A stretch of DNA of 64,000 nt. Source: a virus (lineage: Duplodnaviria > Caudoviricetes). Where the stretch lies: IMG/VR virus record IMGVR_UViG_3300020409_000014, positions 10,503 through 74,502 of that record; one strand, 5' to 3'. Shown one piece after another: positions 1 through 64,000 of this stretch. Under the pieces are notes generated by a model, which made no database searches, was not told the origin of the DNA, and was given only the letters and a program-made list of their open reading frames with translations. The position numbers and the translations under genes were made by a program. How positions within the stretch are numbered: the stretch's first letter is position 1; every line of letters begins with the position of its first letter.

Positions 1-932
1 TCACCAGACTCTTCGTATGTCCTTCTCGCAAGTGACTTTTCAAGTTGTGAGTAAGCACTTGTATTAACAAGTTGCTCAACTTTAGAATTTCTGATTCTAA
101 CCAATTCGATGAAGTTTTTATCAGTCTCATCTGTAATTGGTTTCTTAACAAGTGTAGTAGATATCTTAAATCTATGTCCACCTGGTGCTGAGTAGTTTGA
201 TGTGCCTGCAGCATTATCGTTTAGAGACGTATCATCTTCTGGGGTAACAATAGATTCTGATACTTCTAGACCAATTCTGTATGACGGATTGTTTGTATAC
301 TGGTCAAGAATAATGTAAGCACTAGGGACGTTTACAAAATGTCCACGAATAAAATATATACCTTCATTAATATATGCTACAGCAGCTACTGCAGTTGCAT
401 CAACAGGTAGTAACTGAGCAAATGGTGATCCAATCTCAATAAGAGTTGTGCCGAAAGTTAATTCAGACTCAGATATTAACTGCTCGTTTTCTTGGAAACC
501 ACGGATGTTTGTCTCAGATACAGTGTCACCAGAGTCAATATACTTTACATATAGTGTAATGTATCCTCTAGTAGATTCAGTAGCAGGGATTGAGTATAGG
601 ACTTTTGCACGAATACCAGATGTAAGTCCAGATATAATCTTTCCACTTAGTTGAGTACGATATGTCTCAACGTCTACTCCCAAGAATGCTTGTTGTAAGA
701 CGATTGCTTGTACGTTTAAGTCATAACCTACTTGACCAGGTATGACCATTGCACCTTCTTTAAAGAAGTGCTGACCCATATTCTCAATCTGATTCTGTAG
801 AATCGATTGCATTGTTGTTAGCTCTCTTGCTTGGATTGGGAATCCAGGTCTATAGAGCACTCGATAAAAATTCTTATCTTTATCGAAGTCGTCGAAATAT
901 GGACTAATGTTTAGGTTGGTATTCTGTGGCAT
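1..932 (-). CDS. Large virion structural protein, VrlC/DUF4815-like (N-terminal 310 aa, continues past window start)
   Basis: Manual translation from ATG at 932: MPQNTNLNISPYFDDFDKDKNFYRVLYRPGFPIQARELTTMQSILQNQIE..., open to base 1. Typical N-terminus of the protein following gp8 in cyanomyoviruses. Absent from the track because it has no stop in the window. Confidence 0.85.
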   Translation of the reverse strand, partial: MPQNTNLNISPYFDDFDKDKNFYRVLYRPGFPIQARELTTMQSILQNQIENMGQHFFKEGAMVIPGQVGYDLNVQAIVLQQAFLGVDVETYRTQLSGKIISGLTSGIRAKVLYSIPATESTRGYITLYVKYIDSGDTVSETNIRGFQENEQLISESELTFGTTLIEIGSPFAQLLPVDATAVAAVAYINEGIYFIRGHFVNVPSAYIILDQYTNNPSYRIGLEVSESIVTPEDDTSLNDNAAGTSNYSAPGGHRFKISTTLVKKPITDETDKNFIELVRIRNSKVEQLVNTSAYSQLEKSLARRTYEESG

Positions 933-934
933 CG

Positions 935-2470
935 TTAGAATTCGATTACGACTTTGATATCCTCAATTTGGTCGCCCGCACGAGTGATTGGTCCTCTATT
1001 ATCTATGTAAATAATCCGACCGCTATTTGGTTGGATTTCTGGATCTGCATAACCGTTAGTAAATGCCATACCCAAATCATATTCAGTGTTGTTAATCACT
1101 CTGGTAGAGGATCCAGAGACGATAGGGAAGTTGATGTCTGGGTCACCTGATGTACCTGAGATAGATCCCACAACTGGGTTACCTCCATCAAACTCAGTCA
1201 AACTACCAGTAATCTCAGGGAAAATACCGTCGATTCTATTCTGGTAATACTTCAATACTTTTGTTGTGCTATTCCATGAAACAACACGACCTCTAGCAGT
1301 TACCTGCTGTCCACCAACTGTCCTAGATTGTGTTACGATCTCGTCAGTTGTGTAGTTACCTGTAAATGTAGGAGAGAATATAACTGCCTTTGTACCTGAC
1401 AAAGTTAATTCTGCAGTCAATTCATTTGTGCCATATCTAAATGGATTAAGTAACAAACCAATACGACGATAGTCGTTATCAGTTGGGAAGTCACCTGATC
1501 CCTCAGCGTATGTAAACTTGGTGTTGATCATTGTCCTATATCCACCTAACTCTGTGTCAGGTGCTGCACCATGACCTACAGATGGAGGAATGATAACTTC
1601 AACAGATGCACCAGATCCTGCTCCTGCTCCGATACCGTTGATCTCATCAATGATAACTGTCCCGAATGTATATCCTGATCCACCAGATGTAACAGTAGCA
1701 GTAACAAGTTTACCACCGTCAACCACTAGTGATACACGTCCACCAATACCGTCTCCTTTAATAGGGACGTTTTCGTAGGTGCCGTTGTTGTAACCAGTAC
1801 CTGAAGATCCGATAATAACCGTATCAATCTCTCCACCAACAGCATCAGAGATAACAGCAGTATCTTCCAAAACTGGCATATATTCATTAGAGAAGAATTT
1901 TAAAACTTGTCCAACAGGAATAGTATAGAGATATTTCCAACGATAACCATCAGCAGTTGTGATGATAGATGTTGAAGTACCTGTAGGCTCAACAGTGGAA
2001 GGTTTTCCGTTAGGATCACTAGGAGACGTGCCGTTGAATATACACTTGTATACCTGATAAGATGAGTTAACAACATAGAAGTCTGCATCATAAAGTTTAG
2101 TAGCACCTGATGCAGCAGTCTTTGTAGCAGAATAGTCATGTCTATACATGTCATAGACGTAACCTAATCCACCAGTAGTTTGCTCGGGAGGAATCCAATT
2201 TATTCTTCTTACAACTTGTATTGTGTCATTTGCTAAAACTCTCTTTAGGGAGATCATGTCAGAAAAGTTGTCAGCAAATTCCTGTAGCGAATCCGTTGGA
2301 TCGGGCGGGTCATTCTCATTATCCCAGCTTTGAGGTCTGCCAATGAATACGTACAGTCTGTCTCTGGATGCTCCTGCTGCTAGATCGGATTGAGCCGAGT
2401 CAGGACCTTCCAGAGATTTAATGAATCTCTTGGCAGTAAAAATTCTAAACTGGTCGGTTAGTAGTGCCAT
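935..2470 (-). CDS. gp8: Baseplate wedge subunit (T4 gp8-like)
   Basis: 511 aa; LYVFIGRPQSWD, DMISLKRV, YDMYRHDY, FYVVNSSYQVYKC, DGYRWKYLYTI, YRRIGLL and C-terminal IEDIKVVIEF motifs; position in wedge cluster. Confidence 0.9.
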   Translation of the reverse strand: MALLTDQFRIFTAKRFIKSLEGPDSAQSDLAAGASRDRLYVFIGRPQSWDNENDPPDPTDSLQEFADNFSDMISLKRVLANDTIQVVRRINWIPPEQTTGGLGYVYDMYRHDYSATKTAASGATKLYDADFYVVNSSYQVYKCIFNGTSPSDPNGKPSTVEPTGTSTSIITTADGYRWKYLYTIPVGQVLKFFSNEYMPVLEDTAVISDAVGGEIDTVIIGSSGTGYNNGTYENVPIKGDGIGGRVSLVVDGGKLVTATVTSGGSGYTFGTVIIDEINGIGAGAGSGASVEVIIPPSVGHGAAPDTELGGYRTMINTKFTYAEGSGDFPTDNDYRRIGLLLNPFRYGTNELTAELTLSGTKAVIFSPTFTGNYTTDEIVTQSRTVGGQQVTARGRVVSWNSTTKVLKYYQNRIDGIFPEITGSLTEFDGGNPVVGSISGTSGDPDINFPIVSGSSTRVINNTEYDLGMAFTNGYADPEIQPNSGRIIYIDNRGPITRAGDQIEDIKVVIEF

Positions 2471-2493
2471 TTAGTTATAGGTCTCCCATACTT

Positions 2494-2501
2494 TATTTAT
2501 G
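2494..2501 (-). promoter_or_regulatory. T4-type late promoter (CATAAATA)
   Basis: NATAAATA-type element 24 bp upstream of the gp8 start, in the intergenic gap. Confidence 0.7.
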
Positions 2502-2507
2502 GAGTTT

Positions 2508-4352
2508 TTAATCGTCCTCATTTCGGACTCTGGTTGTATACTCAGTAAAGATGTGCACACCTGTTGCACCTGATCCTTGACCTTGTATAGTTTCACCTGC
2601 AGCAAACTTACTTGCTGTGTTAGATGCAGTAATATTCTTTACGTTTAAGAAAAATTCTCCTGTCCTTTCCCCTGCAGTAATACTTACAAAGGTTGCAGTA
2701 ACACCGCTAGATTGACCTGTTATGATCTCATCAACAGCATATGCAGAAGCGTTTCTATCTCTAACAGAGATTACACCAAGAGATATATGGGTGTCTCCAT
2801 CACCCAAAACTCCTGCTGTAACTACTGTTGCAAGTTGCGGTGGGTTTGCTCCGTCGTATAGTTTATCCGCTGCTTGGAATAAGGTGATATTTTGTCCACC
2901 TAATTCTTCCTCAATACCATATTTAGATGATGCTATACCACCATCTAGGTTTGTATCATTCTCATATTCTGTGCCAGTATTTACTAGATCGATAATACCG
3001 TCACCAACTCCGTCTAATTCATCATCATCTTCAAACGCTTTGTTTAAGATTGCTGATAACGGATCAGTAAAAGTAACAATATCGTTACCTGGACTGTCTA
3101 TAATAACGTGTGGTGATACACCTGTGCCACTAGATTGTGCACTACCACCAACAAACTGTATAGATGCAGTCTTATCAGCAGAGTTACCACCATCAATAAA
3201 TGCTAATTCGTCAACCTCAAATGTTAGATATAACTCATGAGCAATAGGATCCCAATCGTATACAATAGCAACCCTACTTGTCGCACTAGCAACAAAACGT
3301 TTTACTTGGTCGGTAACCGCAAACGAATATTGAGAAACTCCTTGAGCATCGTCTTGCAAGTTGTCAAGAGTAACCTTTTGGTCAAATCTAAAGTTGACAC
3401 CCCTGTCGAGTCCAGTAAAGGAGGTTGCAGTTTTACCTGTATATCTAACGATTTCTTTCCCGACCAAGAATTTACCTGAGCCTGGATACGCTGCAGTAGT
3501 CTCGACATTAATGGTGCTATCACTTGGTGCCACATTTGAAATGAGACCAGTAAGATTATAAACGACACTATTAAGAGATTGTCTATTCCTCTGCCTACGA
3601 ATGAGATTGGTATCTCTAGCAAATATAACTTTAGGACTATTAGTATACCCATTACCTTGGTTAGATAGATCTATACTAGTAATGGCACCCAAGTCAATAT
3701 CAGCACTTGCTGCTGCTCCTCTACCACCTCCACCAATAATCTGCACAATAGGTGCAGTCTCAAAAAATTCACCTTGGTTAGTTAGGGTAATTGATGTAAC
3801 CTTACCAAACTGGTTGGGTGTAACTGTACCTGTAGCACCATCTCCACCGCCACCACCAGATATAACAACGTTAGCATCATTGAGGTCATAGTTTCTACCT
3901 TCTCGGGTAATAACTAAACCTGTCACACCACCAGTAACAGGGACTAATTCTGATCCAGAGCCACCGCCACCTTCAATAACAGCACTAGTGCCGTCAAAAT
4001 AATTATCACCCAGAGTTGTCATCTGGATATAGTCTATTCCACCAGTTTCATTCAAAAAAACTTTGCCTCGTGCACCAAGACTACCTGCATCTGTTGATTC
4101 GATCTTTAAACGTAGAGGGTCATATCCTTCGCCAGGATCTAAGATCTCAACAGCAAGTATTCTATTGTCTTGGATTATAGGTCTTAAAACTGCCTCTCTT
4201 AGAGGTGTCCCTGCATTCTGTATAGTCAGTTTTGGAGGGTCATTAGCATCATATCCGTCCCCACCACTTTCGACAAAAATCGCCCTGACTCCAAACACAC
4301 TGTTGAATTCGGGTCTAATAATTGCACCAGAGCCAGGAACTGTACGTGTCAT
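2508..4352 (-). CDS. Virion/baseplate structural protein with Gly-rich GGxGY..P repeats
   Basis: 614 aa; repeated I.i...G.GY...P.v.i.GGGG.GA units like those in gp7; LVGKEIVRYTGKT..F.GL.RG module; between gp9-like and gp8. Confidence 0.75.
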   Translation of the reverse strand: MTRTVPGSGAIIRPEFNSVFGVRAIFVESGGDGYDANDPPKLTIQNAGTPLREAVLRPIIQDNRILAVEILDPGEGYDPLRLKIESTDAGSLGARGKVFLNETGGIDYIQMTTLGDNYFDGTSAVIEGGGGSGSELVPVTGGVTGLVITREGRNYDLNDANVVISGGGGGDGATGTVTPNQFGKVTSITLTNQGEFFETAPIVQIIGGGGRGAAASADIDLGAITSIDLSNQGNGYTNSPKVIFARDTNLIRRQRNRQSLNSVVYNLTGLISNVAPSDSTINVETTAAYPGSGKFLVGKEIVRYTGKTATSFTGLDRGVNFRFDQKVTLDNLQDDAQGVSQYSFAVTDQVKRFVASATSRVAIVYDWDPIAHELYLTFEVDELAFIDGGNSADKTASIQFVGGSAQSSGTGVSPHVIIDSPGNDIVTFTDPLSAILNKAFEDDDELDGVGDGIIDLVNTGTEYENDTNLDGGIASSKYGIEEELGGQNITLFQAADKLYDGANPPQLATVVTAGVLGDGDTHISLGVISVRDRNASAYAVDEIITGQSSGVTATFVSITAGERTGEFFLNVKNITASNTASKFAAGETIQGQGSGATGVHIFTEYTTRVRNEDD

Positions 4353-5824
4353 ACTACTACTATGTCACCTATCATTGATGTGTGTGATGGAATACCACAC
4401 TGATACTTGTAAGTTGTGCCTGCACTCAATGTTTGTGGCACTGTCCAGAATTGGACTCCTGATTGAGATCCACTAACACCACTGACTGCAGATCCATTTT
4501 GGGATACATTAATTTCAAATGGATGTGAGGATCCTGTTGTGTTATTAAATCTATAAGTAAATCCTCTATAGACATATATTGTAGGATTGTCAGATCCAGT
4601 TGGTAAACCACCACCATTAAATCTATAACCAGCTGTTGCATTACTAGTGATTATGAAACTAATAGTTGGAGATTCGGTCGCAATCCATGCCGATCCATCA
4701 TAGACTAAGTTGTCATTCTCACTTGCTGAAGGGAATGATGCAGTGTTTGTAATTGTAAGAGTATTGCTTGAAACAGCAGTTGTGATACCTGTGCCACCTG
4801 CAATAGTAAATCCAGAGTTACTTGCAACAGCAGTATAACTTCCAGTGTCACCTGATACAGATTGCAATACATTCTGCACAATGTTAGGTGAATCGTTTGT
4901 TATAGTAATAGCACCTGCGTTGAGGTTAGTGCTAATACCAGTGCCACCCAAGAAGTTAAGAGTGTCAGTAGTTACTGTTGCAGATGTGCTACCATTGTCA
5001 GCACCAAACGTTTCAAATAGATTTTGATCAGGATCACCAAGTGCTCCTGTCATAGTAATTGTAAGAGTATCTCCTACCAATGCAGTGGAGATGTTTGTGC
5101 CACCTACAATATTAAATGTGTCATTTGCAGCAGACGCTGTTGTTGTGCCAGTGTCACCTGTAAATGTTTCAAATAGGTTTTGTGTTGTGCCACCACCACC
5201 TGTTGCTGTCTCATCATTAGCAGGCTCCCATTTTGAGGATGTGCCATTCCATTTCAATACTTGACCGTCAGAAGGTCCTCCATTTACTGTAGTATCTACA
5301 TCAGTTAGTATAGAAATACCATCAGTGGCATCAAGAAGTTGTGTCCAACTGCTGTGTGCAACATATGCTTTTCCTGTGCCATTTACATATCCAAGCATAC
5401 CTTGATGTGCAGTAACATCAGGAAGATCGCTCAATAATGCATAAGGAGATGTCCACTTTAAATATCCATCTGCACCATCTACATATACCTTTCTACTACC
5501 TTGACTACCTGCTTTGAATTCAATATCTCCTGTTGTATCTGGCTCAATAACAATATTGCCTGCACTCTCAGAAATAATTTTAAATGCTTTAACATTAAGG
5601 TCTGCACTTAGAGAATCGAAGTGTGATTCTGTAAACGCAGTGCCAGTCCATCGCAACACTTGATCATTAACAGGTGCTCCGATATTAACTTGTAAGTTGG
5701 TATCATTTCCTAGGTTAGTATATAACTCATCAATGACGCTATTTAATTTGATAGCACCATCTCTCAGGGTATCACCTGTGCCGTCATTCGCAGCTGATCC
5801 AACATTTAGATTTTGCTTAGCCAT
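4349..5824 (-). CDS. gp9/gp10-like baseplate-fibre connector with Thr/Gly-rich stalk and C-terminal cupredoxin-like domain
   Basis: N-terminus MAKQNLNVGSAANDGTGDTLR matches the T4 gp9/gp10 N-terminal motif; three FETF.gD.G.ttA....dTl.i.GGT.IsT repeats; C-terminal HPF...YQCGIPSHTSM. Confidence 0.75.
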   Translation of the reverse strand: MAKQNLNVGSAANDGTGDTLRDGAIKLNSVIDELYTNLGNDTNLQVNIGAPVNDQVLRWTGTAFTESHFDSLSADLNVKAFKIISESAGNIVIEPDTTGDIEFKAGSQGSRKVYVDGADGYLKWTSPYALLSDLPDVTAHQGMLGYVNGTGKAYVAHSSWTQLLDATDGISILTDVDTTVNGGPSDGQVLKWNGTSSKWEPANDETATGGGGTTQNLFETFTGDTGTTTASAANDTFNIVGGTNISTALVGDTLTITMTGALGDPDQNLFETFGADNGSTSATVTTDTLNFLGGTGISTNLNAGAITITNDSPNIVQNVLQSVSGDTGSYTAVASNSGFTIAGGTGITTAVSSNTLTITNTASFPSASENDNLVYDGSAWIATESPTISFIITSNATAGYRFNGGGLPTGSDNPTIYVYRGFTYRFNNTTGSSHPFEINVSQNGSAVSGVSGSQSGVQFWTVPQTLSAGTTYKYQCGIPSHTSMIGDIVVV

Positions 5825-5846
5825 GGTAGGTAGTTTTCTACAGTGT

Positions 5847-5853
5847 TATTTAG
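5847..5853 (-). promoter_or_regulatory. Late-promoter-like element (CTAAATA)
   Basis: TAAATA core 23 bp upstream of the ATG at 5824. Confidence 0.55.
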
Positions 5854-7430
5854 GTTGCATCGTATGTAACTGACGTGGTGTCATACTTCACTGCAGTAGA
5901 TGAGAAGTCAGTATCGCCTTGTCCACCACCTATTCCTGATACAGATAACGTTGCAACGTTAGACATTAGTGGTGAGTTACTTGCATTATTAGCGGGTGCA
6001 GGTCCTCGTAATTCAACTTTATACTTGTAGTTGGACATGTATCCCAACGCAGTAAATGATAGTGAGTTGCTTGTTGCACCAGTAACTTGTGCGTATGCAA
6101 ATCCATCATCAGTTGATCTATACCATTGATATGAAATAGGTCCTGGTATAGGAGAGACATTTGCTTGGACTGTAAAGGTAACAGTTGTATTGACAGATGC
6201 CGTAGCACTTTGAGGTTGTGCAGTAATTTGCAGCGTAGGTGTAACAGGAGGTGCTCCACCGTCTCCACCTTCTTGTGCAGGAGGTGCTGCTGCTCCATTG
6301 TTTGCAGGTTGATTTATACTCTCTCTAGTCATATTCCCAACCATATATGGGAATGCTGCTTCTCCTACAGAGTCAATAGATATAAAATATGCATAAGTCC
6401 CATTTGGAAATTCTGGGGTTACACAGTATCTACCATTGTGAAAATCTAAATCACCTAGACCATCAATATATTCCCAGTCCTGCACTAAAGATCCTGCAGG
6501 AGGGTTTTGTGCAGTAGTGCCATAATCAGGTCTTCCTGCTATTTCAATATTTCTTGTCCTATAACTCGAGGACATAAAACGAGTTGTTTGTGATGCAGTA
6601 AACGGCACGTCATATCCAAAAGGTCCGTATACTGGAAATCCGTCAAAGCAATATCCTAAGATTTTACTATGACCATCAGGGTGACGCATATTGTCACCAT
6701 TAAACTGACTACTACCATAGTAGTCATTATAGTTTGCCATAGCAGAATTCTGCTTCCAACAATCTATAAAATGAGTATCATGATAATGATATTGTCCTGT
6801 TGATTCTGGGTGTCCACCACAAGAATCTTCACCAAAATCTACAGGTGAATTAGGATAATGTGCATTCCATTGAAATCCTACAGGAGGGTTACCACCTGCA
6901 CCTGCACTAGGATTATAGAATACAACTCCATTTGCAGCAATACCTATAGCACCAAGAGGAGTTTCTATACGTCCATTTCTTTGATCATAATATGTGTATG
7001 TGCCTGTTGGTATTGTTTGTGAATCTGCAACAATAAGATCTAATCTTTGGTCTGTGGCGAGCCAGCATTCCCCTGCAATGGACGTAAATGTTGTCCCTCT
7101 AAATATAAATCGTTGTTTCCTACCGTCAGAAAAGATAAAGAAAAGATGATCGCCAGGAGCAATAGTTTGGGCAGCAAATAAAGCATTGTCATTAACTGAT
7201 ATATTTACAGAGATAACAAATCCACTTTGGAAGTATGTGTTATCATCAAATGTCCTCTCAACACCAAACTCACCACCACGATATCTAAACGTATGTGCAA
7301 ATGCCTGCTCTGTAACCGCATTAGGATTATTCAGATTAGGAAACGTGCCATAACTTACTGGATCAGGTAGACCATCACCAGTTACGGCAAGTTGTTTAGT
7401 TGCTGACGTGTATGTTGCTGTAGCGGTCAT
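5850..7430 (-). CDS. YHYH-domain protein with C-terminal Ig-like domain
   Basis: 526 aa; LGAIGIAANGVVFY, GGHP..GQYHYH, GYCFDGFPVYGPFG, DLDFHNGR...PEFPNGTYAYF; Ig-like QPQSATASVNTTVTFTV...YQWY. Confidence 0.85.
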   Translation of the reverse strand: MTATATYTSATKQLAVTGDGLPDPVSYGTFPNLNNPNAVTEQAFAHTFRYRGGEFGVERTFDDNTYFQSGFVISVNISVNDNALFAAQTIAPGDHLFFIFSDGRKQRFIFRGTTFTSIAGECWLATDQRLDLIVADSQTIPTGTYTYYDQRNGRIETPLGAIGIAANGVVFYNPSAGAGGNPPVGFQWNAHYPNSPVDFGEDSCGGHPESTGQYHYHDTHFIDCWKQNSAMANYNDYYGSSQFNGDNMRHPDGHSKILGYCFDGFPVYGPFGYDVPFTASQTTRFMSSSYRTRNIEIAGRPDYGTTAQNPPAGSLVQDWEYIDGLGDLDFHNGRYCVTPEFPNGTYAYFISIDSVGEAAFPYMVGNMTRESINQPANNGAAAPPAQEGGDGGAPPVTPTLQITAQPQSATASVNTTVTFTVQANVSPIPGPISYQWYRSTDDGFAYAQVTGATSNSLSFTALGYMSNYKYKVELRGPAPANNASNSPLMSNVATLSVSGIGGGQGDTDFSSTAVKYDTTSVTYDAT

Positions 7431-10400
7431 GCGTCGTCGAAGATTTGATCAGGAGTGAAGTTAGAGATCACCGTGGATCCGATCTGGACAGATAGGATAG
7501 CGGAGAAGGAGTAAACAGGTGTTGCTCCCGCTGCAGTTATCGCTACTCTGTATTCATCACCATCATCTTGTTGTGTGGTGGAGTTAGTAGGATATGCTGC
7601 TTGGTTTCCACCAATAATGTTAGACCAGACAGTTGTGCCGTAGTCTTTCTTCTGCCACTGATAGTTGAGTGTAGTAGTATTTAGTTGACCATCGGATGCC
7701 CTTACAAAGTCAGCAACCACGGTGAATGTTGCAGTTTGACCTTGGTTAACAGTCACGTTAACTGGGTTGATATTGATTCTAATTAAACCAGGATCAACAA
7801 CGATTGGATTACCCTGTTGATCAATACCCTCACCTGCATAGATGTCGAATCCATTATTTACAGGTGATCCTGTAGGTGTAACAAAATCATCCTCAACAGT
7901 TGTTTCAGCAGCAACTATAGGTAGTGAATATCCACCACCAGTTGCTTTTACGTCGATCCTTTGGATACCCATCATAGGCACCAAACGACCATCGAAACCA
8001 GTAGAGGAGATAATCTCAACGTTAGGTTTAGATGTATAACCATCGCCAGGATTGGTTACAGTAGCAGAAATAATTTGTCCACTAGTAATATTTGCAAGTG
8101 CCTCTGCGTTTCTACCCTTAACTGATCCTGTATATTCAAATGTAATCAAGGAGTTAGAAGATTCAATTAGAGCAACTTCTCTTGGGAATTCTTCACCCTC
8201 GATGTCTAATTGGTCACCTGCCTCAATCGGTGGGACAACAGTTGCAGATATAACGTCAGCATCAGATCCAATGTAAGAGAATCCAACGAAGGTTGCTCCT
8301 GCTCTTGGGACTTCAGCAAAGATTATTCTAGATCCAACAATCTCATATGACACACCTGGCTCCTGTATGATACCGTTGAGTGATACGAGTATGTTGTTTT
8401 CTGGTAAGATCGTTGCAGATGAGACACCTTCTGTCAATGTCAATGAGTAGAAGATTCCATCTAACTTTAAGTTAAAGGAAGATCTTAGTGAATCAAATTC
8501 AAATCCAATATCATCAAGTTGTCTTAGTTTACCAACATAGTATCCAATAAACTCAGATCCAATCTCAGGTGGCTCTGTAAACTGTATCTTGTCAGAGAAT
8601 GCAGTGTATGCATTAATAGCACCTGGTGGTTGTAGAATACCATTAACGAAGATGAGCATGTGTCCTGCAGGATCTGGGAAGTATGCTTGTCCATTCTCAA
8701 CAGATAGTGAGAAGTTTTGCTGCACACCGTCAAATCCTCTGAAGTAACGATCAACACGTCCGACCAATGTCCTTGCATCAGATACAGCAGCTGACCATCC
8801 ATCGTCACCCTTAATAGTCATGTTGTCATAAAACTCACCGACTGCCTGCTCAACCCATATTCTTGCAGTAATACCTTGCTGCTCAATCTTAGAAATCTTA
8901 GCGTAAGAAGTATATGTGTTTTGAGTTATGTTAGTTACATTGGAGTAGATAACAGGGAAGTTTGTGCCGATGTCAAACTTACCAATGAATATACCTGCGT
9001 TTGTTAACTCACTCACAGATGCACCTGTGCCTACAGGTTGGACATTACCAATCCACATCTTATGTGGTATTACAGGACTCACATTGTTATTAGGAGCTTG
9101 ATACTTAGTTACAACCGCTGTTAAACCAGGATTCTTAATAACAGTACCTATGAGCATATTAACTTCATCACCAACTTCAAATGTAGCAGCAAGACCTGCC
9201 TCAATAAATGTAGATCCAAGATCTAATTCTATAACCTCTGTGCCGTGAATAATATCATTTACTTCTGCAACTCCACCTGGTTGGTATATACCCTTAACAT
9301 CTAGGATATAGTCAGTAAGACTACCATAGATGATGTCACCAGTCTCCCATCCAGATTGAATGGTCTCAACATCCATAACAACACGACCACCATCGTTACC
9401 AATAATCGCACCTGACTTATTATCGTAGAATACGATATCTGCCTCAGTGTTATCTGCCTTCTTGAAGATCTTATCTCCAACAGCATATGCACCAAGATCA
9501 ACGTTAAGGAGTAGACGATCTGTTATAGCAGTAATGTCTGCAGTTGTTGAGCTGTCTAGTCCAACAAGAGTATCTCCAACTGCCCAGTTAGGTCCTGTCT
9601 TATCTACAACTCTTAGGATAATTTCTGTGTTACCAGTGTTATAGTTTTGCTGTAATATCTTACCTACAGCAGTTGCATCACCAGACTTGAATACATTTTC
9701 ACCATTAGTGAATTTAGAAACGCCAGGATCTGATGGGTTGCCAAGTTTAACATATAAGAATGTTTCTCTGACAGATGCTTGGTTAAAGGACTGTGACCCA
9801 ATCTCAGCAAATACATCAGATTGTGTGCCGTAAAGGACATCAGCATCAAGGAATCCACCTGAGTATGGAGTCTCTACATCAGGATTACCATATGTTGTAG
9901 TTGCTCTATTAATACCAGATCTTACAAGGACTTGGAAGATATGAGATGATGCTGCAGTATCGTCGAATTCTAATGCTCTAAATCTACCATCATGAGTTGG
10001 GACAGCACCTATTTCAAAGAATGTTGCCTCAGCATTTAAGATATAATATAAAGATTGACCTGTTGTGCCACCTAGTGTGCCACCACCTGCAGGAATGTAT
10101 TGTACAACATCACCACGTCTGAAGAAGTTAGCACGGTAAATTCTGACTCTAAACTCTGCTCTATCATACCCTGCACGAACTGTGGGAGTAAGAGATACAA
10201 GAGCAGGATCGGTATTCCAGTCAAATCCTTCGTTGTATACAACGTGTCTGTTGTGGACGTCAGTATTAGCAATCCATGTAGTCTTCGCCTCAGTAGAGAA
10301 TTTAGATTGCTCAAGTGCAAATTCAAATACGTTAATACTAGAATCCATATTGAATTCTGTTGCTTCCTGATCCCATTCTGTTCTAAGAGCAGGAATGTAA

Positions 10401-13400
10401 AGTCCAGGATCTGCAACGTAAGGAATCCAACCTGCACCGTCAGGAGCATATATGATTGACTTACAATATTCTCTAACACGAGTCATGTGATAGATTAGAT
10501 GTGTCCTAACAATTCCTGTATAGACAATCATATTTCCATCACCATCAAACCAGTTACTGATAGAATCAAATGCCTCAGCATTACCACCTGTAACAAGGTC
10601 ATAAATTACAGCATGAATTATTTGATCTGCAAAGTCTGCATCACCTGCGTAACTAGGATAGAATGCAACAGTTTGATCATATGCTCTCTTTTTAATAGCA
10701 GGTTTGTTGAAGAGTATCATCTTCGCTGCCATCTTATTACTTGTTGATCCACCTGATAAGGTCTCATACATGACCTTATACTTCTTCTCAATCTCTAGTT
10801 TGACATCATAACACTTACCTGCATTATAGAGATTAGATGTAGGTGATGTAGGAGCAGTCTCTGTGACAGTTGTGCCATAGTAAGTAAGACCATTTCCTGC
10901 TACAGCAGCGTCAATACCACCTTCAAGAATTGCCATCAAAGTATTGATTGCAGCAGCTTGAGTAGGACAGGTTTGATTCCACTGTGTTGCTTGATTGTCA
11001 AATGTGACAGATACATCTCTAAGTGGGACATCTCCACTATATTTTGTTGGCCAGATGTTTGGTAGTGTTGGGGTAAATGATCCAGATAGACCATTAGGAT
11101 ATGTTGTTGTATCAGATCCTGTAGGATCATTTATAGTATCAGTAACTATACTAATAAGTCTATTAACTTCGGTATCTACATCAGAGTCACTTATAGCACT
11201 CATATTTCCTTCACCAGTTACCCACTTATCTTCAATGTCAGTAATTGGGACAAACTCAGCACCGTTTGTTGCATGTCTAGAAGGTGTAGTGCCTTGGTAT
11301 ATTTGCTTGGCAATATCTCTAGCAGTATTTGTAATCCAAGTTACTTCATTTACAACGCCTGCGATATGTTGAATAACTCCATTCTCAACATAGTATCCTG
11401 CACCAAGTGCAACCATGTTGTCACCACCATATTCTAGGTTGAATGTATGCCACGCAAGCACATCAGCAACGTCATGGACACAATCAATAGATCCTGCTGC
11501 AGTAATACAATTATGTGTAGCACTTACAAATGCATGAGTATATTGCTGACCTGCAGGTGATGCACCAACGTTAACTGTTACAGTGCCACTCTGTTTTATC
11601 AATGCACCAGATGTTGCACTTACAAATGTATGAGGATATTGCTGTCCAACTTGTGAAGGATAAACATTAACTGCAATATTGTCATCATCAATCTTAGTTA
11701 CTATCAACCACTTATTATTAGCAGGGTCAGTAGATCTTGGATAATCGTGGTTTGTGCTGTTTCCATCTTGTGTGCAAGTAAATCTAATACCATCTGTTGC
11801 AATCTTAATTCTATTTCCAGTTACAAGTCCATGACCTGCAGATGTAATTGTCAAAATACCAGTTGTTTCTTGGTATGATGCATTTGTAATATTTGCAGTC
11901 CCAGTGCCAACAGCAGTTACAGCAACTGTCTTATTATAGTAAGGATCAGTTGTCCTAGGATATGAATGATTAGATGCATTATTATCCTGACTGCATGTAA
12001 ATGTCAATGAGTTAGGAGCAATCATTAAACGATTACCAACATTGAATACATGGTCAGGAATTGTCATTACCATGTCACCAGTTGCAGAGTTGTAAGTAAT
12101 GTTTGTAGGTGTTAGTTTTTGTCCACCAAAATCATCACCCCACTTAATAGATCCTGCAAGTGCACTCTGGAATTGGTGAGTATACTGCTGACCTTGTGGT
12201 GATGCTCCAACGTTTATAGTAATGGTTGTTTGTGATATATCTTCTACAAGAATATTCTTTTCATATACAGGATCAGTTGTCCTTGGATATGGATGATCTG
12301 TTGCATAGTTATCTTGTGAGCAACGTAATGTAATACCTAGAGGAGTAACTCTAACTGTGTCACCTCTTTGGATATCGTGCTTACCAATGGTAACGACCAT
12401 CTTACCATTTGTAGAATTATAATTTACATCTGTAGGAGTGAATTCTTTTGTCCACAATGCACTAGATCCACCATTGATACTTAATGAAGGATACTGATCT
12501 AATCCACGACGGACTGCCTCTTCTGCAATAAATCTAATGTTTCTTTCAATAGCACGAGCAGCATATATTCTATTGTTAGATGCACCATTACGCTCATAAC
12601 TTGAAAGTTGGAAAGTTACTTCGTTATGACCAGGTAAACTATCACGACCAAATCCATTTCTAATTGTTAGGATTGCCATATCTCTAGCAATCTTAAATAC
12701 AGCTTTAGATGCTTCTGTTTCACCTTCGATGTGTTTAATACCACCGTCAGATCTTACATAAAGTTTACCAATTCTATAGGTTTCAGAGTTACCACCATGA
12801 CGTAAATCATGAGCAACACCTGCCAAGATGTCAACAACATCATCTTCACAATCTACAGGGTTGCCAGTTGGCACAATAAATGATCCATACTTAGAAAGGT
12901 CATTCATTGTAGAAACTGCTTCCTTAGCAATTATTCTTGCATTGTCATCAATTAAATCTGCAGCATCAAGGAATTTATTAGATCCAGTCCTTGTTTGATC
13001 AAACTGTTTAGGATCGTAAGTAATTGTCTCATCTCTAAATGCTAATCTTGAAGTATATATTGGTGAGTAATATTCATCTTGATAAGTTGCACTAACACCA
13101 AGAGAAGCAGAAGTTTCGCCTGGTGACATGAGTAAATTATTAATTGCTTTCTTTGCGAGCATCTCTGTATAGTGAATCGCATCAATCATTGGATTCAATT
13201 CATCAGTAATGTAAAGAATCTCATTATCACTATTCAAATAACTATCAATAACCTTCTGTGTTTCAGCATTACCACCCATAATGATGTCACCAATGACAGC
13301 AGGTAATACATGATCCTTAAGGTCACGCAAACACTTGGTGTTGTTTGGAATAGTTAAGAATTGGACTGGGACACTATTAATTGTCTTAGTATAAAGTGCA

Positions 13401-16400
13401 TTGATATGACCAACTGCTTCTTCTGCAATATAATCGCGGTTTTTCCAAATAAGTGCACCTGCATCTCTGAATCTATGTCCAGTAGGAGCAAGGACGTCAG
13501 CGATGTAATCACCTAAAGTATCTAATTGTGTTTCTACTTGAGTTGTGCCAGACAGTGCATGTGGGACACGAAGTTTAGTTGTGTATGTGCCAGTGAGGGT
13601 AGTGTCAGATGTGTTAATTACATACTTACAAAGTTTTACAACTTCACGCCATGCATATAGAGTTTGTAGTAACTCTTGACCAATATACTCAATCTCACCA
13701 CCTCTTGTGCGGTAGAAACGAGCAGTAACGATAACGTTATAGTTACCACCTTCTCTTAGATCTTTTACAATAGCAGGTAAGATATAATCTCTAGTATCTC
13801 TAATACAAACATTTGTGCCACTCATTGTGCCACCTGCACCATAAGTATCGCCAGGTATTGTAAAGTCAGGGAAGAATGCCTGCATGATTCCAACTGCTTC
13901 CTCAGCAATCCAATCACGGTTAATATCAATTATATCTGCAGCGTCTCTATAAATTTCTCTACCAAGATCTACCTCCTCAATAGTAATACGCTTATTGAGA
14001 TAATCAATAGATTTAAGTGTAGATGATGAATTTGTTAAACCAGTAAGTGTAGCGTATACCTCAGTTGTAGAAACTACAAATGGTGCTTCTCCATTAATAC
14101 CAAGGACAATACTACTATTAGTAAAGTCAGGATCTGAAGGAGGAGTAATTGTAGCACCTTCATAATCACCAACACCTTTCTTAACGATAAGATTATCAAG
14201 GTTACCTATAAACTGTTGACCGTTAGAAACATCTTTACCAAGAGCAAATCTTGCAAACTCGTATGTGTTTGTATCGCTGTAAGTTGTTTGCTGCACACCA
14301 TCAATATAGATTGAAGTTACAGCAGACTTTCTAACAACAGCAATATGATGCCATCTAAGTGCAATAAGAGTATTTGTAGATGTAATAAGAGTGCTGCTAC
14401 CATTAGCGAGGATAAGTTGACCACTTCCATTCAATACTAGACTTAGACCTGTTGAGGTTGTTTGTGGACGTCTCATATCAAAGATAATCTGATTACCTGA
14501 TATTGCGTCAGCACGAAGTCTCATCTCAATAGTAAAGTCACCTGTGCCAAACTTAAAGTCATTTCTTTCTGTCTGGACAATCTGTCCAGTGTTAGGAATT
14601 CTAACTGATTTTGTGTTATTAGAAAGAGCTGATAATATTGTAATATCATCTATGGTGCAATTAGAATTAACTAGAGTAGAGTTAGTTACATATTCTCCAA
14701 TACTGAATGTGCCAGTAGCGTTACCACCATATATCCACTTAAGACCATTGTTAGATCCTTTAATAGGAGCAGATGCATTAGTTGTAACACCTTTAAGGTT
14801 TTCGCCAGGTAGGAATAAACCTCTTGATGGATCTTTAAATGCATATTTTGTAACACGAAGAGTTTCACCTGCACTATAACCACCATCAGTGATTGTCCTT
14901 TCAGTAGGAGCAGTCCTTGTGGCGTGTGCCATATTGTTGTTGGTATATGCAGTTGTGTATACACTCATAAGTGTATTAAATGCAGATACAACAGTTGCAC
15001 AACCATTAGTATCTGAATTAACAGGTGTTAGATCTGTGTCAAACCACTGTCTCTTACCATGTATTCCTGTGGCAGCAAATCTAGGATAGTAGTAATCACC
15101 AAATGTCTTAGATACAAAATGTAAGTAATGTAATCTTACTGTGTCTCCATTAGATAATGTTGGAGTATAACTTTCTGCAAGTTGAATAGAAAGTGTGCCC
15201 CCTGCAACGTCATAAGTTGCTAAAGCAATGTCTGCAGTGTTATCTAATGTTACTGCGTTACTTGTAGCACTTACAAATGTATGTGTATAGTTACCACCTG
15301 TGATAACAGCACCAAATGCTGCACTTTGGAAGACGTGCTCATACTGACCTTGTGCAGTTGCAACACCTACGTTTACAGTAATAGTGGTAGATGTTGTATC
15401 TGTAATTGTTATTGCAGTATCATAGTATGGGTCAGTTGTCCTTGGATAAGCATGATCAGTTAGATAGTTATCTTGAGAGCATCTAAAGACTAATGATTCT
15501 TGTGCAATTTTGATAGCAGTGCCTGTCTCTAATTTGTGCTCACCAATAGTCATTACCATCACACCGCTAGATGGACTGTAGGTGATAGCAGTAGGAGTAA
15601 ATGTTATCTCAGGAGATGCACCAACGTTAACTGTAATAGATGTGTTTGCAACAACAGATTTAACTTCTAGAGGTTTGTTATAATATGGATCTTTTCCTGC
15701 TCTAGGATATGTCTTGTTAGAAGATCCACCATCCATTGTGCAATTAAATGTCAAACTATTAGCAGCGATAGAAACAAATCTACCTGCAGTAATATTATGA
15801 GATCCAATAGTTAATACTAAGTCACCAGTTACAGGATTATATGTTGCACCAGTTGGTGTAAATTGTGGTGGTGCCACAACCATCTTACCGTTACCAACAT
15901 AAGTTAATGAGTCACCTGCATTCAGTGTGACAGTTGGGACTGTCACATCAAATGTCCTAGTGGCGTTGTTTACGTTAGCAACTGTAAATGTATCTGTGCC
16001 GTTTTGTATGACACTGCCTGCAATAGTCTGTGCTTCAGCATATATTCCATTAACTTGTGATGCAGTTGTAGGAGAGTCATCATAAGCAATAGCATAAGTT
16101 GCAGCATCATATACTCTACTGTTTCCACCATACTTAATATCATAAGCAATCGCTTCAATTACATCTTTGATATCGTCTGTGCAATCAGCATCAGTTTGGT
16201 GAGGAGTAAATCCTGGATTAGCAGTCTTATAAATGTGAAGTGCTTCTGCAGCAATAAATTCTTTGTTATTAAGAAGAAGGTTTGCACCATCAATATTGAG
16301 ACTACCTTGAGGCACTGGATCAGCAAATACACCAGTAATCTTAGGACCTCCTGTGCCCTCAGATGTATATGAAGTTGTGCCTGTAAGGTTATGTGTATTT

Positions 16401-19400
16401 TCTGCAGTAACAGAGTGAATAACAATGTCAGTTAAGAATGTAATATTCTGTTGAATATCAGCACAGTTACTTAAACTCTGAGCATTACCAGATGAGTAAT
16501 TAGGATCATAAGTATGTGCAGGAGCAGATCCACCGTAAGTTATAGGATCGTTTAAGTTATATCCTTCGTTACCAATATCTTTTACATAGAGCAAGTTGTT
16601 GATAGCATAAAACATTGTGTCTCTTGCTTTCAATATTGCAGTCTGTGATTCAGCAACTTCACCATAGAATCCGTTAAGAATAAAGTTACCAGTAGTATCA
16701 AAATATTGCTCTGCAAAGTTTTGAGAATTAAACTCACCACCTGAGCTTAAATCATCAGCAATAGCATCTATGAATAATCCTAAGTCACGACGACATTTTT
16801 CTTGACCTATAGAAGTTGTAGGCTCAACTTCAGTAGGAATATCATTTAGATTACCTGCAGCTATTGCTTCGTTTTGCCATGTCCAGATAGTAGTAATTGC
16901 AGACTGCACGTCGCTACAATTATCAGTAGTAGCGTTATCTGTATTGCTGCCTGGAGTCGCATACGGAGATCCTGGTGATGGGTCTGCTGTGATTGAGAGG
17001 TCTGCATAATAAGTTGCTTCGTCGGTTGAATTAGTTGCACTGAATACACCAGTTAACTGGTTTGTAATAGCAGCAAGACATAAGTCTTTTGCTTTCTCTA
17101 CAATGAATAATAACTCAGCACTTGCTCTACTATAGTTAAGTGTAGTTGAATCTGAGAAGTATTCATTAATCCACTTCAAGGAGTATTGGTTACCACCTGA
17201 GTGAATATCTAATGCAAGAGATTCTATCCATAGTCTAACATCATCTAGGTAACCTTGCTTGTCTCCTGCAGAAGTGCCAGTGAAAGCTGTTTTTTGTAGA
17301 TCATATGCTCTTAAAGATATTGCATCAATATTCTTAAGAATCATACGATATGCATCTCTAAATCTTGATGTTGTGTTAGTCTGCACATCGCCAGGATAAT
17401 AGAAATCAGGATGCTCTACTGCAACCCAACGCTCTGCTCTGTCAATAATTTCTTGTCTATTTCTACCAATACTTCTAGCACCGTCATTTGCTCTGTTACC
17501 TGCATTACCTACAAGGTTTGCATAGAATATTGCTTTGTTTCTTAGAGCATCACCTTTAGCAAATGTGCCACTAGAAAGATTATCGTATTCAATCTCAGTG
17601 CTTCTAACTTCTTCAAAGTCTAAGAAATCTTCATTGATTCTAGCCTCTGCATCGTACAATTGTACTGGTGTAATACTTGACTGAGAAATATCATCAAGTA
17701 TGACATTAGGATTCTGAATAGCAACAAGTCTTTCGTAGATAAGACCGAAGAATGTAGATCCTCTGTTAATGATTAGAGTGTCAACAGGTTGACCAGTATT
17801 AGGATCTAGATATGGACTAATAAATGTAATCTGAGCAACGATCTTAGAGTTACTTGAGTAGATGTATTCGTTTAATTTAATATCAAAGATACCAGTTTCA
17901 AATCTTGAAGTACCTGAAGTCTTACTTAATAGTAATGTGTCTGTTGCATTACCTTGTGCATCAAGGTTTGTTTCTTCAATGATTGCTATATCACCGTCAA
18001 AGTTAGTGATTGTCTCTTGGAATTTAAAGAGACTTTCAGTGTTGATAAGATCTACACTTCCTACAACAGCATTGAATAATGTTGTCCTCTTAATTATTTC
18101 ACTGACTGTGAAAGGTCCGTCAGTAATGTTAATAACATCAATATGGAATGTCCCTGAGTCAATAACAGTTGCATATGCATCAGAAGACTCACCATTAACT
18201 TGCTGACCCATCTCAGGGAATATACCCTGTGGGTTTACTAATGTAATTCTGTAAACTGGTATAGTTGTAAATCTAACAGCTCTATATCTAACCTGTGATG
18301 CTGCTTTTGGTGGCTCAGCAAATACAATTTGATTACCAACAATTTGATATGATGTGCCAGGTGCTTGGATAACACCATTCAATGTAATCATCAACTGATT
18401 ACCTTTAACAATTACACCTTCACCTTCTACAGTGATTGGGAATGATTTTAATATTCCATCAAAATCATCAGATATATCATCAATCTTCTTAACGATAGAA
18501 GTTAAGATTTCCTCAGATGATGTTAATCTTCTACTTCTGAATAATACCTCAGTATTGTTGTAGTCAGTATATACTGGCTCAGCAGCACCAAATGATGTGA
18601 TCTGGTTTACGTTAGTATACTCATTAATATTAACTTCTTTAATAAATTCTGTGCCAACCTTTCTACCAGATACGTCTTTACCACCAGTTAGTGATAACTG
18701 ACCAAACATCTTAAATCCTGTAGGATGGTTGTTGTCTAATACTTGCTTCTTCCATCTTGTAATAGGAATCTCAGATGTAATAACATAAGAGAATGACTGA
18801 TAGAAGAAACTATCTTGAATCTTCTGGACAATCTCAGATGGTTTACCAACATCATCGATGAATCTACCAGGTGTTTGTGTAATTGAGTCAATATTCAATA
18901 CACCACGAGCAATGCTTAAGTTATCGATAATACCAGATGCTTTAGAAACCTCACCTGATACTTTTTCACCTTGGACAAAGTTACCTGTATAATCAACAAC
19001 CTTAAGAATCTTAGGACCTATCTGCCAACCAGTATTGGTAGAAACAAAACCTGTTGCAGATGCTTGCTCAGGACTATTACCTTGGAAAATTTTCTCACCT
19101 TCTAGGAATCTAGATGTTGCAACAACAGCAGTAGCAGTACCTCCAAACACCTCAGTTAAGAGAGTTTGTCGTCCCTCACCCTGTGTTAGGAAGGTAATAA
19201 AGTCACCAGACTGTGCGGCTTGTAACGTTAATCCGAAGCGTAATTGATCAGATTCTAACTGATCAGCAATAGCATAGTATATCTGTCCTTCAACTAATTG
19301 AGTCAAACCTGCACTACTTGGTTTTGGTAGTATACCAGTTGTAGATCCTATACTATCAGCACGCAACTGAATAGCAGCACCTGTTGTAATACCATGTGGG

Positions 19401-22400
19401 AAGTTAAACTGTAGATAGTTAAGATCTAAGTTAACAACATAGTTAAATTCTGATTTTAGAGTTACAGTTGGCTCAGATGAATATCCTTGACCTGGATTCT
19501 TAATAAGAATCTCATTCAAACGATTGTTTTTGATAACCGCTTCTGCCTCAGCACCTGATCCACCACCACCTTCGATTACAACTGCAGGAGCAGATGTGTA
19601 ACCAGAACCTGGATCAGTTATGGTAATCTCAGTTAGTATTGAAGTATTAAAGAGTTGTAGGTTAACAGGGAATGTAATCTCAGGACGTAGAGTGTAGTCA
19701 TGTGAATATCCAAATCCAAACTCATTGTTTTTAAGTCTCTTAATCTTACCGATATTTTTACCAGTTAGGAATACAGATGCACCACTACCTTCATCAGGAA
19801 TTACAACTGCTAATGCAGCACCAGATCCTGCAAGTTGAGGTCCTAAGATACCTGTGATACTATCAACGTCTATACTTGCAGTTGTATAACCTTTACCTGG
19901 ATCTGCAACAGATACATCTGAAATTGTGCCTGATCCAATCTCTTCATCAAGAGTAACAGTGATAGTTGCTAAACCACCTTCACCATCTCCATCGATAGGC
20001 ACGTTATAGTAAACGCCAGGTTGATATTCTGTACCTCCTGAGGTTATAGTAATACGCTCAATCTGTCTGAATGATGCAATATCAGATATAATAGGTAACT
20101 TCTGATAGAATCCACCTGGTGATACTAGTTTAATAGTATTGATAGGTCCTATTGCTTTTACAGATGTTGTTGAATAGAATGAGAATGGATTGCCGTTTTC
20201 GTCATCTTGGACTTCAGCAGATGAGGTTTCTGGCTCAAGTAGTAATGGGAATTTGAATTCAGTATTGTTGACAATTTGTGATATAGTAAATGTGCCATCA
20301 TAAGGTGTCTTAATAATATCAATAAATGAATTTGCACCAACAGGAGACATTGATCCAATTCTAGATGGATCAAAGTAGTAAGAAATATTAGTTACATTAC
20401 CAATAGCAGAGAATTTAACATATGGTCTTAGACCTTCTGCTTGGACACCTGGTGTCCCAACTCTAGTAATATTATTAAAGGAGTATTCCAACTTATACTG
20501 GTTATCCTGTGCAAATGACAGATAGTAACCGAAGTTAGATGCATCACCAACATCAAAGACATATTGATGCTCTCTAATAAATGTTAGAGATGGATGTTTA
20601 GCAAATATATTAACATTGCTTATACTGTTTTGATTGAATACAGGATCACCTGCAGCAGTATTTCTTAGTCCAAATACAAATTCTCTACTACCAAATACTT
20701 CACGAATAAAGAATGACCCGTTGTATTCTGTAGTATTAAATCCTTCAGTAAATATAATTTCATTAGCTCTGTAATTATGAGGTGTCACAGATGTTGCATA
20801 AACAAGATCTGATCTTGCATCACTAACTTTCTTAATATCTTTCTTAAGAGTTGTAGTTAACTCAACTTCTTTAACAGATGCAAATCCAGTTACCTTAACA
20901 ACCTTATATGCATCAGTGCCTTCATCATCAACAACAATATTTCCAGAGTTGATAGCAATAACATCGCCAGGTATGTAAGATGATGCAGGTTGTACCTTTC
21001 TAATCTTAACTGAGTATTGTCCATCACTGTATTGTTGGAATCTAGCATAGTCAGATAGTGGTTGCTCTGTAGATTTCCATTCCCATGTTACGCCACCATC
21101 AGACGCTGTGCCAGTTGTATGTACTGGTGCAATGGTGCCTGATGTACCTGCAACTGTTACTTCATATATGTTACGCTGCCAATAAACTTGATATCCTACA
21201 GGGAAATTAACTCCCTGATCCCAACGATCCATATCCATTCCTCTGTATTGAGGTTTGGGGTATGGCTCAGTTTGAATGTCAATGTTAAACTCACCTGCAT
21301 TTCTAATAAACACCCATGTAACAGAACCGTCACTTACAGCACCAGTAGTGTGTGTTGGGGGAGTTACACCAGATGTGCCACCTGATTGTGCCTCGTATAT
21401 CTTCTTAGCATAGTATACTCTGTCAGCAGTAGCATATGCAGTACCTGTGACCCAAATATTTTCTTCCTCAACACCAATAAATGTTTGCTCAGGTATTATG
21501 TTTATATCTGTTGCTTCTGTAGATCTTAATAGATCAGTAGTATTGAATGTGCCGAAGATCTTACCAATCTTATACTTATTACCTAGACCAGGATTTGTTG
21601 TAGTGCCTACAGGAGTTTCTACAATCGTGCCGTATGCTTGGACTACACCAAGAGCATTGTATTGCTGAAGAATTGCACCTTTAGTAAACTTAACATCTTG
21701 GTTAAGAGTATATTCAAGGATGTTATCAATCTTACTGTAAGTTGCATCTTTAATATAGAATTTAGGCACAACGTTTGCAGTAACAAACATCTTCTGACCA
21801 TTCTTAACAGGTATAGTAGAAGACTTAGATGCAAACTGCTCTCTGTTGTTTGTCCATGTGTACGTTTGTACTGGTGTGTATACACTGGGCGAATCTGAGA
21901 AGTCAAGTAGTTGTAGACCACCTGCTCCAACATCCCACTGATCAATAGAAGGTAAACCTGCATCTGACCATGTGCCAGTTGTCCACTCACTGATAGTAAG
22001 ATTAGAATAGTTAGTAGGTGTAGTTAATGTATATGTGCCTCTTCCAGAAGTATGTGCTCTGTCAATCTTAATAGCAACCACGTCACTGATTTCATGTGAT
22101 AGTGGGTATTTGGTTGTAGGAGGAGTAAAGGTTGACTCAAACTCATCAAGTTTAGATATAATCCAATCGTCAATATGACCAATAAATGCCTTAGTTGCAA
22201 CTGATGGCTCAGTGCCACCTAATCCAACAGACGCCATATTAACGTCAATTAGAGTTTGATATGTAACTGCAAGTGTGCCATCATAGTAAACATTGATTTC
22301 CCATACACCTGATCCAGTGTTTTCTTTAACAAGTGCAATATGATGCCATGCTGCAGCAGCAAAGTTTCCCCAGTAAGTAGTCTCTGTAGAAGAAGCAACT

Positions 22401-25400
22401 ACACTACCATTTACCTCAAGAATAATTTTACCGAAGTTTGGATCAGATGAGATACCCATAAGGTATGCAGAAACACCAGAGGTGCCATTTACTTCAACAG
22501 TGTCAAAGAAGTGTGGAGTATTACCTGCTGCATATGCAGTGGTATTCATACTAAACCATGCTGCAGTAGTCCAGTTTTGACCTTCCCATGCTAAACCAGA
22601 TGCAGTAGCACGGTTTGCTGCTTGGAATTTGAGTGATCCAGTGCCATACTTATAATATGATGTATCTACCTCAGCATCAGCAGGTGTTTGAATTGTAAGA
22701 GTAGATATAGTCTGTTTAGTTGTATCATAGTCTAAATCAGCACTATTATCAAATCTATAGACTGCAAGTTGATTAGGAATCAATCTTTCAGCAACAGTGA
22801 TGATATCACCAGAATTATCAACTGTAGATGTCTTACCAACTTGTCCAACAGAATCAGTTGTTTCTATTAATGATTCTTCTTTTATTGTGCCATCATACTT
22901 AAGTGAAGATACAATATTAGTTTTTCTGTCTTCGTCATAATCTATAGCAGCAGTTATGACAACATCTCCAAATACATCGATATGTAGACCAGTATTCTTA
23001 ATAGAGACGTAATTTCCTTGAGGAGTTAATGATTTACGGAATAACCAAGGTTTTGGTAATGTAGCACCTTGGTTATTCGTATAAGTTGCATTTGTGTCTC
23101 CAAGAGGAATTTTACCAAGTTGAATTCTTTCAAATTTACCATTTGCATTATTAAAGACATCATATAAGAAAAATACGTCATTATACTCGTCAATAGTAAA
23201 TCTTGGGTTTCTTGCATAACCACCAAGAGCAGGGACTTGTTTTACGAAGTCAACATTGATATTTGACCCATCATATGAGAATGTGCCGTATATCATGTTA
23301 TCAGTTGTCTGGTTGACACCTACAAACATAAATGTGCTATTTGAAACCCATCTAATCTGTGTAAGATCCTCATCACCATTTGGAGAAGATATTTTACGCT
23401 TCTCTTTTAGATCTCCATCATTATTAGATTGAATGATCCAAATATCATTTGCATCTATTGCCTGAGTATCAGTATAACCAACAAGGTAGATATTGTTATT
23501 TTCGTCAAGAGCAATGTCAGTAATATAGTCTCTACGTTGTCCACCAGATATACCTGCGATAGACTTCTGCCACTTTAAAGTACCTGTAGGATTGTTTTGT
23601 GCATCCCTTTCTGACTCATATTTACCAAACCAGACATCTGGATTATAATTGGCGTTATCGGGGTCATATGTTTGGCCACCAACATATATGAGGTCGTTTT
23701 CTTGTGAGTCATCAACGTATAGACAAGTAAATTCAAGTTTCTTAGTGCCTGCATTATTTGGAAGCAATGTCCTAACCCACTGCACCTCACCAAGGTCATC
23801 AAACTTGGCAATGAAACCAACTTGATCATTATCGATATCTTCTACTAAAGATCCACAAATATAGTAGTCTCTATTAACTGTTGAGTAACTATCGAATATG
23901 GTAACGTTACCACTGTCATTCAAATACTCTGATAACCAATAACGTGTTTTAGTATTTGACTGTGGATGTGATACTCTGATTTGTGGGACATTAGTTGTGC
24001 TATAACCATTACCAGAGTTTACAATATTAAATGAGCTTGCAACACCTGCAGCGTCTAAGTTGATAGTAAATTCAGCATCAACACCACCTGAGTCATCAAC
24101 CAACTCATATGTTGGAGGTATTAACTCACTATATCCAATACCTTCTATATCTACTGTAACACTCTCAATACCATCTACAACTTTTACAGTAAACTCTTTA
24201 TTTGTATTTGACGTAATAGGAGTGCTATCTACAATAACTTCATCACCTTGAGAAAGATCATGGTTTTCAGAAGTTGTAATAACACCATATGGTCTATCAC
24301 CAATTATTTCCTTGACATATGCACTTATAGGGACACCTTTAATACTATCAATAATTGCAGAAGCACCAAATCCACCAGTGCCTTCATTATCGAAGAATAC
24401 GGTATCATTTACCTGATAAGATCTACCAGGATTCTCAATAACGAAACCATCAATTTGTGCAGTTTCAAACTGAGTAACAGTCTCTACATCGATGTCAACT
24501 TTAGACTCAAGTGAGACTTGTGGGAAGTAATCATATATCTGTAGTGTAGGCTCCTCTTGTAACTGTAATATCTCTTGTTGCTCATTAGCATCAATAATAC
24601 CATCTTGGTTACTATCTTGAATCTCAAAGATGATAGGATAACCTTCTATCTCAGTTGTTAAAACATCTGCCTCTTGGTTTGGTAAACGCTCAACATCTAT
24701 GTCCACATTCTCATATGGGACTCTATATCTTACAACATCAGCAGGAATATTTTCTTGGACTGCACCTTGACTTAAATTCCACTCATCTGGAAGTGAGTTA
24801 AATGCAGGACCCATAATGTATGGGAATAGTGGTAAACCATCTGAAGATGCATCAATAGTAACGAAGTATGCATATGTGCCATCAGGATACTCAGGTGTTT
24901 TACAGAAACGACCGTTATATTGATCTAGGTCACCTTGTTGGAAAACATACTCATAGTCAGGTACAAATGACCCTGCAGGATAAGTTGCTAGTAGAGGACC
25001 GTCAACTCTAGCAGGATTTGGGTTTGCATCTGATAATACTATCTCAGGTTTAAGTTGATATGATGTGCGAAGTCTTCTTACACCACTGTTTTGATCGGTT
25101 GGGTTTGCATATCCATAAGGACCGTAGATTGGGTTTCCATCATATGCCCATCCTAAGATTGGAGAGTGTTGGAAGTTAGTTTCAATTTCTTGGAATTTTC
25201 CTGTTTCTTGATCTAAGAATACATTGTCTCCAACAACATAACGTAATTCTTTTGGATCTGAGAGGTGAGCATATTCTCCACCATACTGGTTGTTAAGTCC
25301 AGTAAATACATATCCTCTTGCTATATCATACTTGTTAGAAAGCTCATATTCAAAGTTTTTATTCCACTCAAATACCTGTGCAGTGAATGTTGCCAATTCA

Positions 25401-28400
25401 CCAACAGCGTCTAGTCTTACAGTAGTTGTACCTTGGATATAGTTAATACCTCTGTTGGATATGGAGATACCAATTACTTTACCCTTGTCTTCCCCAGTTG
25501 TTGCAATGGTTGCTTTTGCAACAGCACCAAATCCATCACCATTGATTACAACTCTTGGTGCTGTTGTATAACGACGACCAGAGTTAATAATAGCGATAGA
25601 TACGATTCTACCATTCAATACGATTGGTTGTGCTAATGCACCTTCACCAGATGTAACAGATACAGTGGGGAGAGATGTGTATCCTGATCCACCACCTGTT
25701 AATGTAACAGCAGAGATAGGACCTCTGATATTAGCAGTGGCTGCAGCACCACTACCGCCACCCCCAGTAATAGTAATAGATGGTTGTGATGTGAAGCCAC
25801 TGCCAGGATTGCTTACTAAGATTCTTGTTATAACACCATTAGTAACAACCGCAGTTGCAGATGCACCTGATCCACCACCACCAACGATAGAGATCAATGG
25901 AGAAGATGTATAATCCTGTCCTCCTGCAGTTACCTCAAATGAGTCAACACTACCATTAACTGTAACAGTAGCAGTTGCACCACTACCTCCACCACCTTCA
26001 ATAAGGACTTCTGGGGGAGATCCTGCATCATAGTTAAGACCTGAGTTAGCAACAACAATACCAGTCAAAGGACCGAAAAGAATTGACTCTTCTGACTTAT
26101 AGCACCATATACTTACACCATTAACCCAAGCACCTATTGCACTGTTAGCAGCAATCTGTTGTCTCTCAGAAACGGTATTTACAGTCCTAGGGACTCTAAT
26201 AAGTTTTCTTTGGTTGCCAGGTATCAATGCAGACCCAATAAAAGGTCCTATCTTGTAGTTTGGAAGACCAGACGCTGCAACGTAGACATAATCGGCATTA
26301 AAGAAGGAATTCTGAATATTAGTCGTAAATTCAGTAACAACGTTGTTAATTGCAGTCTCAGTAGACTTACCTCTGTTAAGATCGACTGAAAGTAAGATAT
26401 TACCAACAGGGACGATATCAGTTGCTGTTGCAACTCTATATGAAAAATTAAAGTCGTCAATACGAGAAGAAACTTGGAATGTGCCGTTAAAGACAACTGG
26501 GTTAGCACCATATACTGTAACGGTGTCTTCTACCAATAATCCATGAGGTTCTTCGGTTGTTACGGTTGCAACTTGTGATGCACCGCCAGGATCGATTGTA
26601 GAAACCCTAACAAGTTTTTTAACGTTGTAAAACCAAGATTCTAGTCTTTCTTCACCAACAGAGTCTGATCCGAGCGATGCAACTTTTAATTTATCGCCAG
26701 GTAAGTAATATGACCCTGTATCGTCTAATACTGTGCTTCCTGCTTCGGCAATACCCAAAACACGCATTTTAACTTCGGTAGAAGTGCCTCTATTAGCGTA
26801 AATGAAGATATTAGAAGTAATAGTGGTGCCAGGATCCCAATCTTCAACAATACCGTTATTTGATCGAGTACATTCAATAAATTGGTTAAGTGACTTCTCT
26901 TTATACAAGACTTCTTCATTATCGCCAATAAAGAAGGTGCCGTTTCTCTCTGGCCATCCAATAGTCGAGTCAACGGTTACAATTTGCCCTGTAGTGGATA
27001 ATGGCTCAACTAGATTAGTAATATAAGGTATTTTAAATGTGCCAGTAAGTGTTTCTTCAGATATTACCAATTCATAAATTGTATCTTCACCTTTGATGAT
27101 AGAAATTGCATTTTCAACTAATGCTGATGCATTCTTGACATTTTGATCAACCTCATCTGCATATTGAATAACTTCTGCGTCAATTAGGTTAGCAGCGTCA
27201 CCAGATACAATCTGAGTCCTTAAAATAGTGTCTACAGTCCATGTAGCAGCAGATGGAGAGATAATCTGCTCTTTAGGATATGAAACCTCAATCTCTTCAC
27301 CAAAAAGAATCTTGAAAAGGTATTTTGCACCTAATGCAGTACCTTTAGCAAGATAGAAGTCCCTGATATTCTTAATTACGTTAACAGGGTTAACTTTACT
27401 TGGATCTAGATTTATAGTCGGTAAATATTGCTTTCTAAACTTCTCAAATAACTGATAGATGAAAATAGAGTCAAGGTTGTGGACTACTGACCCTATGGGG
27501 TGTGTGCTAGTAGCAATTTGACTTTCTTTTGCAAAAATTTGGTTTCCATACTCATCAAAGTCAACAACGTTAGAAACACCACGGACAATACCATTAAATG
27601 CACTAGGCACATAGTTTCTACCACTCTCTTCAATTACAAATCCAGTAACTTCGTCATATCCGACATTTACAGATGCTTTTGCTGCTTGAGGCTCAGCAAT
27701 GTAAATTGTAGGAGGATTTGTTTCACTATATCCAGTACCAAAGTTGGTAATGTTGATGTCTGTTAACTCACCGTTGAATATAGTCGCTGCAGCAGTTGCA
27801 CCTGTGCCTCCAATAGGATCACCGTATGCATCTTTGCGATCGTCAACAATATAGACAGATGGAGCGTCAGTATAACCTCTACCACCAGTCAATAACTCAA
27901 TATCTGTAACAGCACCACTAGATACAGTCACATCTAAGACTTGAGCACCAACAGGATCGATTACACGGCATCTAGGAGGACTTGTATACCCTCTTCCTCT
28001 ATTAATGATAGTAACTAGACTTAAACTACCTTCTGCAGTTAGAGAGCACTCTGCGATAGCGTTGATACCACCATCAGGAGCAGGATCAATGTATATTGTA
28101 GGAGGGTTAGCATAATTAAGACCTGGTGAGGTAACTGTAATGCTATCTACGTTAAGTCTACCTTCAGAGTCAATAGTTGCATCGCTAATAGTTGCACCGC
28201 CAGGATTATTGAAGGTAATAACTGGCACAAAGTCATAACCAGATCCAGAATCAGTAATTCTAACTGAATCTACCATTCCAGTGGTATCATTGACTGTCAA
28301 AGCAACCCTTGCAAGTCTACCATTAGGATTACTAGGTGCAGTAACTAAAGGAATAGGAGGATTGTAAGATGTATAACCTTGACCACCAGAAATTAACTGA

Positions 28401-29458
28401 ATATCTTTAATACCTGCAACTAAACTGTGTGCAGTAGCATATTCACCAGTAGTAGCAGTTTGGACATTTACTCTAGGAGCAAAATCAAGTCTATATCCCT
28501 TACCACCCTCTTTAACTAAGATATTATCAATCTGATTGTCTACAACATTACATACAGCTGTTGCACCACTACCAAAGGATGCAGGAACAAATTCAATCGC
28601 TCTAACATGAAGAGTATCTTGACTACCAAGAGCAAACTTAGTAACAAGAGTATCTTGATAAACATTAAACTGCTCAAAAGGTTTCTGTAATTGTCCTGAG
28701 CGGTTGACAATTAGAGAAACATCAGAAATTGGAGTATATGCAGATCCATTTACTCTTAGAGGATAATATTTTGTGCCTTGCCATTCTGAGAATGGGACAG
28801 GATCCATTGTAACAATGGTTTTATCAGCAAAACCTATAAGATATACAATCTTCGTAAAACCTTGGTCATCGCCTCCTAGAGGTGCTCTAGGGGGCACTGT
28901 GAAGATGATATTGGTGCCACTAACAGTGTAATCTACTGTAGGTCTAAGAGTTACATTATAGACAGTAACTATTAGGTGATCTACAGACGCAGGACTAACT
29001 GGGTTACCCTGATACTTTAATGGAAATGTAGTTTGGACGCCATCAAACTCGTAATATGGATTTTCTAGTGCTTGCTCTTTCTTCTTAAATTCATGTGGTG
29101 CAATACCAGGTGTCATGATAGCATCAGGACCTCTGGTTACCGATTCATAGTATAAGATCTCATTATCAATCTTAATACTACCATTTCTTTCCTGATATCC
29201 GTCAATATCTTCGACAACAATCTCTGTGTCATTCAAACCTATTGCTTGAAGCACACTTGTCTCGGATGTTAAGACATTTGACTGATAAGTGTCTAAGTCA
29301 AGATAATCGAGTACATTATTAAGGATGTCGTAGGGTCTACCTACTTTCTCCTGTGATTTGTAGTATTCTTGTAGTAGTTGGACAAAGGCACGGTCTTCTG
29401 ATTTAATAAAATCAGGTAACTGTTGCTCAACTCTGTCAGAAACCTGTACTCTAGACAT
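7427..29458 (-). CDS. gp7: Giant baseplate wedge initiator (T4 gp7-like), 7343 aa multidomain virion protein
   Basis: N-terminal VEQQLPDFIK..FVQLLQEYY; IKNIRDFYLAKGT..GAKYLFKILFGE and HPTGFKMFG motifs; directly downstream of gp6; one uninterrupted ORF. Confidence 0.85.
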   Translation of the reverse strand: MSRVQVSDRVEQQLPDFIKSEDRAFVQLLQEYYKSQEKVGRPYDILNNVLDYLDLDTYQSNVLTSETSVLQAIGLNDTEIVVEDIDGYQERNGSIKIDNEILYYESVTRGPDAIMTPGIAPHEFKKKEQALENPYYEFDGVQTTFPLKYQGNPVSPASVDHLIVTVYNVTLRPTVDYTVSGTNIIFTVPPRAPLGGDDQGFTKIVYLIGFADKTIVTMDPVPFSEWQGTKYYPLRVNGSAYTPISDVSLIVNRSGQLQKPFEQFNVYQDTLVTKFALGSQDTLHVRAIEFVPASFGSGATAVCNVVDNQIDNILVKEGGKGYRLDFAPRVNVQTATTGEYATAHSLVAGIKDIQLISGGQGYTSYNPPIPLVTAPSNPNGRLARVALTVNDTTGMVDSVRITDSGSGYDFVPVITFNNPGGATISDATIDSEGRLNVDSITVTSPGLNYANPPTIYIDPAPDGGINAIAECSLTAEGSLSLVTIINRGRGYTSPPRCRVIDPVGAQVLDVTVSSGAVTDIELLTGGRGYTDAPSVYIVDDRKDAYGDPIGGTGATAAATIFNGELTDINITNFGTGYSETNPPTIYIAEPQAAKASVNVGYDEVTGFVIEESGRNYVPSAFNGIVRGVSNVVDFDEYGNQIFAKESQIATSTHPIGSVVHNLDSIFIYQLFEKFRKQYLPTINLDPSKVNPVNVIKNIRDFYLAKGTALGAKYLFKILFGEEIEVSYPKEQIISPSAATWTVDTILRTQIVSGDAANLIDAEVIQYADEVDQNVKNASALVENAISIIKGEDTIYELVISEETLTGTFKIPYITNLVEPLSTTGQIVTVDSTIGWPERNGTFFIGDNEEVLYKEKSLNQFIECTRSNNGIVEDWDPGTTITSNIFIYANRGTSTEVKMRVLGIAEAGSTVLDDTGSYYLPGDKLKVASLGSDSVGEERLESWFYNVKKLVRVSTIDPGGASQVATVTTEEPHGLLVEDTVTVYGANPVVFNGTFQVSSRIDDFNFSYRVATATDIVPVGNILLSVDLNRGKSTETAINNVVTEFTTNIQNSFFNADYVYVAASGLPNYKIGPFIGSALIPGNQRKLIRVPRTVNTVSERQQIAANSAIGAWVNGVSIWCYKSEESILFGPLTGIVVANSGLNYDAGSPPEVLIEGGGGSGATATVTVNGSVDSFEVTAGGQDYTSSPLISIVGGGGSGASATAVVTNGVITRILVSNPGSGFTSQPSITITGGGGSGAAATANIRGPISAVTLTGGGSGYTSLPTVSVTSGEGALAQPIVLNGRIVSIAIINSGRRYTTAPRVVINGDGFGAVAKATIATTGEDKGKVIGISISNRGINYIQGTTTVRLDAVGELATFTAQVFEWNKNFEYELSNKYDIARGYVFTGLNNQYGGEYAHLSDPKELRYVVGDNVFLDQETGKFQEIETNFQHSPILGWAYDGNPIYGPYGYANPTDQNSGVRRLRTSYQLKPEIVLSDANPNPARVDGPLLATYPAGSFVPDYEYVFQQGDLDQYNGRFCKTPEYPDGTYAYFVTIDASSDGLPLFPYIMGPAFNSLPDEWNLSQGAVQENIPADVVRYRVPYENVDIDVERLPNQEADVLTTEIEGYPIIFEIQDSNQDGIIDANEQQEILQLQEEPTLQIYDYFPQVSLESKVDIDVETVTQFETAQIDGFVIENPGRSYQVNDTVFFDNEGTGGFGASAIIDSIKGVPISAYVKEIIGDRPYGVITTSENHDLSQGDEVIVDSTPITSNTNKEFTVKVVDGIESVTVDIEGIGYSELIPPTYELVDDSGGVDAEFTINLDAAGVASSFNIVNSGNGYSTTNVPQIRVSHPQSNTKTRYWLSEYLNDSGNVTIFDSYSTVNRDYYICGSLVEDIDNDQVGFIAKFDDLGEVQWVRTLLPNNAGTKKLEFTCLYVDDSQENDLIYVGGQTYDPDNANYNPDVWFGKYESERDAQNNPTGTLKWQKSIAGISGGQRRDYITDIALDENNNIYLVGYTDTQAIDANDIWIIQSNNDGDLKEKRKISSPNGDEDLTQIRWVSNSTFMFVGVNQTTDNMIYGTFSYDGSNINVDFVKQVPALGGYARNPRFTIDEYNDVFFLYDVFNNANGKFERIQLGKIPLGDTNATYTNNQGATLPKPWLFRKSLTPQGNYVSIKNTGLHIDVFGDVVITAAIDYDEDRKTNIVSSLKYDGTIKEESLIETTDSVGQVGKTSTVDNSGDIITVAERLIPNQLAVYRFDNSADLDYDTTKQTISTLTIQTPADAEVDTSYYKYGTGSLKFQAANRATASGLAWEGQNWTTAAWFSMNTTAYAAGNTPHFFDTVEVNGTSGVSAYLMGISSDPNFGKIILEVNGSVVASSTETTYWGNFAAAAWHHIALVKENTGSGVWEINVYYDGTLAVTYQTLIDVNMASVGLGGTEPSVATKAFIGHIDDWIISKLDEFESTFTPPTTKYPLSHEISDVVAIKIDRAHTSGRGTYTLTTPTNYSNLTISEWTTGTWSDAGLPSIDQWDVGAGGLQLLDFSDSPSVYTPVQTYTWTNNREQFASKSSTIPVKNGQKMFVTANVVPKFYIKDATYSKIDNILEYTLNQDVKFTKGAILQQYNALGVVQAYGTIVETPVGTTTNPGLGNKYKIGKIFGTFNTTDLLRSTEATDINIIPEQTFIGVEEENIWVTGTAYATADRVYYAKKIYEAQSGGTSGVTPPTHTTGAVSDGSVTWVFIRNAGEFNIDIQTEPYPKPQYRGMDMDRWDQGVNFPVGYQVYWQRNIYEVTVAGTSGTIAPVHTTGTASDGGVTWEWKSTEQPLSDYARFQQYSDGQYSVKIRKVQPASSYIPGDVIAINSGNIVVDDEGTDAYKVVKVTGFASVKEVELTTTLKKDIKKVSDARSDLVYATSVTPHNYRANEIIFTEGFNTTEYNGSFFIREVFGSREFVFGLRNTAAGDPVFNQNSISNVNIFAKHPSLTFIREHQYVFDVGDASNFGYYLSFAQDNQYKLEYSFNNITRVGTPGVQAEGLRPYVKFSAIGNVTNISYYFDPSRIGSMSPVGANSFIDIIKTPYDGTFTISQIVNNTEFKFPLLLEPETSSAEVQDDENGNPFSFYSTTSVKAIGPINTIKLVSPGGFYQKLPIISDIASFRQIERITITSGGTEYQPGVYYNVPIDGDGEGGLATITVTLDEEIGSGTISDVSVADPGKGYTTASIDVDSITGILGPQLAGSGAALAVVIPDEGSGASVFLTGKNIGKIKRLKNNEFGFGYSHDYTLRPEITFPVNLQLFNTSILTEITITDPGSGYTSAPAVVIEGGGGSGAEAEAVIKNNRLNEILIKNPGQGYSSEPTVTLKSEFNYVVNLDLNYLQFNFPHGITTGAAIQLRADSIGSTTGILPKPSSAGLTQLVEGQIYYAIADQLESDQLRFGLTLQAAQSGDFITFLTQGEGRQTLLTEVFGGTATAVVATSRFLEGEKIFQGNSPEQASATGFVSTNTGWQIGPKILKVVDYTGNFVQGEKVSGEVSKASGIIDNLSIARGVLNIDSITQTPGRFIDDVGKPSEIVQKIQDSFFYQSFSYVITSEIPITRWKKQVLDNNHPTGFKMFGQLSLTGGKDVSGRKVGTEFIKEVNINEYTNVNQITSFGAAEPVYTDYNNTEVLFRSRRLTSSEEILTSIVKKIDDISDDFDGILKSFPITVEGEGVIVKGNQLMITLNGVIQAPGTSYQIVGNQIVFAEPPKAASQVRYRAVRFTTIPVYRITLVNPQGIFPEMGQQVNGESSDAYATVIDSGTFHIDVINITDGPFTVSEIIKRTTLFNAVVGSVDLINTESLFKFQETITNFDGDIAIIEETNLDAQGNATDTLLLSKTSGTSRFETGIFDIKLNEYIYSSNSKIVAQITFISPYLDPNTGQPVDTLIINRGSTFFGLIYERLVAIQNPNVILDDISQSSITPVQLYDAEARINEDFLDFEEVRSTEIEYDNLSSGTFAKGDALRNKAIFYANLVGNAGNRANDGARSIGRNRQEIIDRAERWVAVEHPDFYYPGDVQTNTTSRFRDAYRMILKNIDAISLRAYDLQKTAFTGTSAGDKQGYLDDVRLWIESLALDIHSGGNQYSLKWINEYFSDSTTLNYSRASAELLFIVEKAKDLCLAAITNQLTGVFSATNSTDEATYYADLSITADPSPGSPYATPGSNTDNATTDNCSDVQSAITTIWTWQNEAIAAGNLNDIPTEVEPTTSIGQEKCRRDLGLFIDAIADDLSSGGEFNSQNFAEQYFDTTGNFILNGFYGEVAESQTAILKARDTMFYAINNLLYVKDIGNEGYNLNDPITYGGSAPAHTYDPNYSSGNAQSLSNCADIQQNITFLTDIVIHSVTAENTHNLTGTTSYTSEGTGGPKITGVFADPVPQGSLNIDGANLLLNNKEFIAAEALHIYKTANPGFTPHQTDADCTDDIKDVIEAIAYDIKYGGNSRVYDAATYAIAYDDSPTTASQVNGIYAEAQTIAGSVIQNGTDTFTVANVNNATRTFDVTVPTVTLNAGDSLTYVGNGKMVVAPPQFTPTGATYNPVTGDLVLTIGSHNITAGRFVSIAANSLTFNCTMDGGSSNKTYPRAGKDPYYNKPLEVKSVVANTSITVNVGASPEITFTPTAITYSPSSGVMVMTIGEHKLETGTAIKIAQESLVFRCSQDNYLTDHAYPRTTDPYYDTAITITDTTSTTITVNVGVATAQGQYEHVFQSAAFGAVITGGNYTHTFVSATSNAVTLDNTADIALATYDVAGGTLSIQLAESYTPTLSNGDTVRLHYLHFVSKTFGDYYYPRFAATGIHGKRQWFDTDLTPVNSDTNGCATVVSAFNTLMSVYTTAYTNNNMAHATRTAPTERTITDGGYSAGETLRVTKYAFKDPSRGLFLPGENLKGVTTNASAPIKGSNNGLKWIYGGNATGTFSIGEYVTNSTLVNSNCTIDDITILSALSNNTKSVRIPNTGQIVQTERNDFKFGTGDFTIEMRLRADAISGNQIIFDMRRPQTTSTGLSLVLNGSGQLILANGSSTLITSTNTLIALRWHHIAVVRKSAVTSIYIDGVQQTTYSDTNTYEFARFALGKDVSNGQQFIGNLDNLIVKKGVGDYEGATITPPSDPDFTNSSIVLGINGEAPFVVSTTEVYATLTGLTNSSSTLKSIDYLNKRITIEEVDLGREIYRDAADIIDINRDWIAEEAVGIMQAFFPDFTIPGDTYGAGGTMSGTNVCIRDTRDYILPAIVKDLREGGNYNVIVTARFYRTRGGEIEYIGQELLQTLYAWREVVKLCKYVINTSDTTLTGTYTTKLRVPHALSGTTQVETQLDTLGDYIADVLAPTGHRFRDAGALIWKNRDYIAEEAVGHINALYTKTINSVPVQFLTIPNNTKCLRDLKDHVLPAVIGDIIMGGNAETQKVIDSYLNSDNEILYITDELNPMIDAIHYTEMLAKKAINNLLMSPGETSASLGVSATYQDEYYSPIYTSRLAFRDETITYDPKQFDQTRTGSNKFLDAADLIDDNARIIAKEAVSTMNDLSKYGSFIVPTGNPVDCEDDVVDILAGVAHDLRHGGNSETYRIGKLYVRSDGGIKHIEGETEASKAVFKIARDMAILTIRNGFGRDSLPGHNEVTFQLSSYERNGASNNRIYAARAIERNIRFIAEEAVRRGLDQYPSLSINGGSSALWTKEFTPTDVNYNSTNGKMVVTIGKHDIQRGDTVRVTPLGITLRCSQDNYATDHPYPRTTDPVYEKNILVEDISQTTITINVGASPQGQQYTHQFQSALAGSIKWGDDFGGQKLTPTNITYNSATGDMVMTIPDHVFNVGNRLMIAPNSLTFTCSQDNNASNHSYPRTTDPYYNKTVAVTAVGTGTANITNASYQETTGILTITSAGHGLVTGNRIKIATDGIRFTCTQDGNSTNHDYPRSTDPANNKWLIVTKIDDDNIAVNVYPSQVGQQYPHTFVSATSGALIKQSGTVTVNVGASPAGQQYTHAFVSATHNCITAAGSIDCVHDVADVLAWHTFNLEYGGDNMVALGAGYYVENGVIQHIAGVVNEVTWITNTARDIAKQIYQGTTPSRHATNGAEFVPITDIEDKWVTGEGNMSAISDSDVDTEVNRLISIVTDTINDPTGSDTTTYPNGLSGSFTPTLPNIWPTKYSGDVPLRDVSVTFDNQATQWNQTCPTQAAAINTLMAILEGGIDAAVAGNGLTYYGTTVTETAPTSPTSNLYNAGKCYDVKLEIEKKYKVMYETLSGGSTSNKMAAKMILFNKPAIKKRAYDQTVAFYPSYAGDADFADQIIHAVIYDLVTGGNAEAFDSISNWFDGDGNMIVYTGIVRTHLIYHMTRVREYCKSIIYAPDGAGWIPYVADPGLYIPALRTEWDQEATEFNMDSSINVFEFALEQSKFSTEAKTTWIANTDVHNRHVVYNEGFDWNTDPALVSLTPTVRAGYDRAEFRVRIYRANFFRRGDVVQYIPAGGGTLGGTTGQSLYYILNAEATFFEIGAVPTHDGRFRALEFDDTAASSHIFQVLVRSGINRATTTYGNPDVETPYSGGFLDADVLYGTQSDVFAEIGSQSFNQASVRETFLYVKLGNPSDPGVSKFTNGENVFKSGDATAVGKILQQNYNTGNTEIILRVVDKTGPNWAVGDTLVGLDSSTTADITAITDRLLLNVDLGAYAVGDKIFKKADNTEADIVFYDNKSGAIIGNDGGRVVMDVETIQSGWETGDIIYGSLTDYILDVKGIYQPGGVAEVNDIIHGTEVIELDLGSTFIEAGLAATFEVGDEVNMLIGTVIKNPGLTAVVTKYQAPNNNVSPVIPHKMWIGNVQPVGTGASVSELTNAGIFIGKFDIGTNFPVIYSNVTNITQNTYTSYAKISKIEQQGITARIWVEQAVGEFYDNMTIKGDDGWSAAVSDARTLVGRVDRYFRGFDGVQQNFSLSVENGQAYFPDPAGHMLIFVNGILQPPGAINAYTAFSDKIQFTEPPEIGSEFIGYYVGKLRQLDDIGFEFDSLRSSFNLKLDGIFYSLTLTEGVSSATILPENNILVSLNGIIQEPGVSYEIVGSRIIFAEVPRAGATFVGFSYIGSDADVISATVVPPIEAGDQLDIEGEEFPREVALIESSNSLITFEYTGSVKGRNAEALANITSGQIISATVTNPGDGYTSKPNVEIISSTGFDGRLVPMMGIQRIDVKATGGGYSLPIVAAETTVEDDFVTPTGSPVNNGFDIYAGEGIDQQGNPIVVDPGLIRININPVNVTVNQGQTATFTVVADFVRASDGQLNTTTLNYQWQKKDYGTTVWSNIIGGNQAAYPTNSTTQQDDGDEYRVAITAAGATPVYSFSAILSVQIGSTVISNFTPDQIFDDA
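10470..17485 (-). repeat. About eight phycobiliprotein(globin)-like helical repeats inside gp7
   Basis: Repeat pattern DAxxxIxxNxxxIxxEA...P...C-x-[RDH]-D...DLxxGGN; putative Cys84-equivalent codons at 16793, 16181, 13805, 13331, 12848, 11480. Confidence 0.7.
11615..15862 (-). repeat. Five ~85-aa beta-rich modules inside gp7
   Basis: Consensus TPT.atY...tG.mv.TI..H....G....ia...l.F.C.qD....H.YPR..DP at about 15612-15862, 15320-15603, 12160-12443, 11910-12118, 11615-11892. Confidence 0.85.
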
Positions 29459-29461
29459 AAC

Positions 29462-31585
29462 TTAGAAGCAGTCTTCTATATCGGGATAAGTGAATGTATC
29501 CGTGGGGTAATCAAGTATATTTAGCTCTCCACCACCAAAGTTAAATCCACTGAAATTATTAGGATCGAAGATAGGGACTGATAAGTCATTGATCGTATAA
29601 TCTATTGGATTTACGTCTGGGTTGAAGATAATTGGGTCTGTGCCTGCAGGAGGCTCAAGTGATCCACCGCTAGGGTAGACAACCACTGGAATTCTGTTTG
29701 TATCGTCAGGTGTTAGTGCAACGTTTAGAGGTCCTACACATACTTCACCAGTATTGTAATTGACTGACCCGACATTATTATTTAAGATTACTTCTGCCTC
29801 ATCTTTAACAGTAACTAACATCATGTTACCTTTACCGTCATCTCTTAAATTTACAGGGACAAGAGTTTGTGAAGTAGTAGAGTCAAAAACTGCAGTATCT
29901 ACTTGGACAACACCACTAGTTAGATTGGCATTATTAAGAAGACTTTCAGTATATCCAGTTGCATAGAATGTGCCTGATTTAACTACAGAGAAGGTTGGTT
30001 TACATGTGCCGTCAGACCCATCTGTGCCGTCCCCTGAGGTGCCGTTTCCATCGCCAGTGCCATTATCATCACTAGTGCCAGAATAGTCGCCTGGACGGAA
30101 TAAAGGGTTGTTAAAATCTAGACATTGGTTGAATACTTGACCAAACTGGAATGTATCAAGATTCTGACCTAGAGTAATCTGAGTTGTGCTACCTGAGATA
30201 GCAGGATCAGAGTTATCGACTACTCCTGCATACTTAGATCCTTCAAATCTGTTGTTGAATCTATTTGCAGCATTTTGTGCGTTGTAATCGTCGATATTTT
30301 TTAATACTTTAGTCCTTAGGTCATTAGAACTAAGATTAGTGTCATTACCATTATAGTAAACGTAAGATTTAGGAATAACATAGAGAGTTGTAGGATCAAT
30401 GATGATCGGATCGATAGCACCGATCGAATAATCTTTTAATTGATTCTTAATTCTGACTTTTGTAGTCTCATTCAACTTAGATCCAGTCTTAGGTCTAACT
30501 GCAACGTAAACTTTTCCATAAACAGGAGGATTTAACTTCTCACCACCATATGCAACCACTGATCGTGATTGTGGATAGAGTTGTCTTACTAGATTCTCAA
30601 AATCTCTCTCTGTTACTGCTCTGTTTTGTGTTGTATACAATCTAGGAGCATTATACTTGATTGATACAGGTGATTCTCTGTCTTCACCGTCTGCTGCTTG
30701 GTTTTCAGTAACAACACTAATAGCATTGTTGCTAATTATGCGTCCTTCGCTGTCATTTGCTGTCCCAATGAAAGTAAAGTCTCTTGCACCGTTTGCTTCT
30801 TTACCAACTGTCCTTACATAGTCAATTTTTACAAATTCACCGTCAACTAATTGTCTTCCTAACACTCCATCACCAAAAATTACCTTATAACGTAAATCAT
30901 CAACTTCTTCAAGGAAGTAAATACGAGAATTACTGTCTAAGTTAACAGATGAGGTTGCTCTATTGTAAATATCAATTTCTGATGACTGCACAGAAGGAGA
31001 TATGTAAACAATCATCCTTTCAGTGTCTACATCTTCACTAGGAATGATGTATTCTTGTCTTTTCGTGTTATTAACAACAAATGAGTAAGTAAGAAGGTTA
31101 CCTTGATATGTTGCGAGACATCTAAACGTCGCTTTACCTGTAGATTGGTCAACAGGTGCTTGGACTTGAGTTAGAATTGTAAAAATATAGTCATCAAAGT
31201 TATTTTCAGCACTAAACGAGTCACCTTTGTTAATTGTAACCTGCTCAGGGTAGGTTAGACCGTTTGCACCGATTAAAGTCTGCACAGTTACTGTCACAAA
31301 CGCTTTTGGAGACTTTACACTACGAGGAGTGTAGTTAAGTTGCTTAGCAACCTTAACAATATTGTCTCTGACAGTAGATGTTTCTAAGAATGCCTCATTT
31401 AGAGACATGTTTGCATTAAATGCAGTATAGTATGTGTTATAAGCAAGAATGTCTAGAAGGTAAGACGCAGCAGATCCCTCAAAGTCATAATCAGTAAACT
31501 CTGATCGAGTCCTGAGGTATGATCTTATCGATTCCTTGATTTCAAAGAAATCTAAGGAGGTTAATTCTGATGGTACTGCAGCCAT
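29462..31585 (-). CDS. gp6: Baseplate wedge subunit (T4 gp6-like)
   Basis: 707 aa; LDFFEIKESIRSYLR, DYDFEGS..SYLLDILAYNTYY, QNRAVT.RDF, PPVYGKVYVAVRP. Confidence 0.93.
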   Translation of the reverse strand: MAAVPSELTSLDFFEIKESIRSYLRTRSEFTDYDFEGSAASYLLDILAYNTYYTAFNANMSLNEAFLETSTVRDNIVKVAKQLNYTPRSVKSPKAFVTVTVQTLIGANGLTYPEQVTINKGDSFSAENNFDDYIFTILTQVQAPVDQSTGKATFRCLATYQGNLLTYSFVVNNTKRQEYIIPSEDVDTERMIVYISPSVQSSEIDIYNRATSSVNLDSNSRIYFLEEVDDLRYKVIFGDGVLGRQLVDGEFVKIDYVRTVGKEANGARDFTFIGTANDSEGRIISNNAISVVTENQAADGEDRESPVSIKYNAPRLYTTQNRAVTERDFENLVRQLYPQSRSVVAYGGEKLNPPVYGKVYVAVRPKTGSKLNETTKVRIKNQLKDYSIGAIDPIIIDPTTLYVIPKSYVYYNGNDTNLSSNDLRTKVLKNIDDYNAQNAANRFNNRFEGSKYAGVVDNSDPAISGSTTQITLGQNLDTFQFGQVFNQCLDFNNPLFRPGDYSGTSDDNGTGDGNGTSGDGTDGSDGTCKPTFSVVKSGTFYATGYTESLLNNANLTSGVVQVDTAVFDSTTSQTLVPVNLRDDGKGNMMLVTVKDEAEVILNNNVGSVNYNTGEVCVGPLNVALTPDDTNRIPVVVYPSGGSLEPPAGTDPIIFNPDVNPIDYTINDLSVPIFDPNNFSGFNFGGGELNILDYPTDTFTYPDIEDCF

Positions 31586-31995
31586 TACGTCCTCTCTAGT
31601 ATAAAGTCGATCTCTTTAAGGATTCTTTCTCCTACGATTGTATATTCAACTCTAACTTCCAATGAGTTAGTGTCAAAACCGTCTTGCACATTGACAGATG
31701 TCACTCTGATACGTTTTTCGTATCTGTCTAGAGTGCTTTGTATTTCATCTTTGATTGCCTCACCTGTAAAAACATCATAAGGCTCAAATAGTAGTCCAGT
31801 TACTCTAGATCCGACATCATACTGAAAGGGTTTCTCACCAATATCGGTTTTAATCAGATTTAGGACTGCCTGCTTGATTGCATTCTCATTTTTGACAGCA
31901 CCAAAGTCGCGGCTATTAGGATTTGCTTTGAAAGACATTGCAAAATCTCTAAAACCACGACTTATGTTTTTATCTGATCGAATTCTGTATGACAC
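31585..31995 (-). CDS. gp25: Baseplate wedge subunit gp25 (GPW/gp25 family)
   Basis: 136 aa; NENAIKQAVLNLIKTDIGEKPF..DVGS, LDRYEKRI; upstream of gp6. Confidence 0.92.
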   Translation of the reverse strand: MSYRIRSDKNISRGFRDFAMSFKANPNSRDFGAVKNENAIKQAVLNLIKTDIGEKPFQYDVGSRVTGLLFEPYDVFTGEAIKDEIQSTLDRYEKRIRVTSVNVQDGFDTNSLEVRVEYTIVGERILKEIDFILERT

Positions 31996-32039
31996 TATGC
32001 ATTAATAATGAATTTTGCCATAATATAGGTTACGTTTAT

Positions 32040-32046
32040 TATTTAG
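32040..32046 (-). promoter_or_regulatory. Late-promoter-like element (CTAAATA)
   Basis: TAAATA core 45 bp upstream of gp25, overlapping the stop of the small basic ORF. Confidence 0.55.
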
Positions 32047-32183
32047 CCTTGTCCACGATACTTTTTACGAGGCTTATTTCTTGAGGTAGCAGACAATTTA
32101 CTATTTTGACTTTTACCTTGTCTAGTTTTCTTTGGTCTTGTATCTACTCCGCCAGATACAAAAGCGTTTGATCGTGTTGCCAT
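32043..32183 (-). CDS. Small basic protein (46 aa)
   Basis: Manual translation MATRSNAFVSGGVDTRPKKTRQGKSQNSKLSATSRNKPRKKYRGQG; fills the PAAR-gp25 gap; resembles a small protein commonly found here in cyanomyoviruses. Confidence 0.8.
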   Translation of the reverse strand: MATRSNAFVSGGVDTRPKKTRQGKSQNSKLSATSRNKPRKKYRGQG

Positions 32184-32201
32184 AATAATTTAATAAGTTT
32201 A

Positions 32202-32732
32202 CTAACCTGCCCATACATTCATCGAGCCATATGCTACGACTGATGAGCAAGGATACGAGAAGCCAGGAAATCCGACTCCTAGTGGGTCTAACTGTCTAGC
32301 AATCAATCGCTTGAGTGCAAACACAGTTAAGGTTGTAGGATATAGAGTCCTATCATGTCCAACACCTCTATCCTCTGTCGTTAATACCGAGCAAGGGTAG
32401 GGCGTTGGTTTCGGACATAGTGATTTACCACATGGGCACATATGGATCACTATATTCGTACATGCAGATGGGTGTACAATGAATTTATCACCCGCCAACA
32501 TGATGGGGAAACCATTGACTAATACTGTAGCACGATTTGGTGCTAAAGGTGTCAAAGGTATTAGACTAAGAGGTGGCCACCAACAAGTATATTCCTTAAT
32601 ACGAATAGTCCTTGTCCTCGGGATAGCTCCGCAAGACTCCGTGCTGTGGATTGTGGGAGGTAAGCACAACCCATGTCCAGAATCAGGTAGACCATTGATA
32701 GCAGCAACTGGTTTTAGAAATCCAAATCCCAT
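32202..32732 (-). CDS. PAAR-like baseplate spike tip (T4 gp5.4-like)
   Basis: 176 aa; DSGHG, TVLVNGFPIMLAGD, GHDR..., TVFALKRLIARQLDPL, CSSVVAYGS.NVWAG. Confidence 0.8.
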   Translation of the reverse strand: MGFGFLKPVAAINGLPDSGHGLCLPPTIHSTESCGAIPRTRTIRIKEYTCWWPPLSLIPLTPLAPNRATVLVNGFPIMLAGDKFIVHPSACTNIVIHMCPCGKSLCPKPTPYPCSVLTTEDRGVGHDRTLYPTTLTVFALKRLIARQLDPLGVGFPGFSYPCSSVVAYGSMNVWAG

Positions 32733-35700
32733 TATCCCTGTCCCTCTAATTCTCTGCCATCCAGATATGGGTATTTATCTTGGCACTCGTCGAAGAATGG
32801 ATTACCTAAGTTTTTAATACTTCTTGCCAGTGCATTTGTGCCACCAGTCAGATAATTCATTATTTGCATCTTGCCTGTGTAGTCACCCATCTTGATCCTG
32901 TAACGCTCTGTTTCCATACGTTTAGGGTCAACGGCAATAGAGCAGTCTGCAACGTGTGCTAGTGCATTACAGGTGTTGCACAGACCACCTCCTGAGCCTG
33001 GCCAATTACTACTTATAGTATTGTTTCCATTTGCTCCTGTATTTGTTGCTGAAGGCGGGGTGATCTCGTAGTAGGTTTGTCCTGCAAGCGGATTTCCGTT
33101 GTCGTCCCATCCGCAGTAGACATCAAGGACTCCATTCGTGTTACTTCCCTTACGCACATATCTATCCCAACAATCGTGAGGAATATTGGTAGGGTCACTT
33201 GGACAACTCCCGCCATTGACTGAAAACTCAGTATAGCTTTGAGATCCTGGTGTGGGGACTCCATCGATTAGTGTACTCCAATTAGAAGTGGTGTCCGTAG
33301 GACTGCCATCTAGGTTGTTTCCTAACCACAAACTAAATTGTTGTGCTCTAGAATAGTTACTACGGTTATAATCATATGTATTTTCGTCAAGTCCGATTGG
33401 GACGTATTCTATACTATTGTTACTACCACGATAACAGCGACCTGGCACGTTACCTCGGGTGCAACTCCATGTTTTATACCCACCTGCAACATTTCTTTTA
33501 GGTGAAAGTTTGGGTTTTGGCAAAGTATTCAAGAATTTCATGAATGCTTGACCTTGATTACCTATTGTCTTTCCGTCAAATGAGAGTGAAACGGTAAATT
33601 CTGCTTTTTCATCATGCGGAGCACAGTATTTCCAAGGTAAATACCCAAATGCTTTCCGCGATGCCCTAAATTCGTCTTGCACTTCGCCGTAAAAGTTGGA
33701 TCTTGGGTTTTCTTCCGCTTCCATATACGCACAAGGCATCTGAAACCACTTTTTGATGTTGTGAATCACTGGTTGATCGACAATCATGCACCTATTTCCG
33801 TTAAAACTTCCGTAGAGACCACTAAATGACTCGCTGTCCGCACCAGATTGCTGCAATCCACCTAAAATATCGGAATATACACCGCTAGAAAACTTCTCTG
33901 CAGCGGGAGATGAGGTTTCATTAGGTCCTAACATCATTTGTGGAGGCTCTTGTGCACTCAAATTCTCAAAAGTCTCTACAGGAGGCATTGCTTCGACCAA
34001 AGGAAGACCCATATCTATCTGTATACAGTCCGCAGGGAGGTTTTGACACAATACTGTCTTACCTTCTGGGTCAACTTCTGCGTATTCCATGTATGTAATC
34101 GGAATATTGCTAGTGTAACCCTTATTTACCTCTGCCATTTCGTCTGTAACTACGTCACTACTGAGCGGATTGCCCTCAGTCTCGAAATCAAACATCTCTT
34201 CGATGTCAATTTTAGAGGAATCTAGTGTAGGCTCGTCTAATTTTGTCTCTACATCTATAGAAAGACCTGATTCTGCGATGTAAACCTGTGGAGGGAAGTG
34301 TGGATCGTATCCAGATCCACCATCTATCACGTCAATACGCTTAATAATACCTGATTTAGTGATTCTTCCGACTCTAATCTCTGCATTACGGAATTGTTGC
34401 ACCGTATCAAACTCTCTTTCCTTCCTATTTTGCAACACTTGGAGCTGCCTACGCTCAAATTTGTCTAAAGATATCTTCTGCTCACCTATTTCACCAGTAG
34501 AATTATACTCTGGGAAGGACTTTACAGGTGATCCGTAGTCTCTAAGGAAGGCACCACGCATCTGACGTGCTGTATCTGTGCTACTAAACTCCTCTAACTG
34601 ACCAGGCTCCGCTACAGTTACGGTAGGATTGCGATATCCGACCCCACCATTGATAACTTTGATCTCAACTATCTTACCTTCAGTGTCTACAATCGCTTCT
34701 GCCTCTGCTAAATCGAGTGTGCGTGTCGGTATAAGTGCCTTTGGATCTAATTTTACCTTGTAGTATGAGATATTTTTCTCAAATTCATACACTCCAAAGA
34801 AGGCTGCCTTGTCTTCTATGCCATATCCTGCTAAAACTTGTATAGTTGCGACAGGAGGTGGGTCTTCACCTTCGTCTACAGGGTAAGGTCTGCTCGAAAA
34901 CTGCTCTTGATAGGTAAATTTCTTGCCTCTCTTGCGTCCATCCGCTGTTAATTCCATATATCCCGCATTCATTTTGCCACCGAAGTAGAAAATGCCCGCA
35001 ATATTCCATCCGTTTATCTGCTCACCCTTCTTAAATGTGCCAGTTGTCGTCAAATATTTGAAAAATATCCTTGTAGTGTCTGTATCCGCAGTCCTAAATG
35101 ACTCTTCTACGCCAGATCCCGCAGGTCCTGAGACATCTATGCGTGTCCTAGTCGTTTTCCACGAGTCTTCACGGATCTGATAGAAGTGAGAATACCATTC
35201 TTCGTTAACAACACAAGTATTATTGTTGTTTTGACGGTGATTTGGGCAACAACCTGCATCTGAGAGTAGATATTGTATTCCAAATATAGGACCATTCCAC
35301 GGATATGACGTGTCATACAGATAATACATGTATTGTGAGTCATACGCAGTCTGGAATCCTAGGAATCTAGGCACTGCTCCTTTGACTGCACCGTTTAATC
35401 CATACAACCACTCGAAGTTTGCGTCTCCATCTGCCTGCACACCACCTACAATACCTGCATTTCCCGACTCACCAAACCCTGCAACACCTGGTGTGCCTAT
35501 AGGTTGACCAAATGCATTCGTCCCAAAGGAGTTTTTCCTATAAGACTTGTAACTAAACGGACTACTACTGTTAGTATCCCATGTATACCAACCCGATTTG
35601 TCAATACACTGACCAGTAGGACCTATTTTACCTACATCTTTAAACTCATTGTCCGATGCATCAGGGTTTTCTCCTTGAAAAACATACCCAAAGATACCCT

Positions 35701-36403
35701 GATATACATATTGACCTGCTCTCGCCTCTGCAGGGGCGATAGGACCGCCACTCAGGTTAACTTCTGCTGCAGGATTGATAGTATAGAAGTCATCTTCTGG
35801 GTCATAGAAGTAATGATAGAGGGGCACAGCGGTCTCTCCTGTCCCTGCATAGGCATTTGCATCACTTTCTGACGTAAAAATATATCCTAGAGTCCCTACA
35901 AGGTAGTATGGTTTACCATTATTACTACTAGGAGGTGTATTTGATAGTGATAGTTTTGTATTATCGTCTCTTTCTCCTCGATACCAGATATAAACAGGCA
36001 CAGAATTTGCAACTTGAGTATTCATCAAGTAAAAAACAGGGATCTGTCCCTGTCTAGGCTCTGGATTATACCCTCTTAATACTTTTTGCCACGACTCATT
36101 ATCCCCAATAGCATGCTCTTTCGTCAACTCTGGGGTTTTTGCGTATTTGTGATCGTCTTTACTACCTCTATAGAAGCGATAAACAGGTTGTCTACCGTCA
36201 TCACAGTTTGCAATGCAGGTTTTCTGCTCTTCTCCTATGTAATGCACTATATCTTTGCCTAGTGGCATAGTGCCAGGACCTTCTCCTTGAAACTCGATCT
36301 CATAAGATTCGTTGTTTGCTTCGTCGAAGAAGGGTTTTACATAGTCTTCACCGTCTATGGGGTTGGGAAACGATCGTTTAGTAGATAGGATGTAGCAAGC
36401 CAA
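32732..36403 (-). CDS. Large hypothetical virion-associated protein (DUF5648-like repeats at N-terminus)
   Basis: 1223 aa; PVYRFY / PLYHYFY..EDDFYT repeats, two GG.GY..P.V modules, Cys-rich C-terminal half; stop adjoins the PAAR start. Confidence 0.65.
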   Translation of the reverse strand: MACYILSTKRSFPNPIDGEDYVKPFFDEANNESYEIEFQGEGPGTMPLGKDIVHYIGEEQKTCIANCDDGRQPVYRFYRGSKDDHKYAKTPELTKEHAIGDNESWQKVLRGYNPEPRQGQIPVFYLMNTQVANSVPVYIWYRGERDDNTKLSLSNTPPSSNNGKPYYLVGTLGYIFTSESDANAYAGTGETAVPLYHYFYDPEDDFYTINPAAEVNLSGGPIAPAEARAGQYVYQGIFGYVFQGENPDASDNEFKDVGKIGPTGQCIDKSGWYTWDTNSSSPFSYKSYRKNSFGTNAFGQPIGTPGVAGFGESGNAGIVGGVQADGDANFEWLYGLNGAVKGAVPRFLGFQTAYDSQYMYYLYDTSYPWNGPIFGIQYLLSDAGCCPNHRQNNNNTCVVNEEWYSHFYQIREDSWKTTRTRIDVSGPAGSGVEESFRTADTDTTRIFFKYLTTTGTFKKGEQINGWNIAGIFYFGGKMNAGYMELTADGRKRGKKFTYQEQFSSRPYPVDEGEDPPPVATIQVLAGYGIEDKAAFFGVYEFEKNISYYKVKLDPKALIPTRTLDLAEAEAIVDTEGKIVEIKVINGGVGYRNPTVTVAEPGQLEEFSSTDTARQMRGAFLRDYGSPVKSFPEYNSTGEIGEQKISLDKFERRQLQVLQNRKEREFDTVQQFRNAEIRVGRITKSGIIKRIDVIDGGSGYDPHFPPQVYIAESGLSIDVETKLDEPTLDSSKIDIEEMFDFETEGNPLSSDVVTDEMAEVNKGYTSNIPITYMEYAEVDPEGKTVLCQNLPADCIQIDMGLPLVEAMPPVETFENLSAQEPPQMMLGPNETSSPAAEKFSSGVYSDILGGLQQSGADSESFSGLYGSFNGNRCMIVDQPVIHNIKKWFQMPCAYMEAEENPRSNFYGEVQDEFRASRKAFGYLPWKYCAPHDEKAEFTVSLSFDGKTIGNQGQAFMKFLNTLPKPKLSPKRNVAGGYKTWSCTRGNVPGRCYRGSNNSIEYVPIGLDENTYDYNRSNYSRAQQFSLWLGNNLDGSPTDTTSNWSTLIDGVPTPGSQSYTEFSVNGGSCPSDPTNIPHDCWDRYVRKGSNTNGVLDVYCGWDDNGNPLAGQTYYEITPPSATNTGANGNNTISSNWPGSGGGLCNTCNALAHVADCSIAVDPKRMETERYRIKMGDYTGKMQIMNYLTGGTNALARSIKNLGNPFFDECQDKYPYLDGRELEGQG
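32772..32779 (-). promoter_or_regulatory. T4-type late promoter (GATAAATA)
   Basis: NATAAATA 40 bp upstream of the PAAR start. Confidence 0.6.
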
Positions 36404-36404
36404 A

Positions 36405-36707
36405 TCAACCTAGACGCTCTTCCAACTTATTTAGTCGTGAATACAGATCGTCCAATACCTCTTTGATATTCAGATGCTTCTCATACCCTTCTGGTTTATA
36501 CTGAATCATATCAGGACCAGGTTTAGGATACTTACGGATGGCATCCTCACAGATAGCAGTCCTTTTCGCAAGATTCTCGATTCCTTCGCCGACCTTTTCT
36601 AGGCAGAAAGCGATTTTTTCGATATCGTCCATTCCTGCCGTTGGCAGAGGTTGAGTCGGATTTGAAGGATCCCCATAACTAATAGGACTTGATGATTTAA
36701 CTGGCAT
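36405..36707 (-). CDS. Hypothetical coiled-coil protein
   Basis: 100 aa ORF tightly packed with neighbours; heptad-like C-terminus. Confidence 0.7.
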   Translation of the reverse strand: MPVKSSSPISYGDPSNPTQPLPTAGMDDIEKIAFCLEKVGEGIENLAKRTAICEDAIRKYPKPGPDMIQYKPEGYEKHLNIKEVLDDLYSRLNKLEERLG

Positions 36708-36727
36708 GTTTCACGATCGCGATTTTT

Positions 36728-36892
36728 TTATTCGTCAACGGCTTTCAATATAATGGAGCCGTCTGTTTCCTCAGTATACTCTAGTTTGGTGCCTGCTTTC
36801 CATCCCATCTCTTCCCATAATTCAACTGGCAGTGTGATGAATAAATCGCCATAGTCATCGTCTTCTATTGTTAGAGTATATCTATTACTCAT
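36728..36892 (-). CDS. AbrB/MazE/SpoVT-like small protein (54 aa)
   Basis: Manual translation MSNRYTLTIEDDDYGDLFITLPVELWEEMGWKAGTKLEYTEETDGSIILKAVDE; matches swapped-hairpin pattern I.LP....e.lgw..G..l.......g.i.l. Confidence 0.7.
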   Translation of the reverse strand: MSNRYTLTIEDDDYGDLFITLPVELWEEMGWKAGTKLEYTEETDGSIILKAVDE

Positions 36893-36917
36893 TAGTAGAT
36901 GTTATGCTTGATACATC

Positions 36918-37397
36918 TTATGTAGACTTACCACGAATTGCACCTACGCATGTCTCCATATAGAAACTATTACCAGGTGCTTTTAAGTCTGTAATCTGAG
37001 ACTGTCCCCTATAAGGATGATGTAGCATAAACCCATCACCCAGATAAACACCTCCATGGTTAGGTGCTTGCCCATGTCTCTTAGTATAACCCCCTTCTAG
37101 AGGCGTATACCATAGTCTAAAGAGTATTATATCATCTTTCTGCAAAGAGTCAAGTGATGCTTTCTCCCACATCTCACTCTTCATTACATATTCTCCTTCT
37201 TCCGTGTTAATAGCATCATCAGTAAAAGCATATATCTGATCTAACTTGGTAAAGTCTCTTAGATCACGATTGCAATACAACCGATAGTATTTTCTTACAC
37301 AATGGTAGCAACTCCATGAATGAATACTTCGCCACTCCTCTCCGAGTAAGTGTGAGTATTCCTTCTCAATCTCTTGTTGTTTCAGTCGTCTACCCAT
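36918..37397 (-). CDS. NlpC/P60-family cysteine hydrolase
   Basis: 159 aa; SCYHCVRKYY catalytic-Cys region, DDIILF, NHGGVYLGDGFMLHH His motif. Confidence 0.8.
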   Translation of the reverse strand: MGRRLKQQEIEKEYSHLLGEEWRSIHSWSCYHCVRKYYRLYCNRDLRDFTKLDQIYAFTDDAINTEEGEYVMKSEMWEKASLDSLQKDDIILFRLWYTPLEGGYTKRHGQAPNHGGVYLGDGFMLHHPYRGQSQITDLKAPGNSFYMETCVGAIRGKST

Positions 37398-37522
37398 GCG
37401 ACCTCTCAGGGGGATTTTTATATTGGAAAAATTTTTTCATATCGATAAAACAAATCACTCGCTTTGGGATACTTTTGTAGGTTAGGGAAGTAGGCATTTT
37501 TATATATCGGATTATTAGATAT

Positions 37523-37552
37523 AAAAAAAGATCAACATTTTACTGTTGATCT
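37523..37552 (-). terminator. Rho-independent terminator
   Basis: Perfect 9-bp stem AGATCAACA/TGTTGATCT, 6-nt loop, T7 tract on minus strand, just after the stop at 37568. Confidence 0.85.
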
Positions 37553-37567
37553 GTTTCTGTGTGAGTC

Positions 37568-37804
37568 TTATACAAGATTGTTGAGATAATCCTGTGTGAC
37601 CTCTTCGCATTGGGGTAGGTCTGTGTATCCACCTCTGAGCCATTTGTTTATGTGCCTGGATGTGGTGGTGCTCCAGTACTGCTCTGTCCTTACATACCCT
37701 CTACCAAATACATAAGCCGCTACTGGTGTGCGATAACTGAAAAATACTCTTGCGTTGTCTGTCTCGATTTCAGTTTGGTTTGCTGCTATTGGTGTTAGTT
37801 GCAT
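37568..37804 (-). CDS. Conserved small early phage protein
   Basis: 78 aa; FSYRTPVAA...WSTTTSRHINKWL motif typical of a widespread phage family; preceded by early promoter. Confidence 0.8.
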   Translation of the reverse strand: MQLTPIAANQTEIETDNARVFFSYRTPVAAYVFGRGYVRTEQYWSTTTSRHINKWLRGGYTDLPQCEEVTQDYLNNLV

Positions 37805-37827
37805 GTGTGCCCCTGTTTGTTTATATT

Positions 37828-37889
37828 ATTATAATAACCTATATTCCTGGTGCTGTGTATATGTGTGTGCCACTTATTCAACTGGTACA
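37828..37889 (-). promoter_or_regulatory. Early promoter copy 1 (palindrome + TATAAT)
   Basis: TATAAT 37828-37833; TGTGCCAC-N8-CTGGTACA 37866-37889. Confidence 0.75.
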
Positions 37890-38062
37890 TCATAACACAT
37901 CCCTTCCAGGATCATATACTCACATAGTGGTGTATACTGTGTTAGACTCTCATTTAACCCATAATCTATTAATTGCTGACACATGTCTATTAGCTCATCA
38001 GGTGGTAATCCTCCACTCTCATATATGTCTAATAATACCGTGAGTTTGTGCGGTATAGTCAT
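37874..38062 (-). CDS. Hypothetical protein (62 aa)
   Basis: YESGGLPPDELIDMCQQLIDYG acidic helical; overlapping start/stop with upstream ORF. Confidence 0.7.
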   Translation of the reverse strand: MTIPHKLTVLLDIYESGGLPPDELIDMCQQLIDYGLNESLTQYTPLCEYMILEGMCYDVPVE

Positions 38063-38229
38063 ATTTGTCTGCTGTGTCTGTTTGCATCATCTAGTGCTTG
38101 AGACTGTGATCTAAATGGGCCGTACTTAGTACACCCCAAATAATCATACTGCCAGAAGTATTTCCTGGACTTTTCCCATATTTTGATATTAACAGGTGGA
38201 CTAGTAGGAAGTTGAAAAACCTTACTCAT
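38059..38229 (-). CDS. Hypothetical protein (56 aa)
   Basis: Manual translation MSKVFQLPTSPPVNIKIWEKSRKYFWQYDYLGCTKYGPFRSQSQALDDANRHSRQI; ATGA overlaps at both ends. Confidence 0.75.
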   Translation of the reverse strand: MSKVFQLPTSPPVNIKIWEKSRKYFWQYDYLGCTKYGPFRSQSQALDDANRHSRQI

Positions 38230-38372
38230 ATAGACCCCTCCGCGTCCCCTTCCGTGGGCTGTGGAAAACTCCCTGAGAAAACCTTTTCATTCCTTCTAGG
38301 TTTTTCTAGTTGCTTCGCTCTCTTCATTAGGTCATTATACTCTGTAAATGGCGAAGTAGCATCAAAAGGCAT
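38226..38372 (-). CDS. Hypothetical protein (48 aa)
   Basis: Manual translation MPFDATSPFTEYNDLMKRAKQLEKPRRNEKVFSGSFPQPTEGDAEGSI; downstream of sigma70 promoter; ATGA overlap with next gene. Confidence 0.55.
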   Translation of the reverse strand: MPFDATSPFTEYNDLMKRAKQLEKPRRNEKVFSGSFPQPTEGDAEGSI

Positions 38373-38410
38373 AAGTGGGCAAAAAGAGTCAAAAACTTAA
38401 CTTCCTAATT

Positions 38411-38439
38411 ATTGTAGGCGATCTCGGGCAAAAAGTCAA
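38411..38439 (-). promoter_or_regulatory. Host-type sigma70 promoter
   Basis: TTGACT-17bp-TACAAT. Confidence 0.75.
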
Positions 38440-38476
38440 CCCCCATGTGCAGGTTGTGGTAGTGTCCTCGTATTAC

Positions 38477-38505
38477 TTGACAAAAAAACTTCGCTGTGTT
38501 ACGCT
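38477..38505 (+). promoter_or_regulatory. Host-type sigma70 promoter, antisense orientation
   Basis: TTGACA-17bp-TACGCT; no credible + strand ORF follows. Confidence 0.55.
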
Positions 38506-38593
38506 CTTAGACAACTGAAAGATACAAGACGTAAGTATATTTATTTTCATATTTTTATTGTTTCTCACATTGTCTCTTTTGCCTGTGGAAAAC

Positions 38594-39226
38594 TCACTTA
38601 TCTGGTATAAAATTAACTGTCATGCTTACACGATCGTCATAGGGGTTACCCTCGTATCCGTGTGTCATACTGGACGGATAAATGATAAGATCGCCTTCCT
38701 TCATTGGGACGGTTGCTTCAGTCATATTAAATGCTGTATAATCCTTATTAGGGAATTGCATAACAGGATAATAACTCCCTGCTACATTCCTTCTAAACTT
38801 TAAAGGCGAATGTCCCTCTTGGTAGTTTATGAGTAGGGTTGCTGAGTAGATACAATTAGAATGCTCATGTGGTGCATACAATGCTCCCTTAGATGCTAAT
38901 TCAAGATAAGCGTCAGATATGGCAAAATCGAGGTCATAGTTATATGCTCCCTCGTTGTAGTCTCTGCAACTCTTTAGCAAAAAATCGGCGACGCTCGCAT
39001 TGTCTTCGAGAATTGTGTTTCTTTTTCCAATTTGTGATACATTGTGAGTTATTGCTAATCGATCATGCTCTGGTCGGATATCTTGAGTTTCTATCCATTT
39101 AAAGATTTCTTTTTTAACTGTAGCAAAATTGGGGCAACTATAGACGCCTACTGGTAGGGCAAAAAGTGCATAAATTTCTGACTTGCCTGCCTTGGGTAGT
39201 GAGTCGCTTAAGGGATTAGAGTCCAT
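38594..39226 (-). CDS. Putative 2OG-Fe(II) oxygenase (TIGR02466-like)
   Basis: HEHSNCIYS, EGDLIIYPSSMTHG, RVSMTVNF. Confidence 0.8.
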   Translation of the reverse strand: MDSNPLSDSLPKAGKSEIYALFALPVGVYSCPNFATVKKEIFKWIETQDIRPEHDRLAITHNVSQIGKRNTILEDNASVADFLLKSCRDYNEGAYNYDLDFAISDAYLELASKGALYAPHEHSNCIYSATLLINYQEGHSPLKFRRNVAGSYYPVMQFPNKDYTAFNMTEATVPMKEGDLIIYPSSMTHGYEGNPYDDRVSMTVNFIPDK

Positions 39227-39245
39227 AAAAAATTTGGCGTCCGCA

Positions 39246-39398
39246 TTAGTGCGGAATTGTGCGGATTACTAAATCAGGTGGTAGTATTATCTTAACTGGT
39301 TTAGTATTCTTATGTATGTTAGTTTTTTGTGCCTGCTGTCCTCTGATTGCTGTCAAAGTGTCGAGGTCTGTAAGAATTTCCTGGAAAATGTCATTCAT
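39246..39398 (-). CDS. Hypothetical protein (50 aa)
   Basis: Start trimmed to ATG 39398, just downstream of the consensus sigma70 promoter. Confidence 0.5.
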   Translation of the reverse strand: MNDIFQEILTDLDTLTAIRGQQAQKTNIHKNTKPVKIILPPDLVIRTIPH

Positions 39399-39402
39399 AG
39401 TA

Positions 39403-39540
39403 TTAATTATAACCTGCTTCCTGTATTTTGTCAAATACTGCTTGCTGTTTCTCAGTTAACTCAAAATCCATATCCCTTAGAATATCGTAGAGTTTGATTG
39501 CTTCATATTGCTCATCATATGATAGACTTAAATTAATCAT
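39403..39540 (-). CDS. Hypothetical protein (45 aa)
   Basis: MINLSLSYDEQYEAIKLY...; GAGG RBS upstream of 39540. Confidence 0.65.
   Translation of the reverse strand: MINLSLSYDEQYEAIKLYDILRDMDFELTEKQQAVFDKIQEAGYN
39406..39434 (-). promoter_or_regulatory. Consensus sigma70 promoter
   Basis: TTGACA (39429-39434)-17bp-TATAAT (39406-39411). Confidence 0.85.
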
Positions 39541-39544
39541 GATG

Positions 39545-39757
39545 TTAACCTCTAATTTCGTATTCAATGTATTCAACAGGATAACCAATAAAATTGCAAA
39601 TTTGCTCTTTTAGGTCGTTATCGTCCTTCGCTCTCCATCTACCTAGACATCTTTGGTGCATTACATACTCCTCTTGGGGTGTATATTGCAAATCTGGGTC
39701 TCCGTCTCCTACTTCGCTGAGATATAGGTCAAGATCGGTCACTTTGTATAAATGCAT
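39545..39757 (-). CDS. Hypothetical protein (70 aa)
   Basis: Packed in early array, acidic composition. Confidence 0.7.
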   Translation of the reverse strand: MHLYKVTDLDLYLSEVGDGDPDLQYTPQEEYVMHQRCLGRWRAKDDNDLKEQICNFIGYPVEYIEYEIRG

Positions 39758-39759
39758 AA

Positions 39760-39927
39760 TTAAAAGTCCTCGATTGTGAGATTGTTTACTGCATCAAATA
39801 CCTTATCCTCCATTGAGTCAAATGTATCTGTGTCATATAGGTCACTTCTGTATTTCATGCTTTTAGGATGACTTAACAGTTTTGTGAGTGATTGATGCTC
39901 TTCGATTGTGAGATTGATTTGTGGCAT
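39760..39927 (-). CDS. Hypothetical protein (55 aa)
   Basis: Start at 39927 via TAATG overlap with upstream stop. Confidence 0.65.
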   Translation of the reverse strand: MPQINLTIEEHQSLTKLLSHPKSMKYRSDLYDTDTFDSMEDKVFDAVNNLTIEDF

Positions 39928-40052
39928 TACTGAGCGATCTCCCAAAAACGTGAATTTGCGATTTCTTCCGCTTTCGCTTCGTCTCCATTGACTTCTACAA
40001 GTGCTTCCTCGTAGAGTGCTTCAATTAGATCGGTGTTTGCTTGGCAACTCAT
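39927..40052 (-). CDS. Hypothetical acidic protein (41 aa)
   Basis: Manual translation MSCQANTDLIEALYEEALVEVNGDEAKAEEIANSRFWEIAQ. Confidence 0.7.
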   Translation of the reverse strand: MSCQANTDLIEALYEEALVEVNGDEAKAEEIANSRFWEIAQ

Positions 40053-40199
40053 TTAGTCATCCTCCACTATAATGTTTGTTTGAATTTCAAAAAGAAATGG
40101 TGTTTCGTTAGTCTCTCTAACGTATGCTTCCATTAAGAGATCGGTAATTGTTTCTCTCTCCCGATCGGTAAGCAAGTCGTAAACGTCAACTGTCTTCAT
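40053..40199 (-). CDS. Hypothetical acidic protein (48 aa)
   Basis: Manual translation MKTVDVYDLLTDRERETITDLLMEAYVRETNETPFLFEIQTNIIVEDD; ATGA overlap upstream. Confidence 0.65.
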   Translation of the reverse strand: MKTVDVYDLLTDRERETITDLLMEAYVRETNETPFLFEIQTNIIVEDD

Positions 40200-40408
40200 T
40201 TTAGATAAGTCTCCGTAGCGTTAACAACTGCATCAAACATATTATCAAATGTTTGTGTGTCGATTCTAGGTCTCTGGTCATAACCTCTGTCATATGCATC
40301 ACATAGTAGGTTATAAAGCATTTCGTATTGACCTATGGTAAGATCAATGTTTAAACCTTTTTTGTTAGAAATTTGTCTTCCGTAAGGTCTGACTCTAGTA
40401 GTTGACAT
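40196..40408 (-). CDS. Hypothetical protein (70 aa)
   Basis: First gene after early promoter copy 2. Confidence 0.7.
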   Translation of the reverse strand: MSTTRVRPYGRQISNKKGLNIDLTIGQYEMLYNLLCDAYDRGYDQRPRIDTQTFDNMFDAVVNATETYLK

Positions 40409-40436
40409 TTTTAAAAACCTGTTTGTTTATACTATT

Positions 40437-40495
40437 ATTATAGTGCTTAATTGTATGGTAGTGTGCAAGTATGTGCCACTAATACAACTGTCACA
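40437..40495 (-). promoter_or_regulatory. Early promoter copy 2
   Basis: TATAAT 40437-40442; TGTGCCAC-N8-CTGTCACA 40472-40495. Confidence 0.8.
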
Positions 40496-40514
40496 AATAG
40501 GGTTGACATTTTCA

Positions 40515-40850
40515 TCATAGGTATTCTATCTCTCCATTTTCAACTGCATCCATGTATTCAACAAAATCGTTATGTGCCTTTTCTTTTGTTTCTTGCCATT
40601 GATTCCAACATAATCGGCGGTTAATGTCTAGCAACTTGCCTAGGTCAACTCCCTCGAGATCAGTCCACTCTGAAACATAACCTATTTGACTTTTATCATA
40701 TCCTCCACTACTGTAGGATGGTGCACTAAGGAAATTAAAAGCAATGTCAATAAAGAAGTGCCTGCCAAATTCCTCGCTCTCAATAGTCTGCATAGGAATA
40801 AACTCTGTTTCTGTGGTTAGAGTGTTTTCAAAAATGTAAGTAGAATTCAT
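40515..40850 (-). CDS. Hypothetical protein (111 aa)
   Basis: Acidic/aromatic ORF in early array. Confidence 0.7.
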   Translation of the reverse strand: MNSTYIFENTLTTETEFIPMQTIESEEFGRHFFIDIAFNFLSAPSYSSGGYDKSQIGYVSEWTDLEGVDLGKLLDINRRLCWNQWQETKEKAHNDFVEYMDAVENGEIEYL

Positions 40851-40855
40851 TAGAC

Positions 40856-41026
40856 TTAATCGTAGAGTGGATAATAGACTTCTGTGTCAACTGCGTGCTT
40901 CATAACCTCATAGGTCGAAAATTCGGGGTCTGATAGGTCTTTACACGTTGAGAGTATGTTAATAACCTCTTCCATGAGATTTACTATCATTTTCTCTTTT
41001 GGTGTGCTTTTGTAAGTTTTTCTCAT
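40856..41026 (-). CDS. Hypothetical protein (56 aa)
   Basis: Manual translation MRKTYKSTPKEKMIVNLMEEVINILSTCKDLSDPEFSTYEVMKHAVDTEVYYPLYD. Confidence 0.7.
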   Translation of the reverse strand: MRKTYKSTPKEKMIVNLMEEVINILSTCKDLSDPEFSTYEVMKHAVDTEVYYPLYD

Positions 41027-41166
41027 GATACTGATTTAAGTTTGTCAAAGTGTGGATAAAATAGTTGATCAAGTATTTTCTCGGATAATACTTCTTCCTC
41101 GTCAGTCATTAAGCATCTATAATGTCTGAATGCTGAATAGATCAGTAAATACTCTTCTCTAGTCAT
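41023..41166 (-). CDS. Hypothetical protein (47 aa)
   Basis: MTREEYLLIYSAFRHY...; start trimmed to remove overlap. Confidence 0.6.
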   Translation of the reverse strand: MTREEYLLIYSAFRHYRCLMTDEEEVLSEKILDQLFYPHFDKLKSVS

Positions 41167-41347
41167 CTTGAAAGTCCCTCTCTGATTCGATTGATTGCAT
41201 AAATTGAGAAACAAATTTGTCAACTGTCTCTCTGATCTCCCACCTTGGGGACGGTATTAGATCGCCTTCCTCTCCAAAATAATAAAATTCTTTGTTGAGA
41301 TTGTTGATTAGGTCGATTAGTGCTAATTCGTTTTTCGTGTAATCCAT
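41159..41347 (-). CDS. Hypothetical protein (62 aa)
   Basis: MDYTKNELALIDLINNLNKEF...; start trimmed. Confidence 0.65.
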   Translation of the reverse strand: MDYTKNELALIDLINNLNKEFYYFGEEGDLIPSPRWEIRETVDKFVSQFMQSIESERDFQDD

Positions 41348-41390
41348 TTGATTTAAGATTGAATTGTGTAAATTGTCTGCACATAGGGGA

Positions 41391-41846
41391 CTACCTATAG
41401 TATAGGTGTCCGCCTGCCCAGTCAACTTGCTTATAGTCATGCATCATTGCTCTGTGTGACATGATTCTCATATCAAATCTGACTCCCTTAGCGGGTGCCT
41501 TCCATGATGATGCCTTATAAACTTCGCCTGTTTTCTTGTCAACAAAACTATTGACTGATCTCTGTCTATACTCTTTATGAGTATCAGACCACTCACATTG
41601 CACAATTTTATAGTATTTCTTGCCTGCTACTGCTTCAAATTTCATTAACTTGTCTGTGCCATTGCGAATTGCTTCAAGTTGCTCCTCTGCATATGCTGAT
41701 AAGTCTTCTCTGCTTCCTGTGTATCTTGCTGAGTTGTTTCTCAACATATTGACTTTATAATGTCTGAAGTTATCCTCTAGTGCTTCAGTATAGAGGTCAA
41801 CCCAATTAGGAATGAGTTTTTCGATTGTTGGATTTGAAACAGTCAT
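41391..41846 (-). CDS. Conserved early phage protein (151 aa)
   Basis: KYYKIV...SVNSFVDKKTGEVYKASSWKAPAKGVRF motif, a common T4-like/cyanophage family. Confidence 0.8.
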   Translation of the reverse strand: MTVSNPTIEKLIPNWVDLYTEALEDNFRHYKVNMLRNNSARYTGSREDLSAYAEEQLEAIRNGTDKLMKFEAVAGKKYYKIVQCEWSDTHKEYRQRSVNSFVDKKTGEVYKASSWKAPAKGVRFDMRIMSHRAMMHDYKQVDWAGGHLYYR

Positions 41847-41869
41847 GTGATTAATTTGCTTATACTATT

Positions 41870-41928
41870 ATTATAGTGGTTAATTGTGCGGTAGCACATA
41901 ATTATGTGACACTAATAAAAGTGTCACA
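41870..41928 (-). promoter_or_regulatory. Early promoter copy 3 (perfect palindrome)
   Basis: TATAAT 41870-41875; TGTGACAC-TAATAAAA-GTGTCACA 41905-41928. Confidence 0.85.
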
Positions 41929-41932
41929 ATAC

Positions 41933-42322
41933 CTATTGCGGTATTGCGAAATCTACGTTTATTCTTGCTCCTAACTCACTATAGTGCTTAGTCAAGAAGT
42001 TTTGATATCTCTTTGCATTAGTGCCTAGGCATCTATCGATCGCTCTACCATTAAAACTGATCTCTTCAACTTCCCATTTATCATTTTTGATCATGTCATC
42101 TATTGACTGATCTGGGTTATACTTACCACCATGAATATTATAGTATCTGTCATCAATGTCTGCCATGTAGTAAACTGTAGCGATCTCTTGACCATCTATT
42201 TTGATCACACTTGAGAAGTTGTTACCAGTCTGATACGAATTCAAAACAGTTACTCCGTTTCGTAATGACCCTGATTCTCTCTTGTTGATCAAGTATAAAA
42301 CTCTTGTTTGAAATCTGTCCAT
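41933..42322 (-). CDS. Hypothetical protein (129 aa)
   Basis: Single-gene cassette between promoter copies 4 and 3. Confidence 0.7.
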   Translation of the reverse strand: MDRFQTRVLYLINKRESGSLRNGVTVLNSYQTGNNFSSVIKIDGQEIATVYYMADIDDRYYNIHGGKYNPDQSIDDMIKNDKWEVEEISFNGRAIDRCLGTNAKRYQNFLTKHYSELGARINVDFAIPQ

Positions 42323-42348
42323 GTTGGTAACCTTGATTGATTACTCTT

Positions 42349-42407
42349 ATTATAGTCCTCTGTAATGCGGTATAGTGCTCTTGTGTGCCACTAAATCAAC
42401 TGTCACA
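42349..42407 (-). promoter_or_regulatory. Early promoter copy 4
   Basis: TATAAT 42349-42354; TGTGCCAC-N8-CTGTCACA 42384-42407. Confidence 0.8.
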
Positions 42408-43314
42408 CCCCATTGATACGTTTTTCTGCTAATTCACTATAATCACTATGCAATTCACATCCGAGGTAATCACGTCCTAATTGTTTACTTACCATTGCTG
42501 TGGTGCCACTACCCATAAATGGGTCGAGGACTAGATCGCCTACTCTACTCCCTGCCAAAATACAGGGACTAATCAAGTCAGGTGGAAATACTGCAAAATG
42601 TGCTCCCTTATATGGTTTATTGGTTACTGACCATACTGATCTCTTATTCTTCTTTGGATAACTCTTAGTTAGTCCAGTATGGGGTTGTAATCCAGTCCCC
42701 TTATTGTGATACTTACCATTAACCCTATTTCTCACTCCCCAGTCTTTAGCATCCTCTTTAATTGCTTCATTGTCATAAAAGTATTTCTTACTCTTAGAGA
42801 ATAAAAAGATATACTCATGAGACTTTGTGCATCTATCTCTTACTGATTCTGGCATTGGATTAGGTTTATGCCAAATAATATCTTGCCTTAAAAACCATCC
42901 ATCCTGACGTAAGGCGAATGCGAGCATCCAAGGAATTCCAATTAAATCTTTTTCTTTTAATCCCTCTAACTTATTACCACGTTTATTACATTTATCAGGT
43001 AAATCTTGCTTAGTCTTACTTACTGACTGTTTAGGATATGACTGACCTTTTCCTGGTCTATAATTATAATAACTATCCCCAATATTCAACCATAATGTGC
43101 CATCATCCATTAAATTATCTCTTACCAGTCGAAAGATATCCACCATATTATTAATATATTCTTCGGGTGTTTCTTCCTGACCTACTTGATTCTCTTCTCC
43201 ACCATAATCCCTTAATCCATAATAGGGTGGACTAGTTACACACATTTGTGCCTTATATTGCCATAATTTTGGTAGCGTCTCTCTGACGTCTCCATAATAT
43301 ATTTTATTTCTCAT
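42403..43314 (-). CDS. DNA amino-methyltransferase, beta class (N4-C/N6-A)
   Basis: 303 aa; catalytic TSPPY before SAM-binding DPFMGSGTT; IIWHKPNPMPES, HFAVFP. Confidence 0.9.
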   Translation of the reverse strand: MRNKIYYGDVRETLPKLWQYKAQMCVTSPPYYGLRDYGGEENQVGQEETPEEYINNMVDIFRLVRDNLMDDGTLWLNIGDSYYNYRPGKGQSYPKQSVSKTKQDLPDKCNKRGNKLEGLKEKDLIGIPWMLAFALRQDGWFLRQDIIWHKPNPMPESVRDRCTKSHEYIFLFSKSKKYFYDNEAIKEDAKDWGVRNRVNGKYHNKGTGLQPHTGLTKSYPKKNKRSVWSVTNKPYKGAHFAVFPPDLISPCILAGSRVGDLVLDPFMGSGTTAMVSKQLGRDYLGCELHSDYSELAEKRINGV

Positions 43315-43421
43315 CCGTATAAATGTATGTTGTAATGTTTTCTAGTTGGTTTATATACTGGTTTAGGTTTTCTCTTAACTTGTAAGTAAATCTTTAATAG
43401 TTTGTCTGTTTTAAGTTGCAT
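43311..43421 (-). CDS. Small basic protein (36 aa)
   Basis: Manual translation MQLKTDKLLKIYLQVKRKPKPVYKPTRKHYNIHLYG; ATGA overlap with methylase start. Confidence 0.65.
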   Translation of the reverse strand: MQLKTDKLLKIYLQVKRKPKPVYKPTRKHYNIHLYG

Positions 43422-43644
43422 CTATATTTCTCTCCTCTGGAAAGTTAATAGGTGTGAAGTCATCCCACTTACACTTGTAAGAAGTGATTAGGGGTGATGC
43501 ATAATCACCACTCTCATAATCAATAACGTATGAGCAATGTGCATCAAGATATGACTGGACTTCCTCGCATACATGATACAAATTGATCTCTGCATCCTTA
43601 TTACACTTAACTCTAAGTGTGATCTCTAAAAATTGGTCGCTCAT
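43411..43644 (-). CDS. Hypothetical protein (77 aa)
   Basis: Packed early array. Confidence 0.65.
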   Translation of the reverse strand: MSDQFLEITLRVKCNKDAEINLYHVCEEVQSYLDAHCSYVIDYESGDYASPLITSYKCKWDDFTPINFPEERNIDAT

Positions 43645-43877
43645 GATGGGTTAAAAAAGTTGATAGATTCAATAAGTGTTAATTCTTTATGATTATATAC
43701 TGTCTCTCTATCTCCATTGTCATCAATTAATACTGTCCAGTTTTCAGTCGGTGTAAATCCTTTTCTGTCAGTATCATCCTTGATATAGTTAATCAAAACA
43801 GTATATATTCTGTTGTTATAACTGACTTTATCGCCAATTCCGATCTCTTTTACATTATTATATTTCATTAACAACAT
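43641..43877 (-). CDS. Hypothetical protein (78 aa, SH3-like beta pattern)
   Basis: IGIGDKVSYNNRIYTV; packed array. Confidence 0.65.
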   Translation of the reverse strand: MLLMKYNNVKEIGIGDKVSYNNRIYTVLINYIKDDTDRKGFTPTENWTVLIDDNGDRETVYNHKELTLIESINFFNPS

Positions 43878-44134
43878 ACCTCTCTATTTTCAACAATTTC
43901 CATCCATAATAGACTTGCTTTTTTGGGGTCATCTTCCTCTACATATTCCTTGAGATCGTCATAAATGTGCTCATCAACATTGTCAAATAAATGTCTCTTG
44001 AATTCATCCTCTTGCAATTCTTCAACAGACTCAAATATGTATGTTTTTGCCAAATCAATTATGTCATCTAAAAGCATTGAATTAACATAGTATTCGACAA
44101 ATTCCTCTTTAATTTTATCTAATTTTGCATTCAT
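43868..44134 (-). CDS. Hypothetical acidic protein (88 aa)
   Basis: Start at 44134 via ATGA overlap. Confidence 0.65.
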   Translation of the reverse strand: MNAKLDKIKEEFVEYYVNSMLLDDIIDLAKTYIFESVEELQEDEFKRHLFDNVDEHIYDDLKEYVEEDDPKKASLLWMEIVENREVCC

Positions 44135-44295
44135 GATAAACCCTCCCATATTGAAATAAATGTGGTAATCCAGTCAGCATTCTTAACTGACATTGATGAT
44201 AAATCTTGCTCATCAGCACTCAATAGTGGTAGATTGTGATCTGTGCAATATTGCACATATACGTCACTTAACCAGTTGATTTGATTGTCATTCAT
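44131..44295 (-). CDS. Hypothetical protein (54 aa)
   Basis: Manual translation MNDNQINWLSDVYVQYCTDHNLPLLSADEQDLSSMSVKNADWITTFISIWEGLS. Confidence 0.7.
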   Translation of the reverse strand: MNDNQINWLSDVYVQYCTDHNLPLLSADEQDLSSMSVKNADWITTFISIWEGLS

Positions 44296-44558
44296 TATGC
44301 ATGCTCCTTGAAAATTGCTTGAATTCTGTTATAGTCAACCGCTCTTGCTTCAATAACCTGATCTCTAACTCTCTCTCTGTCTAGTGAGTCTCCACCACCC
44401 CATGTGACGTGGGTGCCTTCTTCACATAAATCTAAAACGTTGAGAGTTGCAAGTGCTAACTCTTGTCTTGTCAATCCTTGAATAGGATATAAACAGTCAG
44501 GATGCTCTGGACTGTAGAATGATTCACAATAGTCTAGGAATTCTTTGAAGTTGTGCAT
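44295..44558 (-). CDS. Conserved early phage protein (87 aa)
   Basis: FLDYCESFY...WGGGDSLDRERVRD motif. Confidence 0.75.
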   Translation of the reverse strand: MHNFKEFLDYCESFYSPEHPDCLYPIQGLTRQELALATLNVLDLCEEGTHVTWGGGDSLDRERVRDQVIEARAVDYNRIQAIFKEHA

Positions 44559-44578
44559 GAGTGATTTGCTTAACTATT

Positions 44579-44640
44579 AATATAATAACAAAAAAGCATA
44601 CAGTAGTGTGTTACTGTATGCCACTATCTGAAGTGTCACA
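44579..44640 (-). promoter_or_regulatory. Early promoter copy 5
   Basis: -10-like TATATT 44579-44584; TATGCCAC-N8-GTGTCACA 44617-44640. Confidence 0.65.
44590..44621 (-). terminator. Rho-independent terminator inside promoter copy 5
   Basis: Perfect 10-bp stem GCATACAGTA/TACTGTATGC followed by T6 on minus strand. Confidence 0.8.
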
Positions 44641-44772
44641 ATAGTCCTTGTCAACCTGACATAACTCTTCATATAATCTATTGTTTCTCTCTGATCGATC
44701 GATCTTAAGAGTTGTCCTAATTAAATTCAAAAATACAAATGCAATAAAAATGTAGATTAAATATGGTCTCAT
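44611..44772 (-). CDS. Small membrane protein (53 aa)
   Basis: Manual translation MRPYLIYIFIAFVFLNLIRTTLKIDRSERNNRLYEELCQVDKDYCDTSDSGIQ; N-terminal hydrophobic helix; TG-C-TATAAT at 44795-44803 upstream. Confidence 0.65.
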   Translation of the reverse strand: MRPYLIYIFIAFVFLNLIRTTLKIDRSERNNRLYEELCQVDKDYCDTSDSGIQ

Positions 44773-44813
44773 GATATTAGATGATGTATGGATTATTATA
44801 GCATATTATAAAA

Positions 44814-45047
44814 CTATATGCCAACATCCTTATCATTGAGTTGCTTATAGTATGATTTAATTATTGTTTCTTCTTCATTCTGATTGTCCCACTTACTAGT
44901 CAATTTCTCTAATTTATTGCTGACTGACCTATTCAATTCATTATGACCAAAATCATGATACTCTCGATCAATAACCTCTATAATATACTTCCACTCATTA
45001 TGAGTAAAGTATTTAAGGATAGCATTGTAGTCTAGTTTGTTATGCAT
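44814..45047 (-). CDS. Hypothetical protein (77 aa)
   Basis: Start trimmed to 45047, adjacent to upstream stop. Confidence 0.6.
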   Translation of the reverse strand: MHNKLDYNAILKYFTHNEWKYIIEVIDREYHDFGHNELNRSVSNKLEKLTSKWDNQNEEETIIKSYYKQLNDKDVGI

Positions 45048-45048
45048 T

Positions 45049-45219
45049 TTAGTATGATGATTCAATAGTTATTAAATCTTTAGGTGTGTCTTTAACTCTT
45101 GCATAGGTTATATCGTCAGTATGATATGACCTATAAATTCGTCCCCATATGAGATCGAATTCTTCTTTGTTTAAGTTTTTAAAGATACATTGATCTTTAA
45201 AATAAATGTGATAAGTCAT
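45049..45219 (-). CDS. Hypothetical protein (56 aa)
   Basis: Manual translation MTYHIYFKDQCIFKNLNKEEFDLIWGRIYRSYHTDDITYARVKDTPKDLITIESSY. Confidence 0.7.
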   Translation of the reverse strand: MTYHIYFKDQCIFKNLNKEEFDLIWGRIYRSYHTDDITYARVKDTPKDLITIESSY

Positions 45220-45400
45220 TTAAGTCCTCTAAAAACATCCATTGATACTCTGATTCCTCGGGGTCAACATTGTTAACGATAAACTCATTAAAGATTGCAT
45301 CACTATTACCAATATTATTATTATTTACATGATGCTGTAGTCTATTCATGTATGTTACTCTCATAGATGAGAGAGCGAATTCAAGGAAATTAGTATTCAT
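45197..45400 (-). CDS. Hypothetical protein (67 aa)
   Basis: MNTNFLEFALSSMRVTY...; start trimmed. Confidence 0.6.
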   Translation of the reverse strand: MNTNFLEFALSSMRVTYMNRLQHHVNNNNIGNSDAIFNEFIVNNVDPEESEYQWMFLEDLNDLSHLF

Positions 45401-45875
45401 TGTATTGTGGAAAATAATTAATATTAATAACACATCTATCTTGATGGGATGATGTGCCATAATGGTAGGTATCGGATGGGAAAATCACTATCCTACCACG
45501 TTTTGATTCAACCTTAGTCTCTCCTACTACTGTGTAACCATCATTATCATTTACATAATAAATGCCAGTCAATGCATTAGGAAATTTGTGGTCGATATGT
45601 GGTTTATTACTATAGCATACTTCAGTCCTTAACTGCAAGTTTGCTTTAATCTTAATAAGTGCACATGCGTGTAGCGTAGCAAGTAAGGGCATAATTGGTC
45701 TGCAATTAGATTGCTCAAAACCATTGTTGTAAAACATATGCACCAGTTGTGATCTTGAATTTACATCAGTCGATACTATCCTACGACAGTATGACCATGC
45801 GAATGTATTACCAAACAAGTGATTCTCTATCTCTTGCTGAGTATTCACATCAACAAAATCATCAATTACTTTCAT
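45390..45875 (-). CDS. Putative 2OG-Fe(II) oxygenase
   Basis: PHIDH (HxD), TGIYYVNDNDGYT, RIVIFPS...HYG, RCVININY. Confidence 0.8.
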   Translation of the reverse strand: MKVIDDFVDVNTQQEIENHLFGNTFAWSYCRRIVSTDVNSRSQLVHMFYNNGFEQSNCRPIMPLLATLHACALIKIKANLQLRTEVCYSNKPHIDHKFPNALTGIYYVNDNDGYTVVGETKVESKRGRIVIFPSDTYHYGTSSHQDRCVININYFPQYNEY

Positions 45876-46009
45876 TTGTCATTGTTTAATGGACTATTGA
45901 AGTAGTCACGATTAGCAACAAATAATACTGCTAGTGCTACTACAATACCACCAAAACCTAACCACAAAATAGGCGAATGTGGAAAGTCATAAAATGGGAC
46001 GTTTTGCAT
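45872..46009 (-). CDS. Small membrane protein (45 aa)
   Basis: Manual translation MQNVPFYDFPHSPILWLGFGGIVVALAVLFVANRDYFNSPLNNDK; one TM helix. Confidence 0.7.
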   Translation of the reverse strand: MQNVPFYDFPHSPILWLGFGGIVVALAVLFVANRDYFNSPLNNDK

Positions 46010-46015
46010 AATATT

Positions 46016-46077
46016 TAAAAAATAGAAAAAGCAAGAAAGGTATCCCTAAGCACTTTTGAATGTTAGCATTCTTGCTT
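46016..46077 (-). ncRNA. Candidate short hairpin RNA / attenuator leader
   Basis: 9-bp stem AAGCAAGAA(46077-46069)/TTCTTGCTT(46037-46029) starting at the predicted TSS of promoter copy 6, followed by a U-tract. Confidence 0.4.
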
Positions 46078-46083
46078 ACTAAT

Positions 46084-46144
46084 ATTATACCACTATGCAA
46101 CTAGTCGTAGTGGGATATCTTGTGACAGTTCATTATCTGTTACA
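46084..46144 (-). promoter_or_regulatory. Early promoter copy 6 (within 3' end of oxygenase gene)
   Basis: TATAAT 46084-46089; TGTGACAG-N8-CTGTTACA 46121-46144. Confidence 0.7.
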
Positions 46145-46629
46145 TCATATATTGACCCGAGGGTTACTCGTATGCCAGTATCAGGCGGTAATCCCATGTG
46201 GTATAGATGACTAGGGAATATAATCGCTTGACCCATATTAAATGGGACTCGCTTAACTACTTCGTTAGCATCATTGTAAAATACTGTGTCTCCTGACTCC
46301 CCTGCTACATGATATACAACTGACATGAGACTTGACATATCTCCGTCGTTATGTATCTGACTCTCCATATTTGGAAATTGCACATTTAATAGTGTCCTTA
46401 AAGTCTTGGCATGTAGTCGGTGCTCCATGAGAGCATTAAAGTATTTGATAAACCACTCATCCTCATAACCTACAAATTGTCCATTCTGCACTATCATTGT
46501 GCCAAAAAAACGTGCCCTATCATAGTCAGCATATGGACTGTTTGTCCATCTAACTGGGTATTCACTTAATCTACTTGCAACTGAGTCAACTAACCAGTCA
46601 TCAAATAGACCACTAACAACTTCGATCAA
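46093..46629 (-). CDS. Putative 2OG-Fe(II) oxygenase
   Basis: IHNDG (HxD), VVYHVAGESGDTVFY, AIIFPSHLYHMG, RVTL. Confidence 0.8.
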   Translation of the reverse strand: MIEVVSGLFDDWLVDSVASRLSEYPVRWTNSPYADYDRARFFGTMIVQNGQFVGYEDEWFIKYFNALMEHRLHAKTLRTLLNVQFPNMESQIHNDGDMSSLMSVVYHVAGESGDTVFYNDANEVVKRVPFNMGQAIIFPSHLYHMGLPPDTGIRVTLGSIYDVTDNELSQDIPLRLVA

Positions 46630-46823
46630 AAACCTTTACCTCGCTTTTTAGGTTTATCTATTACTTCAATTCTATCTATAAACATTCGTTTATTCCACCA
46701 CGTCTCTTGGACTTCGTGCCATGATTCCATGACTTTTGTGCTCTGATCGGTGCATATAATTCTATAGTGATGCCTATCGTAAGGTTTATCACTTGTCTGT
46801 GTGAAGTAATCGGGTAGCGTCAT
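46626..46823 (-). CDS. Hypothetical protein (65 aa)
   Basis: FTQTSDKPYDRHHYRI...KKRGKGF; ATGA overlaps. Confidence 0.75.
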   Translation of the reverse strand: MTLPDYFTQTSDKPYDRHHYRIICTDQSTKVMESWHEVQETWWNKRMFIDRIEVIDKPKKRGKGF

Positions 46824-47038
46824 AATCTGTCGTTTAGTAATTGAATTTGCCAGTTATCATCCCCACCGTCTAGTCTATCAACCCAAAACCAGAAGTCAGG
46901 ATAGTCAGGTGCTGAGCAAAATACTCTGTGTCCCCTGATCTCCTCAACAATTACCTCATTCTTATTGTTGAGATACTTATTGAATATGTGTTGTGCCTTA
47001 TTTGACTTAGGCACTACAAGTGCTCTGTTTTTAAGCAT
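46820..47038 (-). CDS. Hypothetical protein (72 aa)
   Basis: VVPKSNKAQHIF...FWFWV...DDNW; overlaps neighbours. Confidence 0.75.
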   Translation of the reverse strand: MLKNRALVVPKSNKAQHIFNKYLNNKNEVIVEEIRGHRVFCSAPDYPDFWFWVDRLDGGDDNWQIQLLNDRL

Positions 47039-47873
47039 AGTCTAGTCTAGTGAGTAAGTTGTCTTTAAATGGTTGCATTCGATCAATACACATTTTGTGA
47101 TATGTTTCATCTATCTCAAAACCTATGTATTGTCTATTTTCTTCCGCTGATACTTGTGCTGTGGTGCCTGCACCCATAAATGGGTCGAGGACTATATCAT
47201 TGACACCTGACCACGTTTTAATGTGACCTCGTGCCAACTCCTCAGGCATTGTTGCAGGATGTTTATAGGATGCTTTACTACTTTGTCCAAAACCACCACT
47301 ATTTTTAATTCTCCATATGTTTGTCCTTACTCCCCACTCCTTAATAGCGTTACTCTTACGATTAGGGTCATGTGTGGTGCCATCCTTCTTTCGTGATGTA
47401 GCATTGCCCCATGATGTTATCCCTGCCCACTTGTTTTTCTTATCTTGTATCAAGTTGATTGTCTTGGGACGTCCCTTAGATAATATGAAACAATACTCAA
47501 ATACTTGAGTATATCTTACTGAGTTGACTCCACTAGCGAATGCTGTGCCTGTTTTCTCATAGATCATTGTGTCATGTAATCTCAACCCGAGATCCATAAA
47601 GTGTAAACATTGACGAAAACTAGATCCAGTTTCAGACCCCTTGATCGTAGCGTCGTTAACATTCCACATTATGACCCCACCGTCCTTGAGCACTCTAACT
47701 AATCCCTTAGCAACATCCTTGAATACATCAAAATCCCACTTGCTACTATCGTTGTATGTCCTTAGATCATCATATGGTGGGGATGTTACCACCAAATCTA
47801 CTGACTGCTCATCCATGAGTTGCATACCTTCTATGCAATTCATTAAGTAAGTGTTGTTAGTTGATATCTTCAT
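47031..47873 (-). CDS. DNA amino-methyltransferase, beta class (N4-C/N6-A)
   Basis: 280 aa; VDLVVTSPPY, HPATMPEEL, DPFMGAGTT, YIGFEID. Confidence 0.9.
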   Translation of the reverse strand: MKISTNNTYLMNCIEGMQLMDEQSVDLVVTSPPYDDLRTYNDSSKWDFDVFKDVAKGLVRVLKDGGVIMWNVNDATIKGSETGSSFRQCLHFMDLGLRLHDTMIYEKTGTAFASGVNSVRYTQVFEYCFILSKGRPKTINLIQDKKNKWAGITSWGNATSRKKDGTTHDPNRKSNAIKEWGVRTNIWRIKNSGGFGQSSKASYKHPATMPEELARGHIKTWSGVNDIVLDPFMGAGTTAQVSAEENRQYIGFEIDETYHKMCIDRMQPFKDNLLTRLDYA

Positions 47874-48471
47874 ATACTGTGTGGATAAATTTTTGTGTCC
47901 TTCTTACACTACCAAAGATAGGTGTAATGCACATTTTGTCTTCGTTGTGGACTCTAAGAGTAGAGAATCCATTGTTGTTTTTACCAGTCTTGGTTACTGA
48001 GTCAGTCCATCCAGTTGCGTCATTCATTTTAAGAGATAAGTCAACAATACAAGCAAATACACTTGGAAAGTCATTTTCTCTCTGTGTAAACTTGATGCAA
48101 AATATCTTGTCAACCTTAGTCTTACTATGATTGTTACCAGTAGCGAATGATGATGTGCTACTGCCGAGTGACATTTTATTCTCGATCTCGTGCTCTAATA
48201 GTATAGCATCATAACCTACAGTCTCCTCAGTAATGTAGTCAACATTCAATTCTTTTGCTGCATCCTCAAGTGCAGGATTAAATATGTTTGCAAGAAACTT
48301 AGTCTTGTCAACTGTATTGTCTGCACCAAAGAATGAGTCTAGGTCTGGTTTTTTACCACCACTACCGATCTCTAACATTTGTGCAACTCTACTAGTTGTC
48401 AATTCAATCGCTCTTGGGATAATAAGTGATAATGCATCACTTAGTTGTTTGTTGTCTGCTCTGAGTTTCAT
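47857..48471 (-). CDS. Putative PD-(D/E)xK nuclease, candidate type II restriction endonuclease
   Basis: 204 aa; GYDAILLEHEIENK = D-x8-E-x-K core; 17-bp overlap with the methylase gene. Confidence 0.5.
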   Translation of the reverse strand: MKLRADNKQLSDALSLIIPRAIELTTSRVAQMLEIGSGGKKPDLDSFFGADNTVDKTKFLANIFNPALEDAAKELNVDYITEETVGYDAILLEHEIENKMSLGSSTSSFATGNNHSKTKVDKIFCIKFTQRENDFPSVFACIVDLSLKMNDATGWTDSVTKTGKNNNGFSTLRVHNEDKMCITPIFGSVRRTQKFIHTVYEDIN

Positions 48472-48494
48472 GTGATTAATGTCTGAATACTCTT

Positions 48495-48552
48495 ATTATA
48501 CTAGTTAACCATGCGGTAGTGTATAATAGTGGTCAGTTTCTCAACTGACACA
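48495..48552 (-). promoter_or_regulatory. Early promoter copy 7
   Basis: TATAAT 48495-48500; GTGGTCAG-N8-CTGACACA 48529-48552; shared GCGGTAG box. Confidence 0.7.
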
Positions 48553-48662
48553 CTCATTCTATGATAACCTTGTGCAACCAATATCTGACCAGTAACAACA
48601 GATACTGTTGCTACTCCCCAGAATATGTAATACCACTTTGATTTAATTTGATACCTTTTCAT
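48501..48662 (-). CDS. Small membrane protein (53 aa)
   Basis: Manual translation MKRYQIKSKWYYIFWGVATVSVVTGQILVAQGYHRMSVSVEKLTTIIHYRMVN. Confidence 0.7.
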   Translation of the reverse strand: MKRYQIKSKWYYIFWGVATVSVVTGQILVAQGYHRMSVSVEKLTTIIHYRMVN

Positions 48663-48664
48663 AA

Positions 48665-49885
48665 TTATATTAGGGCGGTAGGTGCCACTCCTTGAATAAA
48701 GATTTCATCAACAACTCTTTGTAGTCTCTTGACTACTGCACTACCATAGTTATTGTGAATTGGGACTGTTAAGTAACCAGTTGGTTTTTTATAAAACTGA
48801 CATGCACCTGCAGGAATGCGTCCCTCAGCAATATTACGAGAGTCCTCTTTGTGCATTCTGATCACTCTACCAATAGTTTGTGCCATTGCAACAATATTAA
48901 GATTTCTCAATAATATACAATGGGTTAGACCATGCACATTGATACCTTCAGATAATATGCTGTAATGCATAACAACAAATTTCTTGTTGTCATCCTTACC
49001 CCAGTCAGACAATGTTTCCATGAATACTTCACGATTAACTTTCTGATCATTGACATATGCACCATACTTTGATGTTACATGCAAATAGTCATAACCTCTG
49101 AGTCTCAACTGAGATAATAGAGTTGTATGACCTATCATATTACCTAACTGTGCACTACTAGGGACTGCGATCAATACTTTACTAGCGTGATCTTCATCAA
49201 GTCCATCAAGTATCTCAGCAACTGTGTCTGTGTGTGTCTCGTGCATAGTATCCTTCTCTAGTGTGCGATTAGAATTAAATGGCACAATAGTTGGCGATAC
49301 AATACTACCGTTAGCGATCAACTCTGGTGCAGGGACTGACTCTAATACATGTCCATACACATATGTGTTATTCATACCACGAGTATAGATACCCTCTTGC
49401 TTACGAGCACTACGAGGTGTTGCTGTGAAAAAGTAACACTTCTTTGCTTCAAGACTAGCATCCATAGTTTTAGGGAAAAATCCTCTAGTAACACTATTGT
49501 GTGCTTCATCAAAATAGATACAGTCAATAGCAATGTCACTATCAAGTATCTTATGTAATGAGTGATATGTAGTGAATATAATATTATTGTCATCACTATT
49601 ACCAATAAAATCAGCAATTTTGTCTGACTTAGTTGTGCTGTAATAGTGTGTCTCTCCTGAGTGCACATGAATTACACGTCCCTTGACATGCTCCATGAAA
49701 TCATCACACAACTGCTGAGCAAGTAATATGCGTGGTGCAACCACAACAATATTACCAGTAACCTCTTTAGCGTGCTGTATCATGATGAATGTTTTACCAC
49801 CACCAGTAGGCACAATAACTTGTCCTTTATCTGATCTGCTCATAGCATTTAATGCTCTTTGCTGATGTGGGCGAAGTGTAATCAA
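48665..49885 (-). CDS. Superfamily 2 (DEAH/type III Res-like) helicase
   Basis: LRPHQ Q-motif, PTGGGKT Walker A, FDEAH, FTATPR, SEGINV, QTIGRVIR; likely TTG start at 49885 because the upstream extension overlaps the promoter. Confidence 0.9.
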   Translation of the reverse strand: MITLRPHQQRALNAMSRSDKGQVIVPTGGGKTFIMIQHAKEVTGNIVVVAPRILLAQQLCDDFMEHVKGRVIHVHSGETHYYSTTKSDKIADFIGNSDDNNIIFTTYHSLHKILDSDIAIDCIYFDEAHNSVTRGFFPKTMDASLEAKKCYFFTATPRSARKQEGIYTRGMNNTYVYGHVLESVPAPELIANGSIVSPTIVPFNSNRTLEKDTMHETHTDTVAEILDGLDEDHASKVLIAVPSSAQLGNMIGHTTLLSQLRLRGYDYLHVTSKYGAYVNDQKVNREVFMETLSDWGKDDNKKFVVMHYSILSEGINVHGLTHCILLRNLNIVAMAQTIGRVIRMHKEDSRNIAEGRIPAGACQFYKKPTGYLTVPIHNNYGSAVVKRLQRVVDEIFIQGVAPTALI

Positions 49886-49906
49886 TGTATTCGTGTCGTT
49901 GAAATC

Positions 49907-49963
49907 ATTATAACACAAAAATGGGGTGCTGTGCACCCCTCAGACAGTTATTTAATTGGCACA
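49907..49963 (-). promoter_or_regulatory. Early promoter copy 8
   Basis: TATAAT 49907-49912; TCAGACAG-N8-TTGGCACA 49940-49963. Confidence 0.65.
49917..49940 (-). terminator. Terminator-like hairpin inside promoter copy 8
   Basis: GGGGTGC/GCACCCC 7-bp stem, 3-nt loop, followed by ATTTTT on minus strand. Confidence 0.6.
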
Positions 49964-50027
49964 AATAGGTGGGACGAAACAAACATAATAAAGAATGTTG
50001 TTTCGCCTCTAATATAATAGCATATAA

Positions 50028-50354
50028 TTATCTCTTGTCAACCTCTGGTAACATATCATTTCCAGGATGATCGTCGATCTTCCCTTTGTATGACTTACCA
50101 TATTGCTTAATTGCTTCGACTTCTACGTCTCCCCATTGGTTAGGATATACACATATACAACATTTATTATATTTCCTTCGTGCTCCCTCTGGATTTAATT
50201 TCTTCCCTACACAAATAGTGATATACTCATCACTAACAAATTCAATAGTCCCCTCTAGACCATCAAATTTTGCTTTACGTCCTACCTCTAGATGTTTCAT
50301 AATGTTTCGTAACTCTATTCGGTCGGCATTAGATATGATAAGTGGGATTGTCAT
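50028..50354 (-). CDS. Hypothetical protein (108 aa)
   Basis: GTIEFVSDEYITICV...CCICVYP..W, a common cyanophage-type small protein. Confidence 0.75.
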   Translation of the reverse strand: MTIPLIISNADRIELRNIMKHLEVGRKAKFDGLEGTIEFVSDEYITICVGKKLNPEGARRKYNKCCICVYPNQWGDVEVEAIKQYGKSYKGKIDDHPGNDMLPEVDKR

Positions 50355-50544
50355 CTAATATCTCTTGTTTAAGATGTAGTTTGTCAATAATTTGTGAGAT
50401 CAAATCTAAATCTCCTTGGGGCACTCCGCTGTAGTCCTTATACATTTTTGCTTGATAGACAAACAAACATTTTCTAATCAGATTTTTCTCGCTCTCTTGT
50501 AAGATTTGATCTTTAGCAAACATGAGTCCCTCCATCATTATCAA
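50329..50544 (-). CDS. Hypothetical protein (about 64-71 aa)
   Basis: LQESEKNLIRKCLFVYQ...LIS.IIDKLHL. Confidence 0.65.
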   Translation of the reverse strand: MIMMEGLMFAKDQILQESEKNLIRKCLFVYQAKMYKDYSGVPQGDLDLISQIIDKLHLKQEILDDNPTYHI

Positions 50545-50567
50545 TATTTAGTATAACTAACCACAAA

Positions 50568-51284
50568 TCACTTTGTCCAGAATAACAGGGTTTGCTCATA
50601 CATTAATTCTTTGACTTTAGAGGGATTCATCCCTGCTACTCCTAGATCATCCTCTGTGTATGGATGCTTAAGTTTACTTGCTACATCCAATAACTCATTA
50701 CGTTGCTCTATCCCCATAAACTTGAATGCCATCATATATCTATTCCATAAGAAATATGGTGTAGGTGTGCGTCCTGAGTGTGGTATTCTACCATCAAAAA
50801 TGACCACTCTACCTGGTTTTGGGACGACTGCGTGGACTATATCTAACTTATCATCATAAAATATAGTCTCCCCACCATAATTAGGTATCCAATACTCATT
50901 CATATAAACTATCATAGTGCATTGATTATCACACCAGTATGGTGCATCACAATGTATGCGTGGTGCATCCCCATGCTTGAGCACATTCATGTATGCACTA
51001 TATAATGTTTCTCTGGCAGGTACGGGCACATGTGAGCATGCTTCGAGTCTGTCTAACACCCATTGATATAGATGATGACCTGAGCATTGATCGAAAGGTT
51101 TACTTCCATGATGATCTACTGAATAGAAATCATGTGTATAATATGTCCCTCTAAGATCAACCTCTTCCATGTTAGTTTGTGGCAAATCTTGGCGTCCATG
51201 ATAATAAGGTAACTCTATTGCTTGACGACACAAATCACTATCCAATATATCTGTGTCATATATTTTAATTAATGGATGCTTCAT
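50568..51284 (-). CDS. 2OG-Fe(II) oxygenase (prolyl-hydroxylase-like)
   Basis: IHCDAP (HxD), TMIVYMN.YW...YGGETIFY, PGRVVIFDGRIPHSG, R..MAFK. Confidence 0.88.
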   Translation of the reverse strand: MKHPLIKIYDTDILDSDLCRQAIELPYYHGRQDLPQTNMEEVDLRGTYYTHDFYSVDHHGSKPFDQCSGHHLYQWVLDRLEACSHVPVPARETLYSAYMNVLKHGDAPRIHCDAPYWCDNQCTMIVYMNEYWIPNYGGETIFYDDKLDIVHAVVPKPGRVVIFDGRIPHSGRTPTPYFLWNRYMMAFKFMGIEQRNELLDVASKLKHPYTEDDLGVAGMNPSKVKELMYEQTLLFWTK

Positions 51285-51994
51285 TCTATAAAACCAATAG
51301 TATTATTAAACTCATCATATCCTCCTCTGTCTATGTTAGTCATTTCATATGCTGTGACATTCATAGTCATGACATATCTATTGCTATCACTATTGTTTGC
51401 CCCTGTCCTATGCTTTAACCAACCAGGAAAATATACAACATCATTTGTTTTTACTGGTATATCTATCCAATGGTCTTGTCTAGGCATTTCATAACCATCA
51501 TCAACAGGTTCTGCATACTTAAATATATGCAAAGGGTTAAGAATTTGCAGGTTACCACTACCTTCTGGCACATCTAAGTATGCACAAATTGCAACGGTGA
51601 CATTGTGGTGATGATGCTCTAAGGTTGTTGCCTTGGGTGGGTGTCTATTAATCCAACTCTCTGTCATATTACGATAGACACCTTTAAGTGACCACATATC
51701 CCAAACCTGATCAACAATACTAGGAATATGATTGTTAGTCAGATCATCAAATACTCTCCACCCATGTGGGGGGTCATGACGACATCTACCAACTGACGAG
51801 ACACCACCAACTTCTAGTGCTGAGTTTTTGTATATTGAATTAGGACTCTCTATAAAATCTAAAAACACATCCGTCTCTCCCTTGATATCTTTCCAAATAT
51901 CTGAGAGATTATAATGTGATCGAAATATGAATGGATATGGATTAATAGATGTTATACCATTTCCAATCGACTGGTCTGGTAATGCTGTGAGCAT
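51281..51994 (-). CDS. Putative 2OG-Fe(II) oxygenase (TIGR02466-like)
   Basis: ESWINRH, HHHH, AYLDVPEGSGNL, VVYFPGWLKHRT, RYVMTMN; start trimmed to ATG 51994. Confidence 0.8.
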   Translation of the reverse strand: MLTALPDQSIGNGITSINPYPFIFRSHYNLSDIWKDIKGETDVFLDFIESPNSIYKNSALEVGGVSSVGRCRHDPPHGWRVFDDLTNNHIPSIVDQVWDMWSLKGVYRNMTESWINRHPPKATTLEHHHHNVTVAICAYLDVPEGSGNLQILNPLHIFKYAEPVDDGYEMPRQDHWIDIPVKTNDVVYFPGWLKHRTGANNSDSNRYVMTMNVTAYEMTNIDRGGYDEFNNTIGFIE

Positions 51995-52664
51995 GATATA
52001 AAGAGTAGTGGTGGACTGGGATGCTGAGAGATATTCTCTCTTCGCTTGGTTGTGCTTGATGATAACAACGTGGTGGTATGTATAATGCGTCCCCTGCATT
52101 TAACTCCACATCTATGGCAGGTGTAAAACTATCATAGTCAACCTGTGCATCACCTGGCGTTGCTTGAGCAACAAATGTTGCTCTCCTCTCATTAAATACT
52201 TTCCATTTAGTTTTACCTCTCAACTGGACTATGAAATTATTAGGCAAGTCCTCATGTATATAGAAACTATTTGACTGACCCATCCCACAATATATTTGAA
52301 ACTGACTATCTCCTGAGAATATCTTAGACCATTGATCTACCATGTCCATGATCTTCTCACTTCTAAATGAATAGTTATTGATAATAAATGTGTGTCCCTC
52401 TTTGAATAAATGAAATAGCTCGCTCTTCTCTTCCCATCCTTGTCCTGCCCATGATCTTGGATGCTTTTGTGGGTTTATCTTTTGTATCTCATGTTTACTT
52501 ACTACATCTATGTCAAAGAAATTGGGCAAATTAAGGCAATATTCGACATCTTTCCATGTGCATATATCATCACACTCTTTCTTATCTAAGACTTGCTCAT
52601 AATAATATGGCAAATCCTGATCCCAATTTCTATCAAATAATTTAAGCGGAAGTAAGAATGTCAT
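51942..52664 (-). CDS. JmjC/cupin-4 family oxygenase (YcfD/RoxA-like)
   Basis: FYIHED, FIVQLRGKTKWKVF, LNAGDALYIPPRCYHQA, RISLSIP. Confidence 0.85.
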   Translation of the reverse strand: MTFLLPLKLFDRNWDQDLPYYYEQVLDKKECDDICTWKDVEYCLNLPNFFDIDVVSKHEIQKINPQKHPRSWAGQGWEEKSELFHLFKEGHTFIINNYSFRSEKIMDMVDQWSKIFSGDSQFQIYCGMGQSNSFYIHEDLPNNFIVQLRGKTKWKVFNERRATFVAQATPGDAQVDYDSFTPAIDVELNAGDALYIPPRCYHQAQPSEERISLSIPVHHYSLYHAHSITRPVDWKWYNIY

Positions 52665-53316
52665 GTGGCATCCCCCTAAAATTAAAATTCAATACTATTC
52701 TATACTGATTGATCTTTGGATTAGATGATGCGTGGAATCTATTACCATTAAACAATACAAACTTATTTTCTTCTGGTCTGTGTCTCTCTGCTACTGTGTA
52801 ATTCTGTGTAAATATATCATTGATACGTTTGTTTACGTCTCCATTGGGGTTATCGCATTGATCAAATAATACAGTATCTCCATCACTATCGTGGAAATAA
52901 TATATACCAGTCATGTGCTTACTATCATGATCTGTATGTGGTGTATTATAATCTTCTACAACATGATTATGATGTAGCATTGCTAATCTTAATCTAAACA
53001 ATTCAAATGTGCCACGTCCTAACCTATCTTGTAAAGTATCTACGATAGGGATAAAGAGATCATAATAATTTGAGACTGGTTGTCCATCATGAAATAATAC
53101 ATGAGTCCATCCCACACTAGTTTGTTTAGGTGGCGATTTCAGATCGGTGTCATCAGTATTAAGATTAACGTTACCAAACTGATAATTATATCCACTACCA
53201 AACGTAACATCATGTGGTAGGAAATACCAAGGAAATCCCCTTGACGTCATTGTATCTATTAATCTATTCAGATACGTCTTCGTTAAAAGATTCGATAGAC
53301 TTCTGGATACTACCAT
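52642..53316 (-). CDS. Putative 2OG-Fe(II) oxygenase
   Basis: PHTDH (HxD), TGIYYFHDSDGDTVLF, FVLFNGNRFHASS, RIVLNFNF; start trimmed to ATG 53316. Confidence 0.82.
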   Translation of the reverse strand: MVVSRSLSNLLTKTYLNRLIDTMTSRGFPWYFLPHDVTFGSGYNYQFGNVNLNTDDTDLKSPPKQTSVGWTHVLFHDGQPVSNYYDLFIPIVDTLQDRLGRGTFELFRLRLAMLHHNHVVEDYNTPHTDHDSKHMTGIYYFHDSDGDTVLFDQCDNPNGDVNKRINDIFTQNYTVAERHRPEENKFVLFNGNRFHASSNPKINQYRIVLNFNFRGMPHDILTSA

Positions 53317-53935
53317 AATTAATATGCTTAGAGTATAATGTAATGTTAAATGAATATGATATTCTCTCTTCACTACTTTTATTTGTTTCGACCTTATGTA
53401 ACATGTCTGCAGGAAATATAAACAACTGATCTGGTTTAGGGTCGTATGCAGCTACTTCATAATTTAATGGATTTGTGCCATTATCATAGTTATGTCCTGT
53501 GCCCCATGATCTAAATTTATGTAACTCATCAAAGGGTCTCATAAAAGTGATTCCACCTGATTTATCAGGTATCTTTGAATAATAAACTCCACCAAACATT
53601 GCACCAGGATGTGAATGTATGTGATTAAGATCACCTGGCGAATTTATATTTAACCATCCATTTGTCAATAACATACCATAGTCTTTGAATCCTAAATCTT
53701 GACATGCAACATCTACGACATCATAAACTGCTTCTGTTAAGTTAGATAGTGGTTTAAGTGTGTGCATTCTTTCACTACCCCAGTCAAATGACTGGAATCC
53801 ACCTTCATTTGATGCTTTTCTACCTGACATTGATCCACGATGCACCGTAGCAAATTCGTTAAAATGATCAGTATCAAGTCCACAGTCTTCCTTGTGCCAT
53901 ATACCACGAGGAAACCAATAATCACATTTAATCAT
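53264..53935 (-). CDS. Putative 2OG-Fe(II) oxygenase (TIGR02466-like)
   Basis: GWLNINSPGDLNHIHSHPGAMFGGVYY, LFIFPADMLHKV, RISYSFN. Confidence 0.88.
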   Translation of the reverse strand: MIKCDYWFPRGIWHKEDCGLDTDHFNEFATVHRGSMSGRKASNEGGFQSFDWGSERMHTLKPLSNLTEAVYDVVDVACQDLGFKDYGMLLTNGWLNINSPGDLNHIHSHPGAMFGGVYYSKIPDKSGGITFMRPFDELHKFRSWGTGHNYDNGTNPLNYEVAAYDPKPDQLFIFPADMLHKVETNKSSEERISYSFNITLYSKHINYGSIQKSIESFNEDVSE

Positions 53936-54304
53936 TTAATCTTCAAATGTAAAGTCTTTGTCAGTTACATCAGGGTCAACATGCATTTTATAGAGATATA
54001 GTGCTTCTACTGCTCCCTGTAATTTGTTGAGTTTGTCCTTCTTCTCTTGTAATCCTTCGAGAGATACACGAGTAACGGTAGATGAGTATGACATATTGTC
54101 TAGTGCCTCTCCCATCTTTTTATACTCTGCTAGTGTATCTTTATGTTGGTCACAAAAATCTTGGACTAATTGATCATATGTGAGTCTAATAGGATTACCA
54201 TCTTCATCACAATAGATACCTTGTCTTTCCTCAGGCGACACACCTGCCAACTCATTGAGTTGTACCTCTTCTGTAGTGCCACTATTTAAGTTGTTAGCTT
54301 CCAT
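53936..54304 (-). CDS. Acidic coiled-coil hypothetical protein (122 aa)
   Basis: Abuts neighbours; LEGLQEKKDKLNKLQGAVEAL heptads. Confidence 0.7.
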   Translation of the reverse strand: MEANNLNSGTTEEVQLNELAGVSPEERQGIYCDEDGNPIRLTYDQLVQDFCDQHKDTLAEYKKMGEALDNMSYSSTVTRVSLEGLQEKKDKLNKLQGAVEALYLYKMHVDPDVTDKDFTFED

Positions 54305-55167
54305 TAATCAAACCTCTTTAGATTTTCGTTAAGTGAGTTAATTTTCTTATGATCTTGGATACGATCATTCAATTTGGTATTCTCAATAAATGATTTAGTC
54401 TTGAGATAATCCATCATTCTTTCTGCCTTGTAATCTGCATCATTTGCTGTTTCAATGACAACACTAAACTCCTTAGTATCTAGCCACTTTCTAGGTATGG
54501 GTATCCATTGACATAAAGGTGTCCCTGCTGTGACTATTTCGTCTCCATCCATTGCGTGCCAAAACAGTTGTAAGTTGATTTCATATGAATATGACGGATC
54601 AACGATCCCTGTAGGTGCACTAAATCGCTTGTCATCACTATATGATACTGGGATTTGCAATATCACAATATCAGGATGTGCCATGACTCTCCAAGGTGTC
54701 TCTAGTTTAACTACCTGCCCTAAGGTAGGTTGTGCTTTGTTAACTAGATCACGCATTCCATCAGTTTGTCTCTCGATATGCGAGGTAACATATTTACCTC
54801 CAACAAACAACTGACGTGTTACCCATTGGAATGTCCCTTTCTCTTTGTCAGGACGAATGGCAAAATCTGCAGGTGCAGGCAAAATCCAACCACTATCCAT
54901 GATCTGAGTAATAGCAGGGCAAGTTGCTGCATGCTCCTTGATGCCATTATCTTGCATCTTTAGATTATCAAATGTTTCTTTGAGTGCCAAAACAGGGCAA
55001 TCGCTCTTGTTTTTATGTTGCTCTTTTAATACATTGATTCTCCATTGACGCTTCAACTTTTGTGATGGATATAAGGGATAAAATTCTGCAACACCTGCAT
55101 CCATTGAATAAAATCTTATCCAAGGTTTTTGGAATTTACCTTTAATTTTCTTCCACAAGTTAGGCAT
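54304..55167 (-). CDS. Hypothetical protein with divergent trimeric dUTPase-like fold
   Basis: 287 aa; CPAI..IMDSGWILPAPADF, VKLETPW, GIVDPSY (dUTPase motif-3-like), AGTPLCQWIP. Confidence 0.55.
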   Translation of the reverse strand: MPNLWKKIKGKFQKPWIRFYSMDAGVAEFYPLYPSQKLKRQWRINVLKEQHKNKSDCPVLALKETFDNLKMQDNGIKEHAATCPAITQIMDSGWILPAPADFAIRPDKEKGTFQWVTRQLFVGGKYVTSHIERQTDGMRDLVNKAQPTLGQVVKLETPWRVMAHPDIVILQIPVSYSDDKRFSAPTGIVDPSYSYEINLQLFWHAMDGDEIVTAGTPLCQWIPIPRKWLDTKEFSVVIETANDADYKAERMMDYLKTKSFIENTKLNDRIQDHKKINSLNENLKRFD

Positions 55168-56752
55168 AAATGTTATCTCTTAGATACTCATAGTGAGTTG
55201 GTAGTTTATCTACTTGATTATATATTGCTTCACGATCACGTTGCCAATCTTTATGCACTTGCTCCACCTCTCCTCTACGACGAGGGTAGATAAAATGTGC
55301 TTCATTAACATTATGCTCGTTAATAGGTCTAAATGATTGACCTGCTGCAATATAAATTAGTCCTTCAAATTTATCTGTAGTCCAGAAATTCTTTCTGAGA
55401 CCCTCATATAATTGGAAGTATTCCCTTCGTGATTCTAGCATAGAATGCCATGAAAGGCAATCATTCATGTATTGTGTTAAGTCATGATTACTGAATAATG
55501 CTGTATTAAGAGTAGCATCTTTCCAATACTGTGTGTCATCACGTTGAGATAAGACATAATGCATGCCAATAAAGTATTTCATAGACTCTATTGCATGATC
55601 TACTGTGTAATTATAACTGTCAATATCTATTTTAGTTACTTTCTTACGACGTTTAAGTGTGTCCACAAGATACATTAGATTCTCATGTGTAGTCATGAGT
55701 CCAGTAGATTCTAGTGGCTCGAGGAAACCATAGGCTAAACCTATTCCTACAACATTATTGACCCATGCTTTCTCTCTCTTACCATGTCTTATATTAATCA
55801 GGCGATAATCAGCATTATCGGCAATTTTGGGCGAATATCGTTGTGCTATGTAACTTATGAATTCTGCCTGTGCTATCTCAGGGTCAATATATTTTCTACT
55901 GAATACATATCCTGCTCCCACTCTGTCCCATAGTGGTATATTCCATGACCACCCATTAGACATTGCTACACAATCTGTGTAGTTATCCATCTGATTTTCA
56001 CGATCCGAATATTGGATCTTAGCTGCCCATGCTGTGTCATTAAACAACACATCATTGAATGATACAAACTTAGATCCCATTATCTTTTCTAGGATCAGAG
56101 ATTTGAAACCTGTGCAATCAATGTAGAGATCTGCCATGATTCTATCTCCACTATCTGTATTCATAGTGATTACATTACCAGTCTCATCACGAGTGGCATT
56201 GATTACGTTACCTGTATATACTTTCACATCAGGATAACGGTGACTCAAAAATTCACCAAACTTTTCACTATCCATGTGATATGCTGTATCCTGTTGAAAA
56301 TTCCAATTTTGCATTTCATTAGAAATGAATTCAGAAGTCATTTTATTTTCTTCTGACAATATTGTATTAGGATTAAAGAAACGTGCAAACTCCTCTGGTG
56401 GATATAGGTGAGGATATCTCACCTGCAACTCAAAGAATGACATGTAATCTCGGTGATGGCAACGTCCAAATGGATATTGAAATCTCTCACCTTCATTATC
56501 TCTAAAATTTTTAAATGCGATTGATGATTTATATGTGGCATTACAATATGGCATCCACTCTTTATCTTTTAATCCGAGAAATCTAAAAAACCTATTAATA
56601 TGTCCTAAGGTAGATTCTCCTACACCAATAATCTTTCTACCCTCAGGTTGTATGAGACTGACCTCACACTCTGGGTATGCTGTTTTCAATGTTGCTGCAG
56701 ACATCCATCCAGATGACCCACCACCTATAATACAAAATGATCTATACTGCAT
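55160..56752 (-). CDS. Flavin-dependent tryptophan halogenase-like protein
   Basis: IIGGGSSGW, GVGEST, CNATYK (catalytic Lys context), YHMD, IDCTGF, GWSWNIP (WxWxIP), FLEPLES. Confidence 0.9.
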   Translation of the reverse strand: MQYRSFCIIGGGSSGWMSAATLKTAYPECEVSLIQPEGRKIIGVGESTLGHINRFFRFLGLKDKEWMPYCNATYKSSIAFKNFRDNEGERFQYPFGRCHHRDYMSFFELQVRYPHLYPPEEFARFFNPNTILSEENKMTSEFISNEMQNWNFQQDTAYHMDSEKFGEFLSHRYPDVKVYTGNVINATRDETGNVITMNTDSGDRIMADLYIDCTGFKSLILEKIMGSKFVSFNDVLFNDTAWAAKIQYSDRENQMDNYTDCVAMSNGWSWNIPLWDRVGAGYVFSRKYIDPEIAQAEFISYIAQRYSPKIADNADYRLINIRHGKREKAWVNNVVGIGLAYGFLEPLESTGLMTTHENLMYLVDTLKRRKKVTKIDIDSYNYTVDHAIESMKYFIGMHYVLSQRDDTQYWKDATLNTALFSNHDLTQYMNDCLSWHSMLESRREYFQLYEGLRKNFWTTDKFEGLIYIAAGQSFRPINEHNVNEAHFIYPRRRGEVEQVHKDWQRDREAIYNQVDKLPTHYEYLRDNIYA

Positions 56753-58211
56753 ACAATGTCCTGTTATAATATTCTAACGGATTGACTCCTAGTCTACCAT
56801 GATTCCATTCATGTGTCCAACTGTTTAGATGTGAGTCATCAGGTATTCCACCATGAAATAGGATCTCACTTTCAATGACATCATTAAATGGATTCCATCC
56901 ATGACCTGCCATGACACAAAATAGTGAATCTCCTGCTGCATTTCGCCAATCTAATTTACTGGCAAAATTATGTGACTCTTCCATCATTGTGATCTTAGCT
57001 GCCTCTATCATACCCTCATCAGGATATCTAATACTTGAGACATGTCTCCAATAAGGAGAATCCCTACGTTGAGTAAGAGCATAATGAAGAGCAACGAAAC
57101 TTGCAAAGCCATCGAATGCGAATGATACTGCCTTGTTATATGTATCTCTCATCATTTGAGTGGTATTCGGTTTCCACATCCTACAGAATTTCATTAAGAA
57201 TTCATGCACTGATAATAGACCATTAGACTCTAATGGCTCTATGAAACCTGCTGATAAACCAATAGACACTACATTACCACACCATATCTCTTTCTTCCTT
57301 CCTGTCTTGAAATGTATCTTTCTAAAACCTTCAGTATCATACTTAAGGAAAGATGCAAACTCTTTTAGTGCACTTTGATGATCTTGAAACTTACTAGAGA
57401 ATACATATCCTGTCCCAATTCTGGCAAATGTGGGCACTGTCCAGACCCAACCACTACTCAATGCTGTGCACTGTGTATATGATTTGAGTTGCTCTTTCTT
57501 TTGTTTATATTTTAAACGTGTGACCCATGCTGTGTCATTTGGTAACCAGTCACTATAATCTAACCACTCAGAATTGTTGAGTAGAGATGTAAATCCTGTG
57601 CAATCAAAATATAAATCTGCTTCGTGTTGTTTCTCATCTATCCACAAATATTTTATATCGTCTCCTACCCTCTCAAAATCATCTACTCTACCTATAATCC
57701 TGTTGACACTCTGGCATTTATTATCTCTTAACCAGTTAGCAAACTTTACTGCATCGAAATGGAAACCAGTATTCTTTTTAAGTTTAAAATTAGGATCCTT
57801 AATAGGTAACAGGTTATGCTCTGCACACTCTGCTGATATCCAATAATCTCTGGCAAATTTATCGTTACTCCAACCTTTCTTATATTGATTCCAAAACCAT
57901 ACGTCAGGATGAGCTAGATTTATGTTAGGTGTTCCGAATGGATACTGCCATGGTGTATCATCTACATCATGAAAATTACTAAACCTTACACTAATCTTAT
58001 ATGTGGCATCACATGCAGGCATCCACTCTTCATCTTTGAGTCCTACATAATCTGCCCATATCCTAAAATACTGAGTCGTAGACTCACCTACACCCACAGG
58101 GGGCACATCAGGCGACTCTACGACTGTAATTTTTGCTTCGGGAAATTTTGTCAGCATTGTGGTTGCTGTCATCCATCCAGATGACCCACCACCAATAATG
58201 TAAATCTTCAT
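56742..58211 (-). CDS. Flavin-dependent tryptophan halogenase-like protein (second paralog)
   Basis: IIGGGSSGW, GVGEST, CDATYK, FHFDA, FDCTGF, GWVWTVP, FIEPLES. Confidence 0.9.
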   Translation of the reverse strand: MKIYIIGGGSSGWMTATTMLTKFPEAKITVVESPDVPPVGVGESTTQYFRIWADYVGLKDEEWMPACDATYKISVRFSNFHDVDDTPWQYPFGTPNINLAHPDVWFWNQYKKGWSNDKFARDYWISAECAEHNLLPIKDPNFKLKKNTGFHFDAVKFANWLRDNKCQSVNRIIGRVDDFERVGDDIKYLWIDEKQHEADLYFDCTGFTSLLNNSEWLDYSDWLPNDTAWVTRLKYKQKKEQLKSYTQCTALSSGWVWTVPTFARIGTGYVFSSKFQDHQSALKEFASFLKYDTEGFRKIHFKTGRKKEIWCGNVVSIGLSAGFIEPLESNGLLSVHEFLMKFCRMWKPNTTQMMRDTYNKAVSFAFDGFASFVALHYALTQRRDSPYWRHVSSIRYPDEGMIEAAKITMMEESHNFASKLDWRNAAGDSLFCVMAGHGWNPFNDVIESEILFHGGIPDDSHLNSWTHEWNHGRLGVNPLEYYNRTLYAV

Positions 58212-58218
58212 ACTATAG

Positions 58219-58227
58219 ATTATAGCA
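58219..58227 (-). promoter_or_regulatory. Extended -10 promoter (TG-C-TATAAT), likely leaderless transcript for the halogenase/oxygenase block
   Basis: TATAAT 58219-58224 lies 8 nt upstream of the ATG at 58211. Confidence 0.55.
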
Positions 58228-58235
58228 TACTATTC

Positions 58236-58643
58236 TTAACTTGGATAGGGATCCCAAGCCATTCTACCTTCTACTTGTACTTTTTTAACATCCTCTGTAA
58301 ATGCAGGTGCACTACTTGGACTAGGAACATTTGCTTTTACAGATGCAACATGGTCTCTAAATGTTGTTGTGCCATTAATTTGGTCTTTATAGATCATATC
58401 TAATTGCTCTCCCACAGAACCATAGGCAATCGTGCGAGCAACAAGATATGCTTCTGCCTGATTTTCTAGCTCTGAGCGTGGGTAGATAACACCATTGACC
58501 ATACGGTGCTCATTAGTTGTGTCGTCAGGGACTTCCATCCACCTTAATGTTGCATCAGCACCATCGTAGATCTGAAATTCATCTCCTTCTTCACATATGT
58601 CGGTGATCATTCCAGACTCACCGTGGATAATTGCTTTTTTCAT
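58236..58643 (-). CDS. Tail-fibre-associated small protein (possible chaperone)
   Basis: 135 aa; ARTIAYGSVGEQLDMIYKD..NGTTTF.DHV..VK motif recurrent in marine phage fibre loci. Confidence 0.65.
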   Translation of the reverse strand: MKKAIIHGESGMITDICEEGDEFQIYDGADATLRWMEVPDDTTNEHRMVNGVIYPRSELENQAEAYLVARTIAYGSVGEQLDMIYKDQINGTTTFRDHVASVKANVPSPSSAPAFTEDVKKVQVEGRMAWDPYPS

Positions 58644-58666
58644 TGGTTTGTTGAAAGAATCTTAGT

Positions 58667-58673
58667 TATTTAG
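58667..58673 (-). promoter_or_regulatory. Late-promoter-like element (CTAAATA)
   Basis: 24 bp upstream of ATG at 58643. Confidence 0.5.
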
Positions 58674-59479
58674 CCATAATATTCGTGGACTACTACCACA
58701 CCTTGTCTACCACTAGCACCTCTGTTGCTGTGCTGTGATCCATTTCCACCTGCTCCCCATGCAGAATGACCTTCGTGTCTATGAGAGTAATTACTTTGGT
58801 TGTGTGATGAGGGTTGTGATCCACCATAGTATGATCTACCACCTGCGTGGTTACCATATGAGTGATGAGATCCATGACCATTACCACCACCTCCATGGAC
58901 GTTTAGGTTTCCACCTGAGCCATTACCACCATATCCACCTGCGTGTTGAGTTGAGCAATTAGCACCAACACCACCACTTGCTGAGCAGTATCCACCAAAA
59001 CTAGATGAGTTGCCGTTGCCACCACATCCAGAATAGTTTGTGCCACCACCAGGATTTCCTACTGTAACAGATACTGAGCTGACATTTTGCACATCAATAA
59101 CTCTCTGTGACATACCACCTGCACCACCTGCTTCGGTATATCCTGACCCACCACCACCTGCACCGACGACGGTGACCATAATACTTTTACAATCAGAGGG
59201 TTTTGTCCATGTGCCATTAGATGTCCAGACCTGCATTGATCTGAATCCAGATACAGATGATGCTTCTACCCATGATAGGTTTGTGCCATCAGTTTGTAGG
59301 AATCTTCCTGCCTGACCTGACATGTTAGGTATAATGTATTTTGATGATCCAGTTACACTACCGTTGATAGTAATGTCTCCCACGATCAATGTAGCATTAG
59401 CAGTAATACCACCAGTGCTTAGTGTGAATCCTGCAATACCTGCAAGGTCTTTTACATTGTTAACTCGTAGTGTGCTCAT
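58670..59479 (-). CDS. Gly/His-rich fibre/adhesin protein, paralog 1
   Basis: 269 aa; MSTLRVN fibre N-terminus, FLQTDGTNLSW linker, VWTSNGTWTKP..VTVVGAGGGG glycine-rich domain ending GVVVVHEY. Confidence 0.75.
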   Translation of the reverse strand: MSTLRVNNVKDLAGIAGFTLSTGGITANATLIVGDITINGSVTGSSKYIIPNMSGQAGRFLQTDGTNLSWVEASSVSGFRSMQVWTSNGTWTKPSDCKSIMVTVVGAGGGGSGYTEAGGAGGMSQRVIDVQNVSSVSVTVGNPGGGTNYSGCGGNGNSSSFGGYCSASGGVGANCSTQHAGGYGGNGSGGNLNVHGGGGNGHGSHHSYGNHAGGRSYYGGSQPSSHNQSNYSHRHEGHSAWGAGGNGSQHSNRGASGRQGVVVVHEYYG

Positions 59480-61062
59480 CTGAAGTACAATTCAATCCTT
59501 GCTGATCTATTTATTCCGTTACGGTTCTGGCAACAGTTGATACGATCTCCTGCTGAGTAACTACCAAAGTTACCACTCATACCAATACCACCTGATACGT
59601 CATCAGAGTTCATATCCGCTTCTGGATATCCACCAGACCCACCACCGTTTTCATTCCATCCAAATCCCCAACGTGTGCGTGCCCAACCACCATTGTTTCT
59701 GTAGTTGAATCCGTAGAATCTAACGTGTGACTGTCCAGAGAATTGTCCAATACCACAAAACTCATTAGCATTAGACTTATAGAATCTATCTACCTGAGAC
59801 CAGAATGTAATAGGGACGATTCTACCACCTCTACCATATCCTGTGTTGAAATCTGTTTCAAACCATGTCCATCCTCTATTAGTATCAGGGACGCATCCAC
59901 CATTACCTATATCTGGCCAGATACCTAAAATATCTTTCGCTGCAAACTTATTCATGGTCTCAAACTTAGCGTCACCATCATTAGTATTATATTGTGACTC
60001 ATTAAGGACGTTGTTAGATGTCCAGTAACTAGAATCCCAGTTAAATGTGGTGCCTCTAGTTGCTTTCATACCCATCATCCATCCACCACCTAACCATCTA
60101 TTATCCATTAGACAATAGATTTGTCTGACAGTGCCACCAAAGTTTATCCAATAAACTCCATCACCTGCATTAGGATTTCTAACCTTGATTTCCTCTGCTG
60201 ATGTTGCAGGGTTACCAGATGATGTGCCATAACTGGTATCTGCAGTTACTGGTTTACCGTAGTATTCGTGGACTACGACAACACCTTGTCTACCACTAGC
60301 ACCTCGGTTTCCATGCTGTGATCCATTACCACCTGCACCCCATGCTGAGTGACCTTCATGTCTATGACTATAGTTACTTTGGTTGTGAGAAGACGGTTGT
60401 GATCCTCCGTAGTAACTTGCTCCTCCTGCGTGGTTTCCGTAGGAATGATGAGATCCGTGGGCGTTTCCTCCTCCACCAAATACGTTTAGTGTGCCACCAA
60501 TACCTTCTCCCCCTAAACCACCTTCGTGCTGCTGAATACAATTTGATCCTCCTCCACCTGCACCAGTCACATAGGATCCGAAACTTGAAGAGTTACCGTT
60601 TCCACCACATCCTGCGTAGTTTGTACCTCCGCCAGGATTTCCTACTGTTACTGATACAGATGTTACATTTGTTACGTCGATGACACGCTGAGACATTCCT
60701 CCTGCTCCGCCTGACTCACAATATCCTGATCCACCACCACCTGCTCCGACGGCTGTAACCATGATACTAGTGCAGTCAGACGGTCTATTCCATGTGCCGT
60801 TGCCTGTCCACACATTCATACTTCTAATACCTGCAAGACCTGCTGCTTCTACCCATGAAAGGTTAGATCCATCAGTTTGCAATAATTTCTCGGCATTACC
60901 TGCCTGTCTTGGAATGATATGTCCAGAGTTACCTGATATCGCTCCATTGATTACAATATTACCTACTACCAAAGGAAGTGTAGCAGTTACTCCACCATTA
61001 GATAGAGAAAATCCACCTGTGTCGGTTAGATCATTAATAGATGATACTTTTAATAGACTCAT
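59476..61062 (-). CDS. Gly/His-rich fibre/adhesin protein, paralog 2, with C-terminal fibrinogen-like domain
   Basis: 528 aa; same domain followed by PATSAEEIK..NP...DGVYWI...QIYCLMD...GGGW. Confidence 0.75.
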   Translation of the reverse strand: MSLLKVSSINDLTDTGGFSLSNGGVTATLPLVVGNIVINGAISGNSGHIIPRQAGNAEKLLQTDGSNLSWVEAAGLAGIRSMNVWTGNGTWNRPSDCTSIMVTAVGAGGGGSGYCESGGAGGMSQRVIDVTNVTSVSVTVGNPGGGTNYAGCGGNGNSSSFGSYVTGAGGGGSNCIQQHEGGLGGEGIGGTLNVFGGGGNAHGSHHSYGNHAGGASYYGGSQPSSHNQSNYSHRHEGHSAWGAGGNGSQHGNRGASGRQGVVVVHEYYGKPVTADTSYGTSSGNPATSAEEIKVRNPNAGDGVYWINFGGTVRQIYCLMDNRWLGGGWMMGMKATRGTTFNWDSSYWTSNNVLNESQYNTNDGDAKFETMNKFAAKDILGIWPDIGNGGCVPDTNRGWTWFETDFNTGYGRGGRIVPITFWSQVDRFYKSNANEFCGIGQFSGQSHVRFYGFNYRNNGGWARTRWGFGWNENGGGSGGYPEADMNSDDVSGGIGMSGNFGSYSAGDRINCCQNRNGINRSARIELYFR

Positions 61063-61065
61063 TAG

Positions 61066-61875
61066 TTAACCCCAATACTCATGCACAACAACAATACCCT
61101 CACGACCTCGGGCACCTCTGTTACTATGTCGAGATCCATTTCCACCAGATCCCCACGCTGCGTGTAATTCATGTCTATGTGACCAGTTTACTTGGTTATG
61201 TCCTGCAGGTTGTCCACCTCCATAATAACTCACACCAGATGTATAGTTACCATAACTATGGTGTGACCCATGACCATTACCCCCGCCACCATGCACATTC
61301 AATGATCCACCACTACCGTTTCCACCATATCCACCTGCGTGTTGCTGAGAGCAATTAGCTCCTACTCCACCAGATGCACTACAGTATGACCCGAATGATG
61401 ATGTGTTTCCATTACCACCACACCCTGAGTAGTTTGTGCCACCACCAGGATTTCCTACTGTTACTGATACAGATGAAACGTTTGTCACGTCAACTTGACG
61501 TTGTGACATACCGCCTGCACCACCTGCTTCGCAATAACCTGATCCTCCACCACCTGCTCCAACACATGTTACCATGATGTTTTTACAATCATTTGGTCTA
61601 TTCCATGTGCCATTACCAGTAAACACTGACATTGATCTGATTCCAGATCTTGTTGTCAATGCTGACCATGACGGATTAGATCCATCAGTAGTCATAAACT
61701 TTCCACCTTGACCAGACTGTGACGGTACAATATAAGATGAAGATCCAGAGATAACTCCGTTTACTACTAGATCACTAACAGTCAATGTACCATTAATTGA
61801 GATGGTAGTGTTAGTGATACTAAAACCATTAACACCTGACGTATCTTGAATTGTATTTACTCTTAATAGTGCCAT
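61066..61875 (-). CDS. Gly/His-rich fibre/adhesin protein, paralog 3
   Basis: 269 aa; colinear with paralog 1 over the full length. Confidence 0.75.
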   Translation of the reverse strand: MALLRVNTIQDTSGVNGFSITNTTISINGTLTVSDLVVNGVISGSSSYIVPSQSGQGGKFMTTDGSNPSWSALTTRSGIRSMSVFTGNGTWNRPNDCKNIMVTCVGAGGGGSGYCEAGGAGGMSQRQVDVTNVSSVSVTVGNPGGGTNYSGCGGNGNTSSFGSYCSASGGVGANCSQQHAGGYGGNGSGGSLNVHGGGGNGHGSHHSYGNYTSGVSYYGGGQPAGHNQVNWSHRHELHAAWGSGGNGSRHSNRGARGREGIVVVHEYWG

Positions 61876-61876
61876 G

Positions 61877-62212
61877 TTAACTTATAAAGGGTTTCAGTGC
61901 TTCATAGAAAGTCCCAGAGGTATTTAGCGTACCTGCGTCTATGTCTTTCCATAGTTTGTCAAGCAATTCACTTGTTGTAGGTCTAAAGTTAGTGACGGTG
62001 TAATTCATCTCTTTGACTTTAGTTAGAATTGCAACTGGATCATAATCTCTATTATCATTAAATACAATTCTATAAGGATCAATGTTTGTCATTGTATATG
62101 ATTGACCAGGATGCAATGCTTCGATTGCTTCCTTAATTACAACCTCATCTTGAGCAATGGTTTGCTTATCCCTTACTCTTTCACAAAACTTTTTCCAATC
62201 AGATTCAATCAT
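61877..62212 (-). CDS. Tail-fibre-associated small protein
   Basis: 111 aa; AIEALHPG...ELLDKLWKDIDAG.L...G.FY motif related to the 58236 protein. Confidence 0.65.
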   Translation of the reverse strand: MIESDWKKFCERVRDKQTIAQDEVVIKEAIEALHPGQSYTMTNIDPYRIVFNDNRDYDPVAILTKVKEMNYTVTNFRPTTSELLDKLWKDIDAGTLNTSGTFYEALKPFIS

Positions 62213-63120
62213 TAGTTACCTCTCACCTCTAGTGCTAAAAGTGTGCTGACACCTCTCATGTCATTACTATCCCTATCATTTATATAGAGATCTCGTATCG
62301 ACCCACCCCATGATGCAGAAGCACCAACGGTATATGTGACAGCGTTAGTTGTGCCAGGTGAATCATGATAGTGGACAGGTACTGAATACATATAAGAAGC
62401 ATTATCATAACCAGATCCTTCATATTGGGTTGTAACAGCTCCATTACTTACATTACTATTACCAGAGAGTCCACTAGTAATTAGATTACCATCACGGAAG
62501 AAACCAAATGACGTGACGTGGGAACATGTAGAGCTTACCATTGCTATCAATACAATCTTAGAGTTTGTATGTGTAGGTGCAATCGATACCTCTAGGTTAG
62601 GAATTTGTGCCAACTCATTAGATCTTATAAGATAACGATCTGGCGGTGTGGATGCAAACTTTGCCTGCACAACCTCTCCCTCTTTTAGGTCATTCTCTTC
62701 TCCACCAAGAATAAACCATGATGCACCATTTTCAATGGTAACTGTATATCCACTTGCTACTTCTACAGGACCTGCTGTAAAACCATTGGTGAATTCAACT
62801 CCACCATTTGCTGTAGGTCCTATTGTTAAACTCTCACCGATTGTAGGACCATTTGTACGAATGATAGAATCCTCTCCAACAGAAGGTCCTCCACCACCTA
62901 CGTCGTCCCAACCTGGCACACCCTGTGCAGCATCTTGAAGATAAATCTGTGCCATGTCTTCGGTTGCATTATAAACCAAAGTACCAAAGGCAGGTGTACC
63001 GAGACCATTAATTGCTGTTTGAGTAAGGGAAGGCAGGTTGATCTGCTCTGTCACAGTTAGAGCAGTAATAATTGCTCTTGTGGCAGCGTCAATCTGATTA
63101 CCATTAATCTTAGTAGACAT
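62212..63120 (-). CDS. Tail fibre/virion protein
   Basis: 302 aa; IIRTNG.TIGESLTI...AGPVEVASGYTVTI and C-terminal SIAPTHTNSKIVL...TYTV...STLLALEV fibre-tip-type domain. Confidence 0.7.
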   Translation of the reverse strand: MSTKINGNQIDAATRAIITALTVTEQINLPSLTQTAINGLGTPAFGTLVYNATEDMAQIYLQDAAQGVPGWDDVGGGGPSVGEDSIIRTNGPTIGESLTIGPTANGGVEFTNGFTAGPVEVASGYTVTIENGASWFILGGEENDLKEGEVVQAKFASTPPDRYLIRSNELAQIPNLEVSIAPTHTNSKIVLIAMVSSTCSHVTSFGFFRDGNLITSGLSGNSNVSNGAVTTQYEGSGYDNASYMYSVPVHYHDSPGTTNAVTYTVGASASWGGSIRDLYINDRDSNDMRGVSTLLALEVRGN

Positions 63121-63139
63121 CTACTTCCTCTCGATATTT

Positions 63140-63146
63140 TATTTAG
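63140..63146 (-). promoter_or_regulatory. Late-promoter-like element (CTAAATA)
   Basis: 20 bp upstream of ATG at 63120. Confidence 0.55.
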
Positions 63147-64000
63147 ATAACCAATTCTCTTACATGTATAGTGTCTCCTGATTGAGGCACTGTACCTATA
63201 GAGAAGTCAACTGAGTTTCCACTCACTTGATAATCAACACCTGGCACTTGACATACTCCATTAAGGAATACCAAGAGTGAGTATGAAGTATGACCTGCAG
63301 ATATAGCAAAGGTTGCAGTTGCTCCATCGCCACTATATGTTGTGCCGTTGTTAGAGTTTGCTAAACCAGTTGCAAGTGTATACTTATCTGCTGATCCATA
63401 GTTACCTGATACATCAAGGTTGCCATCGATGTAGAAGTTACCACCAATCTTCATTCTATTTGTAGCATCAGGTGCTATACCAACACCATAGTGTGTGACG
63501 CCACTATAACGATTTGATGTGATGGGTGAAGTATCACTCAAACCAAACTTATACCATGTGCCTGCATCATAAATCCAACCAAGTGCTTGACCTGGTTGCC
63601 AATCAATGTTGTAACACATGTCTCCTGAGTTGAATGCAGACCCTGCCTGTGTAACAGGTAATCCAGATCCGTCATCCTCAGCTAGGAATGTTTTTCTCAG
63701 CACTGTGCCGTCGTCGTTAGAGTATGTAAACTCTAGTGACTGGACTTCATCCTGTGATGTAACTTTCTTTTGGAAAGTAACAGGACCTGAGAATACAGAT
63801 TCTAACTGGTTAGATGCACCACCAATTACGGTTAGTTTGTCAGTTAAGACCAACTCTGAGAATGTCTCAATAGTTGTGCCCTCTTCACCCAACACGTTAA
63901 GTTGTGCAATATCCTCATTAGTTATCTGACCTGTAACTGGGTTAATAACCTGGTTACCAACAAATAACTCACCATCACTATTAACACCAGAGTAGTATGC
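63143..64000 (-). CDS. C-terminal part of a large tail-fibre/structural protein (continues beyond window end)
   Basis: Frame open to base 64000 (AYYSGVNSDGELFVGNQVINPVTGQ...); ends in GDGATATFAI..LLVFLNGVCQVPGVDY module shared with gp7. Confidence 0.8.
   Translation of the reverse strand, partial: AYYSGVNSDGELFVGNQVINPVTGQITNEDIAQLNVLGEEGTTIETFSELVLTDKLTVIGGASNQLESVFSGPVTFQKKVTSQDEVQSLEFTYSNDDGTVLRKTFLAEDDGSGLPVTQAGSAFNSGDMCYNIDWQPGQALGWIYDAGTWYKFGLSDTSPITSNRYSGVTHYGVGIAPDATNRMKIGGNFYIDGNLDVSGNYGSADKYTLATGLANSNNGTTYSGDGATATFAISAGHTSYSLLVFLNGVCQVPGVDYQVSGNSVDFSIGTVPQSGDTIHVRELVI

What the first reader, a model, noticed from the sequence alone, without database searches (positions are those of the whole stretch)
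10470..17485. Phycobiliprotein-like domains with bilin-attachment cysteines built into the phage baseplate protein: a possibly pigmented, light-sensing virion
Seen: gp7 has about eight helical repeats. Set against phycobiliprotein sequences quoted from memory (to be verified), spacing matches without gaps. AARAIERNIRFIAEEAVRRGLDQYP vs alpha-PC [42 protein letters not shown] vs beta-PC DAVNRITSNASTIVSNA. IIDRAERWVAVEHPDFYYPG vs alpha-APC [44 protein letters not shown] vs alpha-PC [24 protein letters not shown]. Six of eight repeats keep the Cys84-equivalent (CRRD 16793, CTDD 16181, CIRD 13805, CLRD 13331, CEDD 12848, CVHD 11480). Downstream helices carry a second Cys matching beta-Cys155: CSDVQSAITTIW vs CSALASEIASYF (16916, 16463, 14999, 10967, 10811). 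Established: Cys84/Arg86/Asp87 and beta-Cys155 are bilin sites; T-type lyases serve Cys155; many cyanomyoviruses carry ho1/pebS/pcyA/cpeT whose target is unresolved; light-dependent adsorption is reported for some cyanophages. Inference: the virion is chromophorylated by the phage bilin pathway, or uses these domains as phycobilisome-derived binding modules.
Basis: partly seen in the sequence, partly recalled or inferred. Interest (0 to 1): 0.93.

Follow-up and report, generated by a model that had tools for sequence, protein, structure and literature searches.

The report
Phycobiliprotein-fold domains in cyanophage baseplate protein
The giant baseplate protein of this marine cyanobacterial virus contains eight domains that are true relatives of its host's light-harvesting pigment proteins and keep both pigment-attachment cysteines, so it can now be tested whether the virus particle carries pigment and senses light.

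Summary
Every quoted peptide and cysteine lies at the stated coordinates, in a 7,343-aa gp7-position ORF (7427-29458, minus strand) of a P-TIM40-like cyanomyovirus.

The eight repeats are phycobiliprotein (PBP) homologues:
- Pfam PF00502 scores 32.8 bits over the region (cut-off 22.2).
- A 62-unit profile finds only PBPs among its 60 best PDB matches (best E 1e-5).
- hhalign against 30 real PBPs gives 95% probability, E 2e-8.
- An AlphaFold model of unit 1 plus the next "Cys-helix" superposes on whole beta-phycocyanin/phycoerythrin chains (Z 14-15, rmsd 1.9-2.9 A). This puts the second cysteine where beta-Cys155 sits.

The chromophore-site residues are kept (Cys84 74%, Asp87 86%, Cys-helix Cys 143/143). 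The alpha-beta interface residues (Asp13, Arg93) are lost.

The domain occurs only in cyanophage virion proteins. In 21 genomes it co-occurs with cpeT in 20, but this reflects one evolutionary event and is not independent evidence. ho1 and the bilin reductases show no association with it.

Whether bilin is attached is untested; I put it at about 45%, and light sensing at about 20%. I found no publication describing this. The scan has made the same finding on at least eight other cyanophage genomes.

The parts
7427..29458 (-). Giant ORF of 7,343 aa in the T4 gp7 position, between gp6-like and gp10/gp8-like genes. It belongs to phrog_701 'virion structural protein' and phrog_2885 'baseplate wedge subunit'.
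10421..17506 (-). Phycobiliprotein-like region, aa 3985-6346. It holds eight units plus nested domains.
17051..17497 (-). Unit 1 core (aa 3988-4136), with an extra N-terminal B-like helix followed by helices A/B, E, F and G. The Cys84 position is Tyr4070.
16850..16927 (-). Cys-helix of unit 1. It is modelled as helix H, and C4181 (codon 16916-16918) sits at the beta-Cys153/155 position.
16574..16816 (-). Unit 2 core (aa 4215-4295). Only helices E, F and G are present. Site motif CRRD, C4222 at 16793-16795.
16397..16474 (-). Cys-helix after unit 2, with C4332 at 16463-16465.
15983..16306 (-). Unit 3 core (aa 4385-4492). Site motif CTDD, C4426 at 16181-16183.
15023..15961 (-). Beta-modules carrying a C-S/T-Q-D...YPR..DP motif. 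They lie between helix G of unit 3 and its Cys-helix, so they are nested in the G-H loop.
   Evidence: (phrog_1276)
14927..15010 (-). Cys-helix after the nested beta-modules. It is the presumed helix H of unit 3. C4820 at 14999-15001.
14189..14584 (-). Laminin_G_3 / concanavalin-A-like lectin domain (aa 4959-5090).
   Evidence: E 2.4e-15
13595..13966 (-). Unit 4 core (aa 5165-5288). Site motif CIRD, C5218 at 13805-13807.
13484..13555 (-). Helix-H-type helix after unit 4. It has no cysteine.
13118..13477 (-). Unit 5 core (aa 5328-5447). Site motif CLRD, C5376 at 13331-13333, the only Cys in this unit.
12635..12982 (-). Unit 6 core (aa 5493-5608). Site motif CEDD, C5537 at 12848-12850, the only Cys in this unit.
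12455..12577 (-). Unit 7, N-terminal half (helix A/B). On its own it scores 17.8 bits against PF00502.
11519..12445 (-). Three beta-modules nested in the B-E loop of unit 7.
11270..11506 (-). Unit 7, C-terminal half (helices E to G). Site motif CVHD, C5993 at 11480-11482.
10901..10978 (-). Cys-helix after unit 7, with C6164 at 10967-10969.
10745..10822 (-). A further Cys-capped helix, with C6216 at 10811-10813.
10421..10741 (-). Unit 8 core (aa 6240-6346). The Cys84 segment is deleted, while Asp87 is kept.

Best explanation
Shown: aa 3985-6346 of the gp7-position baseplate protein is a chain of eight domains that descend from a host beta-type phycobiliprotein (PBP). Each domain is a monomeric PBP globin fold made of helices A/B, E, F and G, a long G-H loop, and in several units a helix H. 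The domains are strung in tandem, and beta-modules and a lectin domain are nested in their B-E and G-H loops. The residues that PBPs use to form the alpha-beta pair (Asp13, Arg93) are gone. The two bilin-attachment cysteines and Asp87 are kept.

Inferred, as the most likely mechanism (about 45%): during infection at least some of these pockets are loaded with host- or phage-made bilin. The candidates are the C-x-R-D units 2, 4 and 5 and the Cys-capped H helices. Loading at the Cys84-type sites would be by host S-type lyases or autocatalytic, as in ApcE. Loading at the Cys155-type sites would be by the phage T-type lyase CpeT. The baseplate would then leave the cell pigmented.

Further inference (about 20%): light absorbed by these bilins changes the conformation of the baseplate or fibres and so gates adsorption.

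The confidence value given here is for the bilin-loading mechanism. Homology itself I put at about 0.97.
For: Homology
- PF00502 scores 32.8 bits against a cut-off of 22.2 over the region.
- Seven of seven unit-1-type domains from related phages hit PF00502 singly, two of them above the cut-off.
- A 62-unit profile searched against PDB sequences gives a best E of 1.1e-5. The 60 best matches shown are all PBPs, aligned in register.
- hhalign against 30 real PBPs gives probability 95.4% and E 1.8e-8 over PBP residues 35-145.

Fold
- Unit 5 model: the VIA-align wide search has PBPs, ApcE and a photocobilin as its top nine, Z 11.5-9.8. Foldseek's listed top hits (to rank 49) are all PBPs.
- Model of unit 1 plus Cys-helix plus unit 2: pLDDT 83, pTM 0.85. 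The first 39 rows are PBP-family chains, mostly beta subunits (the 39th is an ApcE-type core-membrane linker chain), with Z 15.4-11.1 falling to 4.8 for the next hit. For example, 6jpr_B aligns at rmsd 1.9 A over 129 residues, model 44-216 to chain 32-172.

Site retention in 62 representative units
- Cys84 46 of 62, Asp87 53 of 62, Gly102 53 of 62, Asn47-equivalent 62 of 62.
- Arg86 in 25 of the 46 Cys-bearing units.
- Arg93-equivalent 0 of 62.
- In 20 units Cys84 is the only Cys, so an intra-unit disulfide is excluded there.
- Where Cys is absent it is replaced by Tyr or Trp, or the segment is deleted.
- The Cys-helix Cys is present in 143 of 143 aligned instances when that column is masked in the model.
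- 11 of the protein's 29 Cys sit at these two site types.

Context
- The domain is found only in cyanophage records.
- Units and cpeT agree in 20 of 21 genomes.
- cpeT lies 0.7-1.4 kb upstream of the unit-bearing fibre gene in Syn1 and S-PM2. In one metagenomic phage, ho1-cpeT lies 4.3 kb upstream.
- All 6 unit-bearing phages isolated on bilin-poor Prochlorococcus carry a bilin reductase. None of the 10 isolated on Synechococcus do.

Literature
- The role of phage cpeT and the bilin genes is described as unresolved (PMC3037559).
- Light-dependent adsorption of P-HM1/2 and S-PM2 does not depend on host photosynthesis and may lie in the tail fibres (PMC6628666). These phages have 6-12 units. P-SSM2, which adsorbs in the dark, has none.
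Against: - No pigment has been measured, and I know of no report of coloured or fluorescent cyanophage virions.
- I could not inspect model coordinates, so an open pocket is not shown.
- Arg86 is replaced by Asp or His in 18 of the 46 Cys-bearing units, including units 3, 6 and 7 here. Units 1 and 8 lack Cys84.
- The cpeT co-occurrence amounts to one change on the portal tree. It gives 2 independent pairs, and the sign test has no power.
- S-SKS1 has a Cys-bearing unit plus a Cys-helix but no cpeT.
- ho1 and the bilin reductases are not associated with the units, and P-SSM2 and S-SSM7 have both genes without units.
- The sequence match of the Cys-helix to beta helix H is not significant on its own: E 0.03, against 0.29 for a reversed control.
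- Foldseek E-values are weak: 0.02 for unit 5 and 0.5 for the two-unit model.
Confidence: 0.45

Rival explanations
1. Pigment-free scaffold. The PBP fold was captured from the host and is now only a rigid helical building block and insertion platform for receptor-binding modules. The cysteines and Asp87 persist for packing or helix-capping reasons, and no bilin is bound.
For: - The units carry nested beta-modules and a lectin domain, as a scaffold would.
- The alpha-beta interface residues are lost.
- Arg86 is not conserved in about half of the units, and units 1 and 8 lack Cys84 altogether.
- The domain sits in giant proteins with up to 35 matched stretches per protein, which looks like fibre building.
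- The bilin-synthesis genes are not associated with the units.
Against: - A scaffold role would not be expected to keep exactly the two attachment cysteines (74% and 143 of 143) in a protein otherwise depleted of Cys.
- Conservation is selective: chromophore-site residues are kept while assembly residues are lost.
- From my own knowledge, not tested here: apo-phycobiliproteins are generally unstable without bilin.
Confidence: 0.4
2. The conserved cysteines serve another chemistry. Examples are disulfides that form between domains after release into oxidising seawater, or binding of a metal or another ligand in the former bilin pocket, which is lined by Asp87, Asp90 and Asp98.
For: - 26 of the 46 Cys84-bearing units have two or three Cys.
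- Helix E carries a conserved acidic stripe: D87 53 of 62, D90 37 of 62, D98 55 of 62.
- The two-unit model is compact, with pTM 0.85, so cysteines of neighbouring units could be close.
Against: - 20 units have a single Cys.
- In phycobiliproteins the Cys84 and Cys155 sites are far apart (established structural knowledge).
- No known metal-binding motif was detected by Pfam.
Confidence: 0.1
3. The resemblance is convergent or a chance result of helical composition, and the repeats are not related to phycobiliproteins.
For: - Single units of this protein score below Pfam's cut-off.
- Foldseek E-values are above 0.01.
Against: Four independent lines agree and are in register: Pfam, a profile search of PDB sequences, hhalign against real PBPs, and structure searches with two aligners. 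PBPs fill the top of every list except the Foldseek search of the two-unit model. In the VIA-align list, Z drops from 11 to below 5 after the last PBP.
Confidence: 0.03

Closest known systems
Phycobiliprotein beta subunits (CpcB, CpeB, cryptophyte beta chains; Pfam PF00502)
   Same: - The sequence profile matches from helix A/B to helix G.
- The predicted fold superposes on the whole chain including helix H (Z 14-15).
- The Cys84/Asp87 site is kept.
- A Cys sits at the N-cap of helix H after a long G-H loop, like beta-Cys155.
- Asp is found at the position-39 equivalent in 40 of 62 units. Among the 30 real PBPs sampled, only the 7 beta PC/PE chains have Asp there.
   Different: - These are not free 17-20 kDa subunits. 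They are eight tandem domains inside a 7,343-aa virion protein.
- Asp13 and Arg93 (the alpha-beta interface) are absent.
- Arg86 is kept in only about half of the units.
- Foreign domains are nested in the loops.
- No phycobilisome context, and no bilin has been shown.
ApcE (core-membrane linker) phycobiliprotein domain
   Same: It is a PBP-fold domain embedded in a large multi-domain protein, with a loop insertion. It is among the top structural hits: 4xxi_A at Z 11.4 and 7eyd chains at Z 10-11. From my own knowledge, it attaches its bilin without a separate lyase, which is a precedent for loading a non-canonical PBP domain.
   Different: ApcE has one such domain plus REP linker domains and sits in the phycobilisome core. 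Its attachment cysteine is at a different position. It is cellular, not a virion protein.
T4 gp7 baseplate wedge protein and its giant cyanophage versions (phrog_701 / phrog_2885)
   Same: - Same gene position, between gp6-like and gp10/gp8-like genes.
- Strong PHROG matches along the whole length.
- Relatives are annotated as 'baseplate wedge initiator'.
   Different: It is about seven times longer than T4 gp7. No PBP-like region has been described for T4 gp7. The Pfam Baseplate_wedge match is only E 0.013.
PBP-fold bilin binders outside phycobilisomes (photocobilins 8j2y/8j2w; bacterial fluorescent protein 8u0f)
   Same: They share the globin-like bilin-binding fold and are used outside light harvesting. 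They appear among the hits.
   Different: They are cellular photoreceptor or fluorescent proteins, not virion components. They score lower than the true PBPs.

Membership tests
Phycobiliprotein family (Pfam PF00502 Phycobilisome) | Sequence match to the family profile above the curated cut-off | tested here: met
   The region scores 32.8 bits against a cut-off of 22.2. Single units of related phages score 23.4 and 22.6 bits. The best single unit of this protein scores only 17.8 bits. hhalign against 30 real PBPs gives probability 95.4% and E 1.8e-8.
Phycobiliprotein family (Pfam PF00502 Phycobilisome) | Globin-like PBP fold with helices A/B, E, F, G and H | tested here: met
   This rests on predicted models only. 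Unit 5 gives Z 11.5-9.8 to PBPs. Unit 1 plus Cys-helix gives Z 15.4-13.5, rmsd 1.9-2.9 A, and covers beta chains from residues 6-32 to 172-177.
Phycobiliprotein family (Pfam PF00502 Phycobilisome) | Cys84-x-Arg86-Asp87 chromophore motif (invariant in the 30 real PBPs) | tested here: inconclusive
   In this protein, Cys plus Asp is present in 6 of 8 units and the full C-x-R-D in 3 of 8 (units 2, 4 and 5). Across the family: Cys 46 of 62, Asp 53 of 62, Arg in 25 of the 46 Cys-bearing units.
Phycobiliprotein family (Pfam PF00502 Phycobilisome) | Covalently bound bilin | not testable with these tools
   This needs spectroscopy, Zn-blot or mass spectrometry on virions or on recombinant domains.
Phycobiliprotein family (Pfam PF00502 Phycobilisome) | Alpha-beta heterodimer interface (X-Y hairpin, invariant Asp13 and Arg93) and assembly into trimers and phycobilisomes | tested here: not met
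   The Arg93 equivalent is Arg in 0 of 62 units. The Asp13 region is not covered by the profile alignment. The domains are covalently tandem in a virion protein.
Beta-subunit Cys155 site (substrate of T-type lyases CpcT/CpeT) | Cysteine at the N-cap of helix H, following the G-H loop | tested here: inconclusive
   The model places the Cys-helix (C4181 at model residue 197, helix 198-217) on beta helix H, with model 216 aligned to chain 172. hhalign aligns the Cys to Cys153, but at E 0.03. The Cys is invariant in 143 of 143 helices. No residue-level coordinates were available.
T4 gp7-type baseplate wedge protein | Position in the baseplate gene cluster and homology to baseplate wedge families | tested here: met
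   The gene order is gp25-like, gp6-like, this ORF, then gp10-like and gp8-like, as annotated in P-TIM40. phrog_2885 'baseplate wedge subunit' matches at E 3.7e-141. Presence in the virion was not tested here.

The most novel reading that the evidence does not exclude
The virion is a pigment-protein complex. Bilins are thioether-linked to the Cys84-type and Cys155-type sites of the baseplate and fibre PBP domains, the latter by phage CpeT, whose true substrate would then be the phage's own structural protein. Light absorbed by these bilins switches the baseplate or fibres into an adsorption-competent state. That would explain light-dependent adsorption and make this the first virus particle known to carry its own photoreceptor.
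Probability: 0.2. Interest if true: 0.97.

Novelty: new variant of a known kind. Interest (0 to 1): 0.85.

Why it matters
Three long-standing puzzles of cyanophage biology become directly testable with one set of experiments:
- why most cyanomyoviruses carry a T-type bilin lyase gene without the rest of the host operon (PMC3037559 calls its role unresolved);
- why phages of bilin-poor Prochlorococcus carry bilin-synthesis genes (the same paper calls this 'a mystery');
- how adsorption of S-PM2, P-HM1 and P-HM2 can depend on light without host photosynthesis (PMC6628666).

If the domains are pigmented, this would be the first virion with a built-in chromophore or light sensor. If they are not, it is still a clear case of a host photosynthetic antenna protein being captured, multiplied and turned into a structural module of a virus particle. 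The profile search found at least 1,395 cluster representatives containing such units. It would also supply a set of monomeric, tandem PBP-fold domains that may interest protein engineers.

Tried and rejected
- The search for related loci with alignments A1 and A4: no stretch conserved enough to search with.
- A scan of IMG/VR with one CpeT: only six, mostly short, contigs. A wider co-occurrence test was therefore not possible.
- The search for homologous proteins for free-standing single units: one hit, P0176, which is a fragment of a giant gene broken by frameshifts in a long-read assembly. No PBP reached the E-value limit against that database size.
- hhalign of the Cys-helix against the mixed alpha/beta/APC alignment: no signal. 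Against beta chains only it was in register but not significant.
- Foldseek gave no match at E <= 0.001 for either model. For the two-unit model, unrelated helical proteins outrank the PBPs by E-value, and only the PBPs have probability 0.98 or more.
- Raw co-occurrence of units and cpeT: rejected as evidence in its own right after the portal tree showed a single event.
- My first unit boundaries treated the Cys-helix as the N-terminal 'helix 0' of the next unit. I revised this after one search placed it as helix H of the preceding unit.
- PMC5336146 (the phage CpeT structure paper) is not held in the library. What I say about it rests on my own knowledge.

Full report
**What is there**

The window comes from a 74.5-kb fragment of a T4-like cyanomyovirus. 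Its closest isolate is Prochlorococcus phage P-TIM40, at 88% amino-acid identity over the region tested. The finding lies inside one ORF, 7427-29458 on the minus strand, of 7,343 aa. This ORF follows gp25-like and gp6-like genes and precedes gp10-like and gp8-like genes, as annotated in P-TIM40. It matches phrog_701 ('virion structural protein') along its whole length and phrog_2885 ('baseplate wedge subunit') at E 3.7e-141. Relatives are annotated 'baseplate wedge initiator'. Calling it a gp7-position baseplate protein is therefore justified. Its presence in the virion was not tested here.

**Check of the observation**

All quoted peptides and all eleven cysteines are at the stated coordinates. 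Seven repeat units align at 21-32% identity. An HMM built from them recovers an eighth unit as two halves, aa 5616-5679 and 5969-6063, separated by about 290 aa. It finds nothing else in the protein or in any other ORF of the window.

**Homology to phycobiliproteins**

- Pfam gives PF00502 (Phycobilisome) at 32.8 bits, E 8e-8, for the region, above the cut-off of 22.2. The score is summed over weak stretches. Taken alone, only the first half of unit 7 is reported, at 17.8 bits.
- A profile of this protein's seven units, searched against all PDB sequences, returned almost only phycobiliproteins, best E 1e-3.
- I then collected the region from 75 IMG/VR phage contigs and extracted 416 units. I reduced these to 62 units sharing less than 70% identity. 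That profile improved to E 1.1e-5. The 60 best matches shown are all PBPs, aligned in register: unit positions 43-102 to PBP residues 36-102.
- Unit-1-type domains of seven other phages each hit PF00502 as their top family. Two exceed the cut-off.
- I took 30 genuine PBP genes from five cyanobacterial genomes. Profile-profile comparison gave probability 95.4% and E 1.8e-8 over 103 columns, covering PBP residues 35-145.

**Fold**

An AlphaFold2 model of unit 5 (pLDDT 84) gave only PBPs in Foldseek's listed top hits (to rank 49), though at weak E-values of 0.02-0.1 and TM about 0.55. An independent all-against-all VIA-align search put allophycocyanin, the ApcE PBP domain, phycoerythrin and a photocobilin on top, at Z 11.5-9.8. 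Globin sensors followed at about Z 8.

A second model covered aa 3985-4302, that is unit 1, the following Cys-capped helix and unit 2, with a 24-sequence alignment. It had pLDDT 83 and pTM 0.85. Re-aligned to Foldseek's 1,000 best chains, the first 39 rows are PBP-family chains, mostly beta subunits (the 39th is an ApcE-type core-membrane linker chain), at Z 15.4-11.1. The next chain scores 4.8. One example is 6jpr_B: Z 14.2, rmsd 1.9 A over 129 residues, model 44-216 to chain 32-172. Foldseek's own E-values for this longer model are not significant.

The alignment runs to the C-terminus of the beta chains. The Cys-capped helix (model 198-217) is therefore modelled as helix H of the preceding unit. 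C4181 (model residue 197) falls where beta-Cys153/155 lies. I had first treated this helix as the N-terminus of the next unit, and I revised that reading here.

**The two cysteine sites**

Counts in the 62 representative units:

| Position (PBP numbering) | Phage units |
|---|---|
| Cys84 | 46 of 62 |
| Asp87 | 53 of 62 |
| Gly102 | 53 of 62 |
| Asn47 equivalent | 62 of 62 |
| Ile51 equivalent | 60 of 62 |
| Arg86 | 25 of the 46 Cys-bearing units (Asp in 12, His in 6) |
| Arg93 equivalent | 0 of 62 |

In the 30 real PBPs, Asp13, Cys84, Arg86, Asp87, Arg93 and Gly102 are all invariant. The phage family has thus kept chromophore-site and fold residues and lost the alpha-beta interface residues.

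Twenty units have Cys84 as their only cysteine, which rules out an intra-unit disulfide there. Where Cys is missing it is replaced by Tyr or Trp, or the segment is deleted.

The Cys-capped helix is a recurrent element with the motif n-C-[SA]-D-V-x-S-A-I-x-T-L. With the Cys column masked in the model, 143 of 143 aligned unique instances carry Cys. Against seven beta PBPs, hhalign's best local alignment puts this Cys on Cys153. The score is not significant, however: E 0.03, against 0.29 for a reversed control.

The whole protein has only 29 Cys, and 11 of them sit at these two site types. In this protein the full C-x-R-D motif is present in units 2, 4 and 5. Units 3 and 6 have C-x-D-D, unit 7 has C-x-H-D, unit 1 has Tyr, and unit 8 has a deletion.

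**Architecture**

- Beta-modules (phrog_1276) lie between helix G of unit 3 and its Cys-helix.
- Three more beta-modules split unit 7 between helices B and E.
- A Laminin_G_3 lectin-like domain (E 2.4e-15) lies between units 3 and 4.

**Distribution**

A profile search of 1.84 billion cluster representatives found 1,395 proteins at E <= 1e-3. These include giant proteins with up to 35 matched stretches. They hit PF00502 more strongly, up to 61 bits. Where I looked, they lie in T4-like structural gene clusters.

In the phage collection, matches to the units come only from Synechococcus and Prochlorococcus phages, in proteins annotated as baseplate, tail-fibre or structural proteins. The few non-cyanophage matches were not inspected. 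The non-cyanophage record that was listed matches only the C-terminal fibre part of the query.

**Link to the bilin genes**

The 74.5-kb fragment itself holds no cpeT, bilin reductase or heme oxygenase. P-TIM40 has cpeT and a bilin reductase.

Across 21 cyanomyovirus genomes:

| | cpeT present | cpeT absent |
|---|---|---|
| Units present | 15 | 1 (S-SKS1) |
| Units absent | 0 | 5 (P-SSM2, S-SM2, S-SSM7, P-TIM68, S-CRM01) |

S-SKS1 has one C-x-D-D unit plus a Cys-helix. On a portal tree, the four marine double-negative phages and S-SKS1 form one clade, and S-CRM01 is the outgroup. The pattern therefore needs only one change of cpeT and two of the units, and the independent-pairs test has no power. 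It is compatible with a link but is not evidence for one.

Gene neighbourhood adds a little. cpeT lies 1.4 kb upstream of the unit-bearing giant fibre gene in S-PM2 and 0.7 kb upstream in Syn1. The coordinates suggest the same arrangement in S-RSM4. In one metagenomic phage, ho1-cpeT lies 4.3 kb upstream of a giant unit-array gene (20 matched stretches).

Bilin reductase (8 of 21 genomes) and heme oxygenase (4 of 21) are not associated with the units. P-SSM2 and S-SSM7 have both genes and no units. Among unit-bearing phages, all six isolated on Prochlorococcus carry a reductase, and none of the ten isolated on Synechococcus do. That pattern fits a phage need for bilin in bilin-poor hosts, but it does not say what the bilin is used for.

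**Literature**

Eight full-text searches found no description of PBP-like domains in cyanophage virion proteins.

- Sullivan et al. 2010 call the role of phage cpeT 'unresolved' and that of pcyA/pebS 'a mystery' (PMC3037559).
- Liu et al. 2019 report that P-HM1 and P-HM2 do not adsorb in the dark, whereas P-SSM2 does. They attribute this possibly to light-sensitive receptors or tail fibres, independent of host photosynthesis as shown for S-PM2 (PMC6628666). In my counts P-HM1 and P-HM2 have 6 units each, S-PM2 has 12, and P-SSM2 has none. That is three to four data points and no more than an anecdote.
- T-type lyases serve beta-Cys153/155 (PMC10452541).
- That the P-HM1 CpeT binds PEB tightly but did not transfer it to host CpeB is from my own recollection of Gasper et al. 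2017. The library does not hold that paper.

**Verdict**

Homology to beta-type phycobiliproteins: about 97%. Bilin bound in at least some units: about 45%. Pigment-free scaffold: about 40%. Other cysteine chemistry: about 10%. Light-gated adsorption through these domains: about 20%.

The same kind of finding was made earlier in this scan on at least eight other cyanophage genomes, with similar verdicts. My tests were done independently before I read those notes. They add three things: the phylogenetic correction of the cpeT co-occurrence, the S-SKS1 exception, and structural support from the model for the helix-H / Cys155 assignment.

Noticed in passing
window 15023-15961 and 11519-12445 (-): There are five ~90-aa beta-modules with a conserved Cys, Asp and His and a YPR..DP motif (phrog_1276, function unknown). 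They are nested in the G-H loop of unit 3 and the B-E loop of unit 7. Five of the protein's 29 Cys are here.
   Followed up: partly
window ~24848-25294 (-), aa 1389-1537 of the giant protein: A YHYH domain (PF14240, E 8.8e-30) and an SBBP beta-propeller repeat (aa ~1972-1997) lie in the N-terminal third. Neither belongs to the PBP-like region.
   Followed up: no
21 cyanomyovirus genomes: Among unit-bearing phages, a ferredoxin-dependent bilin reductase is present in all 6 isolated on Prochlorococcus and in none of the 10 isolated on Synechococcus.
   Followed up: partly
L238 (S-PM2 154143-167723) and L239 (Syn1 19673-33236): The gene order is conserved: small hypothetical gene, cpeT, tRNA genes, 2OG-Fe(II) oxygenase, giant unit-bearing 'short tail fiber' gene, gp12-like gene. 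The oxygenase sits directly upstream of the fibre gene.
   Followed up: partly
L082 4507-5719 and 10001-18784: In this metagenomic cyanophage contig, heme oxygenase and cpeT overlap head to tail, 4.3 kb upstream of a 2,927-aa protein with 20 matched PBP-like stretches.
   Followed up: partly
P0092 / P0175 (NCBI MAG contigs of 2-5 kb): Unit-array proteins are labelled 'Candidatus Nanopelagicaceae bacterium' in freshwater MAGs. These are probably mis-binned phage contigs, and they suggest the domain also occurs in freshwater phages.
   Followed up: no
L261 (S-SKS1 15500-19500): A 928-aa S-SKS1 protein has a single PBP-like unit (C-A-D-D) followed about 30 aa later by a Cys-capped helix. This is the simplest natural example of the unit-plus-helix-H arrangement, and the genome has no cpeT.
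   Followed up: partly
PMC2984593: The 2010 review states that cpeT is absent from P-SSM4. PF06206 matches a 148-aa ORF in P-SSM4 at 37.4 and 22.9 bits.
   Followed up: partly
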